A stretch of 64,000 bases of DNA from Candidatus Firestoneibacteriota bacterium (GTDB lineage Bacteria > Oederibacteriota > D2-FULL-39-29 > CAIOVX01). The stretch covers positions 100,504 through 164,503 of the forward strand of contig CAIOVX010000060.1 in the NCBI GenBank assembly GCA_903861835.1, written 5' to 3'. Positions 1-64,000 of the stretch are shown here, one piece after another; the first letter of the stretch is position 1; every line of letters begins with the position of its first letter. Both the position numbers and the translations under genes were made by a program. The notes under the pieces were generated by a model. It was not told the origin of the DNA. It was given only the letters and a program-made list of their open reading frames with translations, and did no database searches.

Positions 1-754
1 GCGCCAACGAAAAGGCCGTGTATTTTAGCGCCTGAATATGCTGCCCCGCGCCCAGGAGATAGGGGTTTGAATTAAAAATACCTGGCTTTTCCCCGGCGTT
101 TCTCAGCAATGCGGAAAGTTCGGCCACAAGTTTTTCGTTTTCCGCAAGGCCCGGGCCTGAACACTTAAATTTCAGGTAGAGAATCCCTGTCCTTCTCTCG
201 AATCTTGCCCGCAGGAACCTGTCGCGGAGCTTAAAAAAAGAAAGTTTGTTAAGTTCCTGATCCTTGACGGTATGCGCCGTAAGGATACTTTCACGCGGAA
301 CCCCTTCGTAGCCGGCAGGTTTGTACAGTTCAAGCAGACACGGTTTGAAACCCTTGGACAGGACGCTCTCTTTATTAAAAATTTGATTATTCACAAAAAG
401 CACGCGCGCGCCCGGAGGCAGCCCGGAGAGCTTTCCGCCTTTTTCATAATCGGCTTTATAAATTATCCCCAGTCCGTTCTTCTTAGCGGCAGTTTCCCCG
501 TCAGACCTGTCCGAAGAATCGACTATCACGGAAGTGAGTCCGGCATTCCTTAGCGCGGCAAGCTCAGCGTCCGTATTTTTCCCTAGGGCGCCGGAGAGTT
601 CTCTAATCTCTAAATAGGCGGCTGCCAGGTCAAAGGTCGTCAGTTCCCGCTCCACCCTGACCCGGCCTGCTGAAACAATAATAGCCCAAATGAGCGCGGC
701 AGCCAGGCAGACCAAACCGGTTATCAGAAGCGCTTTTTCGGTTCTTTTTTCCAT
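1..754 (-). CDS. Hypothetical membrane-anchored protein, 3' truncated by the window edge. It has an N-terminal TM helix, LITGLVCLAAALIWAIIVSAG.
   Basis: Minus strand reads ATG at 754..752, then a stop-free frame continuous to position 1. The 3' end of PAP2 overlaps it by 31 nt. Not in the ORF track because no stop lies in the window. No family recognised. Confidence 0.45.
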   Translation of the reverse strand, partial: MEKRTEKALLITGLVCLAAALIWAIIVSAGRVRVERELTTFDLAAAYLEIRELSGALGKNTDAELAALRNAGLTSVIVDSSDRSDGETAAKKNGLGIIYKADYEKGGKLSGLPPGARVLFVNNQIFNKESVLSKGFKPCLLELYKPAGYEGVPRESILTAHTVKDQELNKLSFFKLRDRFLRARFERRTGILYLKFKCSGPGLAENEKLVAELSALLRNAGEKPGIFNSNPYLLGAGQHIQALKYTAFSLA

Positions 755-1278
755 TCAAAATTCCTATAGAAAAAGACAGTGAGGAACCCGATGGCCGCGC
801 CTATTGCCGCGCCGCCGAACACATCCAGCGGATAATGGACTCCGCAGTAAACTCTTGAAAAGGATATAAGAAACGCGAGCCCAAGAAACCAGACCCCGGC
901 TTTTCTGTTAAAGAATGTAACCACAGTTGCCGCGGCGAAAGTGTTTGCCGCGTGGTTTGAAGGAAAAGAATATCCGGCCGCCCCCGCCAACTGCAGAACG
1001 TGCGGAATGGATTCGAACGGACGTATCCTTTCGAAGAAGGGTTTCAGTATCCTGTAACAGAACGCGTCGGTCAGTGCTACCGCAACAATACAGAGCGTCA
1101 CCGTTATTTTAGTTTTTTTTCCGCCTTTTACCAGGAGGTAGAGGGCAAGAAGCGCGAGCGGAGGCAGCCAGATCCACTGATTTGTCAGCGTCTGCATTAT
1201 CACATCGAGCACGGGATTGTGCAAACGATTGTTCACAAAATAGAAAATTGCGCGGTCTATTCCCGTAAGAAACTCCAT
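724..1278 (-). CDS. PAP2 family phosphatase (phosphatidic acid / undecaprenyl-diphosphate phosphatase-like)
   Basis: PAP2 motifs KPFFERIRP, PSNH and SRVYCGVHYPLD. ORF track starts at TTG 1290. ATG 1278 (MEFLTG) has GGAGGG upstream. Confidence 0.8.
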   Translation of the reverse strand: MEFLTGIDRAIFYFVNNRLHNPVLDVIMQTLTNQWIWLPPLALLALYLLVKGGKKTKITVTLCIVAVALTDAFCYRILKPFFERIRPFESIPHVLQLAGAAGYSFPSNHAANTFAAATVVTFFNRKAGVWFLGLAFLISFSRVYCGVHYPLDVFGGAAIGAAIGFLTVFFYRNFEWKKEPKKRF

Positions 1279-1298
1279 AAATTTAACCAATCGCCCTC

Positions 1299-1431
1299 CA
1301 GTTTAGATGCTTGGATGTTTGGATGATTAGACGCTGGCACAAAACATCTTCCTATCCTGAACCTATTGTGAGGCAGAGGTTTTGACCTTGCTTTTGAGCG
1401 TCCAACCTTCCAACCCTCTAAGCATCCAACT
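1299..1431. repeat. Family A interspersed intergenic element, full copy R1, about 133 bp
   Basis: About 80-85% identical to 10556..10694 by eye. The 5' end carries TTGGATG octamer repeats and the 3' end carries CATCCAAC repeats that are inverted to them. It sits between the asmA stop and the PAP2 RBS. Confidence 0.75.
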
Positions 1432-4008
1432 TCACTTACCGAACAGTCCCTTCAGCAAATCAACGCCCTTCTTCTTCAACCCTTCCCCTTCTTCCTGCAG
1501 TTTCTTCTTTGCCGCGTTCTCAGCGTTTTTACCGGCGTTGGCAAGGGATCTGTCCATGTTTGGGCTGAAAGAAGGTGCCGCAAGCCGCCCGAAAACATCA
1601 AAATCAACAGGTACCCAGCCGTCCGGCCCGGCGGAATATTTTCCCGCGTCCCCCAGTTTTGAAGAAATTGAAGGAGAAAAATCATTCCTGACGGGAAGCT
1701 GCAGTTCTGAATCCAGGTCCCGGTCAAAACCCACCCAGCCGCCTGACCCGAAATTATACCTCGCGTCATCGCAGACGACCTTCATTTCGTCAATATTAAC
1801 CTTCTGCCCGCCTATCCTGGTCCTGCCGGTCAGCTGCCTGAAGGGTATCTCTCCGGAAGGATTGACTCCGAGAGCCTTGAACCCGTCGCTGAGCGCCTGC
1901 CAATTCTTAAGTTTGCCGTCAACAAGTTTAAAGTTCAAAGAGCCTACGAGATTCTGCTTAACTTCCTTTTTGTTGGCGCCCCTGCCGGAAAAGTTGAAAT
2001 CGGAAACGGCTGCTCCCGCCACCTTGTTCTTCACCACACCTGACATCCAGCCTTCGAGAAAAGAATCAGCCGCGTCATTGACAAAATCGCCTGTCTGCAC
2101 CCCAGAGAGCGTGCCGGCAATAGAATACCCGATACCGGGGATATTCAGGTCAATCTTCGCAGCCGTCTTCACCGTTCCTCCGTATCCGTTCATGGAAGCC
2201 TTTATATCCGCCGCTCTCTTCGCGAGTTTTACATTGGAAACAATGTCTGTGAATTTTATCTTCTTAAATGCTATTTCCTTGATGTTCAGGTCGGCTTCAG
2301 CCGAAAGTTTTCCGTAAACATATCCCGTATACGCCTTTATCTCCTCGTCGGTAAAACCTGAGTCCGCGGGAACGGCCGTTCCGGGCGCGGCAGCCGTCTT
2401 TGTCTTCGCGGGAAGCGCGTCCCAGACTTCGTCCACCAGGAACTTTTGGCACGAAAGCCCCGCCTTGATATCCCCCTCGAACTTTGTCTTCCAGTCGGAC
2501 ATCGTCTCCAGGTTAAAATTAGAAGCGGTTACATATCCGGAGAACGCGGAGGTCCCTGCAAGAAAGCTGATATCCGGCAGCCGCAGCTGCTTTTCCGTAA
2601 GCAACAGGGAAGAGTTTAGTTTTGAGACACCGTACTTTACCCCGCCGTACATAAAGCCGAGGCCCGCGAGCATTCCCGAACCATTGATTTTTATTCCCTT
2701 ATAATTAACCGAATAATCTTTTGTTATGGGAATGAACATTTTGATATCCACGGAAGCAGAGCCTTCGGTTTTCATATCGCTCATTTGCGGGAGCATTGAG
2801 ACCAGTTCCTGCACTGACAGGTTTCCGGAGACCGCCACATTGACCTTCGGCGCTCCGAATATTTCAGTAATGGACTTATCTGCCTTAAAAACTGACGCGC
2901 CCGTCTCTATGTTCGAGACCGCGCGGACCGCGTCCCTCTTAACATCAAAATCAAAAGAGATCTTCGTCTTAAGACCTTTGGGTTTTGTGAACAAATCGGA
3001 GTACTTCGCTTCAACCTGGGAAAGATCCGCGTTCCCCGAACCGGACGCGTAAATATCATAGGCTTTTCCGGATTGGCGCGCTTCCCCTTTTACCGAAAGA
3101 TCAAAAGAAGCAGTGCCGGAGAGAAGGACATCTTTCATATAGGCTGCCATAACCGCAGGGAGCATAGGGGAAACTGTATTTTTAAGCTCACCGCAATCCG
3201 CGGCAACCTTTGCCTGCAGAGAAAACGCAGGGGATTCCAGGAACTTTTTCACCTCGCCTGTGGCGGTAAAGGCAAGACCCGGAAGTCTTGCCGTGAAATC
3301 CCGCAAGTACACTTCCTGCTCGTCAAACTTCACCTGCATGCTTCCTTCGGCCGACAGATTAACAGGCGCCTTGTTGTATTCCATTACGGCGGACGCTTTA
3401 ATTTTGAAAGGCTTGTCCCCTTCAAGCGACAGGCCGGTTACCGACACATTTAGTTCTTTGATTCCCGCTTTGACGGCAGGAACAGCGGAGTAATCGCTGT
3501 AGCCTATCTCACCTGAGTTTATCACGAACTTTGACATGGAAAGCTTGACCGGGAGTTTCCCGGAGGCGTTTTGACCGGGTTCAGCCGCGAGGTGAGCAAC
3601 CTTCGTCCCATTCGCCAGGTCGGCAAAATTGTACTCGCCTTTTTTGTTCTTCTCTATTAATATCTTCGGAGAGTCAAGTTCAACGGTGGTGAGGTTGACT
3701 TTTCCGAGCAGCAATGGCAGGAACTCGTACCCCGCCGAAGCCTGTTCCGCCGCGATGAAAGCCCCTGAAGTAAAACCCTCTCCGTTTCTGTTGCCTATAT
3801 AGAAACCTTTGATTCCGATGCCTTTGAAAATATTAAAATCCAGCTTCTCTATGCGGACCTCCCGGTTCAACTGCTTTGAAGCTTCGGCCGCGGCAGCATC
3901 TTTGACTTTATCCCAGGGAACAAAAAAAGCGAGCGCCGCGCCGAGAAGAAGGAGAAGCAGTACCAGTATTCCAGCGGTCAGGGCGAGAATTTTTGCTGTT
4001 TTTTTCAT
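1432..4008 (-). CDS. AsmA-family (AsmA/TamB-like) outer-membrane assembly protein
   Basis: 858 aa. N-terminal signal-anchor MKKTAKILALTAGILVLLLLLLGAALAFFVPWD, then a long beta-rich domain. ATG at 4008 is preceded by GGAGGAG. Confidence 0.65.
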   Translation of the reverse strand: MKKTAKILALTAGILVLLLLLLGAALAFFVPWDKVKDAAAAEASKQLNREVRIEKLDFNIFKGIGIKGFYIGNRNGEGFTSGAFIAAEQASAGYEFLPLLLGKVNLTTVELDSPKILIEKNKKGEYNFADLANGTKVAHLAAEPGQNASGKLPVKLSMSKFVINSGEIGYSDYSAVPAVKAGIKELNVSVTGLSLEGDKPFKIKASAVMEYNKAPVNLSAEGSMQVKFDEQEVYLRDFTARLPGLAFTATGEVKKFLESPAFSLQAKVAADCGELKNTVSPMLPAVMAAYMKDVLLSGTASFDLSVKGEARQSGKAYDIYASGSGNADLSQVEAKYSDLFTKPKGLKTKISFDFDVKRDAVRAVSNIETGASVFKADKSITEIFGAPKVNVAVSGNLSVQELVSMLPQMSDMKTEGSASVDIKMFIPITKDYSVNYKGIKINGSGMLAGLGFMYGGVKYGVSKLNSSLLLTEKQLRLPDISFLAGTSAFSGYVTASNFNLETMSDWKTKFEGDIKAGLSCQKFLVDEVWDALPAKTKTAAAPGTAVPADSGFTDEEIKAYTGYVYGKLSAEADLNIKEIAFKKIKFTDIVSNVKLAKRAADIKASMNGYGGTVKTAAKIDLNIPGIGYSIAGTLSGVQTGDFVNDAADSFLEGWMSGVVKNKVAGAAVSDFNFSGRGANKKEVKQNLVGSLNFKLVDGKLKNWQALSDGFKALGVNPSGEIPFRQLTGRTRIGGQKVNIDEMKVVCDDARYNFGSGGWVGFDRDLDSELQLPVRNDFSPSISSKLGDAGKYSAGPDGWVPVDFDVFGRLAAPSFSPNMDRSLANAGKNAENAAKKKLQEEGEGLKKKGVDLLKGLFGK

Positions 4009-4108
4009 GGTTCTCCTCCGGAATGCTTGACGTGACAACATTATAACCTTCTGGAGGTAAAAATCAAAGGATAAAGAAACCGGCGCTCAGATCTCAAACC
4101 TTCCCGCA

Positions 4109-4138
4109 TTGACAGGCGCTCTTTTAATATAGTATACT
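4109..4138 (+). promoter_or_regulatory. Sigma70-like promoter TTGACA-18-TATACT for the outer-membrane barrel gene
   Basis: TTGACA at 4109..4114 and TATACT at 4133..4138. AGGAG SD lies before ATG 4184. Confidence 0.5.
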
Positions 4139-4183
4139 CCACTAATGTAAATTTTTTTCAGTCCTCATTGAGCTAGGAGCAAA

Positions 4184-5176
4184 ATGAAGAGCCGCAAGTT
4201 GTTCCTTACCGCTCTACTGCTACTGATGATTTCTTCAGCCTGCACGGCCGGTTCCGGTACCTCAGCCCTCACCTTTCTCCGCATAGCGCCCTCGGCTCGG
4301 GCGGCAGGCATGGGAGAAACCTTCACAGCCGTCGCGGACGATGTTAACGCCTCCTACTGGAATCCCGCCGGCATCGCGAACCTTGACACCATGCAGCTTT
4401 CTTTTATGCACATGTTCTACTGGGATTCAAGTTCTTACGAGTATCTTGCTTTTACCGCTCCTCTCACCGACAGAATAAAACTCGGAGCTCACCTTGCCTA
4501 CCTTAATTACGGCTCTATGGATAAAACACTGGCGGGCGACAGCACAGTCGTGGGAAGTTTCAGCCCTTTTGATCTGGTGCTTGCCGGAACTGTGGCGTAC
4601 AAACTGAGCAGCGCGCTTCAGGCAGGCGTAAACATCAAACTGGCAATGCAGACTATAGATACTGATTCTGTTTCAGCCCTGGCCTTTGACGGCGGGCTGC
4701 TTTATGAAATGCCTTTTTTCCTTGAGAGCCTCGGCGGCCATGACTTTGTCCTGGGAGCCGCAATAAGCAACCTCGGAGGGGCGGTAAACGGCGACAACCT
4801 GCCGCTTACCCTGCGAGGGGGCTTCTCGGCAAAATTTAGCGTGCAGTCTGAAAATGACCTGCTGGTGGCGGCAACGGCCTACTACCCCTTCGACTCAGGG
4901 ACACTCTGCGAAAATTTGGGCGCGGAATTCTCAGTTGAGAAAGAATTCGTCCTTAGGGCAGGCTACAAGTTTGGTTACGACGCGGGAAGCCTTACGGCAG
5001 GACTTGGCTACAAGGGAACGCTTCCCGGAATATTTGCTTTTACGGTTGATTACGCGTACGCGCCTTCCGGAAATCTGGGTGACACGCACAGGGTCTCTCT
5101 CGGACTGGTTTTTGAACAGGAATACAGGGCCGGAAGATCCGGGCCAGGCGTAAAGATAGCGCCAAGACGTTTTTAA
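4184..5176 (+). CDS. Outer-membrane beta-barrel protein, FadL/PorV-like
   Basis: Signal peptide plus an N-terminal motif ARAAGMGETFTAVADDVNASYWNPAGIA, resembling the FadL/TodX/PorV-type motif. Alternating beta-strand pattern. C-terminal aromatic residue. Confidence 0.55.
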   Translation: MKSRKLFLTALLLLMISSACTAGSGTSALTFLRIAPSARAAGMGETFTAVADDVNASYWNPAGIANLDTMQLSFMHMFYWDSSSYEYLAFTAPLTDRIKLGAHLAYLNYGSMDKTLAGDSTVVGSFSPFDLVLAGTVAYKLSSALQAGVNIKLAMQTIDTDSVSALAFDGGLLYEMPFFLESLGGHDFVLGAAISNLGGAVNGDNLPLTLRGGFSAKFSVQSENDLLVAATAYYPFDSGTLCENLGAEFSVEKEFVLRAGYKFGYDAGSLTAGLGYKGTLPGIFAFTVDYAYAPSGNLGDTHRVSLGLVFEQEYRAGRSGPGVKIAPRRF

Positions 5177-5215
5177 TAAGCCTGCAGGACTGAAAGCCCG
5201 GCCACCCATTTTTGC

Positions 5216-5244
5216 TTGACTGTTTTCACGCCCGCTTATATAAT
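5216..5244 (+). promoter_or_regulatory. Consensus sigma70 promoter TTGACT-17-TATAAT
   Basis: TTGACT at 5216..5221 and TATAAT at 5239..5244. ATG 5254 is only about 10 nt after the -10, so the mRNA is leaderless or nearly so. Confidence 0.6.
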
Positions 5245-5253
5245 CAAAGCACT

Positions 5254-6546
5254 ATGAAAACACTATTCCTTGCGCTGCTCGCCGGCTATATCATCTTTCG
5301 CTCTTTTATGATTTATCTCTCTCATAAGGGCCGAAAAACAGCCTCCAATGAAACCCTGGCGCTTAAATACTTCACGCCTGAAGAGATTAAAAATGGCGAA
5401 GAGTACGCGAGAAAAAGCTTCGGCCTCAGCGTTTTGCAGAGGGCGGTTGACTTCCTCTTCCCGTTTGTTTTCTTTTTCCTGGCGGCTAAACCGCTGTCAT
5501 GGACGCTTCATGAAGTTCTTAAGGGGATGGGGATACATATTGTAACCCTGCAAGTCCTGATATTCCTGGCGGTCTACTTCCTCTGCTCTTTCATTATTAT
5601 GCTCCCCTTCCGCTTTCACTTCGGCTACACCCTTGAACACAAGTTCGGCTTCTCCAATATGACAAAAAAAGAATGGTTCCTTTATTCTTTCAAACAATTC
5701 GCCGTCGGGACCGTGATAACCGCGATTATTGTTTGCGCCGCCTACTATATATTCAGAAGACCCACAATTTACCTCTGGCTCATACCGGTAGTCCTGCTGG
5801 CCTTTGAATTTATCATTACTTTCCTGTATCCTTACCTGATACTGCCTCTCTTTTACAAAAAGTCCAGGTTTAAAGATGAAAATTACGCGAGACCGATGCG
5901 CGAGGTAGCCGAGAAAGCCGGCGTAAAGGTAAACAAAATATTCCAGATAAACGAGAGCAAGTATTCAAAACACACAAACGCGTTTTTCACGGGGTTTGGC
6001 CCTGAAAAATCCATCTATATTTTCGACACGCTCATAAAGACAAACACGCCGGAGCAGGTTGCCTCCGTCGTGGCACACGAGATAGGACACTGGAAAAACA
6101 ACCACGTCCTGAAGAATATATTTCTTTCCTTTGCCGGCTCAGTGCTTATGACCTGGATAGTTTATTTTACTTATAGCGCGATCTGTTGTTATACTGGCTC
6201 TGACTACCCACATTTCAGCCTGTTAGACGGCAGCGCATTGACTATGAGTATTTCAGATATTGGCGGCTTGCCTTTAATTTCCGCAATACTGACAATATTC
6301 TCCTTCTGGCTGGCCCCGATAGAAAATATTGTCAGCAGAAAGTTTGAGGTAACAGCCGACACCTATGAGATTGGTATGGGCGGCCATCCTGAAATCTACA
6401 TAAAGAGCATGGTACAGCTGGCAAAGGACAACAGGTCCTTCCTTTTCCCGCACCCGCTGGTCACCTTCTGGTACGCCTCCCACCCGCCTATACTGGAAAG
6501 GGTTAAACTTGGAGAGAGCTACGAAAAGAACCAGAGGACAAAGTAA
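5254..6546 (+). CDS. M48 family zinc metalloprotease (Ste24/HtpX-like)
   Basis: HEIGHW zinc motif and multiple TM helices. Start MKTLFLALL. Confidence 0.8.
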   Translation: MKTLFLALLAGYIIFRSFMIYLSHKGRKTASNETLALKYFTPEEIKNGEEYARKSFGLSVLQRAVDFLFPFVFFFLAAKPLSWTLHEVLKGMGIHIVTLQVLIFLAVYFLCSFIIMLPFRFHFGYTLEHKFGFSNMTKKEWFLYSFKQFAVGTVITAIIVCAAYYIFRRPTIYLWLIPVVLLAFEFIITFLYPYLILPLFYKKSRFKDENYARPMREVAEKAGVKVNKIFQINESKYSKHTNAFFTGFGPEKSIYIFDTLIKTNTPEQVASVVAHEIGHWKNNHVLKNIFLSFAGSVLMTWIVYFTYSAICCYTGSDYPHFSLLDGSALTMSISDIGGLPLISAILTIFSFWLAPIENIVSRKFEVTADTYEIGMGGHPEIYIKSMVQLAKDNRSFLFPHPLVTFWYASHPPILERVKLGESYEKNQRTK

Positions 6547-6785
6547 TGAGAGTACTCTTTTTCTTCATCGGCGGCGCTATAGCCGCCTTTCTTGTCTGCA
6601 AGTTCTTCGTCCTGAGCGGTTCTGAACTCGAAACTCTCGGGGCATTCTGGAACAACCTCGGCACCGAGAAACCGCAGAATGTCGAGACCCTGGTAAAATC
6701 AGGCGCATTTTTGAAACTCATTGTGGGGATGGCTCTCGGCGGGTTCCTCGGAGCGCTCTTCAGCAATGTTTTCGGAAACGATTAA
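6546..6785 (+). CDS. Small hypothetical membrane protein, 79 aa with 2 TM helices
   Basis: GAGGA SD 8 nt upstream. Its ATG overlaps the M48 stop. Hydrophobic segments present. Confidence 0.4.
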   Translation: MRVLFFFIGGAIAAFLVCKFFVLSGSELETLGAFWNNLGTEKPQNVETLVKSGAFLKLIVGMALGGFLGALFSNVFGND

Positions 6786-6801
6786 GGACCAAGGACGGCA
6801 A

Positions 6802-7911
6802 ATGTTAAAAACCATACGAGTTAAATTAAACACTTCTTCCAACCGTTCCTATTCAATAATAATAGGGCGCGGCATACTGGGAGCCGCGGGCAAAGCCCTA
6901 AAAAAACTCGGAGTTGGCAAGGATCTTTTCCTGATTACCGATTCCAATGTCAACCGGTTGTACGGAAGAGCGGTGCTTAGCAGTTTCAAGCGGGCCGGCT
7001 TTAAAGGCACCGGCAAGTCTGTCATCAAAGCAGGGGAACCGAGCAAATCCCTTGCCTCTTTCGCTAAAATTCAAAATGCTCTGTATGGGTTTGACAGGAG
7101 CGGTGACCGGCAGATAACAATAGCGACGCTCGGCGGCGGTGTTCCCGGAGACCTCGGCGGCTTTGTCGCCGGCACCTACAAGCGCGGTGTGAGCTTCATT
7201 CAGATACCTACCACCTTGCTTGGATTCGTGGACTGCGGGCTTGGCGGAAAGACCGCGGTAAACTTCAGGGAAGCAAAGAATTCCATAGGCATCTTTTGGC
7301 AGCCGAAAATGGTGTATATGGATTTAGAGGCTCTAAAGACCCTGCCGCTCCGTGAACTAAAATCGGGACTGGCTGAAACCTTAAAGTACGGCGTGATAAG
7401 CGACCCGCGGCTCTTTGATTACCTTGAGTTCAATTCCGACAGATTACTTGCTCTCGATATGGCGGTTTATGAAAAGATTATTCCGGCCTGCGTTAAAATA
7501 AAGGCGGATGTTACTTCTGCTGACGAGCGGGATGAGAAAGATATCCGCATAATGCTTAACTTCGGGCATACCGCCGGGCACGCGATAGAAGCGGCGACAA
7601 ATTACAAAAAATACACCCATGGCGAAGCAATAGCTCTCGGTATGCTCATCGCGGGGCAGATAGCAAAAGAACTCGGTCTATTTAAAGAAGCTGACCTCTT
7701 CCGCCTTGAAAATCTCACCGAAAACCTGGGCCTGCCGGTAAAACTCTCCGGCTGCAAAGTGAGTTCTGTACTAAATGCTATGAAGCATGACAAGAAGTTC
7801 AAATCAGGAGTGAACCGCTTCATACTCCCGGTCAAAATAGGCTCCTGCAAAGTCGTCAACAACATCCCTGAAAAAGTAATCGCAAAAGCAATCAAATCCA
7901 GAATGGCTTAG
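6802..7911 (+). CDS. aroB: 3-dehydroquinate synthase
   Basis: DHQS motifs GGGVPGDLGGFVA and HTAGHAIE. ATG 6802 follows an AAGGA SD. The ORF-track start at 6721 overlaps the previous gene. Confidence 0.85.
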   Translation: MLKTIRVKLNTSSNRSYSIIIGRGILGAAGKALKKLGVGKDLFLITDSNVNRLYGRAVLSSFKRAGFKGTGKSVIKAGEPSKSLASFAKIQNALYGFDRSGDRQITIATLGGGVPGDLGGFVAGTYKRGVSFIQIPTTLLGFVDCGLGGKTAVNFREAKNSIGIFWQPKMVYMDLEALKTLPLRELKSGLAETLKYGVISDPRLFDYLEFNSDRLLALDMAVYEKIIPACVKIKADVTSADERDEKDIRIMLNFGHTAGHAIEAATNYKKYTHGEAIALGMLIAGQIAKELGLFKEADLFRLENLTENLGLPVKLSGCKVSSVLNAMKHDKKFKSGVNRFILPVKIGSCKVVNNIPEKVIAKAIKSRMA

Positions 7912-7924
7912 TTAATCACCCCCG

Positions 7925-7954
7925 ACAATGAAAAAGGGCGGCTTTCGCCGCCCT
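7925..7954 (+). terminator. Rho-independent terminator after aroB
   Basis: Stem AGGGCGGC/GCCGCCCT, loop TTTC, then TCGTTTTCTT. Confidence 0.7.
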
Positions 7955-8031
7955 TCGTTTTCTTGCTATTTTGTCAGTCAACTGTCCTCTGCCTTCCGTC
8001 TTCCGAACTGCTGCGCCTTCGCACCTCTCAT

Positions 8032-8772
8032 TTAATACGCGTAAAGCCGCCCGTAAGGTCTATGCGAAAATGGATATAGTTTTATAAAATGCGCCTTCAA
8101 TATCTCTTCTGCTTTAAGTTTCGGAAAATATGAACAGTAATCCCTCACGTATTTCTCAAGCAAAACCCTGTCTTTTTCGTCCAGTTCGACCGCCTTTACT
8201 TCCTTGCCAAGCAGCCTCGGGTCTATAGTTTTCGTCCTGATAAAGATTGTGCCTCCGTGCATTCCGGTTCCTACGAAATCCCCCACAGGCAGCTTATCTG
8301 TGCCAAGGCCCAGGACTATCGCCAGCCCTCCGGCCATATATTCTCCGAAGAAATCCTTTACTTCCTCTCCTATTATTACGACCGGAAAGTTTTCTTCGAA
8401 GGCCTTCATATGTATGCCCACGCGGTAGCCCGCGTTTCCGCGGATATAGATCTTCCCGCCTCTCATCGAATAGCCGACGATATCGCCCGCGTTTCCGTGG
8501 ACGACAATGAGCCCGCTGTTCATAGTATTGCCGATGGCGTCCTGCGCGTTCCCGTGAACGATTATCTCGGGCCCGTTCATAAAAGCTGCCATATCGTTCC
8601 CCGGCACGCCGTTTATGACAAACTTGACCTTCTTGCTGACCGCGTCGCCGATGTACCTTTGCCCCATGGCGTTGTTTATAACAATCTCGTCAGCGTCCGC
8701 GAGAACCGCGTGAATCTTCTCATTTAAATCCCTATAATGCAGTTTGTCGGCGTCTATTGTTATCTTCTTCAT
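8032..8772 (-). CDS. Glutamate synthase C-terminal GXGXG beta-helix domain subunit, archaeal-type GltB3
   Basis: Repeated VHGNAGD, IRGNAG and VINGVPGND units. ATGA start/stop overlap with the upstream gene. Confidence 0.75.
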   Translation of the reverse strand: MKKITIDADKLHYRDLNEKIHAVLADADEIVINNAMGQRYIGDAVSKKVKFVINGVPGNDMAAFMNGPEIIVHGNAQDAIGNTMNSGLIVVHGNAGDIVGYSMRGGKIYIRGNAGYRVGIHMKAFEENFPVVIIGEEVKDFFGEYMAGGLAIVLGLGTDKLPVGDFVGTGMHGGTIFIRTKTIDPRLLGKEVKAVELDEKDRVLLEKYVRDYCSYFPKLKAEEILKAHFIKLYPFSHRPYGRLYAY

Positions 8773-10043
8773 ACTTCAGTACCCTCTCCGGTCACAAAGT
8801 GTTTCCTGAAATCCGTAGGAAGCAGCAGGAAACCGAAATCATCAGTCAGCAATTCTTTCTTCAGCGCCAATACATCCAGTTTTTCCTTTATCAAAAGGCC
8901 GTAGATGCCTGCGCGCTCTATACAGTTGACGAGTATCACGCCCACCAGCCTGTTATCCTTTACGACTATTTTCTTGTACTTTCCTTCACCGCTCTTTTTA
9001 ACAACCTCATAGCCGTCCTCTTTGGGGTTGGTTATCCCGAACGAGATTGAAGGCACTCCGAGTATTTCCACAGAGTTCATCGCGAAGCTTCCGCCAAACA
9101 CATCCTTCGCTCCGGACATATTATGCCCGGCCACTTTTCCCTGCTTAGCGGCGGTCGGCCAGATCGCGATAACCGCGCCCTTTCCGGAGAGGAATTCCAG
9201 CCCTTCGGCGCAGTCTCCCGCGGAAAAAACACCCGGCACATTCGTTTCCATCCTGGCGTCAACGACAATGCCTCGGTTTACCGCTATCGGCGTGCCTTTG
9301 GCGAGAGAAACCTCCGGGCGCACGCCCACAGCCATAATCAGCAGTTTCGCTTTCAGCTTCTTTCCGTTGCTTAGGACCAGCTCTTCTATTTTGCCGGCCT
9401 TTGAAACTACCTTCTTTATGGTGGTCTCTTTAAGAAACTCGCAGCCGTTCTCTTTCAATTTTTCTTCAATGATGGCTGAAGCTTCTCTGTCGAACGTATT
9501 GGCAAGCAGACGGTCGGCGATATCAAGAATCTTGAACTTCATCTTCTTGCCGAGCAGGGCTTCGGCGGCCTTCATACCGATAAGCCCGCCGCCGAGAATC
9601 ACGGCTTCTTTTACCTTGTTCTTCTCTATGTATTTTTCTATCTCTTTCGCATCGGCTAATTTTGTAAATGTGAACACTCCCGAAAGATTATCTTTCAGAC
9701 CGTCTACAGGAATCTTTATCGGTGTTCCGCCCGAGCAGATAAGCAGCCGGTCATAGGGCAGTTTCTTTTTGTTATTGATTTCGACATGGCGGCTTTTCGT
9801 CTCTATCTTCACCGCTTCGGTGTTATAAAGCACTTTCACGCCCATATCTTTCTCGAAATCCGTCGAGGTAAAACCGATCTTATCCTTGCTAAGCTTGCCC
9901 GCAAGGTAGTACGAGATCAGGGGGCGCGAGTAGAGCCGGTCCTCGTTGCTAATGACCGTAATCTCTCCTGTTTTGTCCGATTCCCTTATGGCGGTTATGG
10001 CGTTTACAGCAGCCACGGAATAACCCACTATCACATATTTCAT
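8769..10043 (-). CDS. FAD/NAD(P)-dependent oxidoreductase, NADH:ferredoxin (rubredoxin/putidaredoxin) reductase-like
   Basis: N-terminal VIVGYSVAAVNA dinucleotide fold, LYSRPLISYYL motif, a second GGGLIGMKAA fold, and no redox-active Cys42. GGGAGA SD present. Confidence 0.7.
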   Translation of the reverse strand: MKYVIVGYSVAAVNAITAIRESDKTGEITVISNEDRLYSRPLISYYLAGKLSKDKIGFTSTDFEKDMGVKVLYNTEAVKIETKSRHVEINNKKKLPYDRLLICSGGTPIKIPVDGLKDNLSGVFTFTKLADAKEIEKYIEKNKVKEAVILGGGLIGMKAAEALLGKKMKFKILDIADRLLANTFDREASAIIEEKLKENGCEFLKETTIKKVVSKAGKIEELVLSNGKKLKAKLLIMAVGVRPEVSLAKGTPIAVNRGIVVDARMETNVPGVFSAGDCAEGLEFLSGKGAVIAIWPTAAKQGKVAGHNMSGAKDVFGGSFAMNSVEILGVPSISFGITNPKEDGYEVVKKSGEGKYKKIVVKDNRLVGVILVNCIERAGIYGLLIKEKLDVLALKKELLTDDFGFLLLPTDFRKHFVTGEGTEV

Positions 10044-10065
10044 AAGCTTCTCCCGTTAACAGTTC

Positions 10066-10506
10066 TTACTTTTTCATTTTTATTGCTTCGTTGGGGCAGT
10101 GCTCCACGCAGGCCGGTGTTTCGCGGTCTCCGCAAAGGTCGCATTTTGAAGCCACTCTCTTATTCTTCAAGTCCGGCTTAATGACTCCAAAAGGACAAAC
10201 CATTATACACATCCAGCAGCCGACGCATTTATCCTTGTCGTGAAGGACCGTTGCTTCCTTGTCCTTGTACATAGCCGAGGTAAGACAGGCCTCGATGCAA
10301 GGCGCGTCGTGACAGTGCCTGCACTGCAGGGCGAAGGTGGTATAACCGCATTTTTCGAAAGCAATGCAGGAATCCGTAAGCGGCTTGAAACCTTCGGACT
10401 TGAAGGTCTTGATTATGTCCTTGGATTTCGAGTGCGCGGTAACGCAGTGCACTTCACAGAGCCTGCACCCTAGACAGTATTCTTCATTTATCACTATTCT
10501 TTTCAT
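10066..10506 (-). CDS. Polyferredoxin with several 4Fe-4S clusters
   Basis: Several CxxCxxCxxxCP motifs. Upstream is a GGGGGAAAGAGG SD. Confidence 0.8.
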   Translation of the reverse strand: MKRIVINEEYCLGCRLCEVHCVTAHSKSKDIIKTFKSEGFKPLTDSCIAFEKCGYTTFALQCRHCHDAPCIEACLTSAMYKDKEATVLHDKDKCVGCWMCIMVCPFGVIKPDLKNKRVASKCDLCGDRETPACVEHCPNEAIKMKK

Positions 10507-10555
10507 ATTCGCCTCTTTCCCCCTGGTTTTCAGTGCCTTCCCGCTAAAAACTCTC

Positions 10556-10694
10556 TTCTTTGATGCTTGGACGGTTGGATGTTTAGATGATTAGACGTTG
10601 GAATAAAACATCTTTCCATCCGGATCCTTTTGAGGTAGAGGTTTTGACCTTGCTTTTAAGCATCCAACCCTCTAACCTTCCAACCATCCAACAA
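10556..10694. repeat. Family A interspersed intergenic element, full copy R2
   Basis: Homologous to 1299..1431 in the same orientation. It starts 1-2 nt after the gltB2 stop and ends about 50 nt before the ferredoxin ATG. Confidence 0.75.
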
Positions 10695-12188
10695 CTACCA
10701 GGCTTCGCCTGCGTGCTTAATATCCAAAAGCCTGAGCTCAAGCTCGGTAAGGTCCACACCGCGAAGCTGCGCGCGGTTGCCGCGGAGAGATTCAAGCGCG
10801 TTTATACCCATTCCGCCGAGCATTTCTTTTATTTCAAGAGACCACGCCCGAAGAAGATTAAAAGCCCTCGTAGCGCCCACATCCGGATTCAACCTCTTCT
10901 TCAGGTTTGGATCCTGGGTCGCGATACCCCAGTTACATTTTCCCGTGTAGCATTTCTGGCAGAGATGACAGCCGAGGGAAATAAGCGCCGAGCTTCCAAT
11001 GTAGCACGCGTCAGCTCCCAGCGCTATCGCCTTAATAATGTCTCCGGAATTTCTGAAACCGCCGGCGGCGATGACTGAAGCCCTCTGGCGTATTCCTTCT
11101 TCCCGAAGCCTCGTGTCAACCGAAGCAAGCGCGAGCTCTATCGGAATACCTACATTATCCCTAATCACAGTCGGAGCGGCTCCGGTGCCGCCTCTGATAC
11201 CGTCTATCACAACAAAATCCGCTCCTGCCCTTACAAGACCTGAAGCTATAGGGGCAATATTATGAACGGCGGCAATTTTCACGCCCACCGGTTTTGAATA
11301 TCTGGTTGCTTCTTTAAGCGCAAAGATCAGCTGTTTCAAATCTTCGATTGAGTAAATATCATGGTGGGGCGCAGGTGAAATGGCGTCCGACCCGACAGGA
11401 ATCAATCTGGTTCTGGAAACTTCCTCATCAACTTTTTCTCCCGGAAGATGCCCGCCGATGCCGGGTTTCGCGCCCTGCCCGACCTTTATCTCAATGGCCG
11501 CCGCAGAATTCAGGTATTCGGTGTCTACTCCGAACCTGCCTGAAGCTACCTGAACGATCACATTCTTGGCGTAGGGTTTTAGGTCACGGTGCAAACCGCC
11601 CTCGCCGGTATTCCAGTAGGTGCCGTATTCCGTCGCCGCTTTCGCGAGCGATTTCTGGGCATTCAAGGATATCGACCCGTAGCTCATCGCGGAAAACATT
11701 ATCGGGGTTGTAAGTTTTAACTGGGTGGAAATCTTCTGCTTGGGTTCGAACTTATCGGGTTTGCTGCCTATGAAGGTTGTGAGTTCCATCGGCTCGCGGA
11801 GCGGGTCAATGGAAGGATTTGTGACCTGTGAAGCGTTAAGCAATATATGATCGAAATATTCTTTGTATTCCTTATCGCTTCCCATACCGGTAAGGAGTAT
11901 TCCGCCGGTTTCGGCCTGTTTTATAATGCCGTAAACATCCCCCGCCTTCCAGTGGGCATTCTCCTTTATCTCCGGAGCGCTCTGCACTATGGTAATAGCC
12001 GAGGTCGGGCAGATATCCTCGCAGAAATGGCAGCCGACGCAATTCCCGTCGCAGGAAGAGAGGGTATTGCTCTCCTCGTCATAAAGATGCGCGTCGTTGC
12101 TGCACATGCGGACACAGGCCTGGCACTTTATGCACTTATCCGGGTCCCTGTTTATTTTGAAATTTCCCCTGAATTTAGACTTTGCCAT
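10695..12188 (-). CDS. Glutamate synthase FMN-binding subunit with an N-terminal 2x[4Fe-4S] ferredoxin domain, archaeal-type GltB2
   Basis: CIKCQACVRMC...CVGCHFCEDICP, then the GOGAT FMN/TIM-barrel region including GGTGAAP. Confidence 0.85.
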   Translation of the reverse strand: MAKSKFRGNFKINRDPDKCIKCQACVRMCSNDAHLYDEESNTLSSCDGNCVGCHFCEDICPTSAITIVQSAPEIKENAHWKAGDVYGIIKQAETGGILLTGMGSDKEYKEYFDHILLNASQVTNPSIDPLREPMELTTFIGSKPDKFEPKQKISTQLKLTTPIMFSAMSYGSISLNAQKSLAKAATEYGTYWNTGEGGLHRDLKPYAKNVIVQVASGRFGVDTEYLNSAAAIEIKVGQGAKPGIGGHLPGEKVDEEVSRTRLIPVGSDAISPAPHHDIYSIEDLKQLIFALKEATRYSKPVGVKIAAVHNIAPIASGLVRAGADFVVIDGIRGGTGAAPTVIRDNVGIPIELALASVDTRLREEGIRQRASVIAAGGFRNSGDIIKAIALGADACYIGSSALISLGCHLCQKCYTGKCNWGIATQDPNLKKRLNPDVGATRAFNLLRAWSLEIKEMLGGMGINALESLRGNRAQLRGVDLTELELRLLDIKHAGEAW

Positions 12189-12215
12189 TTTAATCCTCTT
12201 TTCCGCAATTAGCGT

Positions 12216-12252
12216 CTTTTACTTTATAAACCTTATGAACTTTATAAACTTT
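12216..12252 (-). promoter_or_regulatory. Family C motif AAAGTTTATAAAGTTCATAAGGTTTATAAAGTAAAAG
   Basis: Overlaps the gltB1 stop codon and ends about 30 nt before the gltB2 ATG. Homologous copies lie at 36421..36454, 20155..20200 and 20307..20350. Confidence 0.4.
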
Positions 12253-13360
12253 TTGTTTTTGTAAACACCCCTATCACCGGCTTCCCCGCGTCAGGCATCC
12301 AGATGCGGTCAAGCACGGGGCTGACCGTGCGGATGGAGGCTTCTTCCGAAGCAATAAATAATTTCGACCCCTTCTCCCCGCAGACCAGAGGCCTAAGTTT
12401 GGTCCTGTCGTTTAAGCCAAGCATCATATTGCCGTCTGAAACTATTATCGCGAACGGCCCGTTCAAGAGCGCCGGCGCATAGATCATACGCATTCTGGTG
12501 TGCAGCTCCTTTTCTTCCGGGCTCATCCGGTCTATCTGAGACCAGAAGGGAGCAGCTATGGCCTTGCAGGCGTACTCATAGGAGAGCCTGTGCTTCCTGA
12601 CCAGCAAGTCAAAAAGATAAGCAATAACTTCCGTGTCGGTAAAGAGCGTGCAATAATATCCGAAGTTCTCAAGATACCTTCTGTTTATACCGTAGGAGGA
12701 AATCTCTCCGTTGTGCACCACGGTCCAGTTTAGCAGACCGAAGGGATGCGCCCCGCCCCACCACGCCACGGAGTTGGTAGGAAACCTGTTATGCGCAGTC
12801 CAGATATTGGCCTTGTAATCCGGTATCTTGAAAAATTCCGCTATTTCATCGGGGTTGCCGACGCCCTTAAACGCGCCCATATTCTTGCCGGAGGAGAAGA
12901 TAAAAGCTTCTTTTACCGTGCGGTTGAGCTCAAAAGCTTTTTCAGCGGTGTATTCGTCTTCAATTTCTTTCTTTGAGAAATCTTCAAGGAAGATGAGTTT
13001 CTCTTCTTTAGGCTTAAGGAAATACCTCTTCAGTATCGGAGGAGTTTTAAGGGTCTTTACAAACTTGGTCGGTATAGGTTCCGCGAGCCGGATATCAAAG
13101 TTCTTCTTCAGGAAAGCTTCCGATTCTTCAACAGCCGCTTCTCTGCCGAACATCATATGGAAACAATAGTAGTCCGCATGCTCGGGATAGATACCGTAAG
13201 CCGCGTAGCCGGAACCGAGACCGTTACCCCTCTCCATCATATTGCAGATAGAAGCAACGATATCCCCGCCGGAAAACACCGCGCCGCTTCTATCCATAAT
13301 ACCGGTTACGCCGCAGCCAGAAGGTATCTTATGAAGCCTGTCATCTAAAGGTCTTAACAT
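12242..13360 (-). CDS. Class II (Ntn) glutamine amidotransferase subunit, archaeal-type GltB1
   Basis: GATase-II features include an N-terminal propeptide before CGVTGI. ATG at 13360 with AGGAGA SD. The ORF track extends to TTG 13381. Confidence 0.8.
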   Translation of the reverse strand: MLRPLDDRLHKIPSGCGVTGIMDRSGAVFSGGDIVASICNMMERGNGLGSGYAAYGIYPEHADYYCFHMMFGREAAVEESEAFLKKNFDIRLAEPIPTKFVKTLKTPPILKRYFLKPKEEKLIFLEDFSKKEIEDEYTAEKAFELNRTVKEAFIFSSGKNMGAFKGVGNPDEIAEFFKIPDYKANIWTAHNRFPTNSVAWWGGAHPFGLLNWTVVHNGEISSYGINRRYLENFGYYCTLFTDTEVIAYLFDLLVRKHRLSYEYACKAIAAPFWSQIDRMSPEEKELHTRMRMIYAPALLNGPFAIIVSDGNMMLGLNDRTKLRPLVCGEKGSKLFIASEEASIRTVSPVLDRIWMPDAGKPVIGVFTKTKSL

Positions 13361-13386
13361 CTTGTTCTCCTGTCTTCCCAAAAAAA

Positions 13387-13419
13387 ATGTCCGCCGCGGC
13401 TTTTAACCGCGGCGGACAT
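13387..13419 (-). terminator. Perfect 13-bp GC-rich hairpin followed by U8, in the GOGAT leader
   Basis: ATGTCCGCCGCGG, loop TTAAAAG, CCGCGGCGGACAT, then TTTTTTTT on the minus strand. It lies between promoter 13448..13476 and the gltB1 SD. Confidence 0.55.
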
Positions 13420-13447
13420 CATTGTCTGCCACATCACTGTTTCAAAA

Positions 13448-13476
13448 TTATATATCAGCGCCAACCGCTTGTCAAG
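13448..13476 (-). promoter_or_regulatory. Perfect-consensus sigma70 promoter TTGACA-17-TATAAT on the minus strand
   Basis: TTGACA is the reverse complement of 13471..13476. TATAAT is the reverse complement of 13448..13453. Predicted TSS near 13441. Confidence 0.6.
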
Positions 13477-13579
13477 CGCTCTTTTCGGAAAAAAGGCCTG
13501 TTTCCGGCTCCCGAGAGGCTATTCCTCCGGAAAAATATGTTTTTATGCAAAAGAAAGGCGGCCGGAGAATACTCCCGGC

Positions 13580-15352
13580 TTACGGCCGCTTGACACCGTG
13601 CTCCGCAAGCTTCTCTGCCGCAGGTCCAAAGGTTTTCTCAAACTCCAGCGCCTTTAAATAAGATGCAACCGCCTCATCCTTTCGGCCGAGCTTGTCCAGT
13701 ATTAAACCCATATTGTAGCGCGCATCAGCGTAATAAGAATTCAACGCTATCTCTTTTTCAAATTCAAGCCTGGCCTCTTCATATTCTCCGCGGGTATAGT
13801 AAATATTACCTTTATAAAAATGGGTGCGCAGATCCCTCGTGTAATCAAGACCGTCGCTAAGCCGCAAAGACCTGTCAAAATACGCGAGCGCCTCAGGGTA
13901 CCTGCTCCGGTCATACAAGAGTATGCCGTAACCGGTTTCCAGGTTAGAGACAAAATATAGCGCCGCGACGGCAACCGTCAGCAGAAGAACGAAAACGGAG
14001 CCGGTAAGAAATACTATCCCGTAAAACCTGTTCTTTATTCCGGAAACAACGCCCTGCCCTGATAACAACACTCCGCAGTAAACGCAGAAGGTTCCGAAAA
14101 GCGGGGCCAACTTCATGGGAAAATTAAAGAAAGCATGTACGGCGTAACCCGCGACGGCGGCGAGCAGGCCAAAATACAATATTCTTTCCGTGCCGCTTTT
14201 TTCTTTTGCCGCGGAGAACCCGAACGCCAGGGAAAAACCTATTATCAGGAGGAAGATAAATACGCCGAAGATCCCGAGCTCAGCCCAGATTTGTATATAA
14301 TCGTTGTGCGCGTCCTTCGTCATCTGGTAGGGATAATCCGTGTAACCGGGAGAGTTGAGCACGCGCCCTTCATATTTGGAAACGTATACTTTATAGGAAG
14401 CCGCGCCGAAACCGGTGAGCGGTCTTTCCTTTATCATCTCAAGCCCGGCCTTCCACATAACGAGGCGCCCGCGCTCCGAGAGTGTTTTGAAACTCCCGGC
14501 GCTCTTTAGCTTGGAAAAAGCTTCTTGCGGGTGCATCACGGCAACCGCCGAGATACCAAGCAAGGAAAGTACCAGCAGGGAAAGGATGAGTTTCTTTCTC
14601 TTTTCCCGAGCATAAGACAAGGTAAGGACGATAAAGAACAGAAATCCCAGCGCCGCCGAGGCCCAGGCATTAGCGGTCTCCGTCTTGACAAGGCAGAGCA
14701 GACCCAGCAGGGTAGCGCTTCCGTAGTAGACGGCCTTTTTGAGCCCGTCAGACCCTATGAAAAGCGCAAAGGCTACCGGCACAGAGAGGACAAGATAACC
14801 TCCGAAGAAATTTGCGTTTCCCATCGTCGAAGAAATTCTGTCTTTAAACTTTAGGAACTCGAGCGAACGTTCCGTAAAGAGGAGGTTCATAGTCAGTTCA
14901 AAGAAATCTATGTGAAAAACCTGCAAGAGGCCGAGCAAAGAAGCGACAATAGTGGCGGCGCAAACAGCGTTCCCGAAACCCGCAAGGTTCTTCTTATCCG
15001 AGGCTGCGCAATGAGCCGCGCCCAGAACAAGCACTCCGTAAAGCATAATATCCAAAGCGTATTTAAGCGAAACTAGTTTGTTGGCAGAATAAATACAGGA
15101 GAGCAGGGAAAGCAGAAAGAACGCTGAAAAAAGCGCGGCCACGGGGACCGACAGCCTAACCTTCTTTAAAACTCCGCGCTTTGCAAGCAGAGCCCCGAGC
15201 AGAGCGCAAGCTGCATATACAAACAGGTTCTTGGGCGCGCTAAAAGCGTCTTTGGCTGCGGGAAAATAGAGCAGAGGCGCAAGGAACAGTATCAGTATGA
15301 TTATCGCTGCCATCAGGCAATTATGGCATTTGGAAAAGCTTATTTTCAACAT
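13580..15352 (-). CDS. O-antigen ligase (Wzy_C) family membrane protein with a C-terminal TPR domain
   Basis: DAHNDYIQIWAELGIFG O-antigen ligase motif, many TM helices, and TPR repeats at the C-terminus. Confidence 0.8.
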   Translation of the reverse strand: MLKISFSKCHNCLMAAIIILILFLAPLLYFPAAKDAFSAPKNLFVYAACALLGALLAKRGVLKKVRLSVPVAALFSAFFLLSLLSCIYSANKLVSLKYALDIMLYGVLVLGAAHCAASDKKNLAGFGNAVCAATIVASLLGLLQVFHIDFFELTMNLLFTERSLEFLKFKDRISSTMGNANFFGGYLVLSVPVAFALFIGSDGLKKAVYYGSATLLGLLCLVKTETANAWASAALGFLFFIVLTLSYAREKRKKLILSLLVLSLLGISAVAVMHPQEAFSKLKSAGSFKTLSERGRLVMWKAGLEMIKERPLTGFGAASYKVYVSKYEGRVLNSPGYTDYPYQMTKDAHNDYIQIWAELGIFGVFIFLLIIGFSLAFGFSAAKEKSGTERILYFGLLAAVAGYAVHAFFNFPMKLAPLFGTFCVYCGVLLSGQGVVSGIKNRFYGIVFLTGSVFVLLLTVAVAALYFVSNLETGYGILLYDRSRYPEALAYFDRSLRLSDGLDYTRDLRTHFYKGNIYYTRGEYEEARLEFEKEIALNSYYADARYNMGLILDKLGRKDEAVASYLKALEFEKTFGPAAEKLAEHGVKRP

Positions 15353-15393
15353 AATACTTGTATTGTAAGGGTATCGGTGATAATATTTTTACG

Positions 15394-16683
15394 ATGAACA
15401 GATTAACTCGTTTCTTTTATCCCGGTGTCAGGCTGAAACGCTGGATATTTCTTTTTATCCTTAGTTTCATCCTCTTTTCAATAGGAATAACCGGCGCGCT
15501 CAGCAAAGGTCTGATCGGTATCGACCTGCCTTACTTTAAGTTAGATAAATATTTGAATCCCCTGAGGGATTTCTTCCTGAAATCCACAAAGCTCGTCACC
15601 ATTGACATAATAGTGGTCGTTCTCGGCGGACTTGGCCTTTACTATGTCATAAAAAGCTTCTCCCGATATCTTAAAGCCCTCTATCCGGGAAAGATAGATC
15701 ATGTAAAAGCGGGAACAGATGAGATACGCTTAAGCCGCGGGCCCAAGCTTGTGGCCATCGGAGGCGGCACGGGACTCTCCACTCTGCTGCGCGGCCTAAA
15801 AATGTACACCAGCAACATAACGGCCGTCGTTACCGTCGCGGATGACGGAGGAAGTTCCGGACGGCTGCGCAAAGATCTTAAGATTCCCCCTCCGGGAGAC
15901 ATAAGAAATTGTATGGTTGCGCTTGCGGACTCTTCAGACCTTATGGGCAAAATCTTTCAGCACAGGTTCAAAGGAAAAAACGATGAACTCAACGGCCACA
16001 GTTTCGGCAATCTTTTCATAGGCGCGCTCACAACCTTGTCGGGAAGTTTTGAGAAGGCAGTCAAGGAATCAGGCAACATCCTCTCCATCCGCGGGCGCGT
16101 GCTTCCGGTCACACTGGAGAAAGTCACGCTCACAGCCCGACTCAAGAACGGAAAATTAATAAAGGGGCAGAGCACCATAACTAAAATCGGCAAACCAATT
16201 AGCAGGGTCAATATCGTTCCGGAAGCTCCCATACCCTCCCCCGAAGCTCTGCAGGCAATAAAAAAGGCGAACCTCGTTATAATGGGGCCGGGAAGTCTTT
16301 ATACCAGCATAATTCCTAACCTGCTTGTGAAAGGCGTCTGGGAAGAGATCCGGAACACCAAAGCCAAGGTTGTCTATGTCTGCAACATAATGACACAGCC
16401 CGGAGAGACCAAGTCTCTCTCCGTTTCAGGACACATAAATGCGATAATCAAGCATACCGGAGAGAACTTTATTGATTATGTCATCATCAACACCGGCGAA
16501 ATACCGGAGAACGTAATAAAGAATTACCGCAAAAAAGGCTCGGAACCGGTCCGGATAGACTACAAAGCAATACACGAACTTGGCATTAAGACGGTTGGAG
16601 ATAACCTTATGCTCCTATCTGACGGACTCGTCAGACACGATCCTGAAAAACTCGCAAAAGCCGTAATGCGGCTATTCGTTTAA
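15394..16683 (+). CDS. YvcK/GlmR (UPF0052, CofD-like) family protein with an N-terminal membrane anchor
   Basis: VAIGGGTGLSTLLRGLK motif. Two predicted TM helices precede the YvcK domain. ATG at 15394. Confidence 0.75.
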   Translation: MNRLTRFFYPGVRLKRWIFLFILSFILFSIGITGALSKGLIGIDLPYFKLDKYLNPLRDFFLKSTKLVTIDIIVVVLGGLGLYYVIKSFSRYLKALYPGKIDHVKAGTDEIRLSRGPKLVAIGGGTGLSTLLRGLKMYTSNITAVVTVADDGGSSGRLRKDLKIPPPGDIRNCMVALADSSDLMGKIFQHRFKGKNDELNGHSFGNLFIGALTTLSGSFEKAVKESGNILSIRGRVLPVTLEKVTLTARLKNGKLIKGQSTITKIGKPISRVNIVPEAPIPSPEALQAIKKANLVIMGPGSLYTSIIPNLLVKGVWEEIRNTKAKVVYVCNIMTQPGETKSLSVSGHINAIIKHTGENFIDYVIINTGEIPENVIKNYRKKGSEPVRIDYKAIHELGIKTVGDNLMLLSDGLVRHDPEKLAKAVMRLFV

Positions 16684-16695
16684 AGGAAGGTTAAA

Positions 16696-18063
16696 ATGAG
16701 TACAGCAAAAAGCACTCTGATGATAGGTGTTTCAGGCGTCAGAGGGGTAATCGGAGAAACTCTTACCCCCGAGGTGGTCACACGCCTCTGCATGGCCTTC
16801 GGCACATATTTGAACGGAGGGCGCGTGGTTCTCGGGCGGGATACAAGGACTTCCGGCTTGATGATAAAACACTCGGTGATTGGGGCATTGCTCTCAGCCG
16901 GCTGTGAAGTAATGGACCTGGATGTTGCCACAACGCCTACCTGCGCGCTGATGGTGGAAGAACTTAAGGCCGCCGGCGGTGTAATAATAACAGGCAGTCA
17001 TAACCCCGTCCAGTGGAACGCCCTCAAGTTCCTAAAAAGCAACGGCGTCTTCCTGAATGACGAGGAAGGCAAGCAAATGCTCAATGTCTATTACCAGAAC
17101 GCTTTCAGAACGGCTGCCTGGGACGGGCTCGGACTTGTCAACAACGACTATAACGGAATAGAATTTCATATCAAGAAAGTTCTGGATATAGTGGATGTCG
17201 AGCTGATAAGAAGCAAGCGTTTCAAGGTTGTGCTGGATTCCTGCAACGGGGCCGGGGCGGTCATTACTCCTTCCCTTCTTTCAGAGCTAGGCTGCGATGT
17301 TGAATGTATAAACTGCGAGCCGAACGGGAACTTCGCGCATAATCCCGAACCGACCATCGTCAACCTCAAGGAACTCTGCGCCAAGGTCAAATCCACAAAT
17401 TCCGACATCGGCTTTGCCCAGGATCCGGACGCTGACAGGCTGGCCCTGATAGACCACACGGGACATTACATCGGCGAAGAATACTCCGTCTGCCTGACTT
17501 CTGATTACATCCTCAGGAAGAATCCCGGAAAGACCGCGGTTGTGAACATGTCAACCACCATTGCGATGGAAGACATCTGCAGAAAGTACAAGTCTAAGCT
17601 CATAAGGACAAAGGTCGGAGAGGTTCATGTGGCCGAAGCGATGCTTAAAGAGAATGGTATTATCGGCGGCGAAGGCAACGGCGGAGTAATGTACCCCCTC
17701 GTTCATCCGGGAAGAGATTCGCTAATAGGCATAGGGCTGATTCTTCAGTATATGGCGGAATCCGGCAAGTCCATAAGGGCTCTCTCGGCGGAGATACCAA
17801 AATATTTCATAGTGAAAGATAAGATTAACCTGACCAAGAACAATGGGTTCAAAATAATGGAGAGACTCAAAGGCGAGGCGGGCAAGTTTAAACTGGAAAC
17901 CATAGACGGCATTTCTCTTTCTGCTCACGAGGTCAAGGTAAACATAAGGCCGTCCAATACGGAACCCATCATCAGGATTTTCGCGGAATCAAAATCAGAG
18001 GCAAAATCGAAGAAACTGGTGGCGGATTACAGGAAGATAGTTAAAGCGTTGATGAACATCTAA
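16696..18063 (+). CDS. glmM: Phosphoglucosamine mutase / phosphomannomutase family enzyme
   Basis: Phosphohexomutase active-site loop TGSHNP and GVSGVRG. Adjacent to yvcK. Confidence 0.75.
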   Translation: MSTAKSTLMIGVSGVRGVIGETLTPEVVTRLCMAFGTYLNGGRVVLGRDTRTSGLMIKHSVIGALLSAGCEVMDLDVATTPTCALMVEELKAAGGVIITGSHNPVQWNALKFLKSNGVFLNDEEGKQMLNVYYQNAFRTAAWDGLGLVNNDYNGIEFHIKKVLDIVDVELIRSKRFKVVLDSCNGAGAVITPSLLSELGCDVECINCEPNGNFAHNPEPTIVNLKELCAKVKSTNSDIGFAQDPDADRLALIDHTGHYIGEEYSVCLTSDYILRKNPGKTAVVNMSTTIAMEDICRKYKSKLIRTKVGEVHVAEAMLKENGIIGGEGNGGVMYPLVHPGRDSLIGIGLILQYMAESGKSIRALSAEIPKYFIVKDKINLTKNNGFKIMERLKGEAGKFKLETIDGISLSAHEVKVNIRPSNTEPIIRIFAESKSEAKSKKLVADYRKIVKALMNI

Positions 18064-18072
18064 AGCAGACTG

Positions 18073-18168
18073 ATTGCGCAGATTAGAAAAAGAGATTACG
18101 CGGATTAAAGCAGCTAAGCCGTATAATCTCTTTCCCTACAAGGTCTTTCTGATTCAACCTGCGCAATC
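18073..18168. terminator. Bidirectional terminator hairpin between convergent glmM and nagB
   Basis: Inner 13-bp stem 18091..18103 pairs with 18119..18131. T-runs on both strands. Outer 10-bp inverted repeat GATTGCGCAG/CTGCGCAATC. Confidence 0.5.
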
Positions 18169-18187
18169 TAATTCCAAAACCGTCTAA

Positions 18188-18937
18188 TCAATACTTTCCT
18201 TTCAGTTTTGAGGCCGCTTCTTTTTCAAGAACAAATACCGTGTCGGGGTGGAACTGAAGGAAGCTTGCAGGAATCAGGTGTGTTATAGGGCCTTCCACTG
18301 CAGCCGCAATAACATCTGCTTTGTTGCTGCCGCTGGCAAGCAGTATAATCTTCTTTGCCTTAAGAATAGTACCTATGCCCATGGTAACAGCGGTTTTAGG
18401 CACTTCATTCATAGACTTAAAGAATCTTGCGTTATCGGTTATCGTTCTCTGAGATATTGCCACTTTTCTGGTCCTGGTCATTATGCCTGAAAGCGGCTCG
18501 TTAAACGCGATATGCCCGTTGCTTCCTATGCCGAGCACCTGAAGGTCAATGCCTCCCCAGGCATTTATCTTCGCCTCGTATGCCGCGCAGGACTTTTCTA
18601 TGTCTTTCGCGAGCCCGTCGGGAACATTGGTATTCTTCTTATTTATATTTATATGGTTAAAAAGATTTTCGTTCATAAAATACCTGTAGCTCTGGTCATG
18701 CGTTCCCGGCAACCCCACGTATTCGTCAAGGTTAAAAGTCCTTGCCTTTTTAAAATCCAGAACGCCGTTTTTGTAAAGTTTTATAAGCTCCGCGTACATT
18801 TTTACAGGCGTGCCGCCGGTGGCAAGTCCGAGCACGGCTTTAGGATTCCTCTTTACCGCCGCCGCGACAATCTCCGCCCCTTTCTTTGACATTTCCTCAG
18901 CCGAATTGAGTATTATTATTTCCATTTTTTCCTCCAA
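18188..18937 (-). CDS. nagB: Glucosamine-6-phosphate deaminase
   Basis: NagB/6-phosphogluconolactonase fold motifs: LGLATGGTP, and DEY at the active site. Confidence 0.85.
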   Translation of the reverse strand: MEEKMEIIILNSAEEMSKKGAEIVAAAVKRNPKAVLGLATGGTPVKMYAELIKLYKNGVLDFKKARTFNLDEYVGLPGTHDQSYRYFMNENLFNHININKKNTNVPDGLAKDIEKSCAAYEAKINAWGGIDLQVLGIGSNGHIAFNEPLSGIMTRTRKVAISQRTITDNARFFKSMNEVPKTAVTMGIGTILKAKKIILLASGSNKADVIAAAVEGPITHLIPASFLQFHPDTVFVLEKEAASKLKGKY

Positions 18938-18951
18938 AAAGTATTTTCATC

Positions 18952-20130
18952 CTATTTAATTTTGCAGCCGTTCCCCTTGTATAGGGGGGAGAGCTTTCTG
19001 AGCCGGTCAACTATTTCCGTGAACCTATCCACGACAAAATCCAACTCCTCTTTGGAAGTGGACTTCCCGAGAGAGAACCTGATGGAACCGTGTGCCTGTT
19101 CCGGGGGAATGCCTATGGCGGACAGCACGTGCGACGGTTCAAGGGAACCCGATGTGCAAGCGGAGCCCGTCGAAGCGCAGATGCCGTCCATATCCAGGTT
19201 CAAAAGCATGGATTCGCCTTCTATGTATTTTACCGCGATATTAATGTTTCCCGGCAGCCTCTTTACCGCATGACCGTTCAATTTGATTTCCGCTATCTTC
19301 TTCGTTAGTTTCGCTATCATGCTGTCCCGAAGAGCCGAAAGCCGCTTGCTTTCCGCCGGCAACGCAGCAACTGCCAGCTCAACCGCTTTTCCGAAACCTA
19401 TTATCCCGGCGGTATTTTCTGTTCCTGCCCTTCTTCTTCTTTCCTGCTCGCCGCCGTGCATCAACTTTGAACACTTCACGCCTTTCCTGATGTAAAGAGC
19501 GCCGACGCCTTTGGGGCCGTAGAGTTTATGGGCGGAAACAGATAGTAAATCTATGTTCAGCGCTTCCACATCTATCGGCAGGCTGCCGAGCGCCTGCACC
19601 GCGTCGGTGTGAAATATTACGCCGTTCTCGCGGCATATGGCGCCAATCTCTTTAACGGGTTGCACTGTCCCTATTTCATTATTTGCAAACATTACAGAAA
19701 CAAGAACCGTTTCTTTTGTCAGGGCCCTCTTCACTTCAGCCGGATCAACGAGCCCGTCGCGGTCAACGGGCAGGCAGGTAACCTTGCAGCCTTCCTTTTC
19801 AAGGAAATGACAGGTCTCAAGAACGGCGTGGTGTTCTATTTTGGAAGTTATTATATGCGCGGCCTTTTTGCTTGAAGCTCTTACAACCCCTATGATGGCG
19901 TTATTGTCCGATTCCGTTCCGCCGCTGGTGAAAACTATCTCTGAAACATCGGCGTTTATAGCTTTGGCGAACTTCTCCCTGGCAATTTCAATGCCTTCTT
20001 TCGCTTCCCGCCCAAAATAGTAAATGGTCGAAGGGTTGCCGAACTTCTCCGTAAAGTAAGGCGTCATAGCCGCCAAAACCTCCGGATGCACAGGGGTAGT
20101 GGCTGCGTGGTCTAGATAAATGCGTTTCAT
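18952..20130 (-). CDS. iscS: Cysteine desulfurase, class V aminotransferase
   Basis: SAHKLYGPKGVG PLP-lysine motif. NifS/IscS-like along the whole length. Confidence 0.85.
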   Translation of the reverse strand: MKRIYLDHAATTPVHPEVLAAMTPYFTEKFGNPSTIYYFGREAKEGIEIAREKFAKAINADVSEIVFTSGGTESDNNAIIGVVRASSKKAAHIITSKIEHHAVLETCHFLEKEGCKVTCLPVDRDGLVDPAEVKRALTKETVLVSVMFANNEIGTVQPVKEIGAICRENGVIFHTDAVQALGSLPIDVEALNIDLLSVSAHKLYGPKGVGALYIRKGVKCSKLMHGGEQERRRRAGTENTAGIIGFGKAVELAVAALPAESKRLSALRDSMIAKLTKKIAEIKLNGHAVKRLPGNINIAVKYIEGESMLLNLDMDGICASTGSACTSGSLEPSHVLSAIGIPPEQAHGSIRFSLGKSTSKEELDFVVDRFTEIVDRLRKLSPLYKGNGCKIK

Positions 20131-20154
20131 AGGGCTCCTTCATAAAATGCTTAG

Positions 20155-20350
20155 AAAGTTTGTAACGTTTATAAGGTTTATAACGTTCTTAACGTAAAAC
20201 TGATAAACACAAAATTCTAAACTCTAAGAAATTACCTGCTTCTTTACTTTTTGCTTAGGATTTATCGCTTTGTGATTACACTCTGGTCTTGTTTTCTTCT
20301 CTCTGGCTTTACGTTACAAACGTTAAGAACGTTACGAACGTTATAAACCG
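20155..20350. repeat. Composite about 196 bp element with about 40 bp terminal inverted repeats built from AACGTT / GTTTATAAMGT units (family C), enclosing family B heptamers
   Basis: 20155..20200 is the reverse complement of 20307..20350 with mismatches. TTCTAAACTCTAAG lies at 20215..20228. The element abuts the recN stop and ends 25 nt before the iscS ATG. Confidence 0.5.
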
Positions 20351-22045
20351 TCATTTAAGTAATTCCCTCGCATGCCTTATCGCTATTTCCTTATTCGAAT
20401 CCCCGAGCATTCTTGCCACTTCTTTGACCCTCTCTTCACCCGCGAGTTTATCCATAAATACCTGAGTCTTGCCTTTAAGCGCTTCTTTCCGGACATTCAA
20501 ATGCGTAGAAGCCTTCGCCGCAATCTGCGGCAGGTGGGTAATGCAGATTACCTGGTGGCTCGCCGCAACGCTTTCAATTTTCTCCCCTATGACGGAGCCC
20601 ATATTCCCGCCAAGCCCCGTGTCTATCTCGTCAAATATCAGGGTCGCAACCTTATCGCTCTCGCCAAGTATTACCTTAAGCGCGAGCATTATCCTTGAAA
20701 GTTCCCCGCCTGACGCTATCTTGTCAAGCGGTTTGAGCTCTTCCCCGAGGTTCGGAGAGATAAGGAAACGCACGAGGTCAACGCCTTCTTTAGTGAGCAT
20801 ATACTTTTTCCCGTCAAGCTCAATATGACCGGTATCACTTTCGGCGCGCGTAATGTCCGCCTTGAATTTTACCTTTGCCATCCCCAGGTCCTGCAGTTCC
20901 TTCACGACCTTTTTCTCAAACTCTTTCGCGGCTGCCGCCCTTTTCCCGGACAGCGCAACCGCCATTCTTCCCGTTTCTTTCCTTACCCCTTCAAGTTCCT
21001 TATTGAGGGCTTCTATGGCTTCCTCGTTCTTGGTTATATTCCTCAATTCGCCCTTTATTTTGGAGAGGAACTCGAGGACTTCTGCGAGGCTTCCGCCATA
21101 CTTCTTCTTGAGTTTCAGCAGCAAATCCCTTCTGTCTTCAAGGGTTTCCAGCTCTTTAGGATCAAAATCAAGCTTTTCCTTCAAATCTGAGACCGAATCC
21201 GAGGCGTCCTTGACCTTCGCCGCGGCATCGGTCAGTTCTTCCAGCGCGGTTTTTAATCCGCTGTCCAAGCCGGAAAGATACAGCACCCTCTTTATCGCTT
21301 CTTCAATTCCCGCAAGCGCCCCCGAAGTATTTTCATCGCCGTGAAGAAGCCCGTGCGCCTCATTAACTGAAACCGCGGCTTTCTCGGAGTTTATCATCAT
21401 ATTCCTGCGGTTCTCTATCTCTTCATCTTCTCCGGCAACAAGCCCGGCTTCTTCTATCTCTTTAACCTGAAAACCCAGCATATCTGTCTTTCTCTGCTTC
21501 TCTGATTCACTCATTATCAAAGAATCGCGCTCCGCGGCCAGCGCGGAGAGCTTAGCAAAACGCTCCGCGAATGCCGTTTTCTCCTTGCCTGCCTTTGCGA
21601 ATGCGTCAAGCAGGTCGAGCTGGTTTTCAGGATTCAGGAGCGTCTGGTGCTCGTGCTGACCGTGAACATCCGCAAGGAACTCGCCGATGGCCTTAAGCGC
21701 CGAAAGCGTAACTAAGCTGCTGTTTACATAGCATTTGTTTTTTCCGGACCTTGAAATCTCCCTCTTTATAATGAGAGAATCTCCGGCATCAACACCGGCT
21801 GCATTGAGTTTTTCAACGGTTTCTTTTCCGATACCTTCGAAAAGTCCTTGAACGATCGCGTTTTCCTGACCTGTACGAATGAGTTCAGAATCTGCCCTCT
21901 CTCCGAGAACGCAATTGACGGCGTCTATTATTATGGACTTCCCGGCGCCTGTCTCTCCCGTCATAACATTGAACCCATCCTCAAAATTGACGGTCATGTC
22001 ATCGATCAGCGCGAAGTTCTTTATGTGAAGTTCCTTAAGCGGCAT
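20351..22045 (-). CDS. recN: DNA repair protein RecN
   Basis: N-terminal Walker A GETGAGKS, long coiled-coil, C-terminal signature. Confidence 0.9.
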   Translation of the reverse strand: MPLKELHIKNFALIDDMTVNFEDGFNVMTGETGAGKSIIIDAVNCVLGERADSELIRTGQENAIVQGLFEGIGKETVEKLNAAGVDAGDSLIIKREISRSGKNKCYVNSSLVTLSALKAIGEFLADVHGQHEHQTLLNPENQLDLLDAFAKAGKEKTAFAERFAKLSALAAERDSLIMSESEKQRKTDMLGFQVKEIEEAGLVAGEDEEIENRRNMMINSEKAAVSVNEAHGLLHGDENTSGALAGIEEAIKRVLYLSGLDSGLKTALEELTDAAAKVKDASDSVSDLKEKLDFDPKELETLEDRRDLLLKLKKKYGGSLAEVLEFLSKIKGELRNITKNEEAIEALNKELEGVRKETGRMAVALSGKRAAAAKEFEKKVVKELQDLGMAKVKFKADITRAESDTGHIELDGKKYMLTKEGVDLVRFLISPNLGEELKPLDKIASGGELSRIMLALKVILGESDKVATLIFDEIDTGLGGNMGSVIGEKIESVAASHQVICITHLPQIAAKASTHLNVRKEALKGKTQVFMDKLAGEERVKEVARMLGDSNKEIAIRHARELLK

Positions 22046-22060
22046 AGACCTTTTGTTCCC

Positions 22061-22888
22061 TCAGCCCCATCTTAATTTTTCACGCAAGATTCTGAAATAA
22101 CTGTTCCTTGAAGGTATTATCATATTTACCGCGCCTTTTGCTTTCTTTATTGTCAGGAGCGCATTCTTTTTTAGTTCGTATCTTTCCTGCCCGTCTGTCG
22201 CAATTACTGTCGTTCCGCCGCGCAGCTCCAGCTTCAACTCAATGAGGCTTTCTTCCGGCACCAGCAGCGGCCTGTTCGTAAGCGAGTGGGGGCAAATCGG
22301 CGTTATAATTATGCCCTTCACATTGGGCGCTACTATCGGGCCTCCGGCCGAGAGAGAATAAGCAGTAGAGCCGGTGGGCGTCGAAATAATTATGCCGTCG
22401 GCGCTGTAAGTGTTGACGAACTCACCGTCCACGCTAACGGAAAGGCTTATTACCCTGCCTGTCGTCCCGGCGATTACAAACTCGTTCAAAGCGGTAAGCC
22501 TTTTCCCCGGACCGAGGCAAGCCTCAAGCGCCATCCGCTCGTCTATATGATAATCTCCGTCCAAAACCTTCTCGACTGCTTTCTTCATTTCAGGAAGTTT
22601 AATCTCGGAAAGAAACCCAAGGGAGCCGAGGTTGATGCCTAGCATAGGAGCGGATGACGGGAAGATAGAGCGCGCCAGCTTAAGAAAAGTGCCGTCGCCT
22701 CCCAGGGCTATAAATAGTTGGGCTTCACATTTTAGCGGGTTAGAGGGTTTCTTCCCCGAGATCAAACCGGCTCCGGGCCCAAAGAAGGCCTCAACACCTT
22801 TCTTCTTCAGGAGTTTCGAAAGAGCCGCAAGCGTCTCTTTTACCTGTTTTTTTCCTGGATTCGCCTCTATGAATACCTTCTTTATCAT
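22061..22888 (-). CDS. nadK: NAD+ kinase
   Basis: GGDGT motif and the NAD-kinase fold. Confidence 0.85.
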   Translation of the reverse strand: MIKKVFIEANPGKKQVKETLAALSKLLKKKGVEAFFGPGAGLISGKKPSNPLKCEAQLFIALGGDGTFLKLARSIFPSSAPMLGINLGSLGFLSEIKLPEMKKAVEKVLDGDYHIDERMALEACLGPGKRLTALNEFVIAGTTGRVISLSVSVDGEFVNTYSADGIIISTPTGSTAYSLSAGGPIVAPNVKGIIITPICPHSLTNRPLLVPEESLIELKLELRGGTTVIATDGQERYELKKNALLTIKKAKGAVNMIIPSRNSYFRILREKLRWG

Positions 22889-24747
22889 CTTCCGAGCGCT
22901 TCCTCAACACCTGCCGCAATACCCTCACCGTTAAGTCCATACTTCTTAAGGAGCAGGCTTCTATGCCCGTGTTCTATGAATTTGTCGGGAAGCCCGAGCA
23001 GTTTCACGTTTGCTTGTACCGCATTTTCATTGAAATATTCAAGAACAGCGCTGCCGAAACCTCCGGCGAGCATATTCTCTTCAACTATAACAAGTGCTTT
23101 ATAACGTTTCGCAGCGCTCTTAAGGGTTGCTTTATCAAAAGGCTTGACGAAACGCGCATTAATGACACCGACTTTTATGCCTTTCGCTTTCAGTATTTCG
23201 GCCGCCTTCAGCGCCTCGCGCAGCTTGGAACCCAGGGAGATTATGCAGGCATCCGAACCCGTTCTTACCGTAGCCGCTTTCCCAACGGCCACCTTGGCCT
23301 TTCCGCCTATTTTGTCAGTTACGATTTCACCCCTCGGGTAGCGTATGGCTACTCCGCCTTCAAGCTCTGCCGCGAGAGCCAGCATTTCCCTAAACTCCGG
23401 CTCATCCGCAGGAGCCATCAAGGTCATATTCGGTATATGGCGCAGGTAGGAGACATCAAAAACACCCTGATGTGTCTCACCATCGTCTCCCACAATGCCC
23501 GCGCGGTCTATGGCAAAGATAACATGCAGGTTCTGGGTCGCCACATCGTGGAGCACCTGGTCGTAGGCCCTCTGCAGAAACGATGAATACATCGCCACCA
23601 CTGGCAGATAGCCGTCAACGGCAAGTCCGGCCGCGAAAGTCACAGCGTGCTCTTCGGCAATACCCACATCAAAGAATCTTTCAGGATATTTATCCTTGAA
23701 AGCTTCAAGACCTGTTCCTGAAGACATCGCCGCCGTAATGGCGACAATTTTCTTGTTTGTTTTGGCCAGCTCTACCAGGCACTCGCCGAAAACCCCGGTA
23801 TAGGTCCTTTTCGCTCCGGTATTTGCCTCGCCGCTCTCTATCTCAAACGCAGGCGTCCCGTGAAAGGAAGTTGGATCATTTTCCGCGGGTCTATAACCCT
23901 TGCCCTTAGTGGTAACCACATGGAGCAGGACCGGTTCTTTAAATCTCTTTATGCTTCTGAGCGTGTCTACCAGAATCTTTATATTGTGCCCGTCTATAGG
24001 CCCGAAATATCTAAAACCGAGTTCTTCAAAGAGCATCCCGCTGGAGATTACGCCCTTGATGCTCTCCTCAATTACGCGTCCTACGCGCACGAGAGGAACC
24101 CCAAGGAACTTTGACTTTTTAATAATCCGTTTTATATTTTCTTTTACTTTAAGATAGCGGTCATCGGTGCCGATCTTATCAAGATAATTCGCAAGAGCCC
24201 CCACATTGGCCGAGATAGACATTTCATTGTCATTAAGAATGACTATCAGATCTTTTTGAAGGTGCCCTGCGTTGTTAATCGCCTCAAAAGACATTCCGTT
24301 TGATAGGCTGGCGTCACCTGTGACCGCGATGACCTTGTAGTTCTTCCTGTCGAGGTCCCTCGCGCAGGCCATTCCGAGCGCCGCAGAAATAGAGGTACCT
24401 GAATGCCCGGTGTCAAAGGTGTCATACTCGCTCTCACACCTTTTCGGAAAACCGCTCAACCCGCCGTACTGCCTAATGGTATGGAATTTGTCAGCCCGGC
24501 AGGTAAGCATTTTATGAACATAGGCCTGGTGCCCGACATCCCAGACTATTTTATCTTCCGGAGTATTAAACACATAATGCAGCGCTACGGTGAGTTCCGT
24601 AACCCCGAGATTAGAGGCTAGGTGCCCCCCGGTCTTTGAAACAACCTCAACCAGCCTCTCTCGCAGTTCCGCCGAGAGGCCTACCAGCTCTTCCTGCTTC
24701 AGCTTTCTGAGATCAGAAGGAGATTTTATGTGATCCATCATAGTCAT
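22885..24747 (-). CDS. dxs: 1-deoxy-D-xylulose-5-phosphate synthase
   Basis: 620 aa. TPP-binding GDG...N motif. Transketolase-like. Confidence 0.9.
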   Translation of the reverse strand: MTMMDHIKSPSDLRKLKQEELVGLSAELRERLVEVVSKTGGHLASNLGVTELTVALHYVFNTPEDKIVWDVGHQAYVHKMLTCRADKFHTIRQYGGLSGFPKRCESEYDTFDTGHSGTSISAALGMACARDLDRKNYKVIAVTGDASLSNGMSFEAINNAGHLQKDLIVILNDNEMSISANVGALANYLDKIGTDDRYLKVKENIKRIIKKSKFLGVPLVRVGRVIEESIKGVISSGMLFEELGFRYFGPIDGHNIKILVDTLRSIKRFKEPVLLHVVTTKGKGYRPAENDPTSFHGTPAFEIESGEANTGAKRTYTGVFGECLVELAKTNKKIVAITAAMSSGTGLEAFKDKYPERFFDVGIAEEHAVTFAAGLAVDGYLPVVAMYSSFLQRAYDQVLHDVATQNLHVIFAIDRAGIVGDDGETHQGVFDVSYLRHIPNMTLMAPADEPEFREMLALAAELEGGVAIRYPRGEIVTDKIGGKAKVAVGKAATVRTGSDACIISLGSKLREALKAAEILKAKGIKVGVINARFVKPFDKATLKSAAKRYKALVIVEENMLAGGFGSAVLEYFNENAVQANVKLLGLPDKFIEHGHRSLLLKKYGLNGEGIAAGVEEALGR

Positions 24748-25638
24748 TTAGGATTCCCTCTCTATCACGTAATCTGCAAGCGCGTTGAGTAACGCGGCCT
24801 TACGGCCAAAATGCCCGGCTGCTTTTCCTGCTCGCTCCCTAAGTTCTCTTACTTTCCGTCGGCTCTCTTCGATGCCGTAAAGCGCCGGGTAGGTGACCTT
24901 CTTCCTTGCAGCGTCGCTGCCCACGCTCTTTCCCAACTTCTTCTCGACGCCCGTTACATTCAGTATATCATCCACTATCTGGAATATCAGCCCGAGATTC
25001 TCGCCGTAGATTCTGAGCGCCTTTTTCTCTTTTGCGCCGGCGGCGCAAAGTTCCGCCGCAGCCATTATGGGGGCAAGAATCAGCGCGCCTGTTTTGTGCG
25101 TGTGTATATATTGAAGAACCGGCAGGGAAGGCTCTTTCTTCTCGGAGATCATATCAACAACCTGCCCGCCCACCATGCCTCCTGTGCCTGAAGCGGCGGC
25201 AATCAGGCGCAGCGCTTCTATTACGCCGGCGGGCTTTACTCCTTTTGCAGCAGCGTTCCTTGTGATAAGTTCAAAAGCGAAGGTCAGCAGAGCGTCCCCG
25301 GTTAACACCGCCACAGCCTCTCCGAAGACTTTATGATTTGTAGGTTTTCCTCGCCTAAAATCGTCATCATCCATACAAGGAAGGTCGTCGTGTATGAGGG
25401 AATAGGTATGAATAAGTTCAAGTGAGCAAGCGGCCGGCAGCACCCTTTCTGCTTTATAACCAAGCGTTTCAGCGGTCATTATCGCAAGAATTGGCCTCAC
25501 TCTTTTCCCGCCGGCAAAAACCGAATAGCGCATCGCCTCGTGAATAACCCGCGGATAGGCCTTGCCTCCCGGCAGGTATTTGTGCAACGCCGCGTCAACA
25601 ATTTTACAACGCGATTCCAAATATGCCTTAATATCCAT
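24748..25638 (-). CDS. ispA: Farnesyl/geranyl diphosphate synthase
   Basis: Two DDxxD motifs. Classic xseB-ispA-dxs context. Confidence 0.85.
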   Translation of the reverse strand: MDIKAYLESRCKIVDAALHKYLPGGKAYPRVIHEAMRYSVFAGGKRVRPILAIMTAETLGYKAERVLPAACSLELIHTYSLIHDDLPCMDDDDFRRGKPTNHKVFGEAVAVLTGDALLTFAFELITRNAAAKGVKPAGVIEALRLIAAASGTGGMVGGQVVDMISEKKEPSLPVLQYIHTHKTGALILAPIMAAAELCAAGAKEKKALRIYGENLGLIFQIVDDILNVTGVEKKLGKSVGSDAARKKVTYPALYGIEESRRKVRELRERAGKAAGHFGRKAALLNALADYVIERES

Positions 25639-25664
25639 GGACCCTCTTTTACAGCGCTTTCGGT

Positions 25665-25904
25665 CTACTTGCTGTCAGGCTTGTTGAATTCTTTTGTTCC
25701 GGTTGCCTTGCCGTTCTTGTCTTTCGTTAAGACCTCTATCTTTTTCTCCGCCTCTTCAAGCTTGACAGTGCATAACCTCAGGAGTTTAACGCCTTCTTCG
25801 TAGCGTTTAAGGGATTCGTCCAGTCCGACATCCCCGCTCTCCAGCGTTTCCACAATCTTCTCAAGCTTCTTCAAAGCGTCTTCAAACTTGATTTCTTCCG
25901 GCAT
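25665..25904 (-). CDS. xseB: Exodeoxyribonuclease VII small subunit
   Basis: 79 aa coiled-coil protein, XseB-like. Sits between xseA and ispA. Confidence 0.85.
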   Translation of the reverse strand: MPEEIKFEDALKKLEKIVETLESGDVGLDESLKRYEEGVKLLRLCTVKLEEAEKKIEVLTKDKNGKATGTKEFNKPDSK

Positions 25905-25969
25905 AAAGCCTCCTGTAAGACAAAATCAAAACCTTAAATACCAAGCGACAAGTTTGCCTATTTCTTAGG

Positions 25970-27268
25970 TTATTTTGTTTCTGTTATTTCAGCGACTGCA
26001 ATTCCCTTTGCGAACCTGAGTTCCACCGTATCACCTTTTTTCAAATCCTCAGCATTTTTAATTATTACACCACTCAATTTATTCAGCGTGACGCTGTACC
26101 CCCTTTCAAGTATCTTTAGAGGATTCAGTCCCTCAAGCCTGCTTGCAGCAAGTATCAGCTCGCGCCTTTTTAGCTCCATAAAATGCCTGTAGGCCTTTTC
26201 TTCTCTCTGTTCCAGGTCGTCAAGCTCCTGCCTGAGTTCATCTATCAATTCCGCGGGCCTTGAGAGAACCCGGTTCTTCCGTAAACTGCTGATTCTTTCC
26301 TTGTAGACCTCAACCGTTTTTTTAAGAGCCGCCGCCAACCCTGTTTTACCGAGCCAGGAAAGTCTTTCCCGGTACTTTTCCGTCATCCCGGAAAGCGCCT
26401 GGTTCAATCTGGCCCAATTGCCTTCGAGAACTGCCGCTATATCGTTCTTGTCCTTAACTACAAGTTCGGCCGCGGCAGAAGGCGTCGGAGCCCTAAGATC
26501 GGCCACAAAATCAGCAATCGTGAAATCTATTTCGTGACCAACTGCCGATATTACCGGGACTTTTGAGGCGTAAATTGCCCTGGCAACCGGTTCTTCATTG
26601 AAAGCCCAGAGGTCTTCTATCGAACCCCCTCCCCTGCCAACTATTAAAACATCGAAGCCGCCGAAAGAATTCAGGCGGGCTACCGCATCCGCGATCTCTT
26701 CTGCCGCTCCCTCTCCTTGAACTTTCACCGGATCCAGCACCACGGTCACGTTCGAGAACCTGCGGCTGATAATGTTAAGCATATCCTGTATAGCGGCGCC
26801 TGTCGGAGAAGTGATGATACCTATCTTTTCCGGGTAAGACGGAATAGGCCGCGGGTTTGCTTTCCTGTGCGTTCCGTTGCTTTGCTTCGCTATCAACCCT
26901 TCTGCGACCAGCTTATCCCTTAGCTCTTCAAACTTCTTTTGCAGAATACCGCGCCCGTCTGCCTCTTCCATATAGTCGGCTATTATCTGATACTGGCCGC
27001 TCTTTTCATACACATCTACGCGGCCGTGCACAACAACATTCATTCCGTTGGCGGGCTTGAATTTAAGTTTTAAGTTCGCGCCCTTAAACATTACCAGCTT
27101 GATTACCGAGTTCTCGTCCTTTAAAGAGGCGTACAAATGCCCGGAAGAGTGCAATAGAAAGTTTGAGAGCTCGCCCCCGACCTTAATATCGTCAAATTCG
27201 TCCGTAAGGACGTCTTTTATCCCGCGATTAAGCTCCGTAACTGTAAGAGCTTTTTGTATTTCTGTCAT
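25970..27268 (-). CDS. xseA: Exodeoxyribonuclease VII large subunit
   Basis: OB-fold N-terminus and ExoVII catalytic region. ATG 27268 (MTEIQK). Confidence 0.85.
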   Translation of the reverse strand: MTEIQKALTVTELNRGIKDVLTDEFDDIKVGGELSNFLLHSSGHLYASLKDENSVIKLVMFKGANLKLKFKPANGMNVVVHGRVDVYEKSGQYQIIADYMEEADGRGILQKKFEELRDKLVAEGLIAKQSNGTHRKANPRPIPSYPEKIGIITSPTGAAIQDMLNIISRRFSNVTVVLDPVKVQGEGAAEEIADAVARLNSFGGFDVLIVGRGGGSIEDLWAFNEEPVARAIYASKVPVISAVGHEIDFTIADFVADLRAPTPSAAAELVVKDKNDIAAVLEGNWARLNQALSGMTEKYRERLSWLGKTGLAAALKKTVEVYKERISSLRKNRVLSRPAELIDELRQELDDLEQREEKAYRHFMELKRRELILAASRLEGLNPLKILERGYSVTLNKLSGVIIKNAEDLKKGDTVELRFAKGIAVAEITETK

Positions 27269-27276
27269 ATGTGTTA

Positions 27277-27305
27277 ATAATAACATGTATAACGCCTGTT
27301 TTCAA
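27277..27305 (-). promoter_or_regulatory. Candidate promoter TTGAAA-17-TATTAT ending 8 nt before the xseA ATG, giving a leaderless transcript
   Basis: Hexamers read from the minus strand. No SD between the -10 and the ATG. Confidence 0.4.
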
Positions 27306-27350
27306 GAAACGGATTTTTCCCTCGTTTTTAAGCTGGGTTCAAGCGCCTTA

Positions 27351-28430
27351 TCAGGCAAGCAAAAAAGCGATTAAATTGAAAAGAGCGGCCACGAGCCAGA
27401 TTATGACGACCGCCTGCAGGGGAGAAAGCCCGAGGGCAAGCAGCCTGTGATGCACGTGGGATTTGTCTGAGACCGAGACAGGAAGCCCCCGGCTTAGCCT
27501 GCGCGCGACCGCGAAGATTATGTCAAATATCGGCACGCTGAGTATAAGTGCCGGCGTGAAAAGCGTAATGGCGGTAACCCCTTTGAAAGAACCAAGGAGC
27601 GAAAGCGAGGCAAGCATAAACCCGAGGAACATCGAGCCCGGGTCGCCCATAAAGATCCTTGCCGGCCTGAAGTTAAAGAAAAGAAAACCCAGGATGCTCC
27701 CGCAAAGAGTTACGGCGACAACGGCGATAAAAGCCGAAATATTTTCACCTGCGAGCGACATTGAGGGTTTAAGGAAAGCGAGAGCAAAGAAAGTAGCTGC
27801 GGAAATAAAGGAGATACCGCCGGCTAGCCCGTCCAAGCCGTCTATGAAGTTCATGGAATTAATCACTGCCAGTATCCACACTATCGAAACTGTCGCGGAA
27901 AAAAGAAAAAGCGCGGCTCCGGCAAAACCCTGACCTGAAGTAAGGCTTACATAATGATTCATAAAGGGAATATTAAATCCCAGCACGCGCACGCCAAAAG
28001 CAACAACTATCAGCGCCGCAACAAGCTGTCCGAGAAGTTTTCTTTTTGGAGAAAGACCGTACCTGTCGTCTATCATCCCCGTTATGAGCACAGTCAGCCC
28101 TCCGAGGAGGAGTCCGGCAAGTTTCAGCCGCAAGGCCCCGGAACTCATGCCGAGACGGCCCCTGAAATCCATGCTGAACCTGGAGAAGTCTGTGGCGCTG
28201 AAAAGACTGAAAGGAAATAGGTCTGAGCTCAGCAAGTAGAACAAAAAGAGCGCGAGGACAAAGGACAGAAAAATGGCAACACCGCCCCAAAGCGGTATTA
28301 TCTTTCTGTGAACCTTGCGGGTGGTTGGCTTGTCAACGACATCCAGTTTCACAGCTTTCTTAATTACACGCGGAACTATGAGGACGCAAAGCAGAAGGGA
28401 AATCATGAAAAGGATGGCGTACTTAAGCAT
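27351..28430 (-). CDS. Glycosyltransferase family 4, WecA/TagO-like polyprenyl-phosphate GlcNAc-1-phosphate transferase
   Basis: RKVHRKIIPLWGG and NFIDGLDGLAGG motifs, 10-11 TM helices. More WecA-like than MraY-like. Confidence 0.7.
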   Translation of the reverse strand: MLKYAILFMISLLLCVLIVPRVIKKAVKLDVVDKPTTRKVHRKIIPLWGGVAIFLSFVLALFLFYLLSSDLFPFSLFSATDFSRFSMDFRGRLGMSSGALRLKLAGLLLGGLTVLITGMIDDRYGLSPKRKLLGQLVAALIVVAFGVRVLGFNIPFMNHYVSLTSGQGFAGAALFLFSATVSIVWILAVINSMNFIDGLDGLAGGISFISAATFFALAFLKPSMSLAGENISAFIAVVAVTLCGSILGFLFFNFRPARIFMGDPGSMFLGFMLASLSLLGSFKGVTAITLFTPALILSVPIFDIIFAVARRLSRGLPVSVSDKSHVHHRLLALGLSPLQAVVIIWLVAALFNLIAFLLA

Positions 28431-28448
28431 GCTGCTCCGGCCTGGCCG

Positions 28449-28922
28449 TCAGGTGCGGACGCCGTATTTCGTGAGTTTTATTTTCGCTTCTTTGAGCATT
28501 TCTATGGCAAGTTTATCGGGATATTCCCCGCCGAATATTACCTCTACTATGCCTGCGTTTATTATCATTTTCGCGCAGGTGACGCAGGGCTGATGAGTGC
28601 AATAAATAACAGAATCCTTTATGGAAATCCCGAATCTGGCAGCCTGGATTATCGCATTCTGTTCGGCGTGCAGACCGCGGCAGATTTCCTGCCTCTGGCC
28701 GGAGGGTATGCCGAGTTTTTCCCTGAGGCAACCGCGAACCAGACAATGCTCTATTCCTTTTGGCACGCCGTTATAGCCGGTAGCCAGCACCCGCTTCTCT
28801 TTTACTATTATCGCCCCCACTCCCCGCCGGATGCAAGTGGTCCTGGTTGAAACCAGCTGAGCCATATTCATGAAATACTCGTTCCAGCCAGGCCTTTTGT
28901 TTTCTATGTTTTTATTCGGCAT
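28449..28922 (-). CDS. dCMP deaminase (ComEB/deoxycytidylate deaminase family)
   Basis: HAEQNAI and PCxxC zinc-binding motifs. Confidence 0.8.
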
Positions 28923-30176
28923 TTATATCTCCACGGGAAACTTATTGCAGAGTACCTTGACCTTCTTCCTGACTCCGGCCGCTACCTTGGCGCTCGTCGG
29001 GTGATTGAGTATGTCTGCTATCATTTCGGCAATCGCGAGGCACTGATCTTCCTTCATACCGCGCGTCGTAAGAGCCGGAGTTCCCAGTCTGACCCCGCTC
29101 GTTTCAAAAGCTTTCAGCGGATCAAAAGGTATCCTGTTCTTATTCGCAGTGATGCCTGCCTTATCCATGGCCAGCGCGGCTTCCCTTCCGGTAAGCTGCT
29201 TATTCCGAAGATCCACCAGCATCAGGTGATTGTCAGTCCCGCCTGTTACCAGATTGAACCCGTTCTTTGACAGGTAATCTGCTATCACTTTGGCGTTTTT
29301 TACTATCTGCTTCTGGTATTCCCTGAACTCAGGCTGTAGAGCTTCTTTGAACGCAACGGCCTTTGCGGCGACAACATGCATCAGCGGACCGCCCTGTATG
29401 CCGGGGAAGACAGCCGAGTCTACTTTCTTCATCCATTCGCTCTTGCAGAGAATAAAGCCGCCCCTCGGGCCCCTTAAGGTCTTATGAGTCGTGCCGCCTA
29501 TGAAATCGCAATAAGGCACCGGGTCAGGGTGAACCTTCCCTACTATTAGCCCCGCAATGTGAGCTATGTCGGCCATAAAGAGAGCTCCGACTTCTTTTGC
29601 TATGTCGTGGAATTTTTTGAAATCTATTTGCCTGGGGTAAGCGCTTGCCCCTGCTATCAGCAGTTTCGGTTTATGCTTTTTTGCAAGGTTCCTAATGGCT
29701 TCATAATCCAGCAGATTAGTATACTCGCTTACTCCGTAAGAAACTGCCTTGAAGAACTTCCCTGAGAAACTCACCGAAGCTCCGTGAGTCAGATGTCCTC
29801 CGGAGGCAAGATCCATGCCCATAATGGTATCGCCGGGATTCAGGCAGGAAAGATATATTGCCATATTAGCCTGTGAACCGGCGTGAGGCTGAACATTGGC
29901 GTGCTCTGCACCAAACATTTTCTTTAGCCTGCTGATGGCCTCCGCTTCCACTTTGTCAAGATATTCGCAGCCCTGGTAAAACCTTTTCTCCGGGTAACCT
30001 TCAGCGTATTTGTTAGTAAGGACGGAACCTTGCAAAGCCATTACGGCTTTACTCGTATAGTTTTCTGAGGCAATCATTTGGAGTTTGGTGTCTTGTCTCT
30101 TAAACTCCTCGTTCACCAGCTTAGCTATCTTTTTGTCTTCCTTCTGAAGGAAGTTCTCAAAATACCCTCTGTACAT
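28923..30176 (-). CDS. glyA: Serine hydroxymethyltransferase
   Basis: SHMT along the whole length, including the PLP-Lys region [15 protein letters not shown] 30176 with GAGGAG SD. The ORF-track start at 30263 would be 29 codons further upstream, reading through family A copy R3. Confidence 0.9.
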
Positions 30177-30190
30177 ATAAGCTCCTCTAA

Positions 30191-30264
30191 ACAGATGCTC
30201 GGAAGTTCGGATGCCCGGAGGGTTGGACGCTGCACTTAAGCATCCGCGCATCTGACCCTCCAAC
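30191..30264. repeat. Family A element, internally deleted short copy R3, about 74 bp
   Basis: Shares both end modules with R1 and R2: AGATGCTCGGAAGTTCGGATG at the 5' end and TTAAGCATCC...CCCTCCAACC at the 3' end. Same orientation. Runs from the rpiB stop to the glyA SD. Confidence 0.55.
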
Positions 30265-30714
30265 CTACTTCATCAGTTTCTTTTCAAGCGCGTCTATCTG
30301 TAAAATACGGTCAGCATGTCTGCCGCCGTCAAAATCAGTCTTAAGCCAGACATTTACTATCTCTTTTATGGTCTCAGGTTTTGTGGTTCTTCCGCCTACA
30401 ACCAAGATATTTGAATCATTGTGCTGGCGGCTCATCTCAGCCGTATATTTATCGTAAACCAAGGCTGCCCTTACTCTCGGAAATTTATTAGCCACTATAG
30501 ACATACCTATTCCGGATCCGCAAACGAGAATTCCTCTTTCCGCCTCGCCCTTGCTCACGGCGCCCGCGACAGAGGCCCCATACTCGGGGTAATCCACCCT
30601 TTCATTAGTTTCCGGGCCGAAATCCTTATAGGGAACCTTGTTTTCATCAAGGACCTTCTTAATTATTTCCTTGCCTTCAAAACCCGCATGATCCGATGCT
30701 ATCACGAGCCTCAT
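30265..30714 (-). CDS. rpiB: Ribose-5-phosphate isomerase B
   Basis: RpiB/LacAB motifs including [15 protein letters not shown] 30714 with AAGGAG SD. Confidence 0.85.
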
Positions 30715-30720
30715 AATTCT

Positions 30721-30769
30721 CCTTGTTCCTACCGCGCTTACCGAACCTCTGACCATCCAAGCATCCGCC
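30721..30769. repeat. Family A element fragment R4, solo end module
   Basis: The minus strand reads GGCGGATGCTTGGATGGTCAGAGGTTCGG directly after the PTP stop codon. This is homologous to the first about 30 nt of R1 and R2. Confidence 0.4.
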
Positions 30770-31201
30770 TCACAACACCCTGGGAAGGACATTCTTCTCT
30801 ATTGCCTGCCGTATTTCCTCAAAAACCTTTTTATAGGCCTCAAGACCTGCTCCTATCGGATCAGGAATATCCTTATCGTCCAGCATCTGCGCCTTGAACT
30901 TACTTTCGGGAAACCCCGCCACTATTTGGTCAAGATGACCGCGTGTAAGAGCGAATATAAGTTCTGCCTGCGCCGCAATCTCTTTGCTTAGAAGTCTCGA
31001 TCTGTGCCCTGCGGCATTAATACCATAATCATTAAGCAAGGCTGCAGCGTTAGCAGAAACCGTGTCTCCTGGTATAGCATACGTTCCCGCCGAAGAGACC
31101 TTTATGCCGCCGGCTTTTAGTTCATGCAGCCTTTTCTTTAAAATGTATTCCGCCATAACGCTCCGGCAGGAATTGCCGGTACAAACAAAAAGTATATTCA
31201 T
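30770..31201 (-). CDS. Low-molecular-weight protein tyrosine phosphatase / arsenate reductase family
   Basis: P-loop CTGNSCRS at the N-terminus. Confidence 0.8.
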   Translation of the reverse strand: MNILFVCTGNSCRSVMAEYILKKRLHELKAGGIKVSSAGTYAIPGDTVSANAAALLNDYGINAAGHRSRLLSKEIAAQAELIFALTRGHLDQIVAGFPESKFKAQMLDDKDIPDPIGAGLEAYKKVFEEIRQAIEKNVLPRVL

Positions 31202-31836
31202 CTTATATCTATTACCACGTCTTCCAGTTTGGCCTTCTTGAGCGCGCCTTGCCTTACAATCTTGGGATGCTCCCCGGTTACATCTACTATAGTTGAAACC
31301 ACCTGATGAAGCGTGGTTCCTGTATCAAGTATATAATCAAGACTGTCCCCGAGCTCGGCAAGCACCTCGCCAGCGGTAACGGGATCCTTCTTTCCGGAGA
31401 TATTCGCGCTTGTTACGACCAGCGGCTCTTTAATCGCCTTCAAGATATCTATGACCGGTTTACAATCAGGGATCCTGACGCCGATGGTCTTCAGACCGGC
31501 GGTTATTTCCCTTGATAGAGATTCCGCCGCCGGGAAAATCAGAGTGAGAGGTCCTGGCCAAAATGTTTCCATAAGGTCAATCGCGAATGGGGGCATTTCC
31601 TCTATAAAATCATCAACCTGGTGCGGATCGCTTACGAAAATAATAAGCGGTTTTGTTCTCGGTCTGTTCTTTATCCTGTAAATCCGGTCAACAGCCTTAA
31701 GATCTTTCATACGCGCCGCTATGCCATACACGGTGTCCGTCGGGATACCGATAACCGCTCCCTCTTTCAGTTTCTCAACCAAGAATTTAATCTTAGATTT
31801 ATCCACTATCTTATTTTGGTGCGCCGGCGCCGTCAT
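31198..31836 (-). CDS. tsaC: L-threonylcarbamoyladenylate synthase (YrdC/TsaC/Sua5 family)
   Basis: YrdC domain with the PTDTVYG motif. Confidence 0.8.
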   Translation of the reverse strand: MTAPAHQNKIVDKSKIKFLVEKLKEGAVIGIPTDTVYGIAARMKDLKAVDRIYRIKNRPRTKPLIIFVSDPHQVDDFIEEMPPFAIDLMETFWPGPLTLIFPAAESLSREITAGLKTIGVRIPDCKPVIDILKAIKEPLVVTSANISGKKDPVTAGEVLAELGDSLDYILDTGTTLHQVVSTIVDVTGEHPKIVRQGALKKAKLEDVVIDIR

Positions 31837-32366
31837 TTCTTCCCCATTTCCTCTATATATTTCCTGTAACCTTTTCGCTTAAGAGTTTTGGATTTTGTCA
31901 TAATAACTTCGGCAAGTTTTTTCTTGTGTTCCGCCATCCAATTCTTATATTTTCCGTCAGAAAGCGCGAGTATCTGCACCGCAAAAACTCCGGCGTTAAC
32001 GGCTCCTGCTTTTCCTATGGACATGGTCCCGACCGGAATGCCGCCGGGCATCTGAACTATCGCGTAAAGAGCGTCTATTCCCTTAAGAGAGGAGCCATCA
32101 AGCGGCACTCCGATTACCGGGAGGGTGGTTTCCGCCGAAATAACTCCGGGGAGCGCGGCAGCCATGCCCGCGGCCGCTATGAAAATCTTCACGCCTTCGG
32201 CTTCAAGTTCCTTTACCCGCTGCTGAACGAAGCTGATGCTTCTGTGGGCCGAAGCTATAACAAATTCGAAAGGGACTCCTGCTTTTTCAAGGATAACAGC
32301 CGTGTCGGCCATAACCGGAAGATCCGAATCAGAACCGAGAAAGATTGCAACCAAAGGCTTTATCAT
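31833..32366 (-). CDS. purE: N5-carboxyaminoimidazole ribonucleotide mutase
   Basis: PurE motif GSDSD and the conserved SAHR. ATG at 32366. The ORF track uses GTG 32372. Confidence 0.85.
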   Translation of the reverse strand: MIKPLVAIFLGSDSDLPVMADTAVILEKAGVPFEFVIASAHRSISFVQQRVKELEAEGVKIFIAAAGMAAALPGVISAETTLPVIGVPLDGSSLKGIDALYAIVQMPGGIPVGTMSIGKAGAVNAGVFAVQILALSDGKYKNWMAEHKKKLAEVIMTKSKTLKRKGYRKYIEEMGKK

Positions 32367-32475
32367 AACCACCCCTTATTGCATAACGATAGAAGCATTG
32401 CGAATAAACTCTTGATAATTAGTATAACAGAAGGCGTCTGGAATTTTCAAGGAATAAGGAAAACCAAAGAACAAA

Positions 32476-32503
32476 TTCTAAACTCTAAATACTAAACAAA
32501 AAA
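32476..32503. repeat. Family B tandem heptamers TTCTAAA-CTCTAAA-TACTAAA-CAAAAAA
   Basis: Three to four 7-nt direct repeats about 110 nt upstream of the purE ATG. Related arrays lie at 20215..20228 and 46886..46913. Confidence 0.4.
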
Positions 32504-32641
32504 ACAAGCAGGAAATGGAGAAAGGGTAATCTGGCTTTTTGCCGTTTGGCTAGCGCTTAATGCTTTGGTTGTTGGCATCAAAAACGAAGGATATTGGGAA
32601 TTGCCCATACCGGATTAATTCGTTGAGACTGGACCGGCAGC

Positions 32642-35600
32642 TTAACCGGCGTTCTCTTTGGTAACTTCGGGAGCTTTTGCGAGGCCTGATTCGTCTATAT
32701 CTTTCAGTTTGACGGAGATTATTCTGGAGACGCCTGGTTCAGTCTGGGTAACCCCGTAGAGTACGTCAGCGGTTTCCATTGTTATCTTGTTATGGGTTAT
32801 CATTATGAACTGCACATTCGGGAATGAGCCTGTAAGCATATCTCTGAACCGGATGACATTTGAATCGTCAAGCGGCGCGTCTATTTCGTCCAGGATACAG
32901 AACGGCGAAGGTTTGACCATGAAAACCGCAAAGAGCAGTCCGATGGCTGTCATAGCGCGTTCTCCGCCTGAAAGCATAGCAACACTCTGCGGGCGCTTGC
33001 CCGGGGGCCTGGCGATAACTTCAATGCCGGTCTCGAGCAAATTCTCTTCGTCAAGGAGTATCAGGTCCGCATGTCCGCCGTTAAAGAGTTTCCTAAAAAC
33101 CTCATTGAAGTTGTTCTTGATTTTCACGAAGGTCTCGAGGAAGAGCTGCTTTGTGGTCGTGTTAAGCTGGTTAATGGTCTTTACCAGGGAGCTCTTGGCT
33201 TCTGAAAGGTCTTTTTCTTGTGTTGAAAGGGTGTTGTAGCGTTCAGTTAACTCCGCATACTCATCCATCGCCATCATATTGACCGGGCCGATTTCTTCTA
33301 TGCCTTTCTTAAGCTCGGCAATTTTTTCTGCGGCTGCTTCAGGCGCGAGAGAGTTAAGCGTTAAATAATCGCTCTCAAGCGTAAGACCTTCAAGCTCCAG
33401 GCGGTAATCCTTCTTGACCTGCTCTCTGATGCCGCCCGCCTTTGACTGCATCCGGCTTATTCCCATCATATTCTCAAAGGACAACTTCTGTTTAACTTCA
33501 TGATCCTTGCGGAGAACCCTGAGTTTTTCCTCGTCCTTGTAAAAAGCTTCCCTAATGGCTTCATTATTCTTTCTTTCAGCAGAGACTGAGTTCTCAAGCT
33601 CTTCTTTCCTGGCTTTGTTCTCTCCCAGAAATTTCTGCAGTTCCGCCGCCTCTTCCCCGTTCTTTACAACAGAGGAGGTCTTTGCTTCTATTTCCTTAAC
33701 ATACATCTTCTTGCTGACCTGGATTTCTTCAAGGTTTAAGGCCAGCCGGTCTATATCATTTTTAAGGTTTATCTCTTTTTGCTCAAGGAAAGTAAGCCTG
33801 ACCTTAAGGTCGGTGAAGGCAATATTGTCGGCCTCTTCGTTCTTTCTGGCGTCCGCTATTGAACTTTCCAGTTCCTTTATTTTCGCGCCATGCCCCGCAT
33901 GCTTTCCTTCAACCCAGGTCATTTTTTCTTTTACCGTAGCGGCTGATTTGGTCAAGCCCTCAAGCTCAGAATCAAGCTGGGCTATTTCGGCATCAATTAC
34001 GCGCTCAAATTTGCCGGAGCGCTCCAGATCCGCGACCAGGGATTGTTCTTCGTGTTTTTTAGCAACCGTTCCGTCCACATCCTGCAGAATAAGAAAGAGC
34101 GGCTTTACTTTCTTCAGGTATAAATTCCACTTTTCGCGCAGGCCCGCTACTGCCGCCTTTAGCTCTCCGAAGTCGCCAGCTTTAGCGGCTTCCCTAAAAT
34201 CAGCCTCAATGGAAACCTCCGCCTCTCCTGCTTTCACAACTTCGTCGGCGGTATATTCGTATATTTTTTCCGACGAAGAGAATTTGCCGCTGTCTCCGAG
34301 AGCAGAGAGCGCCTTCCTGATTTCTTTCAACTTGCCGTCTATAACCTCGCGCTGGTTTACATATTCCTGTTTCTGGGCCGACTTCTTTCCTTTCGCGGCC
34401 GCGAGTTCGGCAGAGCGGTTCTCGCAGTTCTTGAGATCATTTCTTAAATGGACTGCCTCGTTCATAATGTCAAAGAGCTGGACCTTGAACTCTTCCAGAT
34501 TCTTAACATCCTGTTTATACTTGTCTTTTGCCTGCCGGATGGCATCCATCTGTTTCGCAATCTTTTCTTTTTCCGAAGCGAGAGAGGTTACGGTTTCGTT
34601 ATATTCGGCGGTTGATCTGTCGGCAAGGGATTTCGCATTCTCGGCCTTCTTGTCCAAATCCGCAATCCTTGAATTAAGTTCTTCGGTCTCGCGGGCTATG
34701 CGTTCCTTGGTCTCGCCGAGCATATTAATCTTGTTGAAAACATTATTCAACTCCGCGGCGAGCCTGTAATATTCATCCTGCTTGCCGGAGAGGTTCTTTT
34801 CTTCTTCAAAAAGCTTCTTGCGCCCTTCAACAAGCCTGGTTTCTTCGCCGGTAATACCTGTTTCAAGCGCCTCTACCTCGGCTTTAAGCGCGGCTTCGCC
34901 TTTTGTGAGCTTGTCAAGTTCGGCCATGAGAGAGCTGTACTCGAAATGCCGAAGCGAGACTTCTACCTCACGCAACTCTTCGTTTAACTTTTTGCTCTTC
35001 TCGGCTTTCTTCGCGTAGCGCTCGAGGCTTCCTACCTGTCTTTTAACCTCGCCTATTATGTCCTTAATGCGGAGCAGGTTCTGCTCCGTCGCTTCAAGTT
35101 TCTTTAACGCCTCATCCCGGCGGAGCTTGTATTTTGATATTCCGGCGGCTTCTTCGAAAATGAATCTTCTTTCCATCGGGCGCGCAGAGAGAATCGCGTC
35201 CATCTTGCCCTGCTCCATGATGTAATAAGTATCGGTACCGACGCCGGTATCCAGGAAGAGTTCGTTTATGTCTTTCAGGCGGCAGGGTGATTTATTGATG
35301 AAATATTCGCAATCAGCGCCGCGGAAGATCTGGCGCATGATGGTGGCTTCTTCAAAATCAAGAGAGAGCTGCCCTTTTGTTTCGGAGAAGGTAAGCCCGA
35401 CCTCCGCCATGCCAAGCTGCCGCCTGGTGTCGGTGCCGTTAAAAATAACGTTATCCATCTGGTTGGATCTTAAGGATTTGGCGCTCTGCTCTCCGAGCAC
35501 CCAACGGATGGAGTCAACAACATTAGATTTGCCGGCGCCGTTGGGACCGACTATGCAGGTGATACCGGGTTCAAAATTAATGACGGTTTTGTCTGCGAAG

Positions 35601-35656
35601 GATTTGAACCCGTATATTTCAAGCTTTTTTAACTTCAAGTCTGTCCGGTCCCCCAA
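32642..35656 (-). CDS. smc: Chromosome segregation protein SMC
   Basis: 1004 aa with N-terminal Walker A, a long coiled coil, a hinge, and C-terminal signature and Walker B motifs. Confidence 0.9.
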   Translation of the reverse strand: MGDRTDLKLKKLEIYGFKSFADKTVINFEPGITCIVGPNGAGKSNVVDSIRWVLGEQSAKSLRSNQMDNVIFNGTDTRRQLGMAEVGLTFSETKGQLSLDFEEATIMRQIFRGADCEYFINKSPCRLKDINELFLDTGVGTDTYYIMEQGKMDAILSARPMERRFIFEEAAGISKYKLRRDEALKKLEATEQNLLRIKDIIGEVKRQVGSLERYAKKAEKSKKLNEELREVEVSLRHFEYSSLMAELDKLTKGEAALKAEVEALETGITGEETRLVEGRKKLFEEEKNLSGKQDEYYRLAAELNNVFNKINMLGETKERIARETEELNSRIADLDKKAENAKSLADRSTAEYNETVTSLASEKEKIAKQMDAIRQAKDKYKQDVKNLEEFKVQLFDIMNEAVHLRNDLKNCENRSAELAAAKGKKSAQKQEYVNQREVIDGKLKEIRKALSALGDSGKFSSSEKIYEYTADEVVKAGEAEVSIEADFREAAKAGDFGELKAAVAGLREKWNLYLKKVKPLFLILQDVDGTVAKKHEEQSLVADLERSGKFERVIDAEIAQLDSELEGLTKSAATVKEKMTWVEGKHAGHGAKIKELESSIADARKNEEADNIAFTDLKVRLTFLEQKEINLKNDIDRLALNLEEIQVSKKMYVKEIEAKTSSVVKNGEEAAELQKFLGENKARKEELENSVSAERKNNEAIREAFYKDEEKLRVLRKDHEVKQKLSFENMMGISRMQSKAGGIREQVKKDYRLELEGLTLESDYLTLNSLAPEAAAEKIAELKKGIEEIGPVNMMAMDEYAELTERYNTLSTQEKDLSEAKSSLVKTINQLNTTTKQLFLETFVKIKNNFNEVFRKLFNGGHADLILLDEENLLETGIEVIARPPGKRPQSVAMLSGGERAMTAIGLLFAVFMVKPSPFCILDEIDAPLDDSNVIRFRDMLTGSFPNVQFIMITHNKITMETADVLYGVTQTEPGVSRIISVKLKDIDESGLAKAPEVTKENAG

Positions 35657-35713
35657 GAATACAACTCTGTTAAAGCTCCGGATATCGCGCCGGCCGTAAA
35701 ATAAAGAAATATC

Positions 35714-35777
35714 CTATAGTATGAGCTTAAGGCTTACTATACTACATATAGTATAGCTATTTTGCATGTTTTGTCAA
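35714..35777 (-). promoter_or_regulatory. smc promoter TTGACA-16-TATACT overlapped by palindromes CTATACTA-N4-TAGTATAG and repeated TATAGTA boxes
   Basis: -35 is the reverse complement of 35772..35777. -10 is the reverse complement of 35750..35755. A perfect 8-bp inverted repeat spans 35737..35756. Confidence 0.5.
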
Positions 35778-35840
35778 TGGAAAGTTGCTTTTGCGGATGT
35801 TTTCTTGTGCAAAACATTGAATTAGGCACTACCTGTTGTA

Positions 35841-36389
35841 TTAGCGGGTTTTCAGGGCTGCTTCCAGGGAAAGGACCATTTTCTGGTATTTTGAGAAATC
35901 ACTTGTCAGATCAAAAACCTTACAGGCTTCGAGCATTGCCGAATGTTCCTTATGCTCAAAATAGTTCATTGTGGGGATAAAGAAGGTTTTGTCCTCTTTT
36001 TGTATATGGGCGGAATAGAAGACGGCAAGCTTTGAGAAAACGGAGATTAATTCTGTCAGCTTGCCTTTCTCTCCGGCTTTGTACTCAGAGTTCAGAGAAA
36101 CGAGCCTGTCAACCAGGCTTCGCCCGTAGAAATGGTCCGAGATAAGGTCTCCCATTATCTTTTTATGCTCGCGTGAAATGTCCTTCTTCGCGAGCTCTTT
36201 AAAAAGCAGTCCTTCTTCCTTCCCGTGATGGCACTTGTCTGCATAAAAGCGCATGAAGTCAACGAAAGCTTCTATATCTAACGGATTCAGAGAGCCTTCC
36301 CTGCCGGCATTCTCAAGCGCTTTATCAACAACCTTCACCATCCTCTCTATTAGGCGGTGTTCAATCATCAATTGACCGATTATCATCAT
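35841..36389 (-). CDS. Hemerythrin-like (HHE cation-binding) domain protein
   Basis: His/Glu patterns MIEHRLIE, HHGKEE and AHIQKEDKTFF spaced as in hemerythrin four-helix bundles. Confidence 0.6.
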   Translation of the reverse strand: MMIIGQLMIEHRLIERMVKVVDKALENAGREGSLNPLDIEAFVDFMRFYADKCHHGKEEGLLFKELAKKDISREHKKIMGDLISDHFYGRSLVDRLVSLNSEYKAGEKGKLTELISVFSKLAVFYSAHIQKEDKTFFIPTMNYFEHKEHSAMLEACKVFDLTSDFSKYQKMVLSLEAALKTR

Positions 36390-36420
36390 AATCCCTCCGC
36401 GTTCCCGTAACCCACCTCGC

Positions 36421-36454
36421 GCACCTTACAAACCTTATACACTTTATAAACTTT
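36421..36454 (-). promoter_or_regulatory. Family C motif copy AAAAGTTTATAAAGTGTATAAGGTTTGTAAGGTG
   Basis: Overlaps the prfB stop and ends about 35 nt before the hemerythrin ATG. Confidence 0.4.
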
Positions 36455-37550
36455 TCTTGCCCCCCGCCTTCATTTTCAAATATGCCTCAATAAATCCGTC
36501 AATTTCTCCGTCCAGCACGCCCTGGGAGTTGCTCGTCTCGAATCCGGTACGCACGTCTTTTATCATCTGGTAGGGCTGGAGTACATAGGATCTGATCTGG
36601 CTGCCCCACTCTATGTCTTTTTTCTCGCCTCCGACCTTGCTCATCTTCTCATCCTGCTGCGCCTTGTAATATTCATAGAGGCGGGATTTTAGGACTTTCA
36701 TTGCTATAATTTTGTTCTTTAACTGAGACCTCTCGCTCTGGCAGGTTACCACGATGTTAGTCGCGTAGTGTGTCATCCTCACTGCCGAGTCTGTTCTGTT
36801 GATATGCTGCCCTCCGGCCCCTGAGGCCCGAAAGGTGTCAAGCCTGTAATCTTCTTCCTTCACTTCAATCTGCACGTCATCCACTTCAGGAGAGATGTCA
36901 ACAGAAGCAAAGGAGGTATGCCTTCTCTTATTGGCGTCAAACGGGGAAATACGCACCAGCCGGTGAACGCCTTTCTCGGATTTCAAATATCCGTACGCGT
37001 TCGGACCGGAGACAAGAAGCGTGGCATCTTTAACACCGGCTTCTTCGCCGGGCAGCAGGTCTATGGTCTCAACTGCGAAGCCCCTGCGTTCTATCCATCT
37101 TGAATACATGCGCAGAAGCATGGAGGCCCAGTCCTGGGATTCCGTGCCGCCGGCGCCGGGGTGAATGGATAAGAAGGCGTTATTGGCGTCATACTCGTCG
37201 GTAAAATAGACGTAAAGCTCCTGAGCTTCTATGTCTTTTTGGAGTTTAACGGCTTTAGCTTCAAGTTCTTTGAGGAAGGAATCGTCCTGTTCGAGAGCCA
37301 GCAGTTCAAGCCCCGCCTTTAGGTCTTCCCGGTCGGCGTTAAGTTTATTCCAGCCGTTTATGTCCCGGAGAAACTGTTCTCTTTTCTTAAGAAGCTTTCT
37401 TGCCTTCTCGTTGTCTCCCCAGAAATTATTACCTGCAGACTCTTCATCTATCTTTTTTATCTCTTCCTGTTTACCGTCGATGTCAAAGATGCCCCCGTAA
37501 CTCAAGAACTCTCTTTTCCAGCGCCGCGTATTCGTATTTAAGGTCTGACA

Positions 37551-37551
<1 letters not shown>
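36444..37551 (-). CDS. prfB: Peptide chain release factor 2 with a programmed +1 frameshift
   Basis: Frame-0 ATG 37551..37549 encodes MSDLKYEYAALEKRVLELRGHL, then CTT TGA C at 37488..37482 with CGGGGG SD-like upstream. The +1 frame continues DIDGKQEEIKK... through SPF and GGQHINRTDSAVR. Confidence 0.9.
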
Positions 37552-39259
<1,708 letters not shown>

Positions 39260-39436
39260 TCAGAACCTAAACAAATATAAGCACCAAATCACAAGCATCA
39301 AATAACAATCAAACTAAATCACCTAAGCCTAAATCACAAAGTCCAAGCACCAAATCCCATATAAAATAATAAAAATAAAATCGCAAAATACTTTTGAAAC
39401 ACTTTGTTTTTACTTTTTTATGTTTATTTGGTGCTT

Positions 39437-40303
39437 TTAACTTACTGCTGCTGCTCCGCCGACAAGATCGGCCAGCTCACGCGTAATGCTTCCCTGCCTT
39501 GCCTTATTGTAAACCAGGGTAAGGTCGCGTATCATATCCCTTGCATTCCTGTTCGCCTGTTCCATACTTGTCATGCGCAAACCCTGTTCTGAAGCGTTAG
39601 CCTCTACTAGCATCTCATAAACGCTGACCTTGATGTATTTTGGCAGCAGCACTTCCATGATTTTTTCCAGTTTCGGCTCATAGATATAGTCTGCCGCCTG
39701 TCTCTTCCCGTCTTTTAGTTTTAGCGGAAAAAGCTGTTCGGTCTTTATGGTTGCCTGGGCGACGTTTTTAAACTCGCTATACATAAGAGTTACTTCATTG
39801 TATGCCCCGCTTGTAAAAGAATAGGTAAGCCGCTCGGAAACCTGAACCGCCGATTCATAATTGAAATTCTGATAGAGATTCAGGAATGAATCCACGACAT
39901 TCCAATCTCTTCGAGACAGATAATCCTTTATCTTTTTGCCCACGGCGATTACATCAACATTATCTCTTCCCTTCTCATTAAGATACTTTACCGCCGCCCG
40001 CAGGACATTGCTGTTGTAACTCCCGCAGAGGCCCTTATCGGAACCCACCACCAGCAAGAGTTCTTTCTTTGCGTTCTTGTCCGCCTCAAAGAAGCTGTTT
40101 TCATAGGAGTCGCCTAAACTGCCCCCGACATCCGCCACCATATCCCTGATGCTCTTGGAATAAGGCCTTCCGGCCGAAACCATCTGAAAGGCCCGTTTAA
40201 AGCGAACGGAAGCAACCATCTTCATGGCTTTGGTGAGCTGCTCGGTGTCGCCGACGCTCCGTATGCGTTTTTTTATTTCACGGGGGTTCTTAACTTCAGG
40301 CAT
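39437..40303 (-). CDS. atpG: ATP synthase gamma subunit
   Basis: N-terminal IKKRIRSVGDTEQLTKAMKMVA and the C-terminal helix. ATG 40303. Confidence 0.85.
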   Translation of the reverse strand: MPEVKNPREIKKRIRSVGDTEQLTKAMKMVASVRFKRAFQMVSAGRPYSKSIRDMVADVGGSLGDSYENSFFEADKNAKKELLLVVGSDKGLCGSYNSNVLRAAVKYLNEKGRDNVDVIAVGKKIKDYLSRRDWNVVDSFLNLYQNFNYESAVQVSERLTYSFTSGAYNEVTLMYSEFKNVAQATIKTEQLFPLKLKDGKRQAADYIYEPKLEKIMEVLLPKYIKVSVYEMLVEANASEQGLRMTSMEQANRNARDMIRDLTLVYNKARQGSITRELADLVGGAAAVS

Positions 40304-40438
40304 TCCTATTCTCCCCCTCCCCTTCATGATAAGGGGAGGACCGGGGTGGGGTTGAAATCCCCCCGGGAAAAACATTCCAGCTATTCCTGTTTTATCCCCC
40401 TCCGGCTCCCCCTTATGTTGAAGGGGGAGTGAAAGAGG

Positions 40439-41989
40439 TTATTCCCACTCTATCGTCGCGGGCGGTTTACTGCTTATGTCATAGACAACACGATTTACGC
40501 CGCGAACTTCATTGATAATCCTGTTAGAGATGGAGTTCATAACTTCGTACGGTAGTTTTACCCAGTCTGCGGTCATGCCGTCCACGCTTTCTACAGCGCG
40601 CAGGGCCACTACATTCTCATAAGTTCTTTCGTCTCCCATTACCCCAACCGTCTTGATCGGAAGCAGTACCGCGAAAGATTGCCAGATGCTCCTGTAAAGA
40701 CCGGCCTTTTTAATTTCCTCGGTAACGATGGCGTCGGCCTCTTTAAGTATTCCCGTGTGCACTTTGTTAACTTCCCCGAGAATTCTAACCGCAAGCCCCG
40801 GACCAGGGAAGGGTTGGCGCCATAGGATATCCTCTGGTATTCCGAGTTCCTTGCCTACCAACCGGACTTCATCCTTAAAGAGCTCGCGGAGCGGCTCTAT
40901 CAGCTTGAATTTGATGTCCTTCGGGAGCCCGCCGACATTGTGATGCGATTTAATGGTCGCGGAAGGCCCTTTAACAGAAATGCTTTCAATCACATCCGGA
41001 TAGAGCGTGCCCTGGGCAAGAAATTCAATGCCGGAAAGTTTCTTCGCTTCTTCTTCGAAGACGCGTATAAACTCAGCACCTATTATCTTTCTTTTTTCTT
41101 CCGGGTTCGTTATACCCTTCAGTTTGTCGATGAACCTGTCTTCGGCGTCAACATAATGCAGATTCAGTTTATAAGTGTCGCGGAATGTATTAACAACTTT
41201 TTCCGGTTCGTTCTTTCTCAGCACACCGTTATTGACAAAAACGCAGTGCAGGTTCTCTCCTATGGCCCTGTGAATGAGAACCGCCGCTACGGAGGAATCA
41301 ACGCCGCCTGAAAGCGCGCAAATTACTTTCTTATCCCCTACCTGAGCCCGGATGGCGTTTATAGATTCTTCAACAAAAGATTTCATGGTCCAGTCGGCCT
41401 TGCAGCCGCAGATTTTGAAGAGAAAGTTTTTGATGAGTTCCTTGCCGGACTGCGTGTGAGCGACTTCCGGATGAAACTGGACGCCCCAGATATTTTTGAG
41501 TTTATGGCGGATCACCGCATTGGGGCAGGTAAGCGTGTAGCCGATGGCTTCAAATCCTTCGGGCGTCTTTGCCACCTGGTCTCCGTGGCTCATCCAGACA
41601 TTTAGCGTCGACCTCATATTCCACATAAGGTCTCCGAAATCCTTGACCATTAGTTTAGCCAGGCCGTACTCCCTCTTCTCTGCCTTAGAGACTTTTCCCC
41701 CCAGCAGGTAAGAGAAGAGCTGCATGCCGTAGCAGATGCCGAGCACCGGCACTCCGAGTTCCAGGATAGCCTTGTCCATAGTCGGGGCATTTTCCTGATA
41801 AACGCTCGCGGGACCTCCTGAAAGTATCACACCCCTCAAGCCCTTGAACTCACTTAGCTCTTTCGCCGTTACGGTGGGCGGGAGGATTTCGCAGTAAACG
41901 CTGTGCTCTCTGATGCGCCGCGCGATCAGCTGGTTGTACTGTGAACCAAAATCAAGAATGACTATTATCTCTTTGCCGTACTTTTCCAT
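40439..41989 (-). CDS. guaA: GMP synthase (glutamine-hydrolysing)
   Basis: GATase-I Cys/His plus ATP-PPase SGGVDS. Confidence 0.9.
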
Positions 41990-42019
41990 GACAGCCCCTT
42001 AATACTCCATTATGAATAT

Positions 42020-43300
42020 CTATTTGTTAAGAACAGCGTAAAAATCCTGCCCTATCTTGTCCGAAAATACCTTCAACTCGGTCAGGGACAGCTCTTTAAA
42101 ACCGATCTCTTCTTTAACACAATGCAGCACAATCTTGCCGATGACATTATGCGCGGCCTTGAAACTTAAGCCTTTCTTGACAAGGTAGTTCGCGGCCTCG
42201 ACGGCATCCGAGAAATCATTCTGCATGGCGTAGGTGATATTTTCTTTATTGAATTTTACACCTGCCATCACGAGCGCGGTAATGTCCAGAGCTTCTTTTA
42301 CGGAATCCGCCGCGCTGAAGAGGTGTATCTTGTCCTCCTGCATATCGCTGTTATAGGCGAGCGGCAAGCCTTTCAGTATAGTCAGTATCCCTGCAAGATT
42401 CCCGTAAACCCGGCCGGTCTTCCCGCGGAGAAGTTCGAAGATATCAGGGTTTTTCTTCTGCGGCATAATGCTGGACCCTGTTGAGTATTCATCGGGTATC
42501 TCTACGTACTTAAATTCCTTGGTTGACCAGATAACCATCTCTTCCGCCAGCCGGCTCAGATGCATGAACACAATCGCCGAAGCAGCAATGAACTCCACCA
42601 CATGGTCGCGGTCAGAGACAGCGTCTATGGTGTTCTTTACAACAGAAGGAAAACCGAGTTGTTTCGCGACAAAAACACGGTCTATCGGAAGCGAGGTTCC
42701 GGCAAGGGCGCAAGCCCCGAGCGGCATAATATTCACGCGCTTAAAGCAATCTTTGAAGCGCTCCGCGTCCCGCGAAAGCATCGCAATATAGGCGCCTGTC
42801 CAAGCGGAGAGGCTCACCGGCTGGGCGTGCTGCATATGGGTAAAACCTGGCAGCGCCAGACCCTTATTTTCTTTCGCGATTTTAGCAAAAACAGAAATGA
42901 GCTCTTCTATCTCTGCCGTTATGCTGTTAATCTCGGCGCGCAGGTACATCCGCTCGTCAAGCGCGATCTGGTCGTTACGGCTCCGGGCAGTGTGCATCTT
43001 CTTACCCGCTTCGCCCGCCAACTTTATTACGCGCTTCTCAATGTCCGTATGAATGTCCTCGCAGGAAACATCAGAAACGAATTTCCCAGACTTTACGGAA
43101 GCCAGCACCTTCCACAAGGCTTTAATTATCTTCGAGGCATCAGCCTTAGGAATTATTTTTTGTTTACCGAGCATTTTGACATGGGCAATACTGCCGAGCA
43201 CATCATACTCGGCAAGCCGGTAATCAAAGAAGATGGAGCTTGTAAACTTCTCCGCCGCCTTCGACGGCTCTTTCTCAAAACGCCCGCCCCAGAGTTTCAT
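42020..43300 (-). CDS. argH: Argininosuccinate lyase
   Basis: MKLWGGRF N-terminus and the fumarate-lyase signature GSSIMPQKKNPD. Confidence 0.9.
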   Translation of the reverse strand: MKLWGGRFEKEPSKAAEKFTSSIFFDYRLAEYDVLGSIAHVKMLGKQKIIPKADASKIIKALWKVLASVKSGKFVSDVSCEDIHTDIEKRVIKLAGEAGKKMHTARSRNDQIALDERMYLRAEINSITAEIEELISVFAKIAKENKGLALPGFTHMQHAQPVSLSAWTGAYIAMLSRDAERFKDCFKRVNIMPLGACALAGTSLPIDRVFVAKQLGFPSVVKNTIDAVSDRDHVVEFIAASAIVFMHLSRLAEEMVIWSTKEFKYVEIPDEYSTGSSIMPQKKNPDIFELLRGKTGRVYGNLAGILTILKGLPLAYNSDMQEDKIHLFSAADSVKEALDITALVMAGVKFNKENITYAMQNDFSDAVEAANYLVKKGLSFKAAHNVIGKIVLHCVKEEIGFKELSLTELKVFSDKIGQDFYAVLNK

Positions 43301-43391
43301 TTGCGCTCCTCATTCTTAACGTGGTCATGCTGATTTTAAAATAAAATTACGCGGATTTTGATTGTTTCGTCCGCACAACTAAAGAGCAGTG

Positions 43392-44603
43392 CTATTTTCT
43401 TCCCTTATCCAGCATTGCTTTTATTTTAATCGGGAGGCCAAAGAGGTTAATGAAGCCCTCGGCATCCTTGTGGTCGTAATGCGAATCCTTCTTAAAATTC
43501 GCCACATTCCGGTCATAAAGAGAGTAGGGCGACTTTCTCCCCACCGCCATGCAGGAGCCTTTGTAAAGTTTCATTCTTACGGTTCCGGTCACCGTACGCT
43601 GGGTGAAATTGACAAACTCATCAAGCGCCTGACGAATATCCGTGTACCACTGGCCGTTGTAGACCAGCTCGGCATATTTTGGCGCGATTGTTTCTTTGTA
43701 ATGATACGCGTCGCGCTCCATCGTTAACAGTTCAAGGTCTTTATGCGCTGCCATAAGCACGGTTCCTGCCGGAGTTTCATAAACGCCGCGCGACTTCATC
43801 CCGACCAGGCGGTTCTCAACGATGTCAACACGTCCGACGCCGTTTCGCCCCGCGATTATGTTGAGCTTTTCTATAAGCTGCACCGACCCGTAACTTTTGC
43901 CGTTTATTTTCACCGGCTTTCCCTTCAGAAAATCAATTTCCACATACTCTGGCTTGTTTGGCGCCTTTTCAGGGCTCTTTGTCAGCAGATACATCTCTTC
44001 CGGAAGAGTGAACCACGGATCTTCCAATATCCCGCCCTCATAACTTATGTGCCAGAGGTTCCGGTCCATGCTATAAGGCTTTTTCTTGGTTACCGGAACG
44101 GGTATCCCTCTCGCAGCCGCATAATCCATGGCATCTTCGCGGGAAGCTATGTCCCACTCGCGCCAGGGGGCGATAATCTTGACTTCCGGCATAAGCGCTT
44201 TGAAGGTTAGCTCAAACCGCACCTGATCATTGCCCTTGCCGGTGGCTCCGTGGCAAACCGCATCGGCTTTCTCTTTCTTGGCTATATCCACTATCTTTTT
44301 CGCGATTACCGGACGCGCGAAGGAGGTGCCGAGTAAATAGCGCCCTTCATATACGGCGCCGGCCTTGAGCACCGGGAAAATGAAATCCTCCACAAACTCT
44401 TTTTTTGCGTCAATAATATAAATCTTGCTTGCCCCGGTCCTTATGGCTTTTTTGCGGAGAGGCGCAAGTTCCTCGCCTTGCCCGACATCAACCGCGCACG
44501 CAATCACTTCGCAGCCGTAATTCTCTTTCAGCCAGGGTATTATTATTGAAGTATCGAGTCCTCCTGAATAAGCAAGGACAACTTTCTTCGCCTTAAATTG
44601 CAT
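43392..44603 (-). CDS. argG: Argininosuccinate synthase
   Basis: [11 protein letters not shown]-loop motif. Confidence 0.9.
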
Positions 44604-45525
44604 CTTTTCCTCCCAGAAGGAAATAGAGTACCGCTTTCTGCACGTGCATGCGGTTCTCTGCCTGCTCGAAAACCACCGAGTTCTTGCTTTCCATAACCTC
44701 GTCCGTTATCTCATCGCCGCGGTGCGCAGGCAGGCAATGCATTATCAGATAATCTTTCTTTCCGGAGGCGGCAAGCAACTCTGTGTTGAGCTGGTAAGCT
44801 TTCAAATCTTTCTTCCTTTTTGCGGCCTCTGCTTCGGCTCCCATGCTGACCCAGACATCGGTATAGATAACATCCGCGTTCCGCACTGCCTCTTTCGGAT
44901 CCGAAGTAACTTCCAGCTGCGTGTTCGCGTTTAATTTTTTCGCGGTCTCAATAACTTCTTTCTTGGGCCGGTACCCTTCCGGCGAGGCTACGCTTAGGGG
45001 AATGCCCATCAGCGCGCAGATAAAGACCAGCGAGTTGGTCACATTATTGTCTCCGTCGCCGACATACGCGACCTTTATCCCGGAAAAGCCTTTTTTCTCG
45101 TAAATAGTATAAAGGTCCGCGAGCGCCTGGCAAGGGTGCTCGAAATCTGAGAGCGCATTTATCACGGGAACCGACGCGTTTGACGCCAGCTCAACAACCT
45201 TCCGGTGTTCAAAAGTCCGGATAGTTATAGCGTCAACATAACCGGAAAGTACCCTCGCGGTATCAGCGATGGTCTCTCCCCTGGAAAGCTGTATCTCCGT
45301 GGAATTCAAGACCACCGGCATACCGCCAAGCTGATAAATGGCGCATTCAAAAGAGACCCTGGTGCGGGTGGAAGGCTTCTCAAATATCATGGCAAGCGTC
45401 TTGCCTGAAAGCGGCTTGTCAGTCCGTTTCTTCTCTTTGAAGTCCGCAGTCACACGGAAGATCGCTTCAACCTCTTCCTTTGTGAGCCCGGCTATTCCCA
45501 ATAGATCCTTAGATTTAAGTTTCAT
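44593..45525 (-). CDS. argF: Ornithine carbamoyltransferase
   Basis: [16 protein letters not shown] and [10 protein letters not shown] motifs. The classical ornithine-binding SMG motif is present. Confidence 0.9.
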
Positions 45526-45674
45526 TAACTTCTCCCAAAAAAGATAAATTGCCTGTCAGGCTTTGCGCCGTAAGGCATAATGAGTTATTATTTTACCACA
45601 AAAGGCGGGATTATTTCATTCTTAATAGGCGGCAAAGAGCCGTTTTTCAAGCAAAAGAGGGGTTCTTAGCTCTA

Positions 45675-46862
45675 TTATTCTGAAAGTGTTTCGTCAAGAG
45701 CGCGAATCATAGAATCAATATGCTTCTTTGCTACTATGAAAGGCGGGAGGAAACGGAGGACCTTATCGTTCGTGCAGTTTATCAGGAAACCTTTGCGGAG
45801 CATTTTACTCACTGCCTCTTTGCCCGGCATTTCAAGTTCTATCCCGCAAATAAGACCGAGACCGCGGGCTTCCTTTATAATAGGATGTTTTTCCTTTAGC
45901 TTCTTCAATTCGGATAGCAGATAAGAACCCATCTCCGAAACGTTTTTTAAAAGATTCTTCCTCTCAATGGTTTCAAGTACCGCAAGCCCGGCTTCGCAGA
46001 CAATAGGGCCTCCGCCGAATGTGCTCCCGTGACTGCCGGGGACAAAAGCCGCTGCAACTTTCTCAGAGGCAGCCATAACACCCAGAGGAAGTCCTGCGCC
46101 TATAGTCTTTGCCAGCGTCAGTATGTCGGGAAGAATGTTTTCCTGCTGAAAGGCGAACATCTTCCCTGTTCTTCCCATGCCGACCTGCACTTCGTCGAGA
46201 ATAAGCAGCAGCTTTTTCTCATCGCAAAGAGCCCGCAGCTCTTTCAGATACCCGGCCGCGGGAACCAGCACGCCGCCTTCGCCCTGCACCGGCTCCACCA
46301 TAACAGCGCAGGTTTTTTCGTCTATCGCGTCCCTTACGGCTTTTATCTCGTTGTAATTAACATATTTAAAACCCGCAGGCAGGGGTTCATAGCCCTTATG
46401 AAATTTTTCGTGCGGGGTTGCCGTAAGCGTCGCCAGAGTTCTACCGTGAAAAGCGCCGCGCATGGTAATTATCTCAAACTTTTCAGGACCGAGGTTCTCC
46501 TTGGCATATTTTCTTGCAAGTTTAATAGCCGCTTCGTTCGCTTCTGCGCCGCTGTTGCAGAAAAAACTCTTGTTCAGTCCGGATAACTGCGCGAGTTTTT
46601 TTGCGAGCTTCACCTGTGGGATGGTGTAATACAGGTTTGAAGTGTGGGAGAGCTTTTTCGCCTGATTCTTGATAGCGTTCACCACGGCAGGATGGCAGTG
46701 CCCAAGAGCATTAACCGCGATACCTGAAAGGAAATCAAGGTACTGCTTCCCTTCATTATCCGTTACATACATCCCCTTGCCTTTTGTAATAAGGACCGGA
46801 AACCTGGCATAGGTCTGGAAGATGTATTTCTGCTCATCAAGGAAAATGTCTGTGTTTCTCAT
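45675..46862 (-). CDS. argD: Acetylornithine aminotransferase
   Basis: Class III aminotransferase. ATG 46862 with AGGAGA SD. The ORF track starts at 46883. Confidence 0.85.
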   Translation of the reverse strand: MRNTDIFLDEQKYIFQTYARFPVLITKGKGMYVTDNEGKQYLDFLSGIAVNALGHCHPAVVNAIKNQAKKLSHTSNLYYTIPQVKLAKKLAQLSGLNKSFFCNSGAEANEAAIKLARKYAKENLGPEKFEIITMRGAFHGRTLATLTATPHEKFHKGYEPLPAGFKYVNYNEIKAVRDAIDEKTCAVMVEPVQGEGGVLVPAAGYLKELRALCDEKKLLLILDEVQVGMGRTGKMFAFQQENILPDILTLAKTIGAGLPLGVMAASEKVAAAFVPGSHGSTFGGGPIVCEAGLAVLETIERKNLLKNVSEMGSYLLSELKKLKEKHPIIKEARGLGLICGIELEMPGKEAVSKMLRKGFLINCTNDKVLRFLPPFIVAKKHIDSMIRALDETLSE

Positions 46863-46882
46863 GGAGGTCTCCTGGCAGAACA

Positions 46883-46985
46883 AAGCACTAAATACTAAAT
46901 TCTAAATACTAAACAAGGCAAAGTGAAAAACGCCGGCAACAGCAAGAAAGATTGTTTTGTCGCTTTTGTTTAGAATTTAGTGCTT
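46883..46985. repeat. Family B heptamer array (CACTAAA-TACTAAA-TTCTAAA-TACTAAA) forming the 5' arm of an about 100 bp hairpin with 46967..46985
   Basis: TTGTTTAGAATTTAGTGCTT is the reverse complement of the heptamer arm. Located 20-120 nt upstream of the argD ATG. Confidence 0.45.
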
Positions 46986-47014
46986 AGCATTTTTTTGGTT
47001 TTCTTTTTTACGGC

Positions 47015-47800
47015 TTAGAGCCTTGCCGCCAGATGTTTCTTCATCCACTTGGCGGTGTAATCTATAACCTCCGGCTCGGTTCCACTTTCTCCGTAGGTAT
47101 GCCCGCCGCCTTTAATTTTTCTCAATTCCCTTATTTCTGACCCTGAGGTCTTGTAGTAAAGTTCAGCGTCGGAGAAAGGCACAGCTTTATCATTATCGCT
47201 ATGAACAATCAGGAGTGGTTCCCTGAATTCGTTAATTGAAATGAGATTTAACCCGTCGTACCAGATCCCCGCCTTAAAGAATCCTTTGCCGACGGACACA
47301 CCGCCGACATCTTTTACTTTTATATTCTTTGCCCTGAAGTTTACCTTCAGGTTTTTGCCGAATACTTTTTTGTACTGCCCGACTGCGCTCCACAAAGCAA
47401 CCGCCTTTATCCCCGGTACATTGCCGGACAGATAAGCCGCTACGAAGCCGCCCATAGACAACCCTATGAGCCCCACTTTTTTCGCCTCAATATTCTTCTG
47501 TTTTCTTATGAACTTAACCGCCTCTTTCGCGTCGCTTATCTCAGTTCCGACAGTCATGCGTTCAAACGCGCCTTCGGAATCCCCTGAACCGCGGCAATCA
47601 AAACGGAAAGCCGCTATGCCTTTCTCTGCCAGTTTTCTTGCGGTCTTAGTAAAGAGAAAATGGTCTTCCGCCTTATGCCCCGTGAACCCGTGGCACATTA
47701 CCACGCAGGGATATTTCGTGGACGCGGAAGGCAGGTGAAGCACGCCAAATAGTTTTTCGCCTTTGTTTGTGAATTGAAGGGGCAGTTCTATTTTTTTCAT
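47015..47800 (-). CDS. Alpha/beta hydrolase (COG1073/FrsA-like esterase family) embedded in the arg operon
   Basis: GLSMGG nucleophile elbow, HSDNDKAVPF Asp and GGGHTY His. ATGA overlap with the argB stop. Confidence 0.75.
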   Translation of the reverse strand: MKKIELPLQFTNKGEKLFGVLHLPSASTKYPCVVMCHGFTGHKAEDHFLFTKTARKLAEKGIAAFRFDCRGSGDSEGAFERMTVGTEISDAKEAVKFIRKQKNIEAKKVGLIGLSMGGFVAAYLSGNVPGIKAVALWSAVGQYKKVFGKNLKVNFRAKNIKVKDVGGVSVGKGFFKAGIWYDGLNLISINEFREPLLIVHSDNDKAVPFSDAELYYKTSGSEIRELRKIKGGGHTYGESGTEPEVIDYTAKWMKKHLAARL

Positions 47801-48630
47801 TTTATGATCTCCGTGCCAATACCGGTTTTGGTAAATATTTCAAGAAGCAACGAGTGTTTTACCGTTCCGTTAATAATATGCGCTTTCTTCACGCCGCCTG
47901 CTATTGCGGTCATGCAGGAATGCACCTTGGGAATCATGCCCCCGGTAATAACTTCATCTTTTATCATCTGTTTTGTTTTTTTCATGCTGATGGAATGAAC
48001 CAAAGCCTTCTTATGAATTACTCCGGAGACATCAGTGATGAGAATAAGCTTTTCAGCATTGACGGCAACCGCGAGAGAGGCCGCAGCGTCATCCGCGTTT
48101 ATGTTGTAGGAATTACCGTCCCTCCCGATCCCGATCGGCGCAATGACAGGGATAGAATCGCGGTGTTTTTCAAGCTCTCCCGCATTAACCTTTACTATTT
48201 TTCCCACAAACCCGAGAGCCGCGTCGAGCATTTCAGTCACAAGCAGCCTTCCGTCCTTTCCGGAAAGCCCCTTAGCCTTACCGCCGTGAATATTGAACAT
48301 GCGCACTATCTCTTTGTTAGTCTTTCCCGCCAGGACCGCTTCTACTATCTCCATTGTCGCTTTATCGGTCACGCGCCTCCCGTTCACAAACTTTGCCTTT
48401 AGCCCGGCCTTTTCCATCGCGGCAGTAATCTCCGGCCCGCCGCCATGCACAACCACCGGATTTATGCCGATATACTTCATCAACACAATATCTTGAACAA
48501 CGGAGTTCTTCAGCGCCTTATCTATCATCGCTTTTCCGCCGTACTTAATCACAAAGGTTTTGCCTGAGAATTCCCGCATATAGGGCAGGGCCTCTATGAG
48601 AACACCTGCTTTCTTTATTATTTCTTCCAT
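47797..48630 (-). CDS. argB: Acetylglutamate kinase
   Basis: AAK-family motifs including KYGG. Confidence 0.9.
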   Translation of the reverse strand: MEEIIKKAGVLIEALPYMREFSGKTFVIKYGGKAMIDKALKNSVVQDIVLMKYIGINPVVVHGGGPEITAAMEKAGLKAKFVNGRRVTDKATMEIVEAVLAGKTNKEIVRMFNIHGGKAKGLSGKDGRLLVTEMLDAALGFVGKIVKVNAGELEKHRDSIPVIAPIGIGRDGNSYNINADDAAASLAVAVNAEKLILITDVSGVIHKKALVHSISMKKTKQMIKDEVITGGMIPKVHSCMTAIAGGVKKAHIINGTVKHSLLLEIFTKTGIGTEIIK

Positions 48631-48646
48631 ACCGCCTCCGTTTGTT

Positions 48647-49507
48647 CTATGCTCTTGGATGCGCTTTCTTGTAAATCTCTTTTAATCTTTCAGTTGTCAC
48701 GTGTGTATATATCTGGGTGGTAGTGAGATTGGAGTGTCCCAGCAGTTCCTGGACGCTCCTTAGATCAGCCCCGTGATTTAGAAGGTGCGTGGCAAAACTA
48801 TGCCGGAGAGAATGGGGACTGATATTCTTGCTCAAACACGCCGCTTTCACCTGCTTATCAACGAGGAAGCGCACCATCCGCTGGTCAAGCTGCCCGCCTT
48901 TGTCGTTGGTAAACAGCCATTCCGAGTCCTGTGTTCTGACCGCCAAATAGGCGCCGGCCGCATCAACTGCCTTTGACCCAACAGGCACAATTCTTTCCTT
49001 AGAACCTTTACCGAAAACTCTGACAATCGCGTTTGCAAGGTCCAGATCTTTGACTTTCAAGCCGGAGAGTTCTCCAACGCGCATTCCCGTGGAATAAAGC
49101 AGCTCCAGCACAGCCAGGTCCCGCGCGCCGTTCTTTTCCTTTATGTTAACCGAGTCAAGCAGGTGCCTTACTTCGTTCTCTTCCAGGAACCTCGGCAGTT
49201 TCTTCTCTTTCCTCGGGAAAGAAATCCCGGAGGCTGGGTTTGTTTTATACAGGCCTTCCCGCTTGAGGAACTTGAAAAAACTCTTCAGGGTCGCAATCTT
49301 GCGTTCCATCGTGGCCTTGCTGAAGTTCCTTCCGCTCATACCTACAACAAATTCTCTGATAGTTACGGGATCAACTTCCTTCGCCTTTTTCTTCTCGAGG
49401 AATCTTATGAATTCGTCAAGATCACCCGAATAGGCCGCGGCCGTATTGGCCGAGTAGTTTCTCTCGTTGGTAATGTAACTCAAGAATTTATTCTTTAGCT
49501 GGCGCAT
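48647..49507 (-). CDS. Tyrosine recombinase XerC/XerD
   Basis: R...HxxR...Y catalytic residues: HSLRHSFATHLL and LGHSNLTTTQIYTHV. Confidence 0.85.
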   Translation of the reverse strand: MRQLKNKFLSYITNERNYSANTAAAYSGDLDEFIRFLEKKKAKEVDPVTIREFVVGMSGRNFSKATMERKIATLKSFFKFLKREGLYKTNPASGISFPRKEKKLPRFLEENEVRHLLDSVNIKEKNGARDLAVLELLYSTGMRVGELSGLKVKDLDLANAIVRVFGKGSKERIVPVGSKAVDAAGAYLAVRTQDSEWLFTNDKGGQLDQRMVRFLVDKQVKAACLSKNISPHSLRHSFATHLLNHGADLRSVQELLGHSNLTTTQIYTHVTTERLKEIYKKAHPRA

Positions 49508-51749
49508 CTTCCTTGGCTTCTTCCTCGTGCTTACATTCCGCGTTGAGGCACTTTATTTTGCCCTTAACCAACGAGGTAACCGGATACCCGCATTTCGTAC
49601 AGGCCTTAGCGACCGGCTTGGCGTTGGTAATAAAGTCGCACTTCGGGTAATTGCCGCAGCCGTAAAAAGACCCTTTCTTGCCGCGCCGCGAGACCACATC
49701 TCCGCCGCATTTCGGGCATTTGATGCCGATTCCGATGGATTTTGTGCTCTTGCATTCCGGGTACTTCTCGCAGGCAAGGAATTTTCCGAACCTGCCAAAT
49801 TTAAGAATCATATTCGCCCCGCATTTCTCGCAGACCACCCCGGTCGGAGCCGTTTCTTCAGCCTCGCCGCCGATGGACTTTGTGCTCTTGCATTCCGGGT
49901 AGCCCGTGCAGGCAAGGAACTTCCCGCGGAAGCCAAACTTAACCGCCATCGGCTTGCCGCATTTCTCGCATTTTTCCGCATTGGGATCGGCTTCCTTCTT
50001 CATTTCTCCGAGAGTCAAGGCTGCCTTGGAAAGTGATTCGGAAAAGGGTTTATAGAAATCCATGACAACTTTCTGCCAGGTGCTGGTGCCTTCTTCAACA
50101 GTATCCAGCTCTTCTTCCATCCCGGCGGTGAATTCCACGTTTAGAATATTCGGGAAATTTTTAACCAGAATATCGCATACGAGAAAACCGAGCTCGGTCG
50201 GTTTAAACCTCTTGTCCAACCTCTCGATATAGTTCCGATCCAAAATTGTGCTTATAATGGCCGCGTAGGTACTCGGCCGTCCGATATTGTTCTCTTCAAG
50301 CGCCTTAACCAGCGAGGCATCGTTGAATCTCGGGGGCGGCTGCGTAAAATGCTGATCCGGTATCAGCTTTACCAGTATGAGCTTTTGCCCCTCTGAAAGC
50401 TTCGGCAGCACCGGATTCTTGTCGGAGTCCGTCTCGTCTTCTTCGCCCTCTTTCTTCTCGTCCTTATCTTCGGTTATGTCATAAACGCTTAAGAAGCCTT
50501 TGAACTTTATGACATTACCCGTAGCTCTGAAAAGATACTCGCCGGCCGCTATATCTATGGAAGTTACCTCGAGCAGAGCTCCCTTCATCTGTGAAGCGAC
50601 GAAGCGCTTCCAGATAAGGTCATAAAGCTTAAACTGGTCCGTGTTAAGGAACTGCTTGATGGCAGCAGGCTCACGGAGTACGGAGGACGGCCGTATTGCT
50701 TCGTGGGCATCCTGTGAATTTTTCTTATTCTTGAAAGTATTCGGGACTTCAGGAAGATTCTCCGCTCCGTATTTGTCTTTAATTAGGCCCCTTACCTCTG
50801 CCAACGCGTCTTCGGAAACCCTTACCGAGTCGGTTCTCATATAGGTTATGAGTCCTGTCTCGCCTTCCTCTCCGACATTGACGCCTTCATACAGGCTCTG
50901 CGCTATCATCATCGTCTTTCTCGCCGTAAAACCGAGCTTCTTGGACGCTTCCTGCTGAAGCGTCGAAGTGATGAATGGCGGAGCAGTGTACCTGTTCTTC
51001 TCCCGGCTGTCTATCTTCCTTACAATATATTCCGCCGAGATACATTCAGAGACTATCTTATCTCCCTCTTCTTTTGTCTTGATGACTGCTTTGGCGCCTT
51101 TCACCTGGATAAGTTTCGCGTTAAACTCCGCAGTCTCCTCACCCTTTAGCCTCGCAATCACGCTCCAGTATTCCACGGGTTTGAAGGCTTCAATTTCCCG
51201 TTCCCGCTCGCAGATCATGCGAAGCGCTACGGACTGCACGCGACCGGCAGAGAGTCCGCGCTGTATACTCTTCCAGAGCAGCGGGCTGATCTTATAACCG
51301 ACCAGCCTGTCAAGGATGCGCCTCGCCTGCTGGGCGTAGACAAGGTTGGCGTTAATCTCGCGCGGCGAAGCAAGGGCCGCGAGCACGGCTTTTTTTGTAA
51401 TTTCATTGAACTCTATCCTGTGCGTTTCTTTCTTTTCAAGTTTTAGTTTGTTCTTTAGGTGATAACTGATGGCTTCGCCTTCCCTGTCCGGATCGGTCGC
51501 GAAGTATATGATATCCGCTTTGGAGGCGGCAGCCGTAATTTCTTTCAGCATCTTGCTCTTTGTGCGCATTACTATGTACGACGGCTCAAAATTATTCTCT
51601 TCGTCAAGCCCGAGCTTACTCTTGGGCAGGTCAATAATATGCCCCATCGTCGCCCGGACCGTATAGGTTTTGTCCAGGAACTGGGTGATAGTGTGCACCT
51701 TTGTAGGAGACTCCACCAGTATAAGTTTCTTGCTTACTTTATTTGCCAT
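49488..51749 (-). CDS. topA: DNA topoisomerase I with C-terminal zinc ribbons
   Basis: TOPRIM, the Tyr region, and several C4 zinc fingers (CEKCGKPM..., CEKCGANM..., CPKCGG...). Confidence 0.9.
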   Translation of the reverse strand: MANKVSKKLILVESPTKVHTITQFLDKTYTVRATMGHIIDLPKSKLGLDEENNFEPSYIVMRTKSKMLKEITAAASKADIIYFATDPDREGEAISYHLKNKLKLEKKETHRIEFNEITKKAVLAALASPREINANLVYAQQARRILDRLVGYKISPLLWKSIQRGLSAGRVQSVALRMICEREREIEAFKPVEYWSVIARLKGEETAEFNAKLIQVKGAKAVIKTKEEGDKIVSECISAEYIVRKIDSREKNRYTAPPFITSTLQQEASKKLGFTARKTMMIAQSLYEGVNVGEEGETGLITYMRTDSVRVSEDALAEVRGLIKDKYGAENLPEVPNTFKNKKNSQDAHEAIRPSSVLREPAAIKQFLNTDQFKLYDLIWKRFVASQMKGALLEVTSIDIAAGEYLFRATGNVIKFKGFLSVYDITEDKDEKKEGEEDETDSDKNPVLPKLSEGQKLILVKLIPDQHFTQPPPRFNDASLVKALEENNIGRPSTYAAIISTILDRNYIERLDKRFKPTELGFLVCDILVKNFPNILNVEFTAGMEEELDTVEEGTSTWQKVVMDFYKPFSESLSKAALTLGEMKKEADPNAEKCEKCGKPMAVKFGFRGKFLACTGYPECKSTKSIGGEAEETAPTGVVCEKCGANMILKFGRFGKFLACEKYPECKSTKSIGIGIKCPKCGGDVVSRRGKKGSFYGCGNYPKCDFITNAKPVAKACTKCGYPVTSLVKGKIKCLNAECKHEEEAKEDAPAKE

Positions 51750-51770
51750 TCTTGACCGCTCCTTTTGCCG

Positions 51771-52829
51771 TTATTTGCGGGCCTTTACGAATATTTTCCC
51801 CTGATACTGCTTCAGATAACCCTTTAATTCCAGACCGACAAGCACAGAAAGCACTTTACTTACTTGCATTCCGCAGGTCTTGGCTATATCGTCCACGTGA
51901 ATCTCTCCTTCTACGGCAGAAAATACACGACTTTCTTCCTCGGAAAGGCTGATTATCGGTAGTTCTATCTGTCCGCTCCTGTTAAAAAATCCTTCGGGGA
52001 GCACTCCTGACAGTTCGCTTACAATATCCTCGGCGCTTTCTACCAGCTTTGCGCCGGCTTTAATCAGCCCGTTAGTACCTTTGCTCATTGCGCTCGTTAC
52101 ATTTCCGGGGAGCGCAAAAACCTCGCGCCCCTGTTCAAGCGCGTATTTAGCAGTGATAAGAGCCCCGCTTTTTTCACCCGCTTCAATAACCAGCGAGCCG
52201 AGTGAGAGCCCGCTGATAACACGATTCCTGCGCGGAAAATTCCACTTTTCTGGGCCCAGCAACAGCGGAAACTCAGAAATAAGCGCCCCGTTTTCGCAAA
52301 TCTTTTCGGCAAGCCCGCGATTCTCTTCCGGATATATTTTCAAGAGTCCGGTCCCGAGCACAGCCAATGTCCTGCCGCCTCTCTTTAGCACAGCCCCGTG
52401 CGCCGCGGAATCTATCCCTCGTGCAAGACCGCTGACAACACAAAACCCCAGAGCCGACACTTCAGCCGAAAGCTTTTCGGCCTGGCTTCTGCCGTAAACC
52501 GAGGGCTTCCGGCTTCCTACTACGCCTATGGCAATGAGATCTTCCTGCTTGAGTTCGCCCTTTATATAAAGGATGTAGGGCGGGTCCGGAATGTATCTTA
52601 GTGGAGCGGGGTATCCGGGATCTTCAATCCCGAGTATCTTCACATGTGATTTGCCGGAAAAAACTATCTCTTTGTCGGCGGCAATAAGCGCCTCTTTCTC
52701 TTCCTTCCCCTTATGCTTCAGGGCTTCCCGGAGAACAAGCGCATCGTCGCGCAGCTTTTCCTTGAGCTCCCTGTACATAAGGGGAGTCACTCCCGCGATA
52801 TTAAGCGCGGCCAGTTCCCTTATGCTCAA
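51771..52829 (-). CDS. dprA: DNA processing protein DprA (Smf)
   Basis: GLARGIDSAAH motif and the Rossmann DprA domain. TTG start with GGGAG SD. Confidence 0.85.
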   Translation of the reverse strand: MSIRELAALNIAGVTPLMYRELKEKLRDDALVLREALKHKGKEEKEALIAADKEIVFSGKSHVKILGIEDPGYPAPLRYIPDPPYILYIKGELKQEDLIAIGVVGSRKPSVYGRSQAEKLSAEVSALGFCVVSGLARGIDSAAHGAVLKRGGRTLAVLGTGLLKIYPEENRGLAEKICENGALISEFPLLLGPEKWNFPRRNRVISGLSLGSLVIEAGEKSGALITAKYALEQGREVFALPGNVTSAMSKGTNGLIKAGAKLVESAEDIVSELSGVLPEGFFNRSGQIELPIISLSEEESRVFSAVEGEIHVDDIAKTCGMQVSKVLSVLVGLELKGYLKQYQGKIFVKARK

Positions 52830-52884
52830 AACAACTCCCGTAAAAAGACTGAATGATACTTTTGCAATTATTCAGAACCAAGCC

Positions 52885-52914
52885 ATTATATAAATAAATC
52901 CTGTCTTATGTCAA
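52885..52914 (-). promoter_or_regulatory. Sigma70 promoter TTGACA-18-TATAAT upstream of dprA-topA-xer-arg
   Basis: -35 is the reverse complement of 52909..52914. -10 is the reverse complement of 52885..52890. Confidence 0.55.
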
Positions 52915-52935
52915 TAACCGCAAGAAGCGGCCAAG

Positions 52936-54075
52936 TTAGCGCAATTTCTCTTCAAACCACCTAAAAGCGTCTTCCTGCATTGAAACATCGAACTTGTGAC
53001 CGCCGGGATAAAACATGCCTCTGTAATTTCCGGCGGCGTTAGCCTTTTTATATATGGCGGCAAGCCTTCTATCTGCGTCCTGCTGCCCTTTCAGCGTATA
53101 GAGTCCGTCGTGAATATCATACTGAACCATGAGCGGCGCGGGAATTCTGATAGCAGCCATATCGGTATAATCCATATAGCGCGACTGGTAGGGGAGGTTC
53201 AGCATCCAGGTGTGGTTCTTGATGCGGTTATCCAGAAATCCTTCGAAAGTATCCATGAAACCAATGCAAACCGCGCATTTTATTCTTTCGTCCAGACCGG
53301 CAAGATAGGCGGTCCTTAATCCTCCGCCGGATAACCCAAGGCAGCCTACTCTTTTCGGATCTACTTCCTTTCTGGTAAGGAGGAAATCAACTGCCCGCCT
53401 GTCTTCGTAAGAGAAGACCCCCTGGATAGTAGTCCCGAGGGTAATCAGATATTTGGCAATTACATTTTCGTAGTCCCGCTGGATTAAATTGTACGACTTT
53501 ATGTAGCCCTCGGAACCGGGTTTTTTCCCTTTAAGCGGCTCAAGAAAAACATCTGAGAGCTCGCTTTCATGGAACCTGCGGCTGCCCCACATAAAACAGT
53601 CGTGGACCAGCACTGCAAAACCCTGCTTTGCCAGCTCGTTGGCGTAGGCGCGCCCACCGTAGTAATCATCCCTGTATCCCTTGAGCATTCTGTGCTCATC
53701 GGGAATTTCCGTAATCTTTTCCTTTCCGAAATACTTAAAACCCCCGTGATCATGCAGGGCAAGTATTCCCGGAAGCTTGCCCTTAACTCCCTCGGGATAT
53801 AGGAAAAAGGCTTCTGTTTTTGGACCGTAAGACAAAGAGTATTCCAATTTCTCTATTATGATGCCGTCTTTCCTTACTTTCGCTTTTATTCTTTGAGAAA
53901 ACGGGACCTCTTTAGGGGCAAACGCCAAAAGGTCATGCATTTTTTTGCGGGCCTTCCTGCTCCAGGCAGAAACAGTCTGCCTCCCTGCGTTTAGAAATGA
54001 AAGCGGATATTTGTTTCCTGCGGACATCAGGTCTATAAGTCCGGTATAACCGGCAAAATCATTCTTTTTCTTCAT
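52936..54075 (-). CDS. Alpha/beta hydrolase (acetyl-xylan-esterase / dienelactone-hydrolase-like)
   Basis: GLSGGG nucleophile motif, with HDHGG upstream of it. Confidence 0.65.
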   Translation of the reverse strand: MKKKNDFAGYTGLIDLMSAGNKYPLSFLNAGRQTVSAWSRKARKKMHDLLAFAPKEVPFSQRIKAKVRKDGIIIEKLEYSLSYGPKTEAFFLYPEGVKGKLPGILALHDHGGFKYFGKEKITEIPDEHRMLKGYRDDYYGGRAYANELAKQGFAVLVHDCFMWGSRRFHESELSDVFLEPLKGKKPGSEGYIKSYNLIQRDYENVIAKYLITLGTTIQGVFSYEDRRAVDFLLTRKEVDPKRVGCLGLSGGGLRTAYLAGLDERIKCAVCIGFMDTFEGFLDNRIKNHTWMLNLPYQSRYMDYTDMAAIRIPAPLMVQYDIHDGLYTLKGQQDADRRLAAIYKKANAAGNYRGMFYPGGHKFDVSMQEDAFRWFEEKLR

Positions 54076-54120
54076 GAGCCCTCCGACTTCCAGTCCATTG
54101 TAGCAAAAGGCCGCCTAACA

Positions 54121-54156
54121 AAAAAGGGCTCCCGCTCTCGCGGAAGCCCTTTTGTT
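54121..54156. terminator. Bidirectional rho-independent terminator after rplQ
   Basis: GGGCTCCCGC, loop TCTC, GCGGAAGCCC, flanked by A5 and T-rich runs. Confidence 0.7.
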
Positions 54157-54161
54157 CTCTT

Positions 54162-54608
54162 TTATTTCTTTGTAACTTCTGTCTTCTTGGCGTCTTTAAC
54201 TTCAGCCACCGCTTCTTTGCCCTCTTTTTTGACCTTTTTTTCCTTCTTTACACGGTCAACGAGTTCAATTATCGCGATTAAAGCATTGTCGCCTTTCCTG
54301 TTTCTAAGCTTCATTATCCTGGTATAGCCGCCTTGCCTGTCCTTGTACCTCGGGGCAATGACTTTTACCAGTTTCCCGACAGTGTCCTTATTATGAAGGA
54401 GCGCGCCTTCAAGCAGCCTGATATTCGCCAGCCCGCCCCTCTTCGCCCAAGTGATCATCCGTTCTGCTTTTACACGGAGAAGCTTCGCCTTTGCAAGGGT
54501 TGTTTCAATCCTTTCGTGACGGAAGAGAGAAATCGCCATATTGCTGAGCAGCGCTTTCTTATGCTCGTATGTTCTGCCTAATTTTTTATCCGCAACTCTA
54601 TGCCTCAT
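54162..54608 (-). CDS. rplQ: 50S ribosomal protein L17
   Basis: Family-level similarity to L17, with a Lys-rich C-terminal extension. Gene order rpoA-rplQ. Confidence 0.9.
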   Translation of the reverse strand: MRHRVADKKLGRTYEHKKALLSNMAISLFRHERIETTLAKAKLLRVKAERMITWAKRGGLANIRLLEGALLHNKDTVGKLVKVIAPRYKDRQGGYTRIMKLRNRKGDNALIAIIELVDRVKKEKKVKKEGKEAVAEVKDAKKTEVTKK

Positions 54609-54632
54609 AATCAGCTCCCTTTATCTTTTTCT

Positions 54633-55634
54633 TTATTCCGGTGTTTCGGTCTTAAACTCTTCAAGGATCTCCGGCGACAGGTTCATGCCGAAGGAAAGTC
54701 CCATCGTGCCGAGTATGTCGCTGATTTCCTTGAGAGACTTTTTGCCGAAATTCCTGTATTTCAACATATCTGACTCGCTCTTTGAAACCAGCTCGCCTAT
54801 GCTCTTGATGCCTGCAACCTTAAGGCAGTTCGCTGACCTGACGGATAGCTCAAGTTCGTCCACGCTCTTCTTAAGAATTTCTTTGAGTTTTTCTTTGTCT
54901 TTGTCAACCGGGGTTTCTTCCTCAACTTCCATATCCTCTTCGATATTGATAAATATCGGAAGATGGTCTCTCATGATTTTAGCAGAGAAGGAAAGCGCGT
55001 CTTCCGGTTTAATCCTGCCGTCCGTCCAGATCTCGAGCACGAGTTTTTCGTAGTCGGTTATCTGTCCGACCCTGGTGTTCTCTACTTTGAAATTCACCTT
55101 GCTCACCGGGGTGTAGATTGAATCAACGGCAATGGTGCCTATGGGTGCTTCATCTTTCTTGTTCTGTTCGGCCGGAACATAGCCCCTGCCGGAATCCACA
55201 GTCAGCTCAATGTGTATCTTCGAACTGGGGTTTGACAGCGTGCAGATTACAAGTTCCGGGTTTATGATCTCGACTTCGGCGTCTTCCTTAATATCAGAAG
55301 CCTTGACCACTTTCTGTCCCTTGACATTCAGCTCTATTTTTTTCTGGTTAGAGCCATTCAGCCTGATTTTAAGCTGCTTGATGTTAAGGATTATATCTGT
55401 CACGTCCTCGGACACGCCGGCAAGCGTGCCGAACTCGTGGCTTACGCCGTCTATCTTTACGCTGGTTACAGCGGCAGCCTGTATCGAAGAAAGAAGCACG
55501 CGCCTTAAAGCCGTACCTATGGTCTGGCCGTAGCCTCTCTCAAAAGGTTCCGCAACGAACTTCCCGTAAGTGCCGGTAAGTGTTTCCTTTTCGGGTTCAA
55601 GCTTGCTCGGCATCTCCATTCTTTTCCACTTCAT
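54633..55634 (-). CDS. rpoA: DNA-directed RNA polymerase alpha subunit
   Basis: Family-level similarity to RpoA. N-terminal and C-terminal domains both present. Confidence 0.9.
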
Positions 55635-55659
55635 ATTTTGTTTCCCCCTTGAGGAATTT

Positions 55660-56295
55660 TTACCTTCTGTAGAACTCGACGATGAGCTGATCGTTTATTA
55701 CGGCGCCGATTTCGTCTTTTTCCGGCATCTTCTTGAAAGTCGCAGTAAGCAGTTCATGATTTACTTCAAGCCAGCCGCCCTGCGGAAGCATACCGCGTTC
55801 CTTGATTCTCACAACCGCAGCCTTGACTCCGACAAGTTCTTTTGACTTGTCCTTGAGCGAGACCACGTCATTGGGCTTCATTATGTAGGAAGGAATATTT
55901 ACGCGTTTCCCGTTCACCAGTATATGCCCGTGAAGCACCAGCTGTCTTGCCTGGTCCCTGGAACCGCCGAAACCTGCGCGGTAAACGATATTGTCAAGAC
56001 GGCTCTCAAGCAACTTGAGCAGGTAAAGTCCCGTTACGCCGGGTTTGCTCGCAGCGATTGAGAAAAACCGTTTGAACTGGGCTTCATTTAAGCCATAGAT
56101 TCTTTTCGCTTTCTGTTTTTCGCGAAGCCTTATCCCATATTCGGAAGGCTTCCTGGTCATCTTGCCGTGCTGTCCCGGGGCGTAATCGCGTTTTTCGAGA
56201 GCGCACTTCGGGGTGAAACATCTGTCGCCTTTCAGGAAAAGTTTTGTCTTTTCTCTGCGGCACAACCTGCATTTAGAACCGGTATTCCTTGACAA
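55660..56295 (-). CDS. rpsD: 30S ribosomal protein S4
   Basis: Family-level similarity to S4. Zinc-ribbon-like [18 protein letters not shown] at the N-terminus. Confidence 0.9.
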
Positions 56296-56378
56296 TTGTA
56301 TTTCCTCCTGTTTTTCTCTTTCAGTTTACAGCCGTAGCCTTAATCCTGAAAGTTATCAGCCGATTATGACGGCCGGTT

Positions 56379-56855
56379 TTAGACTCTTCTCTTCTTTCTG
56401 GGCCTGCAGCCGTTGTGCGGTATCGGGGTAACGTCTTTGATTACCGCTATCTTTAACCCGATGGTTTGAACTGCCCTGATGGCGGATTCCCTTCCCGCTC
56501 CGGGACCTTTTACGTGGACTTCCGCGTGAGTTATTCCCTTATCCATGGCTTTCCTGGTTGCCTGTTCGGCTGCTATCTGCGCCGCGAACGGGGTTCCCTT
56601 CTTTGAACCTTTGAATCCAAGACCGCAGGAACCCGCGCTGCTCCAGGCAACTACGGCTCCCGACATGTCGGTTATGGATACAATCGTATTGTTGAAAGTC
56701 GAATGTATATGAACCACGCCTCTCTTCATCGGCCGGTTTCTGACTTCCCTTACCGGAGCCACAGGCACTGCGGCAGGCGCTGCTGCCGTGGGCGCCGCTG
56801 GTGCAGCTGCCGCCGGCTTTACGTCTTTAGGTGTTTCCTTTTTTATCTCGCTCAT
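56379..56855 (-). CDS. rpsK: 30S ribosomal protein S11 with an Ala/Pro-rich N-terminal extension
   Basis: S11 core follows about 30 residues of [22 protein letters not shown]. Confidence 0.85.
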
Positions 56856-56868
56856 TTAATATTTCTCC

Positions 56869-57264
56869 TTAGTCCTTCTTTTCCATTGTAGCTTTAACTT
56901 CTTTTCTCATTACGCCGACCGTCTTTCTCTTTCCTTTCCTGGTCCTGGCGTTGGTTTTTGTCCTCTGGCCGCGCACCGGCAGGTTCCTCTTGTGACGGAG
57001 CCCTCTATATGATCCGATGTCGATGAGACGCTTAATGTTCATGGAAATCTCTCTGCGGAGATCGCCTTCGACGCGGTATTCCTGGAGCGCTTCCCTTATC
57101 TTCTTAATGTCCTGCTCAGTTAGCGCGGAAACCCTGAGTGACGGGTCAACGCCTATCTCTTTCAGTATTTTTTTGCCCAGGGACCAACCAATACCGTAAA
57201 TATACGGAAGGGCCGCGTCTATCCTTTTGTTCTTGGGCAGATCAACACCCGCAATTCTAGCCAT
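56869..57264 (-). CDS. rpsM: 30S ribosomal protein S13
   Basis: Family-level similarity to S13, with [10 protein letters not shown] at the N-terminus. Confidence 0.9.
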
Positions 57265-57336
57265 ACTTGTTCTCCTTGAATTTATTCCTTCACATTAGCA
57301 GCTCGGCACGCAGAGCGTTCCGGCGCCGCTTGCCGC

Positions 57337-57450
57337 TTATCCCTGGCGCTGTTTGTGTTTCGGGTTGGTGCATATTACCCGAATCACACCCTTGCGCTTT
57401 ATTACCTTACATTTGTCGCATATTTTTTTTACCGAAGCTCTTACTTTCAT
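57337..57450 (-). CDS. rpmJ: 50S ribosomal protein L36
   Basis: Hand-translated [37 protein letters not shown]. Absent from the ORF track because it is under 60 aa. Confidence 0.8.
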
Positions 57451-57452
57451 AA

Positions 57453-57671
57453 TCACCCTATCCTATAAGTTATCCTGCCCCGCGTAAGATCATACGGTGA
57501 CAGTTCTAGTTTTATCTTGTCGCCCGGGAGCAGTCTGATGTAATGCATTCTCATTTTCCCGGAAATATGGGCAAGCACCTTATGCCCGTTATCAAGTTCA
57601 ACCCTAAACATCGCGTTGGGGAGAGACTCAAGTATCTTGCCCTCTACTTCAATGCTTCCTTCCCTTGCCAT
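57453..57671 (-). CDS. infA: Translation initiation factor IF-1
   Basis: 72 aa S1-like OB fold, IF-1 family. Confidence 0.9.
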
Positions 57672-57685
57672 TTTTTACCTTTACC

Positions 57686-58432
57686 TCACAGCGCGGTAAG
57701 GACATCCACGCCGCCCTTTACCACTGCCACGGCCGCTTCAACATGCGCCGACAGCTTTTTGTCTTTGGTGGTTACAGTCCAGCCGTCGTCTCCGACAACC
57801 ACATTGGAAACACCGGCATTTATCATCGGCTCAATACAGAAGGTCATCCCTTCTACAAGCCTTACTCCCGTCCCCGGTTTACCGTAGTTCGGGACTTGAA
57901 GATCTTCGTGAAGGCTCCTGCCTATCCCGTGGCCGGTAAAATCCCTGACCACCGAATAACCGTTCGCCTCGGCTTTGGACTGGACCGCGTAAGCAACATC
58001 ACCCATCCGCGCGTCCGGTTTCACCTGCGCAATCGAATCAGCCAAACACTCTCTCGCGACTCGAAGCAGCATTTCCGCTTCCCTGCTCACGGCGCCCGCG
58101 GGGAAAGATCCCGCCACATCGCCGAAGAAACCGTCTTTAATCACTCCGACATCAAGACTCACGATGTCACCTTTCTTTATCTTTCTCGCTGAAGGTATAC
58201 CGTGCACCACCTCTTCGTTAAGAGAGATGCAGATATTTGCGGGGTAGCCCCTGTAGCCTTTGAAAGCCGATACAGCCCCTGCCTTCTCCATCAGCGAAAC
58301 CGCGAACCTGTCAAGTTCGGAGGTCTTGACCCCCGGCTTTACTGCTTCGCTGACCTTTTTCAATACTTCAGCGGCAATCCTGCCCGCCGCTCTTAAACAC
58401 TCTATCTCTGAAGCGCTCTTTAAAATAAGCAT
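57686..58432 (-). CDS. map: Methionine aminopeptidase type I
   Basis: Family-level similarity to MetAP-I, including the metal-ligand residues. Confidence 0.9.
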   Translation of the reverse strand: MLILKSASEIECLRAAGRIAAEVLKKVSEAVKPGVKTSELDRFAVSLMEKAGAVSAFKGYRGYPANICISLNEEVVHGIPSARKIKKGDIVSLDVGVIKDGFFGDVAGSFPAGAVSREAEMLLRVARECLADSIAQVKPDARMGDVAYAVQSKAEANGYSVVRDFTGHGIGRSLHEDLQVPNYGKPGTGVRLVEGMTFCIEPMINAGVSNVVVGDDGWTVTTKDKKLSAHVEAAVAVVKGGVDVLTAL

Positions 58433-59091
58433 TAAACCAGTTTTTTGTCTTTCAGAAGCTTTTTAAGAGAATCTATTATCTCGGCGATGCCTTTTTCCGC
58501 TGCTACATCGCTAAGCAGCCCTTTCTGCTGATAGAACTCTATCAGCGGCTGCGTGTCTCTCATATATACGGTCAGACGGTTCTTAATGGTCGCTTCATTG
58601 TCATCCGCGCGCTGGTAAAGCTCTCCGCCGCACTTATCGCAAATCTTCTCGCCCTTCGCCGAAGGCTGTGAGAATATGTTAAAGATTGCGCCGCAGGACT
58701 TGCATACCCGCCTGCTGGTAAGCCTCTTCAAAACAAGAGCGTCGGAAACCTGAAGATTTACGACCAAATCTATATTTAAAGAAAGCTCTTTCATTGTTTT
58801 ATCGAGCTCTACTGCCTGATTTAAAGTCCTGGGGTAGCCGTCCAGCATGAAACCTTTTTTGCAGTCTGCCTGCTTGACCCTGTTTTTCAGTATGTTATTG
58901 ATGATATCATCGGAAACCAGACCGCCGCTTTTCATAATCGACTCGGCCTTTTTACCTATCTCAGTTCCTTCTTTAACTTCCTTGCGGAGCATATCCCCGG
59001 TGGATATCTTTGGCAGATTGAACTCCTTTGTCATCACGTCGCCTGTCGTGCCTTTGCCTGCACCCGGAGCGCCGAGAATTATCAGTATCAT
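58432..59091 (-). CDS. adk: Adenylate kinase with a zinc lid
   Basis: GAPGAGKGT P-loop, plus CKSC...CDKC in the lid. Confidence 0.9.
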   Translation of the reverse strand: MILIILGAPGAGKGTTGDVMTKEFNLPKISTGDMLRKEVKEGTEIGKKAESIMKSGGLVSDDIINNILKNRVKQADCKKGFMLDGYPRTLNQAVELDKTMKELSLNIDLVVNLQVSDALVLKRLTSRRVCKSCGAIFNIFSQPSAKGEKICDKCGGELYQRADDNEATIKNRLTVYMRDTQPLIEFYQQKGLLSDVAAEKGIAEIIDSLKKLLKDKKLV

Positions 59092-60405
59092 TTAGAAACC
59101 CGCCCTGCTCTTCAATTTTGAATCCTTCATAAAACCTTCATAGTGGCGCATCAGCAGGTGCGACTCAATCTGCTTCATAGTATCAAGCGCAACACCTACA
59201 GCGATCAAAAGCGAAGTTCCGCCGAAGTAGAAAGGTATATTTGCCTGTTTCATTATGATGTCGGGAACAACCGCTATGAAAACTATGAAAACCGCGCCCA
59301 CCAAAACCACTCGATCCAAAGAATACTGGATGAAATCCGCAGTCGGCTGGCCGGGTCTTACTCCGGGAATGAACCCGCCGTATTTTTTTATGTTCTCCGC
59401 TATGTCCGGCGGATTAAATACGACTGCCGTATAAAAATAGCAGAAAAATATTATGAGAATAGCATAAAGCGACATATAAACAACCGCACCCGGAGTAAAC
59501 CAGCCCGCAAGCATCAGCAGGAAGGGTATCTTTGTCCCGAGCGTCTGGGACAGAATGCCGGGCAACGAAAGTATCGATGAAGCGAAGATAATCGCTATGA
59601 CGCCCGCGAAGTCAACCTTAAGAGGAAGATAGGTGCTCTGACCGCCCATGACCCTGCGCCCTACAACCCTCTGCGCGTATTGCACAGGGATTCTTCTTGC
59701 CGCAGTTGAAAAATAAACCACAACCCCTACAAGAAACACAACGAAGGCGAAAATGACTAAAACTACAATAGCATTTTGAGCCCCCGCGCTTACCATTTTC
59801 CCTATCATCAATATTTCCGCAGGTATTCTTGCAACGATACCGGCAAAAATCAGCATCGACATACCGTTTCCTATTCCGTTCTCCGTGAGCTTTTCACCAA
59901 GCCACATAATAAAGATAGTGCCTGCTGTAAGTGTCAGGACCGTCATCAATTTGAAACCTAAGCCGGGATTTATTACCAGGCCGTACTGTTCCATCATGAT
60001 GGTCATCGCGCTGGACTGAATAACGCAAAGAACGACAGTGCCGTAACGCGTGTACTGGGTTATTTTCTTGCGTCCCGATTCGCCTTCTTTAGCCAGTTTT
60101 TCTAAAGAAGGTATAACTGCCTGCAGCAACTGCATAATAATAGAAGTGCTGATGTAAGGCATAATTCCGAGCGCGAATACCGAGAACTTGTTGAAAGCGC
60201 CGCCCGTGAAAAGATCCAAAAATCCAAGAATCCCGCCTGCGCTCTGGGCCATTTTTGCAGCCAGCAGTTCGCCGTTTATACCCGGGGTTGGAACGTGACA
60301 GCCGATACGGTACACGAGAATGATGCCCAGCGTAAAAAGGACCTTCTTTTTGAGCTCCGGGATTTTGAAAATATTTGCCAGACCCTCAAAGAGGTTCTTA
60401 AACAT
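59092..60405 (-). CDS. secY: Preprotein translocase SecY
   Basis: 10 TM helices. SecY family. Confidence 0.9.
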   Translation of the reverse strand: MFKNLFEGLANIFKIPELKKKVLFTLGIILVYRIGCHVPTPGINGELLAAKMAQSAGGILGFLDLFTGGAFNKFSVFALGIMPYISTSIIMQLLQAVIPSLEKLAKEGESGRKKITQYTRYGTVVLCVIQSSAMTIMMEQYGLVINPGLGFKLMTVLTLTAGTIFIMWLGEKLTENGIGNGMSMLIFAGIVARIPAEILMIGKMVSAGAQNAIVVLVIFAFVVFLVGVVVYFSTAARRIPVQYAQRVVGRRVMGGQSTYLPLKVDFAGVIAIIFASSILSLPGILSQTLGTKIPFLLMLAGWFTPGAVVYMSLYAILIIFFCYFYTAVVFNPPDIAENIKKYGGFIPGVRPGQPTADFIQYSLDRVVLVGAVFIVFIAVVPDIIMKQANIPFYFGGTSLLIAVGVALDTMKQIESHLLMRHYEGFMKDSKLKSRAGF

Positions 60406-60844
60406 TTACCTTGACCTCGCCGGATTTCGCCTTAATCATTTCTGCAGCCCTCTTGGTGCAAAACTTTGTAACAACAGTGAGCTTTTTTGTCAACGCGCCG
60501 GAAGCCAGAACCTTAAACTTGTTGTATTTCATCGAAACCAGGCCCTTCTTCTGCAGCGTCTCTATTGTAACCTGCTCACCGTCATTAAATTTATTGTCGA
60601 GGTCGCGCAGCGTTACTTCGGCATACTGAACAGCGAAAGCGGTGTTCTTGAAACCGCGTTTCGGGGTACGCCTTACAAGCGGCATCTGACCGCCTTCAAA
60701 ACCAAGCCTAACACCCCTGTTCCTGGCGCCCTGGCCTTTCATTCCGAAGGTCGACATCTTGCCGTGGCCTGAGCCCGGCCCGCAACCTATTCTTTTCCTT
60801 TTCTTTCTGCTGCCCGTATTGGGTTTTATCTCATTAAGATTCAC
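60398..60844 (-). CDS. rplO: 50S ribosomal protein L15
   Basis: Family-level similarity to L15. Follows rpsE directly, with no rpmD gene. Confidence 0.9.
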   Translation of the reverse strand: MNLNEIKPNTGSRKKRKRIGCGPGSGHGKMSTFGMKGQGARNRGVRLGFEGGQMPLVRRTPKRGFKNTAFAVQYAEVTLRDLDNKFNDGEQVTIETLQKKGLVSMKYNKFKVLASGALTKKLTVVTKFCTKRAAEMIKAKSGEVKVNV

Positions 60845-60853
60845 TTGTATCTC

Positions 60854-61354
60854 CTATATCAGTAACTGTTCTATTTTTTTATCGCGCAGTTCCGCGAGGT
60901 GTTCTATTTTCTTCAGTGACTTTAGTGCGCCAAGCGTAGCCTTTGTGAGGTTGTAAGGGTTCGTAGAGCCTATCGCTTTGGTCAAAATATCTTTAATACC
61001 GGCAAGTTCCACAATCGCTCTGACGGGACCCGCGGCAACAACGCCGGTTCCCGGGAAAGCGGGTTTCATCCAGATAGTGGTAGCACCATATGTAAAGGTC
61101 ATTGCGTGCGGAATAGTTACCCCGCTCATGGATATCGATACAAGGTTTTTCTTGGCGTCTTCCACGCCTTTCTTGATGGCATCAGGAACTTCGTTCGCTT
61201 TGCCTACTCCAATGCCTACCTTGCCTTTTTCGTCTCCGACGATAACAATGGATGAGAAACTCATCCTCTTACCGCCCTTAACTACTTTGGACACCCTCTT
61301 AATGCTTATGACCTTTTCTTTTAATTCAAATTTTGAAGCGTCTATTCTAGCCAC
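60854..61354 (-). CDS. rpsE: 30S ribosomal protein S5
   Basis: Family-level similarity to S5. Confidence 0.9.
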   Translation of the reverse strand: MARIDASKFELKEKVISIKRVSKVVKGGKRMSFSSIVIVGDEKGKVGIGVGKANEVPDAIKKGVEDAKKNLVSISMSGVTIPHAMTFTYGATTIWMKPAFPGTGVVAAGPVRAIVELAGIKDILTKAIGSTNPYNLTKATLGALKSLKKIEHLAELRDKKIEQLLI

Positions 61355-61365
61355 CTACTGCCTCC

Positions 61366-61734
61366 TTAAAATTCCAGCCCTGCTTTTCTTGCGGCGTCAG
61401 CCAGAGCTTTGATCCTGCCGTGATAAAGATATCCCGACCTGTCAAATACTACTTTTTTAATTCCTTTCTCTATGCATTTCTTAGCAACGGCGGCGCCGAT
61501 GAGCTGGCAGGCTGCCATGGTATCGCTGGATTTCTCCGTTGTCTTAAGATCTTTTGAGAGCGTGGAAACTGTCATAAGTGTCTTGCCGATAGAATCATCT
61601 ATTACGCTTGCATAAATGTGCTTCAAGCTTCTGAACACATAGAGCCTGGGCCTTTCCTGAGAACCTGAAATCTTCTTCCTTATTTTCAGGTGCCTTAAGA
61701 CTCTGGTATTTTTAATTTTTCTAAGTTTCGCCAT
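61366..61734 (-). CDS. rplR: 50S ribosomal protein L18
   Basis: Family-level similarity to L18. Confidence 0.9.
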
Positions 61735-61736
61735 TA

Positions 61737-62297
61737 TTATTTGCCTCCGCCGGTCGTGCCGGTCGCGGTCTTTCCTGCCTTCCTTCTGATGTATTCATTC
61801 TGGAACCTGACGCCTTTCCCCTTGTAGGGGTCCGGGTCCTTTACTTCCCTGATCTTCGCACAGATATTGCCGAGCGCGTCTTTATTTGCGCCTTTCACGG
61901 TAATGATGGTTGCCTTTTCAACGGTAGCCGTTATACCCTGAGGTAGCTCTATCTCAACGGGGTGAGTAAAACCAACATTCAAGGTGAGCTTGTTGCCGAC
62001 AACCGCGGCCTTATAACCGACGCCTTGAACTTCAAGTATCTTTACATATTCCGCGACTGCGCCCTGAACCATATTCATTATGTGCGCGCGCATCGTGCCG
62101 TGCGCAGACTTGGTCAGTTTGTCTTCTGATTTTCTTGAAATCAGGACTTGCCCATCCTTTACATCTATTACTAGGAGCGGATTATTAATCTTGGCCGAAA
62201 GCTTTCCTTTGGGCCCTTCTACCATTACCATGCCGCCGCTTACAACAACCTTCACGCCGGCAGGGACAATTATTGGACTGTTGCCTACTCTTGACAT
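61737..62297 (-). CDS. rplF: 50S ribosomal protein L6
   Basis: Family-level similarity to L6. Confidence 0.9.
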
Positions 62298-62309
62298 TTA
62301 TTCCTCCGA

Positions 62310-62705
62310 TTACCAGATGTAACAAATAACTTCGCCGCCGGCTTTTACCGCCCTAGCAGCCTTATCGCCCATAATTCCCTTTGAGGTTGAAATCACGGCA
62401 ACGCCGTAGCCGTCAAGGACTTTGGGAAGTTCTTTCGAACCCTTATAGATACGAAGCCCCGGAGTGCTAACGGACTTTATTCCGGTGATAACTCTTTCCT
62501 TGTTAAAGTATTTCAGATAGATTCTTATAATGCCCTGTTTCTTGTCCTCTATCCTCTTAAAGTTCTTAATGTAACCCTCATCCTGGAATATTTTCAGGAT
62601 CTCAAAACTGAACCAGGAATAGGGCACGTCAACCGATTCCTTGAACGCTGTGTTAGCGTTCCTTATTTTTGTTAACATATTGCTGATTGTATCTACAGAT
62701 GCCAT
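62310..62705 (-). CDS. rpsH: 30S ribosomal protein S8
   Basis: Family-level similarity to S8. Confidence 0.9.
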   Translation of the reverse strand: MASVDTISNMLTKIRNANTAFKESVDVPYSWFSFEILKIFQDEGYIKNFKRIEDKKQGIIRIYLKYFNKERVITGIKSVSTPGLRIYKGSKELPKVLDGYGVAVISTSKGIMGDKAARAVKAGGEVICYIW

Positions 62706-62720
62706 ATTTTCTCTCCTGTC

Positions 62721-62906
62721 TTACCAGCTTGCTTTTTTAACGCCGGGTATTTTACCCTCATGCGCAAGGCGCCTGAAACAGATCCTGCAGACTCCGAACT
62801 TCCTGTAATAAGCCCTAGGCCTGCCGCAGATCGAGCACCTGTTGTACTTGCGTGTCTTAAATTTTGGGGTTTTCTTCTGCTTTAAAACCAGCGACTTCTT
62901 AGCCAC
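62721..62906 (-). CDS. rpsN: 30S ribosomal protein S14 type Z (zinc-binding)
   Basis: 61 aa with [22 protein letters not shown]. Confidence 0.85.
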
Positions 62907-62918
62907 ATTTCCTCCCTA

Positions 62919-63473
62919 TCACTTCTTGAACGGCATACCGTAGAGCTCGAGCATCGCTTTCGCGTCCTCATCCTTCTCAGCGGTGGTTACTATCGTTATG
63001 TCCATTCCGTGTATCTGGTCAGTCTTTTCAACGTCTACTTCGGGGAAAATAACCTGTTCCTTCAGACCGATACTGCAATTCCCCCTGCCGTCAAAGAGCT
63101 TGCCCTGGATGCCTTTAAAATCTCTGGCCCTCGGGAGCGCAACGTTTATAAATTTGTCAAGAAAATCAAGCATACGGTCGCCGCGAAGAGTTACCCTCAC
63201 GCCTATCGGCATGCCTTTCCTGATCTTGAAGTTGGAGATGTCTTTCTTGGATCTGGTAAGGACCGCTTTTTGACCGGTGATAGCCGTAAGTTCAGCCACC
63301 ACGCTGTCAAGCAGCTTGATATTTTCGGTAGCCTCGCCCATGCCGACGTTCAGCACAATCTTCTCTACCCTGGGCACCTGCATGGTGCTCTTGTAACTGA
63401 ACTTCTTCATCATTGCAGGTACTACGTCTTTATTGAATTTTTCCCTCAGTCTTGAAACATATTTGCCGGCCAT
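62919..63473 (-). CDS. rplE: 50S ribosomal protein L5
   Basis: The core starts [28 protein letters not shown] 63473 overlaps the rplX stop (TAATG). The ORF-track start at 63569 adds a spurious 32 aa. Confidence 0.9.
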
Positions 63474-63799
63474 TAGAACACCTCGCTGCACTTCTTGCAC
63501 ATTCTGGACTTCTTGCCGTCCTTCAACATTTTCATACCTATCTTTGTCGGCCTGTTGCAACGCGGACAAAGAATCATTACCTTTGAAACAGCGATAGGCG
63601 CTTCTCTCTGTATTATGCCGCCCTGCTGCGCCTGCTTATTGGGCCGTGTATGCTTTTTGACAAAGTTGACGCCTTCGATTATAATCTTGAAAGTTTCTTT
63701 TTCAGTGAGAGGGAATAGTTTTAATATTTTGCCTTTCTTGCCCTTTTCATCACCGGTAATAACCTGAACTGTGTCGCCTTTTTTAAGATTTGTGTTCAT
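63473..63799 (-). CDS. rplX: 50S ribosomal protein L24
   Basis: KOW motif [20 protein letters not shown]. Confidence 0.9.
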
Positions 63800-64000
63800 T
63801 AGACCACCTCGGACGCGAGCGATATTATTTTCATAAAGTTCCTGTCGCGGAGTTCCCTGGCCACGGGTCCGAAAACGCGCGTGCCCCTGGGCGCGAGCTG
63901 ATCGTTTATGATAACAACCGCATTATCATCAAACTTCACGTAGGAGCCGTCCGGCCTTCTGGTCTCCTTCTTGCACCTTACTATGACAGCCCTGACTATT
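63799..64000 (-). CDS. rplN: 50S ribosomal protein L14, C-terminal part, 5' truncated by the window edge
   Basis: Hand-translated C-terminus ...[44 protein letters not shown]. The stop overlaps the rplX ATG. Confidence 0.85.

Follow-up and report, generated by a model that had tools for sequence, protein, structure and literature searches.

Intergenic repeat families such as REP, ERIC, STRR and MIRU are old puzzles, and two similar sequences that lie between genes in a 64,000-nucleotide stretch of bacterial DNA (the window, whose numbering is used throughout) raise the underlying question once more: are such elements selected RNA devices that tune operon expression, or are they self-propagating DNA? 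The elements described here, which we call Family A, offer a tractable case, because they combine a regular anatomy, an asymmetry that follows transcription and conservation above that of synonymous sites with, on the other hand, whole-cassette swaps between sister species. To our knowledge, no function has ever been shown for short tandem repeats of the STRR type. The host lineage is supported by homologues of the flanking proteins, which are named Candidatus Firestonebacteria in NCBI records, and by the two genome matches of the Family A core, both of which are Firestonebacteria MAGs.

Anatomy and gene setting of Family A

The two copies had been described as roughly 80-85% identical, and this was borne out both by blastn of copy 1 against the window (82.8% identity to copy 2 over 128 nt, E=9e-33) and by a MAFFT alignment of copies 1 and 2 (81% identity). 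The 20-mer GAGGTTTTGACCTTGCTTTT occurs exactly twice in the 64 kb, where 0.01 occurrences are expected, and both are in Family A copies. The limits first given, 1299..1431 and 10556..10694, do hold the copies, but their starts at 1299 and 10556 were too far out by 1 and 6 nt respectively; the refined limits are 1300-1431 for copy 1 and 10562-10694 for copy 2. Tandem Repeats Finder recognized arrays of period 8 at both ends of both copies, and the end-unit patterns TTGGATGNTTGGATG and CCAACCYTCYAACC matched 12 and 8 times (0.4 and 1.2 matches, respectively, are expected in shuffles), in agreement with the earlier claim of octamer units that are tandem at both ends and inverted to each other.

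Read on the gene (minus) strand, Family A runs from the stop codon through four tandem octamers of the form NNN-RGANG, a core of about 65 nt and four to five inverted octamers of the form CNTCY-NNN. The two octamer arrays are mutual inverses and make up the outer stem of the predicted fold, where they pair as an imperfect stem of about 30 bp with about one purine-purine mismatch per octamer. In copy 1, the 5′ arm (1399..1431, minus strand) consists of the four tandem octamers GTTGGATG CTTAGAGG GTTGGAAG GTTGGACG and starts 1 nt past the TGA stop (1432-1434) of an AsmA-family gene of 858-869 aa. The core (1334..1398, minus strand) holds the sense 21-mer AAAAGCAAGGTCAAAACCTCT, at plus-strand positions 1375-1395, which does not vary among the four independent copies of the core. 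The 3′ arm (1300..1333, minus strand) is formed by the inverted octamers CGTCTAAT CATCCAAA CATCCAAG CATCTAAA and abuts the Shine-Dalgarno sequence GGAGGG (1294-1299) of a PAP2 phosphatase gene. The space between that stop codon and that Shine-Dalgarno sequence is taken up exactly by copy 1.

Copy 2 is built in the same order on the same strand. Its 5′ arm (10661..10694, minus strand) has the four octamers GTTGGATG GTTGGAAG GTTAGAGG GTTGGATG and starts 2 nt past the TAG stop (10695-10697) of the gene for the FMN subunit of an archaeal-type split glutamate synthase. The core (10598..10660, minus strand) carries the invariant 21-mer at plus-strand positions 10637-10657, and the 3′ arm (10562..10597, minus strand) reads CGTCTAAT CATCTAAA CATCCAAC CGTCCAAG CATC. 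The next gene encodes a 4Fe-4S ferredoxin of the same cluster (start codon 10504-10506). The 55 nt from the end of copy 2 to this start codon are an ordinary spacer (10507-10561) that carries the ferredoxin RBS and is conserved in sister species. Short internal open reading frames of the element (for example MLKSKVKTS...) are conserved only in the invariant 21-mer and differ between copies.

Both copies have the same orientation between minus-strand genes, and all neighbouring genes are on the minus strand, which is therefore the sense strand; the coordinates of the stop codons and of the Shine-Dalgarno and start positions place each copy between the stop of one minus-strand gene and the RBS of the next, just as had been proposed. 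The genes around the elements are functional partners (glutamate synthase subunits and, at the further loci described below, korA/korB and rpiB/glyA). Scans for promoters and terminators found nothing promoter-like inside either element and nothing terminator-like inside either hairpin; the single terminator-like match (10699-10711) lies in the end of the upstream gene, and its tail reaches the first octamer of copy 2. As the elements are without promoter-like sites and the hairpins without terminator-like sites, read-through within an operon would be the simplest reading. When 50 of the 60 ORFs in the window were scanned with Pfam and NCBIfam, they proved to be housekeeping genes plus one XerC/D-type recombinase (48650-49507), the sole recombinase among them, and the earlier statement that the window holds no transposase stands on that scan.

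Distribution, turnover and the wider class

The core 20-mer was searched once each in genome and metagenome collections. Exact matches comprise the two in the window and one in each of two other species' MAGs, and the metagenomes add only contig L012, which is the same locus as L004. One of the MAG matches, L001 (same species as L024), is the orthologous copy-2 locus, with seven units in the 5′ array instead of four. The other, L004 (identical to L012), is a third locus, between korA and korB, with an array of 19 units; here the korA stop codon lies inside the array, and the C-terminus of KorA (...VGGLEG) is array-encoded. The length of the 5′ array therefore takes the values 4, 7 and 19 units across species. 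A search with an nhmmer profile of the core found no further copy in about 350 kb of fetched DNA, of which about 150 kb come from other Firestonebacteria. Cores of Family A thus occur at three or more loci and in at least three Firestonebacteria species, with one or two copies per genome seen. Cores at different loci are 82-86% identical; those at the copy-2 site in two species, which are orthologous, are 93% identical.

The preliminary description had proposed that the element is interspersed, and had looked to sequence or profile searches for further copies. These were found, in low number, at korA-korB (L004/L012) and at the copy-2 site (L001/L024). The occurrence of the same core at the non-orthologous korA-korB locus of another species, together with the orthologous copy-2 site of a third species, excludes a local duplication. 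The remaining 20-mer matches were rejected as chance matches inside unrelated genes or organisms. A repeat at the contig ends of metagenome Ga0209536 that shares the 21-mer is also probably a chance match: its nhmmer alignment is confined to model positions 3-35 and is of no better quality than plainly accidental ones, and the contigs are without RGANG arrays. A viral-contig match proved to be on the same contig as a chance metagenome match. We also discarded the idea of subfamilies, in which copy 1 would be nearer to the korA-korB copy, as all pairwise identities fall within the same 82-86%.

Relatives were obtained through homologues of the flanking proteins, and their orthologous sites differ markedly in content. 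At the copy-1 site (AsmA to PAP2), where the window has Family A, L022/L023 (AsmA 88% identical) carry a different element of the same build, with arms GAGGCGCA GATGCGCG GAGGGTCG... and ...CATCCGCGC GTCCGCGC around a short unrelated core; L024 (AsmA 82% identical) carries yet another element, and in L016 (65% identity of the marker oxidoreductase) the spacer is missing and the genes overlap. At the copy-2 site (gltB-FMN to ferredoxin), Family A is found both in the window and in L024, GC-type arms with a short unrelated core are found in L022/L023, and L016 and L019 (63-65%) have other elements, whose tandem repeats, right after the stop, have units of about 8 nt in L016 and of about 7 nt in L019. 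Similarly, the korA-korB site has Family A in L012 and arrays with a different core in L025/L026 (KorB 93% identical). At the copy-2 site the RBS-bearing downstream spacer of about 55 nt is conserved in the window, L022 and L024, so that the replaced block is bounded by the stop codon and ...CRTC|AAAG. Turnover at the sites of sister species is whole-cassette replacement, and not a simple matter of filled versus empty sites. The three intervening nucleotides of the octamer also change, from GTT in the window to CGC or GTC in L022, with the motif and the 8-nt period kept. Where one species is represented by independent assemblies (window/L014/L015, L022/L023, L025/L026 and L004/L012), the arrays agree completely between them and hence are not hypervariable on short time scales.

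Family A is one family within a lineage-wide habit of placing short tandem repeats after stop codons. A strict array pattern, ([AGT]GANG-N3) three or more times, found seven arrays in the window against 0.28 in shuffles, and all seven lie in gene spacers; they are both arms of copy 1, of copy 2 and of an element between rpiB and glyA, together with one solo arm. The rpiB-glyA element (30192..30264, minus strand) is a coreless relative of the same build, lying between the rpiB stop (30265-30267) and the glyA ATG (30174-30176), with a 5′ arm of GTTGGAGG GTCAGATG CGCGGATG, a short loop and a 3′ arm of CGTCCAAC CCTCCGGG CATCCGAA CTTCCGAG CATCTG. The solo 5′-type arm (30741..30769, minus strand), GGCGGATG CTTGGATG GTCAGAGG TTCGG, is without an inverted partner and lies directly past the stop (30770-30772) of a low-molecular-weight phosphatase gene, upstream of rpiB. 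In the spacer at 20131-20350, the same array, core and inverted-array build is made with 9-nt units.

Among the eight independent sense-strand RGANG arrays with a called upstream gene, all eight start no more than 7 nt from a stop codon on the same strand, and the korA-korB array overlaps the korA stop itself. We also compared post-stop spacers of at least 44 nt for self-similarity at periods 7-9, taking the 99th percentile of a CDS control as the cut-off. Such repeats are present in 24 of 89 spacers from six Firestonebacteria loci, versus none of 34 from unrelated organisms that had been fetched by chance. Units of the class are 8 nt (RGANG-N3) or 9 nt (GGTTTATAA / ACGTTCTTA), and AATCAGC is another, quite different unit in its spacers. 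The sequence GGUUGGAU presumably resembles the 3′ region of 16S rRNA, and the GGTTGG arrays may hold a TBA-like G-quadruplex; neither resemblance is general to the class.

Folding, strand asymmetry and conservation

On the gene strand, the spacers holding copies 1 and 2 have MFEs of -51.8 and -55.8 kcal/mol (z = -4.2 and -3.1), and the whole element can indeed fold as the long imperfect hairpin that had been envisaged. The RNAalifold consensus of four copies has 42 pairs, with 96% of cells paired as against 31-48% when the sequences are slid. Covariation between the copies, to which the preliminary description had looked for support, was a different matter: the structure is kept, but the two compensatory pairs among the four sequences are equalled by 84-151 of 500 shuffles and are not significant. 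Pairing of each arm with its own rather than a foreign partner, used as a covariation test, also gave no clear difference (19.1 versus 18.2 of 24), because G.U pairing is permissive. There is no clear sequestration of the next gene's Shine-Dalgarno sequence in the predicted folds. Folding energy was considered as a guide to the RNA strand and rejected; the sense strand is more stable in seven of seven comparisons, but shuffles attribute most of this to composition, and the z-scores of the two strands are similar.

The arms themselves are asymmetric between strands. On the sense strand, purines make up 70% and 89% of the variable fourth position of the pentamer in the two arms, which is incompatible with a strand-symmetric palindrome (p=6e-8), and in a strand-neutral register, set by Watson-Crick pairs only, nine elements give 210 Watson-Crick pairs with an excess of G.U over A.C (29 versus 14, p=0.03) and of R.R over Y.Y (64 versus 18, p=3e-7, R.R being the more frequent in nine of nine), all of these p-values being calculated on repeat units, which are not independent data points. 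In the same register, Watson-Crick pairs occupy 26 of 36 arm positions in copy 1 and 26 of 37 in copy 2. We regard the sense-strand purine asymmetry as supportive rather than decisive, because the units are not independent and because the genome purine-loads its coding strands, which could partly explain it.

The element is also conserved above synonymous sites. A comparison of the window species with L024 gives identities of 92% for the Family A core and 97% for the 3′ arm, against 62% and 69% for third codon positions in gltB and the ferredoxin gene and 82% for the plain spacer downstream. Third-position identity climbs to 78% and 72% in the 150 nt closest to the element; a recent recombination tract or transfer, rather than selection, could therefore underlie the high conservation.

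Explanations and known repeat families

The explanation that we favour, although we give it only an even chance of being right, is that Family A is a co-transcribed intercistronic RNA hairpin module, similar to STRR and REP, that turns over by slippage and by recombination between loci. The 5′ array, beginning 0-7 nt past the upstream stop, and the 3′ array, ending just before the next RBS, would pair into one hairpin with the stop codon and this RBS both at its foot, and the element would be a stable, purine-rich 'punctuation' hairpin inside the operon transcript. A terminating ribosome would have to melt the first units of the stem in part, and the hairpin may set the coupling or uncoupling of translation, and the stability or processing of mRNA, for the neighbouring cistrons, as has been proposed for REP/BIME and STRR. 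Slippage within the arrays would change the number of units, and exchange between look-alike arrays at separate loci, by recombination or gene conversion, could move cores and replace whole cassettes. Structure just after a stop codon is reported to correlate negatively with translational coupling (PMC12548453).

The preliminary description had instead likened the element to MITEs of the ERIC, Correia or RUP type. What stands of this is a repeated intergenic hairpin with inverted ends and a length of about 135 bp, as would be expected of a non-autonomous DNA transposon that is mobilized in trans by a transposase from elsewhere in the genome and tolerated in operon spacers as a former of hairpins. 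The same core at three non-orthologous loci in three species, the copy-1 site that lacks a spacer in L016 and is filled otherwise in L022 and L024, and the about equal divergence (82-86%) of copies at different loci would fit as well. The ends of the element, however, have no defined terminal nucleotides and are not specific to the family, being RGANG-N3 / CNTCY-N3 arrays of variable length that are common to coreless elements and to elements with other cores. Their flanks (TGA|A...C|GGAGGG in copy 1 and TAG|TT...CATC|AAAG in copy 2) are without a direct repeat, and hence without a target-site duplication; all three loci share their orientation relative to transcription, together with the sense-strand asymmetry; and sister species exchange whole cassettes instead of showing filled and empty sites. 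Copy number is low, with two copies in the window, one exact core in each of two species-representative MAGs and none in roughly 150 kb from other Firestonebacteria. Slippage and recombination fit better than transposition because of the missing target duplication, the low copy number and the lack of a transposase in the 50 of 60 window ORFs scanned, and we consider a classical MITE quite improbable. It is somewhat easier to imagine, though still unlikely, that the elements are a by-product without function, in which slippage-prone repeats and quasi-palindromes pile up in the unconstrained space between stop and RBS and are homogenized by template switching, so that similarity reflects recent copying only. 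The elements do fill exactly that space, flush with stop and RBS; species differ in the length of the arrays, orthologous sites show an extreme turnover of sequence, and covariation is not significant; the slightly raised synonymous identity of the flanks also fits a recent recombination tract. Against this, species that share 62-69% identity at synonymous sites share 92-97% in the core and 3′ arm, the copy-2 site holds a spacer led by tandem repeats even in relatives with a marker protein 63-65% identical, the constant pentamer and its period are kept across species, the purine asymmetry of the sense strand is consistent, and the identity of arrays in independent same-species assemblies speaks against short-term hypermutability.

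A further alternative shifts the emphasis from the hairpin to the periodic boxes, in which GGANG in RNA, or boxes spaced by 8 bp in DNA, would be the sites of a multivalent regulator of the CsrA/Rsm type or the ribbon-helix-helix type, and the hairpin would only mask or expose them. CsrB repeats read CAGGA(U/C/A)G and Csr/Rsm sites have a GGA core, both of which RGANG recalls; tandem boxes of 7-9 bp are likewise typical of the MetJ, omega and ParG operators, and between species the motif and the 8-nt period are kept while the three intervening nucleotides change. A GGA-rich 3′ UTR (7928-8039) is faintly RsmZ-like in Rfam (E=0.33, far below threshold), in a region apart from the elements. Yet the GGA motifs of the elements lie in the predicted stem, whereas CsrA prefers loops; no Csr/Rsm family in Rfam matches the elements, and tblastn found no CsrA in the approximately 350 kb of fetched DNA, a small sample. 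In many spacers of the class the units are quite different (GGTTTATAA and AATCAGC, for example), and DNA operators would give no reason for placement after stop codons. On balance, we find this explanation very doubtful. Our favoured reading of an intercistronic RNA hairpin may also be extended, in a speculation that we hold to be improbable: the RGANG/CNUCY arrays and their sibling 9-nt arrays might form a phylum-wide system of operon punctuation, read after stop codons by a dedicated factor (a multivalent, CsrA-like GGA binder, or else the ribosome after termination, through SD-like and anti-SD-like repeats) and setting the output of the downstream cistron, with exchangeable cores adding locus-specific control.

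The expectation that Family A does not belong to a known family agrees with Rfam, which gave no match in the whole window at the gathering threshold, nothing relevant at a permissive E<=5 in positions 1-13000 and nothing on L012. Repeats of this sort in Firestonebacteria are without description in the searchable literature. Family A is new within the STRR/REP-like intercistronic repeats in its stop-flush arrays, its constant pentamer at an 8-nt period, its exchangeable cores and its conservation above synonymous sites. By analogy, the lineage-wide repeats appear to be most like the cyanobacterial STRR, which are also short-period (7 bp) tandem intergenic repeats, hairpin-forming, lineage-specific, numerous and found between co-transcribed genes as well. 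The heptamers of STRR1-3 are CCCCAGT, TTGGTCA and CAACAGT, and the units here, of 8 nt (RGANG-N3) or 9 nt, are unrelated to them in sequence. Family A is therefore an analogue of STRR and not a member, because its NNN-RGANG units are unrelated to the cyanobacterial heptamers. It differs further in its stop-flush arrays, its cassette of array, core and inverted array, its conserved unique core and its host, which belongs to an uncultivated phylum. STRR hairpins between the co-transcribed genes hupS and hupL have been proposed to act in transcript stability or translational coupling (PMC2670836).

Other families offer partial parallels. The REP, BIME and REPIN sequences of Enterobacteria and Pseudomonas are hairpins, intercistronic or 3′ of genes, that are co-transcribed with operons, and REPINs are inverted doublets of about 100 nt. 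REP stabilizes upstream mRNA and, within about 15 nt of a stop codon, interferes with termination, as was reportedly found by Newbury in 1987 and by Liang, Rudd and Deutscher in 2015. A REP unit, however, is a palindrome of about 35 nt with a conserved GTAG head, present in hundreds of copies and served by a RAYT transposase, whereas the elements here have arms of tandem octamers, one or two copies per family and no known RAYT; no imperfect palindrome of about 35 nt with a GTAG head is found in either element copy. ERIC, Correia (NEMIS), RUP and BOX elements resemble Family A in being 100-150 bp long and intergenic, with inverted ends and long hairpins, and in the co-transcription that we propose here, but their terminal inverted repeats are defined, their targets are duplicated (TA for Correia) and their copies number tens to hundreds; no such feature was seen here. 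MIRU, in turn, are found in operon spacers and point the same way as the genes; they touch or overlap the stop and start codons next to them and vary in the number of tandem units. Each unit, at 46-101 bp, includes a small ORF that is coupled to the genes on either side, in contrast to the 8-nt units here. They are thought to minimize damage to expression through translational coupling (PMC12548453). A MIRU-like coupled small ORF was rejected for Family A, as its short ORFs terminate 60-75 nt ahead of the next start codon and differ from one copy to another.

Finally, the elements have a practical bearing on annotation. ORF callers are misled by them, as two starts in the window had been extended into elements, and in one species the C-terminus of a protein, KorA, is itself encoded by the array.

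Spacers built of short repeats

A second unit type has the same build as Family A, the intercistronic hairpin element, and is found in the spacer at 20131-20350 (minus-strand sense), with further sites at 12189-12241 and 36390-36443. In this type, the 9-nt tandem units GGTTTATAAC GTTCGTAAC GTTCTTAAC GTTTGTAAC lie directly 3' of the stop codon, and are followed by a core of ~130 nt and by five inverted units that stand immediately ahead of the next RBS. Identical 9-mers are also present 3' of stop codons in four related Firestonebacteria loci (L019, L022, L024 and L025). More operon spacers made of short inverted or tandem units were seen at 18064-18187, 32373-32641, 39260-39436 and 46884-47014; examples of these units are AAGCACCAAAT / ATTTGGTGCTT, TTTAGTA/TTTAGAA (five times, and observed in two separate spacers), as well as TTAGACGG TTTTGGAA TTAGATTG with their inverted partners. 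These four spacers are probably additional families of the same class as the Family A arrays.

At the site of Family A copy 1, the spacer between the AsmA-family and PAP2 genes, as defined by gene calls, is 339 nt in one more relative, P0123 (AsmA 85% identical), and 108 nt in another, P0125 (78%), which suggests that still other cassette sizes occur there. The GXGXG-domain gene is followed by a purine-rich 3' UTR with GGA/GAAGG repeats (7912-8031, minus-strand sense), closed by a clean intrinsic terminator, GGGCGGCGAAAGCCGCCCTTTTT. Its match to PrrB/RsmZ is faint (20 bits, E=0.33), far under the gathering score of 44. The equivalent position in the related locus L016 holds a full hairpin of AAGTACGG arrays.

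Reading frames that enter the elements

The mechanically called ORFs 28923-30263 and 724-1290 and, in the korA-korB locus L012, ORF 12-401 extend into the elements. The real start of glyA is the ATG at 30174-30176, and not the TTG at 30263. For the PAP2 gene, the TTG start (1288-1290) is just 3 nt past the SD, and there is an in-frame ATG at 1276-1278. In L012, the octamer array supplies both the coding sequence for the C-terminal VGGLEG of KorA and the korA stop codon.

Read on the antisense strand, each copy of Family A carries AGAGG followed by TTG or ATG, an SD-plus-start arrangement repeated from copy 1 to copy 2. Long + strand ORFs, antisense to the upstream genes, open in the copies at 1382-2317 (311 aa) and 10587-11078 (163 aa); both are most likely spurious.

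Possible links to mobile elements

A repeat different from Family A, ACATCCCTTCTATGAGGGCCTTGTTGTCAAGCCCTCTTTTGGGGTAAGAGGTTTTGACCTTGCTTTTCACTAT..., occurs at four contig ends from metagenome Ga0209536 (L005 1-60, L008 1-60, L010 3880-4040 and L011 2215-2272), and may represent one end of an insertion sequence. It has a 21-nt stretch and a short ACATC..TTCTAT block in common with the Family A core, a likeness that may be due to chance. The scan covered 50 of 60 window ORFs and yielded a single recombinase, a tyrosine recombinase of the XerC/D type (48650-49507, minus strand), adjoined by topoisomerase I and DprA genes; its context is that of a housekeeping gene and not of a mobile element.

Follow-up and report, generated by a model that had tools for sequence, protein, structure and literature searches.

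Five minus-strand genes at 13360..8032 of the 64-kb stretch of DNA analysed here (the window) form a genuine split glutamate synthase (GOGAT) operon in which GltD is swapped for a ferredoxin and a flavoprotein. Our preferred reading, to which we give a probability of about 0.6, is that they encode a five-subunit GOGAT for ammonia assimilation, fed by NADH through a flavoprotein and ferredoxin input module that replaces GltD. The genes run co-directionally in the order GltB1-GltB2-ferredoxin-flavoprotein-GltB3, and the operon comprises the following features:

13447..13475, minus strand: sigma-70-type promoter, TTGACA-17 nt-TATAAT, 12/12 consensus positions matched
13386..13440, minus strand: 5' leader with a terminator and a competing hairpin, a candidate ANTAR-type attenuator
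12242..13360, minus strand: gltB1, class-II (Ntn) glutamine amidotransferase subunit, 372 aa; GATase_2 E = 3e-13
10695..12188, minus strand: gltB2; Glu_synthase E = 1e-136, Glu_syn_central 1.8e-16, Fer4_7 9e-9
10555..10694, minus strand: dispersed palindromic repeat (about 130 nt), an insertion filling the 188-nt gltB2-ferredoxin gap
10066..10506, minus strand: predicted four-cluster ferredoxin gene, 146 aa; Fer4_11 E = 4e-15
8769..10043, minus strand: predicted FAD/NAD(H) flavoprotein gene, 424 aa; Pyr_redox_2 E = 3e-54, plus Rubredoxin_C
8032..8772, minus strand: gltB3, the GXGXG beta-helix subunit; GXGXG E = 1e-33
7933..7956, minus strand: intrinsic terminator at the operon end, 10-bp stem with 7 G-C pairs, detected on both strands

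The initial annotation had described these five reading frames and named their products. All five were found as described, and Pfam profile matches bear out every identity, with E. coli GltB mapping piecewise onto three of the proteins (residues 131-382 onto GltB1, 477-558 and 861-1173 onto GltB2, and 1266-1447 onto GltB3). The ATGA coupling proposed for the last two genes can be read directly in the sequence as an overlap of flavoprotein stop and gltB3 start at 8772..8769. We also prefer the ATG at 13360, where that annotation ended the operon, over the alternative TTG at 13381 as the gltB1 start, because the ATG is preceded by an AGGAG ribosome-binding site and the TTG falls within the U-tract of the leader terminator; a separate gene call likewise gives 372 aa. 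From this ATG, GltB1 has a 15-aa propeptide before its nucleophile Cys, which lies in an SGC(G/A) motif kept in 98% of 48 homologues, among which the leader before the Cys varies from 10 to 25 aa.

Transcription apparently starts at the consensus sigma-70 promoter, both hexamers of which are kept in locus L001 despite divergence of the remaining intergenic region. The leader is nearly base-for-base the same there; it combines a strong intrinsic terminator (13420..13386, 16-bp stem, 10 G-C pairs, U8) with a competing hexaloop hairpin (GGCAGAC-AAUGAU-GUCCGCC). Terminator-overlapping hexaloop (A1, G4) hairpins are also seen ahead of the cluster in loci from Clostridia. We infer that this leader belongs to the ANTAR type of attenuation, its terminator probably gating expression through protein-dependent antitermination. 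At the other end, the terminator is bidirectional and common to the operon and the convergent aroB (6721..7911). The repeat at 10555..10694 is an insertion and not part of the enzyme: a second copy at 1291..1431 is ~85% identical and has an exact 21-nt core in common with it, the GGTTGGAN octamer has 9 matches against 0.47 expected, and the predicted fold reaches -56 kcal/mol (z = -2.9). It is absent at locus L002 and has no match in Rfam.

At its N-terminus GltB2 has a 2x[4Fe-4S] ferredoxin domain; it also retains a remnant of the central domain and has an FMN/synthase domain sharing 39% identity with E. coli GltB residues 861-1173. The latter domain carries a four-Cys motif, C407-x2-C410-x2-C413-x4-C418, in which C407, C413 and C418 align with C1102-x5-C1108-x4-C1113 of E. 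coli; judged by spacing, the E. coli motif would be equivalent to the [3Fe-4S] site of canonical GltS, which has three Cys. C410 is additional relative to the E. coli motif, and with four Cys ligands the FMN-domain cluster is more likely to be [4Fe-4S] than the canonical [3Fe-4S]. All 12 Cys of GltB2 are 100% conserved across 55 homologues, and the four-Cys motif occurs in each of the 57 homologues covering that region (57/57).

The ferredoxin appears to be a four-cluster protein of the CooF/HydN/AorA type, whose four motifs supply 16 liganding Cys, each 98-100% conserved among 59 homologues. In NCBIfam it matches PadI and the N-terminus of AegA and HydN (the AegA and HydN matches all fall below the cut-offs), and its PDB matches include HycB4 (3e-23) and AorA (8c0z_C, 3e-11).

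For the flavoprotein, the type proposed in the initial annotation needs adjustment. Its sequence places it with the FAD/NAD(H) proteins of the AorC/PadH/FNOR type; the putidaredoxin/rubredoxin-reductase type named there is represented by putidaredoxin reductase only as a slightly more distant structural neighbor. The best NCBIfam match is PadH, at 286 bits below its 475-bit cut-off, and AorC of AorABC is the closest solved structure (8c0z_E, E = 3e-45), also being the top Foldseek match (TM 0.86) of an AF2 model with pLDDT 90. The LYSRPLISYYL motif and the lack of a redox-active Cys, both pointed out earlier, hold up: the motif is present, and none of the protein's four Cys is conserved (9-56% across 57 homologues). 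Within the NAD domain, Asp174 occupies the end of beta-2. A single clade of the tree unites the GOGAT-linked flavoproteins, and 59/60 of its members have Asp or Glu at this position, a predicted NADH-type signature that reads donor preference from one residue. Paralogues linked to CO dehydrogenase (CODH) mostly have V-(K/R)-S at the same site, a putative NADPH-type signature.

We sampled 79 genomic loci with a flavoprotein homologue. The gene lies inside a GOGAT cluster in 59 of them (49 complete, 10 cut by contig ends); the complete loci hold all five genes together, in identical order in 42, and place the ferredoxin and flavoprotein genes between gltB2 and gltB3 in 47/49. These clusters cross more than 10 phyla, with hosts that include Firestonebacteria, Planctomycetota, Actinomycetota, Chloroflexota, Geobacter, Desulfovibrio, Armatimonadota, Fuchsiella, Ruminococcus albus and other Clostridia, Endomicrobium, Aquificota, Sphaerochaeta and one archaeal MAG. 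The five-gene arrangement thus recurs far beyond chance, as the neighborhood check suggested at the outset now documents. GlnA is encoded within 8 kb in 28/59 GOGAT-type loci, PII in 13/59 and AmtB in 14/59, and none of the three in the 20 non-GOGAT loci (0/20). The ferredoxin-flavoprotein pair occurs without GltB genes in 17/79 loci, and its neighbor is a Ni-CODH in 4/4 whose adjoining gene was scanned. The initial annotation had reasoned that other partners in relatives, or a gltD next to gltB, would weaken its case. The orthologues keep to GOGAT, and a paralogous clade alone pairs with the CooS CO dehydrogenase. The claimed absence of gltD also stands: no GltD homologue is found in the 64-kb window (tblastn, E. 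coli GltD query, E <= 0.01), nor any real one in the 8 kb around each of the 59 related clusters, where the sole match (L079, 2.4e-6) was rejected as falling on the flavoprotein gene itself. This absence is established for the window and the cluster neighborhoods, and the source genome may carry a copy elsewhere.

In the mechanism that we propose, removal of the GltB1 propeptide would expose the nucleophile Cys, and GltB1 would then hydrolyze glutamine. The ammonia would pass to the FMN/synthase site of GltB2 and add to 2-oxoglutarate, reduced FMN would convert the resulting 2-iminoglutarate to glutamate, and GltB3 would serve as the structural beta-helix domain. In GltD's place, NADH would reduce the FAD of the flavoprotein, from which single electrons would move through the four [4Fe-4S] clusters of the ferredoxin, the two of the GltB2 N-terminal domain and the four-Cys FMN-domain cluster to FMN. 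This path from NADH to GltB2, already suggested in the initial annotation, is favored by the cross-phylum synteny, the GOGAT-linked clade, the NADH-type signature and the precedent of AorABC, in which the FS4 cluster of the ferredoxin lies 9.5 A from the AorC FAD and NAD+ is reduced (PMC10413684). The cofactor-binding Cys, all 98-100% conserved (98-100% in the ferredoxin and 100% in GltB2), argue for the same reading; a chain of seven clusters, longer than plain NADH-to-FMN transfer requires, argues against it. Gene content, domains, cofactor-ligand conservation, synteny and flavoprotein clade structure are observed directly; from here we infer the physical assembly of the five proteins, the carrier order and NADH as donor.

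Known systems offer parallels. The canonical NADPH-GOGAT (GltB/GltD; E. coli, Azospirillum) shares all four of the catalytic and structural domains, and its chemistry, as well as its order of pyridine nucleotide, FAD, Fe-S clusters and FMN (PMC8097209), is predicted to be alike here. The window differs in spreading the domains over three genes with a reduced central domain, in the fourth Cys and in the 2x[4Fe-4S] domain added to GltB2; GltD is adrenodoxin-reductase-like with 2x[4Fe-4S], whereas the window has an unrelated Pyr_redox_2 flavoprotein and a four-cluster ferredoxin, with NADH rather than NADPH as the predicted donor. In the AorABC tungsten aldehyde oxidoreductase of Aromatoleum aromaticum (PDB 8C0Z), AorA, a four-cluster ferredoxin homologous to that of the window, and AorC link the catalytic subunit to NAD, although the partner is a tungsten enzyme and electrons normally run toward NAD+. 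AorA has N- and C-terminal extensions, its C-terminal helix being credited with filament formation (PMC10413684); the window ferredoxin (146 aa versus 192 aa) aligns to AorA 39-165 and stops immediately beyond its last cluster motif. The same ferredoxin-flavoprotein pair occurs in the PadEFGHI phenylglyoxylate:NAD+ oxidoreductase and in CooS-CooF-FNOR CODH clusters, where FNOR is proposed to pass CooF electrons to NAD(P)+ (PMC4703632); these flavoproteins are paralogues in a separate sister clade. The F420-dependent glutamate synthases of methanogens and ANME archaea also join a split or rearranged GltS core to a swappable electron-input module, in that case an FrhB-type F420H2 dehydrogenase rather than a ferredoxin and FAD/NADH flavoprotein (PMC9012536).

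The cluster has been deleted in Clostridium thermocellum, and results from that organism support the strongest rival, a ferredoxin-dependent GOGAT, which we consider unlikely but deserving of weight. Electrons would enter from soluble reduced ferredoxin (made, for example, by pyruvate:ferredoxin oxidoreductase) at the GltB2 N-terminal dicluster or the four-cluster subunit. Rather than being their chief way in, the flavoprotein would be a side valve that trades electrons with NAD(H), or else an NADH oxidase in an accessory or protective role. GltB2 does have its own ferredoxin-like domain. Clo1313_2032-2036 are five consecutive genes, as in the window: Clo1313_2036 encodes a class-II amidotransferase, Clo1313_2035 carries the annotation 'ferredoxin-dependent glutamate synthase' and Clo1313_2034 encodes a 4Fe-4S ferredoxin (PMC4676874), and gene order suggests that Clo1313_2033 is the flavoprotein and Clo1313_2032 the GXGXG gene. 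Under ammonium limitation, deleting this 'gogat' cluster increased glutamate dehydrogenase activity 160-fold, in line with GOGAT loss, and nearly doubled the H2 yield (2.44 to 4.26 mol per mol cellobiose), which the authors took as a sign that the GOGAT is ferredoxin-linked; neither NADH- nor NADPH-dependent GOGAT activity could be measured (PMC9888227). Such crude-extract negatives are weak evidence for an oxygen-labile seven-cluster enzyme, however, and the retention of both redox genes within the operon, the translational coupling of the flavoprotein gene to gltB3 and the GOGAT-specific clade with its NADH signature all favor the NADH-fed enzyme.

More doubtful is a two-donor GOGAT, electron-confurcating or bifurcating, in which the FAD subunit and the long chain would draw on NADH and reduced ferredoxin together, or would link NADH oxidation to the reduction of both 2-iminoglutarate and ferredoxin. 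With NADH the GOGAT reaction is in any case strongly exergonic, so such coupling would be unnecessary. Seven predicted clusters do make an unusually long chain, C. thermocellum physiology suggests ferredoxin where sequence suggests NADH, and bifurcation at the FAD of the homologous FNOR has been speculated (PMC4703632). Yet AorABC just reduces NAD+ without bifurcation (PMC10413684), and none of the four known bifurcating families, Etf, BfuABC, HdrA and NfnSL (listed in PMC12318220), shows similarity. A non-GOGAT role in some other amidotransferase or amine-transfer enzyme is very improbable, even though GltB3 also matches FwdC models. N-methylglutamate synthase (MgsABC), for example, is built from the same three GltB-like domain types, but GltB2 retains the GOGAT iron-sulfur site, the redox modules would be superfluous for methyl transfer, and no gmaS- or mgd-type genes adjoin the operon. 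Genes for glutamine synthetase, PII and AmtB often lie near the clusters, and the C. thermocellum deletion has a nitrogen-assimilation phenotype (PMC9888227).

The initial annotation knew of no characterised example of this combination. That remains accurate for the biochemistry, but the window operon is a member of an already known gene cluster: C. thermocellum, from a different phylum, has the same gene order, as do Ruminococcus albus and other Clostridia, although its cluster adjoins glnA and an ANTAR regulator gene, neither of which lies within the 64 kb of the window. The five-gene cluster is common in anaerobic bacteria and not peculiar to the source genome. Should NADH and ferredoxin both prove to be donors, nitrogen assimilation would be tied to ferredoxin/NAD redox balance.

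Escherichia coli GltB maps piecewise onto three of the five open reading frames in the operon region, all co-directional on the minus strand, so the first, second and fifth genes represent a split large subunit. The best-supported reading of the whole is a five-subunit glutamate synthase (GOGAT) in which the ferredoxin and the flavoprotein do the job of GltD, the small NADPH-binding subunit of the canonical enzyme.

Features of the operon region and its repeat, in window coordinates
12242..13360 (ATG; 13381 with TTG), minus strand: gltB1, amidotransferase; Pfam GATase_2, E = 3e-13; E. coli GltB residues 131-382
10695..12188, minus strand: gltB2; Fer4 dicluster, then Glu_syn_central and Glu_synthase (PF01645)
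10066..10506, minus strand: ferredoxin gene; Fer4_11, E = 4e-15
8769..10043, minus strand: flavoprotein gene; Pyr_redox_2, Pyr_redox and Rubredoxin_C
8032..8772, minus strand: gltB3; GXGXG PF01493, E = 1.2e-33; E. coli GltB residues 1266-1447
13475..13447, minus strand: perfect sigma-70 promoter, TTGACA-17-TATAAT
13420..13386, minus strand: intrinsic terminator, a GC-rich hairpin of 16 bp followed by U8, about 27 nt 3' of the promoter
10555..10694 and 1291..1431: palindromic dispersed repeat of about 130 nt, the first copy between gltB2 and the ferredoxin gene

The gene identities proposed in the initial annotation were borne out by Pfam, with GATase_2, Glu_synthase, Fer4_11, Pyr_redox_2 and GXGXG all matched; none of the five proteins reached the cut-off of an NCBIfam model. 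The FMN/synthase domain of GltB2 spans profile positions 2-369 of 369 in PF01645 (E = 1.1e-136), and the protein is 39% identical to residues 861-1173 of E. coli GltB. Gaps of 53, 188 and 22 nt separate the genes up to the flavoprotein gene, which overlaps gltB3 through the ATGA coupling already described. The ATG at 13360 likewise stands as the start of gltB1: an AGGAG box lies 5' of it, and the protein called independently from an identical metagenome scaffold is 372 aa long. We rejected the TTG at 13381, which falls in the terminator U-tract and is not the codon that the ribosome-binding site precedes.

The source organism of the window is related to Candidatus Firestonebacteria. To place the operon among its relatives, we searched GTDB, one genome per species, with an alignment of flavoprotein homologues, which gave 79 loci, and looked for homologues of the five proteins in each by tblastn. 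The neighbourhood is well conserved, with all five genes present at 49 of the 79 loci, 42 of them in the order of the window, and a partial cluster running into a contig end at 10 more, for 59 GOGAT-type loci in all; 17 loci have only the ferredoxin and flavoprotein genes, and 3 the flavoprotein gene alone. The two genes adjoin each other at 76/79 loci. Complete clusters occur in Planctomycetota (including Brocadiaceae), Actinomycetota, Anaerolineae, Dehalococcoidia, Geobacter, Desulfovibrio, Armatimonadota, Fuchsiella, Syntrophomonas, Ruminococcus albus and many other Clostridia, Endomicrobium, Aquificota and Sphaerochaeta, and an archaeal metagenome-assembled genome carries a truncated copy. 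The absence of GltD beside the GOGAT genes, also noted initially, extends to these relatives: tblastn with E. coli GltD found nothing in the window at E <= 0.01 and no genuine match within 8 kb of the cluster in any of the 59 GOGAT-type loci. Within the same distance lie genes for glutamine synthetase (28/59), PII (13/59) and AmtB (14/59), none of which is found near the flavoprotein gene at the 20 other loci, and this restriction to GOGAT-type loci ties the cluster to nitrogen assimilation. The 64-kb window itself holds no glnA, PII, amtB or gltD gene. Elsewhere in it, 42020..46883 and 55660..63569 carry housekeeping genes, namely arginine biosynthesis (argininosuccinate lyase, argininosuccinate synthase and a class-III aminotransferase) and a ribosomal-protein/secY/adk cluster.

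Other partners for the pair, a possibility raised at the outset, do exist in relatives: at loci lacking GltB genes, a Ni-CO dehydrogenase (CODH) gene adjoins the ferredoxin-flavoprotein pair in all four cases scanned, and two further scanned neighbours are acetyl-CoA synthases. Such pairs next to CODH are the known CooS-CooF-FNOR clusters (PMC4703632). Their flavoproteins are a separate lineage, however, as a neighbour-joining tree places all the GOGAT-linked ones in one clade apart from those linked to CODH.

The closest relatives of the two redox proteins indicate how such a module could work. The best NCBIfam model for the flavoprotein is PadH (NF045765), the NADH-binding subunit of phenylglyoxylate:NAD+ oxidoreductase, at 286.3 bits against a cut-off of 475, so it is a homologue only and we rejected equivalog membership; the best models for the ferredoxin, the AegA N-terminus and HydN, also fall below their cut-offs. 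The nearest PDB entry to the flavoprotein is AorC (8c0z_E, 3e-45), the FAD/NAD flavoprotein of the tungsten aldehyde oxidoreductase AorABC; the same chain is also the top Foldseek match (TM 0.86) of an AlphaFold model of the window flavoprotein (pLDDT 90). Putidaredoxin reductase and BphA4, both NADH-dependent ferredoxin reductases, follow closely in the structural ranking, so the initial placement in the putidaredoxin-reductase class was fair. A two-Rossmann FAD/NAD fold, a C-terminal domain, the lack of a redox-active Cys (no Cys is conserved among homologues, as expected from the first reading) and the adjacent ferredoxin gene all fit the AorC/PadH/FNOR type. The ferredoxin proved to be a multi-cluster protein as described, with a Fer4_11 domain, four motifs, 16 Cys and matches to HycB4/HycB3 and to AorA in the PDB. 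In AorABC, the four-cluster AorA bridges the catalytic subunit and AorC, whose FAD lies 9.5 A from cluster FS4 and is the site of NAD+ reduction (PMC10413684).

The cofactor sites are highly conserved. The small ferredoxin has 18 Cys, of which the 16 in the four cluster-binding motifs are 98-100% conserved across 59 homologues. GltB2 has eight N-terminal Cys in two CxxCxxCxxxC motifs and four more in the FMN domain, all twelve 100% conserved. Three of the latter (C407, C413 and C418) align with C1102-x5-C1108-x4-C1113 of E. coli GltB, the spacing of the three-Cys [3Fe-4S] site of canonical GltS, and the additional C410 makes the motif C-x2-C-x2-C-x4-C. Because this four-Cys form appears in 57/57 GltB2 homologues covering the site, the alignment suggests a [4Fe-4S] cluster in the FMN domain rather than the textbook [3Fe-4S]. 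Together, the five proteins are predicted to carry one FAD, one FMN and seven Fe-S clusters. In GltB1, the nucleophile Cys (98% conserved) lies behind a short, variable, predicted propeptide, as it does in E. coli GltB and Bacillus subtilis PurF. A second GltB1 Cys, C244 in TTG-start numbering, is 100% conserved in 48 homologues and is not the Ntn nucleophile.

Which donor feeds the module is suggested by the flavoprotein itself. Where beta-2 of the NAD domain ends, 59/60 GOGAT-linked flavoproteins have Asp or Glu (Asp174 in the window), an acidic residue that we take to mark NADH preference in this fold, and those outside the group mostly have V-(K/R)-S. The equivalent E175 region of BphA4 is represented by coenzyme-switch mutants among the structural matches. 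Combined with general knowledge of the fold, the signature predicts that the GOGAT-module flavoproteins use NADH and the CODH-module ones NADPH. The V-(K/R)-S motif occurs in paralogues at the GltB-free loci L016, L022, L023, L028, L033, L035, L069, L071 and L077, of which those with a scanned neighbour lie beside cooS. The acidic signature is also absent from the flavoproteins of Desulfovibrio caledoniensis (L057) and a member of the Desulfovibrionaceae (L079), which read V-R-S-R; L057 falls in the GOGAT clade of the tree, from which L079 was left out as too short. In L057, the flavoprotein gene stands alone, with no GltB or ferredoxin genes beside it, which suggests that in some Desulfovibrio the cluster is split across the chromosome; a 1187-aa reading frame in L057 was discarded as an out-of-frame artefact of a GC-rich genome. 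In D. vulgaris, DVU3290-3292 presumably encode the ferredoxin and the flavoprotein, an assignment on which no argument here draws. Both DVU3290-3292 and DVU1823-1821 belong to the nitrogen regulon (PMC4641369).

Synteny, the separate clade, the NADH signature and the AorABC precedent together support the three-component electron path put forward in the initial annotation. In the putative scheme, NADH would reduce the FAD of the flavoprotein, electrons would pass through the four ferredoxin clusters and the two GltB2 clusters to the four-Cys cluster and on to FMN, and FMN would reduce 2-iminoglutarate. We infer the assembly of the complex, the order of its carriers and its donor; that the five proteins make glutamate from glutamine and 2-oxoglutarate is indicated indirectly, by C. 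thermocellum genetics and by the glutamine synthetase, PII and AmtB neighbours.

The C. thermocellum genes Clo1313_2032-2036 form a five-gene cluster named gogat (PMC9888227), in which 2036 is annotated as the amidotransferase, 2035 as 'ferredoxin-dependent glutamate synthase' and 2034 as a 4Fe-4S ferredoxin (PMC4676874). In the deletion strain, glutamate dehydrogenase activity with NADPH rose 160-fold at ammonium limitation and the H2 yield nearly doubled (PMC9888227). The authors state that GOGAT activity with NADH or NADPH was never measured, and they assume ferredoxin to be the cofactor (PMC9888227, PMC5887222). Because of this physiology and the assumed ferredoxin cofactor, two other readings stay alive. 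A ferredoxin-dependent enzyme is the first; the NADH-type signature of the flavoprotein points the other way. The second, a GOGAT with two donors, in which NADH enters at the FAD and ferredoxin at the GltB2 N-terminus or the four-cluster subunit, would reconcile that signature with the ferredoxin-linked physiology, and we consider it improbable; if it were true, both redox pools could supply ammonia assimilation or be balanced by it, perhaps through confurcation. An activity other than GOGAT, for example that of the N-methylglutamate synthase MgsABC, whose GltB1/2/3-like subunits are encoded in a methylamine-utilisation cluster (gmaS, mgd) and need no redox input, is unlikely given the redox modules (Fe-S, FAD) of the operon, window neighbours unrelated to methylamine use and the C. 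thermocellum deletion genetics.

The five-subunit GOGAT with its NADH-linked module would share its electron logic with the canonical enzyme (PMC8097209), but its parts are unrelated. The idea that a split core can be fitted with different input modules already exists for the F420-linked archaeal GltS (PMC9012536), and a 2021 review mentions reading frames for individual GltS domains in Archaea (PMC8097209). Our literature searches turned up no biochemical characterisation of a split or archaeal-type glutamate synthase, and to that extent the initial impression of an uncharacterised combination holds; as a gene cluster, the combination has been described before, occurs widely and has been studied by genetics.

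Expression of the operon may be controlled in its leader, where the terminator lies directly 5' of the gltB1 ribosome-binding site. In L001, a 90%-identical relative, promoter and leader are kept nearly base for base and the rest of the spacer has diverged. An ANTAR leader has two hexaloop hairpins in tandem (A at 1, G at 4), of which the second competes with an intrinsic terminator, and it acts with an ANTAR protein. Here, the 5' arm of the terminator can alternatively pair as GGCAGAC-AAUGAU-GUCCGCC, with A at 1 and G at 4 of the hexaloop; the first hairpin (loop AGUGAU) is weak, with a stem of only 2 bp. Many Clostridia loci likewise have hexaloop hairpins overlapping terminators upstream of the cluster, in keeping with the NitR-like ANTAR regulation considered for C. 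thermocellum, where an ANTAR regulator gene adjoins the cluster (PMC4676874). Because the A1/G4 hexaloop competes with the terminator and recurs in Clostridia, and given that adjoining gene, an ANTAR-type antitermination switch is a plausible candidate. The window reading frames scanned included no ANTAR gene, and an Rfam scan of 7900..13700 (E <= 1) gave no more than two sRNA matches, both below threshold and located downstream of the operon. The hairpin (A)UGAGC-AAAGGC-GUUCAU lies about 60-120 nt upstream of gltB1 in L027, L029, L039, L040, L043, L046, L053-L056, L061, L066 and others, its 3' half being the 5' arm of a long terminator; R. albus (L055) has a second hexaloop hairpin, CGUGA-AGCGAU-UCACG, and so clear dual hexaloops.

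We rejected the reading of the 188-nt spacer as an operon-specific RNA regulator: it is occupied by a dispersed repeat, which is found again at 1291..1431 and which locus L002 lacks. The two copies are about 85% identical and share the exact 21-nt core AAAAGCAAGGTCAAAACCTCT; the arms consist of GGTTGGAN octamers, whose copy number differs in L001. This REP- or MITE-like element is a lineage-specific insertion and no part of the GOGAT system.

Overall, when ammonium is low, ammonia is assimilated mainly through GOGAT, and the five-gene form seems to be the standard one across a great variety of anaerobes, including rumen and gut Clostridia, Geobacter, Desulfovibrio, anammox Planctomycetota, Chloroflexota and candidate phyla. 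The window operon is one more well-preserved example and nothing beyond that. Metabolic models, such as that of C. thermocellum, assume ferredoxin as the GOGAT donor; the comparative evidence instead predicts NADH, by way of an AorC/AorA-like module, and a [4Fe-4S] cluster replacing the textbook [3Fe-4S]. If this is correct, the redox bookkeeping of engineered and environmental anaerobes would change.

Follow-up and report, generated by a model that had tools for sequence, protein, structure and literature searches.

A dispersed hairpin repeat inserted behind the gltB2 stop codon in the split glutamate synthase operon of a Candidatus Firestoneibacteriota bacterium

We analysed a stretch of 64,000 nucleotides from contig CAIOVX010000060.1 of a Candidatus Firestoneibacteriota bacterium (hereafter the window), with emphasis on an element, R2, that lies between two genes of a glutamate synthase operon. 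The minus strand carries all genes around R2, and the gene set at 8032-13381 is a split, archaeal-type glutamate synthase. Starting from the upstream end, the features of this locus are as follows, with gene assignments based on Pfam.

13447-13475, minus strand: operon promoter upstream of gltB1, TTGACA-17-TATAAT with 12/12 matches, conserved in the related locus L001
13386-13420, minus strand: terminator-like leader hairpin followed by T8, just upstream of the gltB1 Shine-Dalgarno sequence
12242-13381, minus strand: gltB1 (GATase_2)
10695-12188, minus strand: gltB2 (FMN/Glu_synthase domain with an N-terminal 2x4Fe-4S), with its stop codon TAG at 10697-10695
10562-10694, minus strand: R2, a non-coding hairpin repeat of 133 nt between the gltB2 stop and the ferredoxin leader
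10661-10692, minus strand: 5' arm of R2 (mRNA sense), four octamers reading GTTGGATG GTTGGAAG GTTAGAGG GTTGGATG
10598-10660, minus strand: conserved core of R2, about 63 nt, common to R2, its second window copy R1 and the loci L001 and L004
10562-10597, minus strand: 3' arm of R2 (mRNA sense), reading CGTCTAAT CATCTAAA CATCCAAC CGTCCAAG CATC and complementary to the 5' arm
10507-10561, minus strand: ferredoxin leader, 55 nt, locus-specific, with the Shine-Dalgarno sequence AAAGAGG
10066-10506, minus strand: ferredoxin gene (fdx), 146 aa, 4Fe-4S, with its ATG at 10506
8769-10043, minus strand: Pyr_redox_2 reductase gene
8032-8772, minus strand: gltB3 (GXGXG)
7933-7956, minus strand: intrinsic-terminator-like GC hairpin with a T-run, 3' of gltB3, the end of the transcription unit

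We infer that the glt operon is one transcription unit in which R2 is co-transcribed. This is the default reading because there is one promoter and one terminator, because neither kind of signal occurs inside the element or the leader, and because no U-tract follows the hairpin. Specifically, a scan of the gene strand of the gltB2-fdx spacer returned no promoter-like site, and a scan of R2 together with the ferredoxin leader returned no terminator-like site, so that R2 was rejected as an intrinsic terminator, the actual one being at 7956-7933. The nearest terminator-like match, at 10711-10699, has a 5-bp stem, falls in the last codons of gltB2 where it overlaps the stop, and is followed by GTAGTTGTTG. 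The R2 stem itself has no U-tract directly behind it; a TTTTT does lie 15 nt downstream in the window and is broken in L001. The earlier note's description of R2 as an intra-operon element agrees with its position between gltB2 and fdx in an operon with a single promoter and a single terminator.

Both boundaries of R2 could be placed closely. Two nucleotides (TT) separate the gltB2 TAG from the first octamer, GTTGGATG, which starts at 10692. The 3' end was set at 10562 by comparison with the alternative allele found in locus L026, which leaves 55 nt to the fdx ATG. We place these 55 nt, which form the ferredoxin leader, outside the repeat because they are common to both hairpin alleles. The earlier note had put the element at 10556-10694, beginning 1-2 nt after the gltB2 TAG and ending about 50 nt before the ATG; its coordinates are right within 6 nt, and the two distances come out as 2 nt and 55 nt. 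The family is built as follows: an octamer array lies at the 5' end, the conserved core (about 63 nt) in the middle, and an array of the complementary octamers at the 3' end. The octamer consensus is NNNRGAKG, with 5' units of the GTTGGAKG type, and TRF reports a repeat period of 8 nt. The core contains the 20-mer GAGGTTTTGACCTTGCTTTT (plus strand). An Rfam search of the whole window gave 0 matches at the gathering threshold, the best sub-threshold scores being 18-20 bits vs thresholds of 43-73.

R2 has a second full copy, R1, in the window, in the following setting.

1432-4041: AsmA/DUF748 gene (Pfam), upstream of R1, ending in TGA
1303-1430, minus strand: R1, 2 nt after the TGA of the AsmA/DUF748 gene
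724-1290: PAP2 phosphatase gene (Pfam), downstream of R1

R1 and R2 are 84% identical over aligned columns (82-86% over two blocks), a match that chance would by no means produce, and blastn and an nhmmer profile found them to be the only full copies in the window. When species-representative genomes were scanned with the core 20-mer, two loci in Candidatus Firestonebacteria MAGs (L001 and L004) were recovered along with two chance matches. L001 is the orthologous gltB2-ferredoxin spacer and holds the same element, with 7 octamers in the stop-proximal arm of L001 and its relative L014 vs 4 in R2. L004 is a third and unrelated locus between two co-directional genes; its core is the same, about 19 octamers make up its stop-proximal arm, and the upstream gene takes its TAG from within this array. 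The gene downstream of this copy we take, from its N-terminus, to be probably a 2-oxoacid:ferredoxin oxidoreductase subunit. A scan of metagenomes with the same 20-mer gave only L012, which is the same locus as L004, and otherwise unrelated sequences, including a contig-end repeat of another organism. An nhmmer profile built from four copies and run against more than 30 loci assigned E-values of 1e-46 to 1e-80 to the core-bearing copies and found no more of them. Overall the core-bearing family occupies three unrelated loci in three genomes, at 2 copies per 64 kb, with window copies 128-133 nt long and an L004 copy, its 5' arm expanded, that measures about 300 nt, and with 4 to about 19 octamer units in an arm. 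The proteins closest to gltB2 and to the window's SHMT are labelled Firestonebacteria. The core-bearing copies have the same orientation at 3/3 loci, which is not significant; we do not use this bias as evidence because there are only three loci and because one strand carries nearly all genes of the window. The sequence matches at unrelated loci support the assignment of R2 to a dispersed repeat family rather than to a locus-specific leader, which is also how the earlier note had read it; the refuting condition that the note had set, a shared spacer with no repeats elsewhere, did not materialise, given the copies at R1 and L004/L012.

We also compared the gltB2-fdx spacer among relatives, the check that the earlier note had proposed, using orthologous operons collected through protein homologues. 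In the distant relative L019, gltB2 and fdx overlap by 20 nt and there are no arrays; the spacer measures 31 nt in L021 and 94 nt in L023, again with no arrays in either. Because the junction in distant relatives is overlapping or 31 nt, R2 is by this comparison an insertion behind the gltB2 stop. Closer relatives show a range of other arrangements. L015 (gltB2 89% identical) has a 52-nt spacer in which a 5' array of four units runs directly into the beginning of the core and nothing else is present. L016-L018 (gltB2 84% identical) have a AATAGANC array and, behind it, tandem repeats of 37 and 52 nt that vary in number between strains. L026-L033 (gltB2 97% identical) have, in exactly the R2 slot, a different and core-less octamer hairpin that consists of GC-type octamers (GCAGAGGG..., CGTCTGAG CATCCGAA...) and a short unrelated loop, and that is followed by the same 55-nt leader. 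The R1 site behaves similarly. L016 has no element there and an AsmA-PAP2 spacer of just 7 nt, and the site holds a GC-type core-less hairpin in L026 and L030, the lengths of which differ by one octamer. Comparison of the filled site of the window (TGA-AG-element-TGGAGGGCGATTGGTTAAATTT-ATG) with the empty site of L016 (TGA-AAAAATA-ATG) revealed no duplicated flank, and a target-site duplication is likewise absent at R2 and L004. With a half array in L015, unrelated repeats in L016 and nothing in distant relatives, the core-bearing element is, as far as these spacers tell, dispensable in evolution, a point against the reading that we favour below.

These comparisons also bear on whether R2 could be a locus-specific cis-regulatory leader, such as a riboswitch or attenuator for the ferredoxin, reductase and gltB3 genes, or else an internal terminator. 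It is indeed strongly structured and located upstream of fdx. However, we consider this reading very improbable: the same element is present at unrelated loci, orthologous spacers exist that do not have it, its stem has neither a U-tract nor an Rfam match, the downstream TTTTT is not preserved in L001, and the part of the spacer that is truly locus-specific is the 55-nt leader downstream of the element.

Open frames do cross the element, and a small protein would have to be encoded either by a 70-aa minus-strand ORF (10583-10795) or by a 163-aa plus-strand ORF (10587-11078). The first of these starts inside gltB2 in the +1 frame, has no Pfam match, changes frame through a 1-nt indel in L001, and has a stop in the equivalent frame of R1. 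More generally, indels of 1 and 2 nt distinguish the copies, and every comparable frame of R1 is interrupted by stops. The 163-aa ORF lies opposite the conserved coding sequence of gltB2. We give a small protein next to no credence; the earlier note had already dismissed the 70-aa ORF as coding, and the frame comparison indicates that R2 is non-coding.

We next considered the folding capacity of the element. R2 has a predicted minimum free energy of -48.6 kcal/mol with z = -3.4 relative to shuffled sequences, and R1 has -52.9 kcal/mol with z = -4.3; the copies overall range from -48 to -91 kcal/mol with z of -3.4 to -4.3. The arms are 32-36 nt each and about 27 bp are predicted to be paired in all four copies. 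The consensus structure of the four copies (R1, R2, L001 and L004) has 42 pairs, and over these copies the pair instances are 131 Watson-Crick, 30 G-U and 1 A-C, a G-U count that is biased because the structure was predicted on the sense strand. The sense strand of core-bearing copies folds 8-35 kcal/mol better than the antisense strand. Folding of the sense strand, together with the excess of G-U over A-C, favours selection on the transcript as far as such predictions go. In the GC-type allele this sense/antisense asymmetry is gone; the L026-L033 hairpins, including those at the R1 site, differ in primary sequence from the window copies and still fold significantly better than shuffled sequences, with z of -3.2 to -5.6. 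A change from TT-type arms in the window to GC-type arms in L026 was considered as compensatory evolution and rejected as proof, since the two hairpins are possibly independent replacements. Arm complementarity is no proof of compensation either, because any inverted repeat has complementary arms.

An alternative reading is that R2 is a selfish or neutral repeat that has no function in the operon. Octamer arrays would originate and turn over by replication slippage and recombination, hairpin copies would spread by transposition or gene conversion, and both would persist only where they do little harm, namely between a stop codon and the next Shine-Dalgarno sequence. This is the main rival to the reading that we prefer, and we regard it as possible but unlikely. 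It is favoured by the presence of 4 vs 7 vs about 19 units in near-identical sequences, by the one-octamer indel that separates L030 from L026, by the loss or halving of the element in L015, and by the unrelated strain-variable tandem repeats that stand in its place in L016-L018.

Sequence conservation gives the other side of this question. Between the window and L001 the element is identical at 130/138 positions (94%), vs 51-54% identity at 4-fold sites of gltB2 and the ferredoxin gene and 53-68% in the non-functional part of the upstream intergenic region. The third positions adjoining the element, however, are 80% identical and not 53%. Moreover, three-way site patterns show that L014, which belongs to the L001 lineage, is identical to L026 over gltB2 nt 1-1300 and switches to a window-like sequence in the last ~100 nt of gltB2, which places a breakpoint upstream of the element. 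Because of this breakpoint and the 80% local third-position identity, the element may have travelled on a recombination tract. Clean purifying selection as deduced from the window vs L001 was therefore withdrawn, the breakpoint being only about 100 nt upstream of the element, and the high identity may instead reflect recent exchange or a strain-chimeric assembly. Some support for constraint is restored by the comparison of L026 with L030, where the spacer is identical at 157/159 positions, as against 74% identity at the 4-fold sites of each flanking gene; this sequence comparison points to constraint with the same caveat, since L026 and L030-L032 are gene-by-gene mosaics that switch between 100% and 65-75% 4-fold identity at repeat-bearing spacers. 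The mosaic pattern could represent real recombination or strain-chimeric assembly. A fair statement from these alignments is that within an allele the hairpins change far less than neutral sites do, and that between alleles they are replaced wholesale, a pattern that can be explained by selection, by recent spread, or by both. Against a selfish repeat stand these two independent comparisons, in each of which the element is much better conserved than the synonymous sites of both flanks, as well as the retention of hairpins at the same sites despite replacement of their sequence.

Octamer arrays extend well beyond the core-bearing copies. The window contains 7 arrays of the GANG-N4 type vs 0.5 in shuffled sequences, and such arrays occur in all close Firestonebacteria lineages and are not seen in AT-rich distant relatives. 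A second array family has 9-nt units (GTTTATAAC and CGTTCTTAA) and takes equivalent positions. The additional arrays in the window are listed here.

30746-30767, minus strand: half array (5' arm alone) between a low-molecular-weight phosphatase gene, whose TGA it immediately follows, and rpiB
30186-30264, minus strand: core-less octamer hairpin that fills the rpiB-glyA spacer, right after TAG, with z of only -1.7
20131-20350: full hairpin of the 9-nt family, with a RecN-like gene on one side and a cysteine desulfurase gene on the other
12221-12252, minus strand: half array of the 9-nt family at the gltB1-gltB2 junction, beginning within the gltB1 end and containing three in-frame TAA codons
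7983-8031, minus strand: degenerate octamer array between gltB3, whose stop it adjoins, and the operon terminator
After prfA: half array of the 9-nt family

When positions were measured against ORFs of at least 100 aa, the start of all 11 sense-strand arrays (four in the window, four in L026 and one each in L001, L015 and L016) fell at -1 to +8 nt relative to a stop codon. The copies lie between co-directional genes in all cases and start 0-8 nt after the stop. From sequence, short tandem arrays that start at stop codons are a habit of the whole lineage, and R2 is one case of it. Part of this proximity is forced, because the ancestral spacers were 7-31 nt, and a selfish repeat gains from that fact, as it does from the site after gltB3 being filled by 8-mers in some lineages and by 9-mers in others. 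Such a repeat would not account as readily for arrays that adjoin the stop even where the spacer is long, which is the case after gltB3 (~120 nt) and after a 1154-aa gene in L026 (~200 nt).

The sequence of the units raises two further readings. First, the arrays may be binding platforms rather than mere stem halves, given that their units carry a GGA/GGAGG-like motif; the platform might hold ribosomes for re-initiation through anti-Shine-Dalgarno pairing, titrate a CsrA-like protein, or form two-tetrad G-quadruplexes. A GGATG, GGAAG, GGAGG or AGAGG does recur every 8 nt, half arrays that have no complementary arm persist (in L015 and at 30746-30767), and in L001 and L004 it is only the G-rich stop-proximal arm that is expanded, so that about 3 units in the former and more than 10 in the latter have no partner to pair with. 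We also take the units to resemble CsrB/RsmZ repeats and the GGTTGG thrombin-aptamer motif. However, the 9-nt family has no GGA or G-runs at the same post-stop positions, and in an inverted repeat the opposite strand has the same motifs, and we consider a platform improbable. Second, the attC core-site consensus is GTTRRRY, with RYYYAAC as its complement. GTTGGAT and ATCCAAC fit these two strings, and attC sites closely follow cassette ORFs, as R2 follows gltB2. An integron attC-like recombination site is nonetheless hardly credible. The orientation is reversed, with the GTTRRRY-like end coming first after the ORF, the motif is in tandem 4 to about 19 times, and the neighbours are syntenic housekeeping operon genes in five lineages and not cassettes, with no integrase seen; on orientation and cassette context R2 is not a member of the attC class.

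The reading that we favour, with a probability of about 0.6, is that R2 is a dispersed hairpin repeat inserted behind the gltB2 stop and co-transcribed with the glt genes, where it most likely has a REP/BIME-like effect. According to this reading the element was inserted directly 3' of the gltB2 stop, into a junction that is tight (an overlap or ~30 nt) in distant relatives. The glt mRNA, starting at the single promoter 5' of gltB1 and ending at the terminator that follows gltB3, would then include R2, which may fold in the message into an imperfect stem of about 27-35 bp with its foot abutting the stop codon. By analogy with REP/BIME, ERIC and STRR elements, an intercistronic stem-loop of this kind could block 3'-5' decay or serve as a processing site. 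It would also uncouple translation of ferredoxin from that of gltB2, such that levels of the upstream and downstream segments could differ, and in place of the tight translational coupling of the relatives the ferredoxin gene would initiate independently from a leader of its own. The earlier note's suggestion that R2 may set subunit stoichiometry is compatible with this stem-loop model.

We also entertain, as a distinctly speculative and quite unlikely reading, that the position after the stop is a dedicated and selected slot for interchangeable arrays, either 8-mers (GGA/Shine-Dalgarno-like) or 9-mers (TAA), with or without a complementary arm, which are swapped like alleles between strains, are near-invariant within an allele, and act at termination. 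If that were true, the arrays could hold back or stall ribosomes at termination, or attract a regulator that binds GGA; re-initiation on the following cistron would thereby be adjusted and the message upstream protected, and the hairpins would be the crossover points behind the gene-by-gene mosaic of the strains.

As it stands, R2 is an ordinary kind of element in an unusual organism, and it adds an undescribed repeat family to the co-transcribed intergenic hairpin repeats, from a candidate phylum that has no cultured member. What is unusual is the strict start at stop codons and the allele-like replacement of whole hairpins. The arrays have practical consequences for annotation, as gene callers read into them, extending SHMT from 417 to 442-446 aa and producing spurious ORFs of 61-70 aa; in addition, assemblies or strains switch haplotype exactly at the repeat-bearing spacers. 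If the stop rule and the replacement of hairpins hold genome-wide, these lineages would offer a natural system for intercistronic structure at the leading edge of the ribosome and for its effects on termination, coupling and segmental mRNA stability.

The comparison with known systems follows the lines of the earlier note, whose phrase 'REP or ERIC-like' named the right kind of comparison. The STRR hairpins of heterocystous cyanobacteria lie, for example, between hupS and hupL and have been proposed to act in transcript stability or translational coupling (PMC2670836). They share with R2 short tandem units (7 nt in STRR, 8-9 nt here), inverted arrays, an intercistronic hairpin within an operon and a variable number of units. 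They differ in phylum and in the sequence and period of their units (heptanucleotides as opposed to 8 or 9 nt), and the window family in addition carries a unique core, conserved and about 63 nt long, which disperses along with the arms, and has arrays that start at the stop; period and taxon thus exclude it from the STRR class. REP/BIME elements, for which effects on mRNA stability are documented (PMC3184786), are likewise extragenic palindromes at gene 3' ends and within operons, with variable tandem modules in BIMEs, transcription of the element here being the presumed state. The REP unit, however, is a GC-rich palindrome of 20-40 nt, whereas the unit here is 8 nt and the palindrome is the whole 133 nt, so that on unit size R2 is not a REP. 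ERIC elements are imperfect palindromes of about 127 nt that have a conserved centre and occur in transcribed intergenic regions including those of operons. They come from another taxon, a sequence relationship between them and R2 was neither expected nor found, and tandem short units do not make up their arms. The BOX elements of Streptococcus pneumoniae are transcribed and can affect how neighbouring genes are expressed (PMC3184786), and they resemble the window family in being modular with a variable number of internal or arm modules. Their modules are of 45-60 nt (boxA, boxB and boxC) in an A-Bn-C order, as opposed to 8-nt units in an order of array, core and inverted array, and the type of module separates R2 from them. 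The MITE Chunjie of Geobacter uraniireducens, as it is summarised in PMC3184786 and PMC10969869 (Chen et al. 2008), was inserted inside an operon without splitting it and, like R2, is a small non-coding inverted-repeat element within an operon; it has 21-bp terminal inverted repeats and 9-bp direct repeats, whereas R2 shows no target-site duplication. R2 does share with MITEs a small, non-coding, dispersed and multi-copy nature (three loci, three genomes) and terminal inverted repeats, these being arrays of 8-nt units and not unique repeats, and it is the absence of a target-site duplication that sets it apart from them. By analogy, the R2 family appears to act like the REP/BIME, STRR, BOX and MITE groups while belonging to none of them, and R2 is best filed as a previously undescribed family of REP/BIME-, ERIC- or STRR-like co-transcribed hairpin repeat.

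Arrays of short tandem units lie directly after the gltB3 stop codon, both in the window and in other glt loci, at the following positions:

7983-8031 of the window, array after the gltB3 stop codon
14128-14260 of L026, a locus whose gltB2 is 97% identical, array in the same slot
8902-8991 of L030, from the same 97% group, array in the same slot
14283-14404 of L016, a locus whose gltB2 is 84% identical, array in the same slot

Specifically, this slot holds octamer arrays in the window, L026 and L016, and arrays of the 9-mer CGTTNNTAA in L030, L031 and L032. The same terminator hairpin follows the arrays of the window, L026 and L030-L032.

When the four-fold sites of the glt operon contigs L026, L030, L031 and L032 are compared pairwise, these contigs form a gene-by-gene mosaic, with pairs that are 100% identical in some genes and 65-75% identical in adjacent ones. 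The switches in identity coincide with the repeat-bearing spacers. The orthologous locus L014 likewise equals L026 across nucleotides 1-1300 of gltB2 and is window-like beyond that point. The mosaic of L014, L026 and L030-L032 reflects recombination at the hairpins or else a metagenome assembly that is chimeric between strains.

The spacer between gltB2 and the ferredoxin gene has its own contents in the 84% lineage:

11495-11833 of L016 and 11495-11959 of L017 and L018, AATAGANC array, GC hairpin, and tandem repeats with units of 37 nt and 52 nt

Contigs whose encoded gltB2 is identical carry different copy numbers of the 37-nt and 52-nt repeats (339 versus 465 nt).

A second repeat family in the window is built of the 9-nt units GTTTATAAC and CGTTCTTAA:

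20131-20350, complete hairpin of inverted arrays, flanked by a RecN-like gene and a cysteine desulfurase gene
12221-12252, half array at the gltB1-gltB2 junction
36426-36454, half array 3' of prfA

The gltB1 array begins within the coding end and supplies in-frame TAA codons: three in the window, spaced 9 nt apart, and six, as counted from the sequence, in L014.

Octamer arrays and hairpins of other short units are also present elsewhere in the window:

30186-30264, core-less octamer hairpin occupying the rpiB-glyA spacer
30746-30767, half octamer array 3' of a phosphatase gene
39260-39436, intercistronic hairpin in the atpG-atpD spacer, with arrays of 14-nt units of the AAGCACCAAATAAC type
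46884-47014, intercistronic hairpin 5' of an aminotransferase gene, with arrays of the 7-nt unit ACTAAAT

Automatic gene calls extend into the first two of these, with SHMT listed at 442-446 aa versus 417 aa for the conserved protein. The rpiB-glyA spacer measures 111 nt in a 93% relative versus 88 nt, a gap of about three octamers as read from gene coordinates alone. In the latter two hairpins the C/A-rich arm is the first arm in the gene sense.

Two other repeats were also observed. The 20-mer GAGGTTTTGACCTTGCTTTT is shared by another organism's unrelated repeat. In four metagenome contigs (L005, L008, L010 and L011) this repeat is terminal or close to a contig end, and it has the look of one end of a mobile element present in many copies. 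Within the 753-aa ORF at 49488-51749, a 101-nt unit occurs as two direct copies (49732-49970; 76% identical, 138 nt apart) that probably encode an internal protein repeat.

GAF-ANTAR proteins are encoded beside glt/gln genes in the distant relatives L019 and L021. The glt operon of the window is headed by:

13386-13475, minus strand, promoter and leader hairpin, with a perfect sigma-70-type TTGACA-17-TATAAT

A 16-bp GC hairpin followed by T8 lies about 25 nt downstream of this promoter and ends just 5' of the gltB1 Shine-Dalgarno sequence. A scan of the window gave no Rfam match to the leader hairpin region. Promoter and leader hairpin are kept in the orthologous locus L001, where the remainder of the same spacer is 53-68% identical. 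In its layout, the promoter-proximal hairpin with its T8 resembles an attenuator leader.

Follow-up and report, generated by a model that had tools for sequence, protein, structure and literature searches.

How transcription reaches the glutamate synthase operon in the stretch of DNA considered here (64 kb; hereafter, the window), and what controls it, is a question raised by a perfect consensus promoter that leads, almost immediately, into an intrinsic-terminator-like hairpin. From this order of elements, a preliminary description of the window proposed an attenuator or a riboswitch, possibly under the control of a protein, and considered the alternative that the hairpin belongs to the gene upstream. 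The analysis presented here indicates that the leader is very probably a regulated attenuator of one kind or another. The more specific reading, for which a probability of about 0.6 appears appropriate, is that this is an ANTAR-type cis-acting transcription attenuator of the glutamate synthase (GOGAT) operon.

The gene directly downstream of the leader, gltB1, encodes a class-II glutamine amidotransferase and is the first of five genes of a split archaeal-type GOGAT operon on the minus strand (8032..13360). The domain hits along the operon are GATase_2 (gltB1 itself, 12242-13360), Fer4 together with the Glu_synthase FMN domain (10695-12188), a 4Fe-4S protein (10066-10506), a Pyr_redox_2 flavoprotein (8769-10043) and a GXGXG domain protein (8032-8772), and the gene order is the same in the ENA assemblies that contain an identical protein. 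The operon ends with an intrinsic terminator on the minus strand, AAGGGCGGC-GAAA-GCCGCCCTT with a T-run (7934..7955), that was detected in a scan for strong hairpins. This hairpin is flanked by A's and T's and lies between the convergent genes for the GXGXG protein (8032-8772, minus) and dehydroquinate synthase (6721-7911, plus), and is probably a bidirectional terminator. Inside the operon, the genes for the FMN-domain protein and the 4Fe-4S protein are separated by an untranslated spacer of 188 nt (10507-10694, minus) that forms a long-range stem (-56 kcal/mol, z = -2.9) and might function in RNA processing or stability or as a site of regulation within the operon. Upstream of gltB1, on the same strand, there is a gene with Wzy_C and TPR domains (13580-15352), in agreement with its earlier designation as an O-antigen ligase. 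The neighboring genes that were scanned with Pfam (about 35 ORFs beyond 27 kb were left out) are housekeeping genes, with no nitrogen regulator among them. The genome record closest to this gltB1 is a Candidatus Firestonebacteria MAG (L001; 96% amino acid identity), and further Firestonebacteria homologues are 68% (L002) and 65% (L003) identical.

The promoter consists of the -35 hexamer TTGACA (13475..13470) and the -10 hexamer TATAAT (13452..13447) on the minus strand, separated by a 17-nt spacer, and matches the consensus in all 12 positions in a consensus scan. The perfect promoter reported in the preliminary description therefore stands, with its coordinates shifted by one base (13475..13447 instead of 13476..13448). 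It is predicted to be of the sigma-70 type and near-constitutive, with a predicted transcription start at about 13440-13442. The match is not due to chance because the window contains three perfect pairs of the form TTGACA-N16-18-TATAAT compared with the 0.04 expected from shuffles, as had been argued before; the 12/12 pair is, however, not unique here, and the genome appears to favor consensus promoters. Perfect pairs are found also at 52885-52914 (minus), upstream of the ORF 51771-52829, and at 63657-63685 (plus), antisense to what, judged by the ORF sizes only, appear to be ribosomal-protein genes.

The order of the elements on the minus strand is TTGACA-17 nt-TATAAT-tttgaaACAGTGATGTGGCAGACAATG-ATGTCCGCCGCGG TTAAAAG CCGCGGCGGACAT-T-run-gggaagacAGGAGAacaag-ATG. 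The terminator, ATGTCCGCCGCGG/TTAAAAG/CCGCGGCGGACAT, has a perfect 13-bp stem (13419..13387, with T's to 13380) that begins about 22 nt downstream of the predicted start and is followed by eight T's (13387..13380), the first of which is also the last paired base of the stem. When extended with RNAfold, the stem reaches 16 pairs, and the consensus scan likewise reports the hairpin as a terminator-like site of 16 pairs, 10 of these G-C; the RNA loop is UUAAAAG. Thus, the two features by which intrinsic terminators are recognized, a G+C-rich stem-loop and a U-run after it, are present as 13-16 pairs and U8. The 88-nt leader folds with an energy of -37.4 kcal/mol compared with -17.8 +/- 2.8 kcal/mol for shuffled sequences (z = -6.95), and the terminator, at -29.7 kcal/mol, is the strongest intrinsic-terminator-like structure of the 64 kb. 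There are only three strong hairpin-plus-T-run sites in the window, and the other two mark the 3' ends of transcription units, namely, the end of the GOGAT operon described above and that of another gene (54151..54124). The Shine-Dalgarno sequence AGGAGA (13371..13366) and the ATG of gltB1 (13360..13358), both on the minus strand, come directly after the terminator, so that the hairpin, the U-run and the gene start are arranged as originally reported. The U-run and the ATG are 20 nt apart. This gap contains no promoter and is too short to accommodate one, so that, as far as can be seen from the sequence, the operon is transcribed only through the terminator.

No antiterminator pairing was apparent when the leader was first inspected, and this part of the preliminary description has to be revised. 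The leader contains a hairpin, P2, with the core GAC[AAUGAU]GUC (13426..13415, minus) that extends to GGCAGAC/GUCCGCC, with 6 of the 7 positions paired (-8.4 kcal/mol); in folding, the extended antiterminator hairpin spans 13432..13409 (minus). For a nascent RNA cut before the 3' arm of the terminator, the minimum free energy structure obtained with RNAfold is GUGGC.GACA[AUGA]UGUC.GCCGC, at -13.0 kcal/mol. This structure sequesters 10 of the 13 nt of the 5' arm of the terminator (13419..13407); by position, the last two bases of the P2 loop, its 3' arm and the extension (13419..13409) coincide with the first 11 nt of that arm, and hence the two folds are mutually exclusive. The full-length RNA prefers the terminator, and therefore a factor is needed to hold P2. 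At the predicted 5' end of the transcript, P2 is preceded by a mini-hairpin, P1, of the form AC[AGUGAU]GU (13440..13431, minus; 5' segment ACAGUGAUGU), which has two Watson-Crick pairs followed by two A.G mismatches and aligns in register with the 4-5-bp P1 stems of its relatives. Both hexaloops, AGUGAU and AAUGAU, have A in position 1 and G in position 4 (A1/G4), and the positions 4-6 (GAU) are identical between P1 and P2.

Alignment of the whole intergenic region with that of L001 delineates the conserved part of this leader. The -35 hexamer is identical, and the -10 hexamer and the segment that runs from ACA to the ATG show almost no changes, in contrast to the DNA upstream of the -35 hexamer, a large part of the promoter spacer and the bases immediately downstream of the -10 hexamer, all of which have diverged. 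In the terminator stem, there are only two substitutions, each changing a G-C pair to G.U; the P2 sequence is identical and the terminator loop is conserved. This pattern bears on another interpretation of the locus, namely, that an unregulated, leaky terminator damps a strong promoter or insulates the operon, without any signal-dependent switching. Such an interpretation is compatible with the lack of an identified regulator and with the decay of the P1 stem in this lineage, but the part of the leader outside the terminator, GAUGUGGCAGACAAUGAU, is perfectly conserved in L001 amid diverged non-coding DNA, and the A1/G4 hexaloop architecture recurs across phyla. Furthermore, a hairpin of -30 kcal/mol with U8 should stop nearly all transcription, and therefore the unregulated form would leave an essential nitrogen-assimilation operon almost silent. 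A merely leaky terminator accordingly appears quite unlikely, and a regulated attenuator is the reading pursued here.

The loci of more distant Firestonebacteria (L002/L081, L003 and L082; 65-68% amino acid identity) have unlike sequences and upstream genes but share a common layout upstream of gltB1: a near-consensus promoter is followed by a short leader with AC-hexaloop-GU and GAC-hexaloop-GU(C/U), the latter of which overlaps the 5' arm of a terminator. The hexamer TTGACA is present also in L002, L003, L007, L082 and L083. The promoter-leader-terminator unit is always located upstream of gltB1 and on the gltB1 strand, and its persistence with this gene in other Firestonebacteria bears out the attenuator layout that was originally proposed. 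The same comparison is informative with respect to the possibility that the hairpin terminates transcription of the upstream Wzy_C/TPR gene and overlaps the promoter region by accident. The hairpin does lie downstream of that gene and on the same strand; however, it is located downstream of the conserved promoter, starts about 160 nt past the Wzy stop codon, and the Wzy_C/TPR gene has its own, weak terminator-like hairpin at 13579..13561. Moreover, in L003 and L082, the Wzy homologue is separated from gltB1 by other genes (in L003, judging from their sequences, these look like araB and araD), and the unit nonetheless directly precedes gltB1; it is found also in L007, L012, L028 and L083, where there is no Wzy homologue in the locus DNA examined. 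The assignment of the hairpin to the upstream gene, which the preliminary description had kept as an option, is thus highly improbable.

If the leader is an attenuator, the nature of the factor that acts on it becomes the central question. The targets of ANTAR-domain proteins were defined as a pair of hairpins, each with a stem of 3 bp or more and an A1/G4 hexaloop, the second of which, P2, overlaps the terminator (Ramesh et al. 2012, PMC3369931). They include those of EutV (eutP) in Enterococcus faecalis, NasR (nasF) in Klebsiella and AmiR (amiE) in Pseudomonas; for Desulfotomaculum and Pelobacter, nitrogen regulons of this type have been predicted. Most of the predicted motifs were upstream of nitrogen genes, including the glutamate synthase genes of Desulfotomaculum reducens (PMC3369931). 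The leader in the window resembles these targets in having A1/G4 in each of the two hexaloops, C-G closing pairs, a P2 stem of more than the minimal 3 bp with a hexaloop, and an overlap of P2 with the 5' arm of the terminator, as well as in its location in the 5' leader of a nitrogen-assimilation operon. As in the ANTAR targets, the terminator is thermodynamically dominant, so that a trans-acting protein is required. Unlike these targets, P1 in the window has a stem of 2 bp, short of the 3 bp in the definition, and lies at the extreme 5' end of the transcript, and P2, with 6-9 pairs, can absorb the 3' arm of P1; its loop, AAUGAU, differs from the AAAGGC and AAGGGC that are frequent among the relatives. 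Between P1 and P2, there is a linker of 4 nt (GGCA); in the eut system, linkers of 5-12 nt are workable whereas those of 3 nt and 14 nt are defective (PMC3369931). The linkers of the motif-bearing relatives span 1-12 nt, however, and therefore the eut range may not apply here. Structural work on EutV-RNA complexes has redefined the minimal ANTAR motif as a single hexaloop, and no natural co-transcriptional example of the single-hexaloop class is given in that study (Walshe et al. 2022, PMC8934654). P2 in the window contains such a hexaloop and, similarly to the sites in that work, is the sole robust A1/G4 hexaloop of the leader and a candidate protein-binding site, with the difference that this single hexaloop would have to act co-transcriptionally, against a terminator. 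The host, a member of the candidate phylum Firestonebacteria, is another difference: no report of such elements in this phylum is known to us.

Leaders of the same kind are found upstream of gltB1 well beyond Firestonebacteria. A descriptor that calls for two hairpins with hexaloops carrying R in position 1 and G in position 4, joined by a linker of no more than 12 nt and accompanied by a U-run at a distance of up to 60 nt, when applied to the 300 nt upstream of gltB1, is matched in 15 of 152 loci compared with 2.0 in shuffles. Clear dual-hexaloop cases come from Thermodesulfobacteriota (L007), Desulfotomaculum copahuensis (L028), a MAG (L012) and a metagenome contig (L083); in these four as well as in L002, the P1 stem has 4-6 pairs. 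Leaders were aligned, as suggested earlier for the orthologous ones, to check for covariation. In the first alignment (A1, 8 sequences), the two helices are 87% paired, with double changes in 8 of the 10 pairs, and another one (A3, ten leaders from outside Firestonebacteria) is 92% paired, with a covariation score of 0.69 compared with 0.28 in shuffles; the two alignments have some sequences in common, and the seeds were partly picked by the pairing-based descriptor, so that the pairing is inflated for the inner 2-3 pairs. In this way, the association of ANTAR-type control with nitrogen regulons is extended to the split archaeal-type GOGAT of Firestonebacteria, Thermodesulfobacteriota, Bacillota and Omnitrophica-like contigs.

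Two covariance models were built, R1 from A1 and R2 from the ten non-Firestonebacteria leaders (A3). In the window, R1 finds exactly one site, the leader itself, and the searches with the two models reveal no further copies of the motif that could belong to a regulon within the 64 kb. On the independent model R2, which was built without Firestonebacteria, the window copy scores 5.6 bits, which is not significant, and is undetected in a search of the whole window, L001 scores 10.6 bits, L003 18.2, L082 18.5 and L002/L081 23.4 bits. The strict version of the descriptor, with stems of at least 3 bp, likewise misses the window copy and picks up three non-convincing sites in the window. Degenerate copies of this type can be missed by model-based scans and recovered by synteny, which is of consequence for genome annotation. 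The ANTAR assignment of the window copy is made because of its positional orthology to the better copies, the A1/G4 loops and the overlap between P2 and the terminator; most likely, it is a reduced descendant of standard ANTAR attenuators and not a textbook member.

The low score of the window copy on the independent model is also a reason to consider a regulated attenuator in which, in this lineage, the long P2 is stabilized by a non-ANTAR RNA-binding protein or by a small ligand. In addition, P1 is vestigial, and its 3' arm is drawn into the extended P2 (-13 kcal/mol), which makes the RNA of the window and L001 look like a single-hairpin switch; no ANTAR gene is present in the Firestonebacteria DNA examined, that is, the window and the flanks of the loci. 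Conversely, A1/G4 is retained in both loops together with the identical GAU, the leaders of L002, L003 and L082 do match the independent model (with modest scores of 18-23 bits), and one hexaloop is enough for ANTAR binding (PMC8934654). As for a ligand, the leader of about 20 nt is too short for the known aptamers, and no Rfam riboswitch matches it, which leaves the riboswitch proposed in the preliminary description without a corresponding family. Altogether, a non-ANTAR factor appears rather unlikely, even if it is the main alternative, and the protein-mediated mechanism that was initially envisaged is the most likely one, with the A1/G4 hexaloops and the adjacency of the leader family to ANTAR genes elsewhere pointing to an ANTAR protein.

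Known regulatory RNAs were surveyed separately. With the models of Rfam 15, including those of the glutamine riboswitches, nothing in the window reaches the gathering score. When the segment 13340-13600 was scanned permissively, only matches far below the gathering score of the respective family were obtained (E of 0.2 or higher), the best two of which fall on the terminator hairpin; known riboswitches and small RNAs are therefore rejected. CsrA-type GGA loops were considered given that P1 of L007 resembles the SELEX consensus, and rejected because most of the loops lack GGA. The BglG/LicT RAT, T-box and glutamine riboswitches were dismissed because the leader is too short and has no Rfam match.

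A direct connection between the leader family and ANTAR genes emerges in other genomes. Among the R1 matches outside the seed, a tandem pair in L099 (1719-1840; 36.4 and 34.3 bits) immediately follows a GAF-ANTAR gene, two sites in L089 (288-325 and 11127-11172; 30.8 and 26.3 bits) lie upstream of an AmtB-like gene and of a GAF-ANTAR gene, and one in L069 (1299-1348) is upstream of a glnA-like gene; weaker matches abut the ANTAR genes of L079, L036 and L142. The ANTAR genes next to such matches are of both the GAF-ANTAR and the REC-ANTAR type. The L099, L089 and L069 sites are textbook dual-hexaloop attenuators and suggest that Omnitrophica-like and other uncultured lineages have nitrogen regulons under GAF-ANTAR control, and the location of an L089 copy in front of its own GAF-ANTAR gene suggests autoregulation. 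The L089 protein contains PF03861 and GAF domains according to precomputed Pfam hits; among the matches listed (at least 120) in a search with this protein, there are only close relatives, at least 81% identical, and the named sources among these matches are mostly Omnitrophica. In total, ANTAR ORFs flank the split GOGAT operon in 8 of 160 loci, all from other lineages, and in the window and the flanks of the Firestonebacteria loci, a search with phmmer and a home-built HMM (160 loci in all) finds no ANTAR domain. Accordingly, the window also differs from the classical targets in having no cognate ANTAR gene within the 64 kb.

Further parallels are the NitR/GnfR-type systems (glnA-nitR with the gltAB operon in Clostridium, GnfK/GnfR in Geobacter), where a REC-ANTAR regulator acts through leader terminators to control the genes for glutamine synthetase and glutamate synthase or those for nitrogen fixation. 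There, the gene for the regulator is linked to its targets; the window has no linked regulator, and its GOGAT is of the split archaeal type with five genes. Both this kind of attenuator and its tie to glutamate synthase are already known, and no new regulatory principle is involved; the novelty lies in the host phylum, in the reduced form of P1 and in the association with split GOGAT operons across phyla.

Under the preferred reading, an ANTAR-type attenuator, transcription would start at about 13440 from the consensus sigma-70 promoter and, by default, would be terminated by the hairpin and U-run (13419..13380) 20 nt before the start codon, to give a transcript of about 60 nt. The nascent leader, in which P1 comes first, would initially fold P2, GGCAGAC[AAUGAU]GUCCGCC, which would hold most of the 5' arm of the terminator, and A1 and G4 in both hexaloops would provide the recognition signature of the ANTAR-domain RNA-binding proteins. 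A regulator of this family, probably responsive to the nitrogen status and presumably encoded elsewhere in the Firestonebacteria genome, would then bind and stabilize P2; it may have a GAF or a receiver sensor domain, as in the other phyla with this operon. With P2 bound, the terminator would be blocked, and RNA polymerase would read into gltB1. Of this scheme, the present analysis shows how the leader is built, that it has been conserved together with gltB1, that its two folds exclude each other and that leaders of this family are linked to ANTAR genes in other genomes; the transcription start, termination in vivo, the regulator and the signal are predictions. The scheme offers a testable model for the switching of glutamate synthase in an uncultured candidate phylum.

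The default product of this scheme could be viewed differently, namely, as the primary function of the locus: the promoter and the terminator would then make up either a separate small-RNA gene, with a product of about 60 nt, or a leader with two functions, and the RNA would act in trans by base-pairing or as a decoy. Decoys that titrate the regulator have a precedent in EutX, which titrates EutV. A consensus promoter combined with a very efficient terminator would give an abundant transcript of about 60 nt, the sequence of the terminator loop is conserved in L001, and in L002/L081 and L082, 145-200 nt separate the unit from the ATG, an interval that contains a further terminator-like element. 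Against a free-standing small RNA, only 20 nt without a promoter separate the unit from the ATG in the window and the operon has no other visible source of transcription, the unit is invariably upstream of gltB1 on the same strand, and no Rfam small RNA family matches it above noise. A function in trans is therefore improbable as an explanation of the locus, and it is compatible with, and does not exclude, attenuation in cis.

A more speculative and rather unlikely variant of the attenuator reading concerns the lineage of the window and L001 alone. Here, the ancestral dual-hexaloop element might have been remodeled in such a way that one long hexaloop hairpin, at the extreme 5' end of the transcript, serves as the antiterminator, resulting either in a natural co-transcriptional single-hexaloop ANTAR switch or, if Firestonebacteria are devoid of ANTAR proteins, in a switch run by a non-ANTAR factor, and the leader of about 60 nt might additionally act as a decoy in trans. 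Whichever the case, the reduced P1 in the window is a natural test of whether one hexaloop suffices for co-transcriptional antitermination.

Two additional conserved or repeated elements were observed in the leaders of other loci. In L002 (2895-2995), L081 (4560-4660) and L082 (5935-5995), the leader has another conserved element, downstream of the attenuator and upstream of the gltB1 ATG. It has the form GUGUCCACC-(3-4 nt)-GGUGAGAUCUCG ... GGGCGGAGAAUC, then U5, and is terminator-like; it is absent from the window and has no Rfam match, and its 5' part is similar to a segment within the gltB1 coding sequence of other loci (GTCCATAACGGTGAGATCTCC). Finally, in L052, which comes from a Moorellaceae MAG and includes a REC-ANTAR gene as well, two copies of a direct repeat, each about 60 nt long (2700-2950), with the pattern GCUG..GCAGCACCA.CAGA.GGAUGAA.AUAG.CAAAG...UUUUCGGGGUAGA are located between an ORF of 478 amino acids, possibly glnA, and gltB1.
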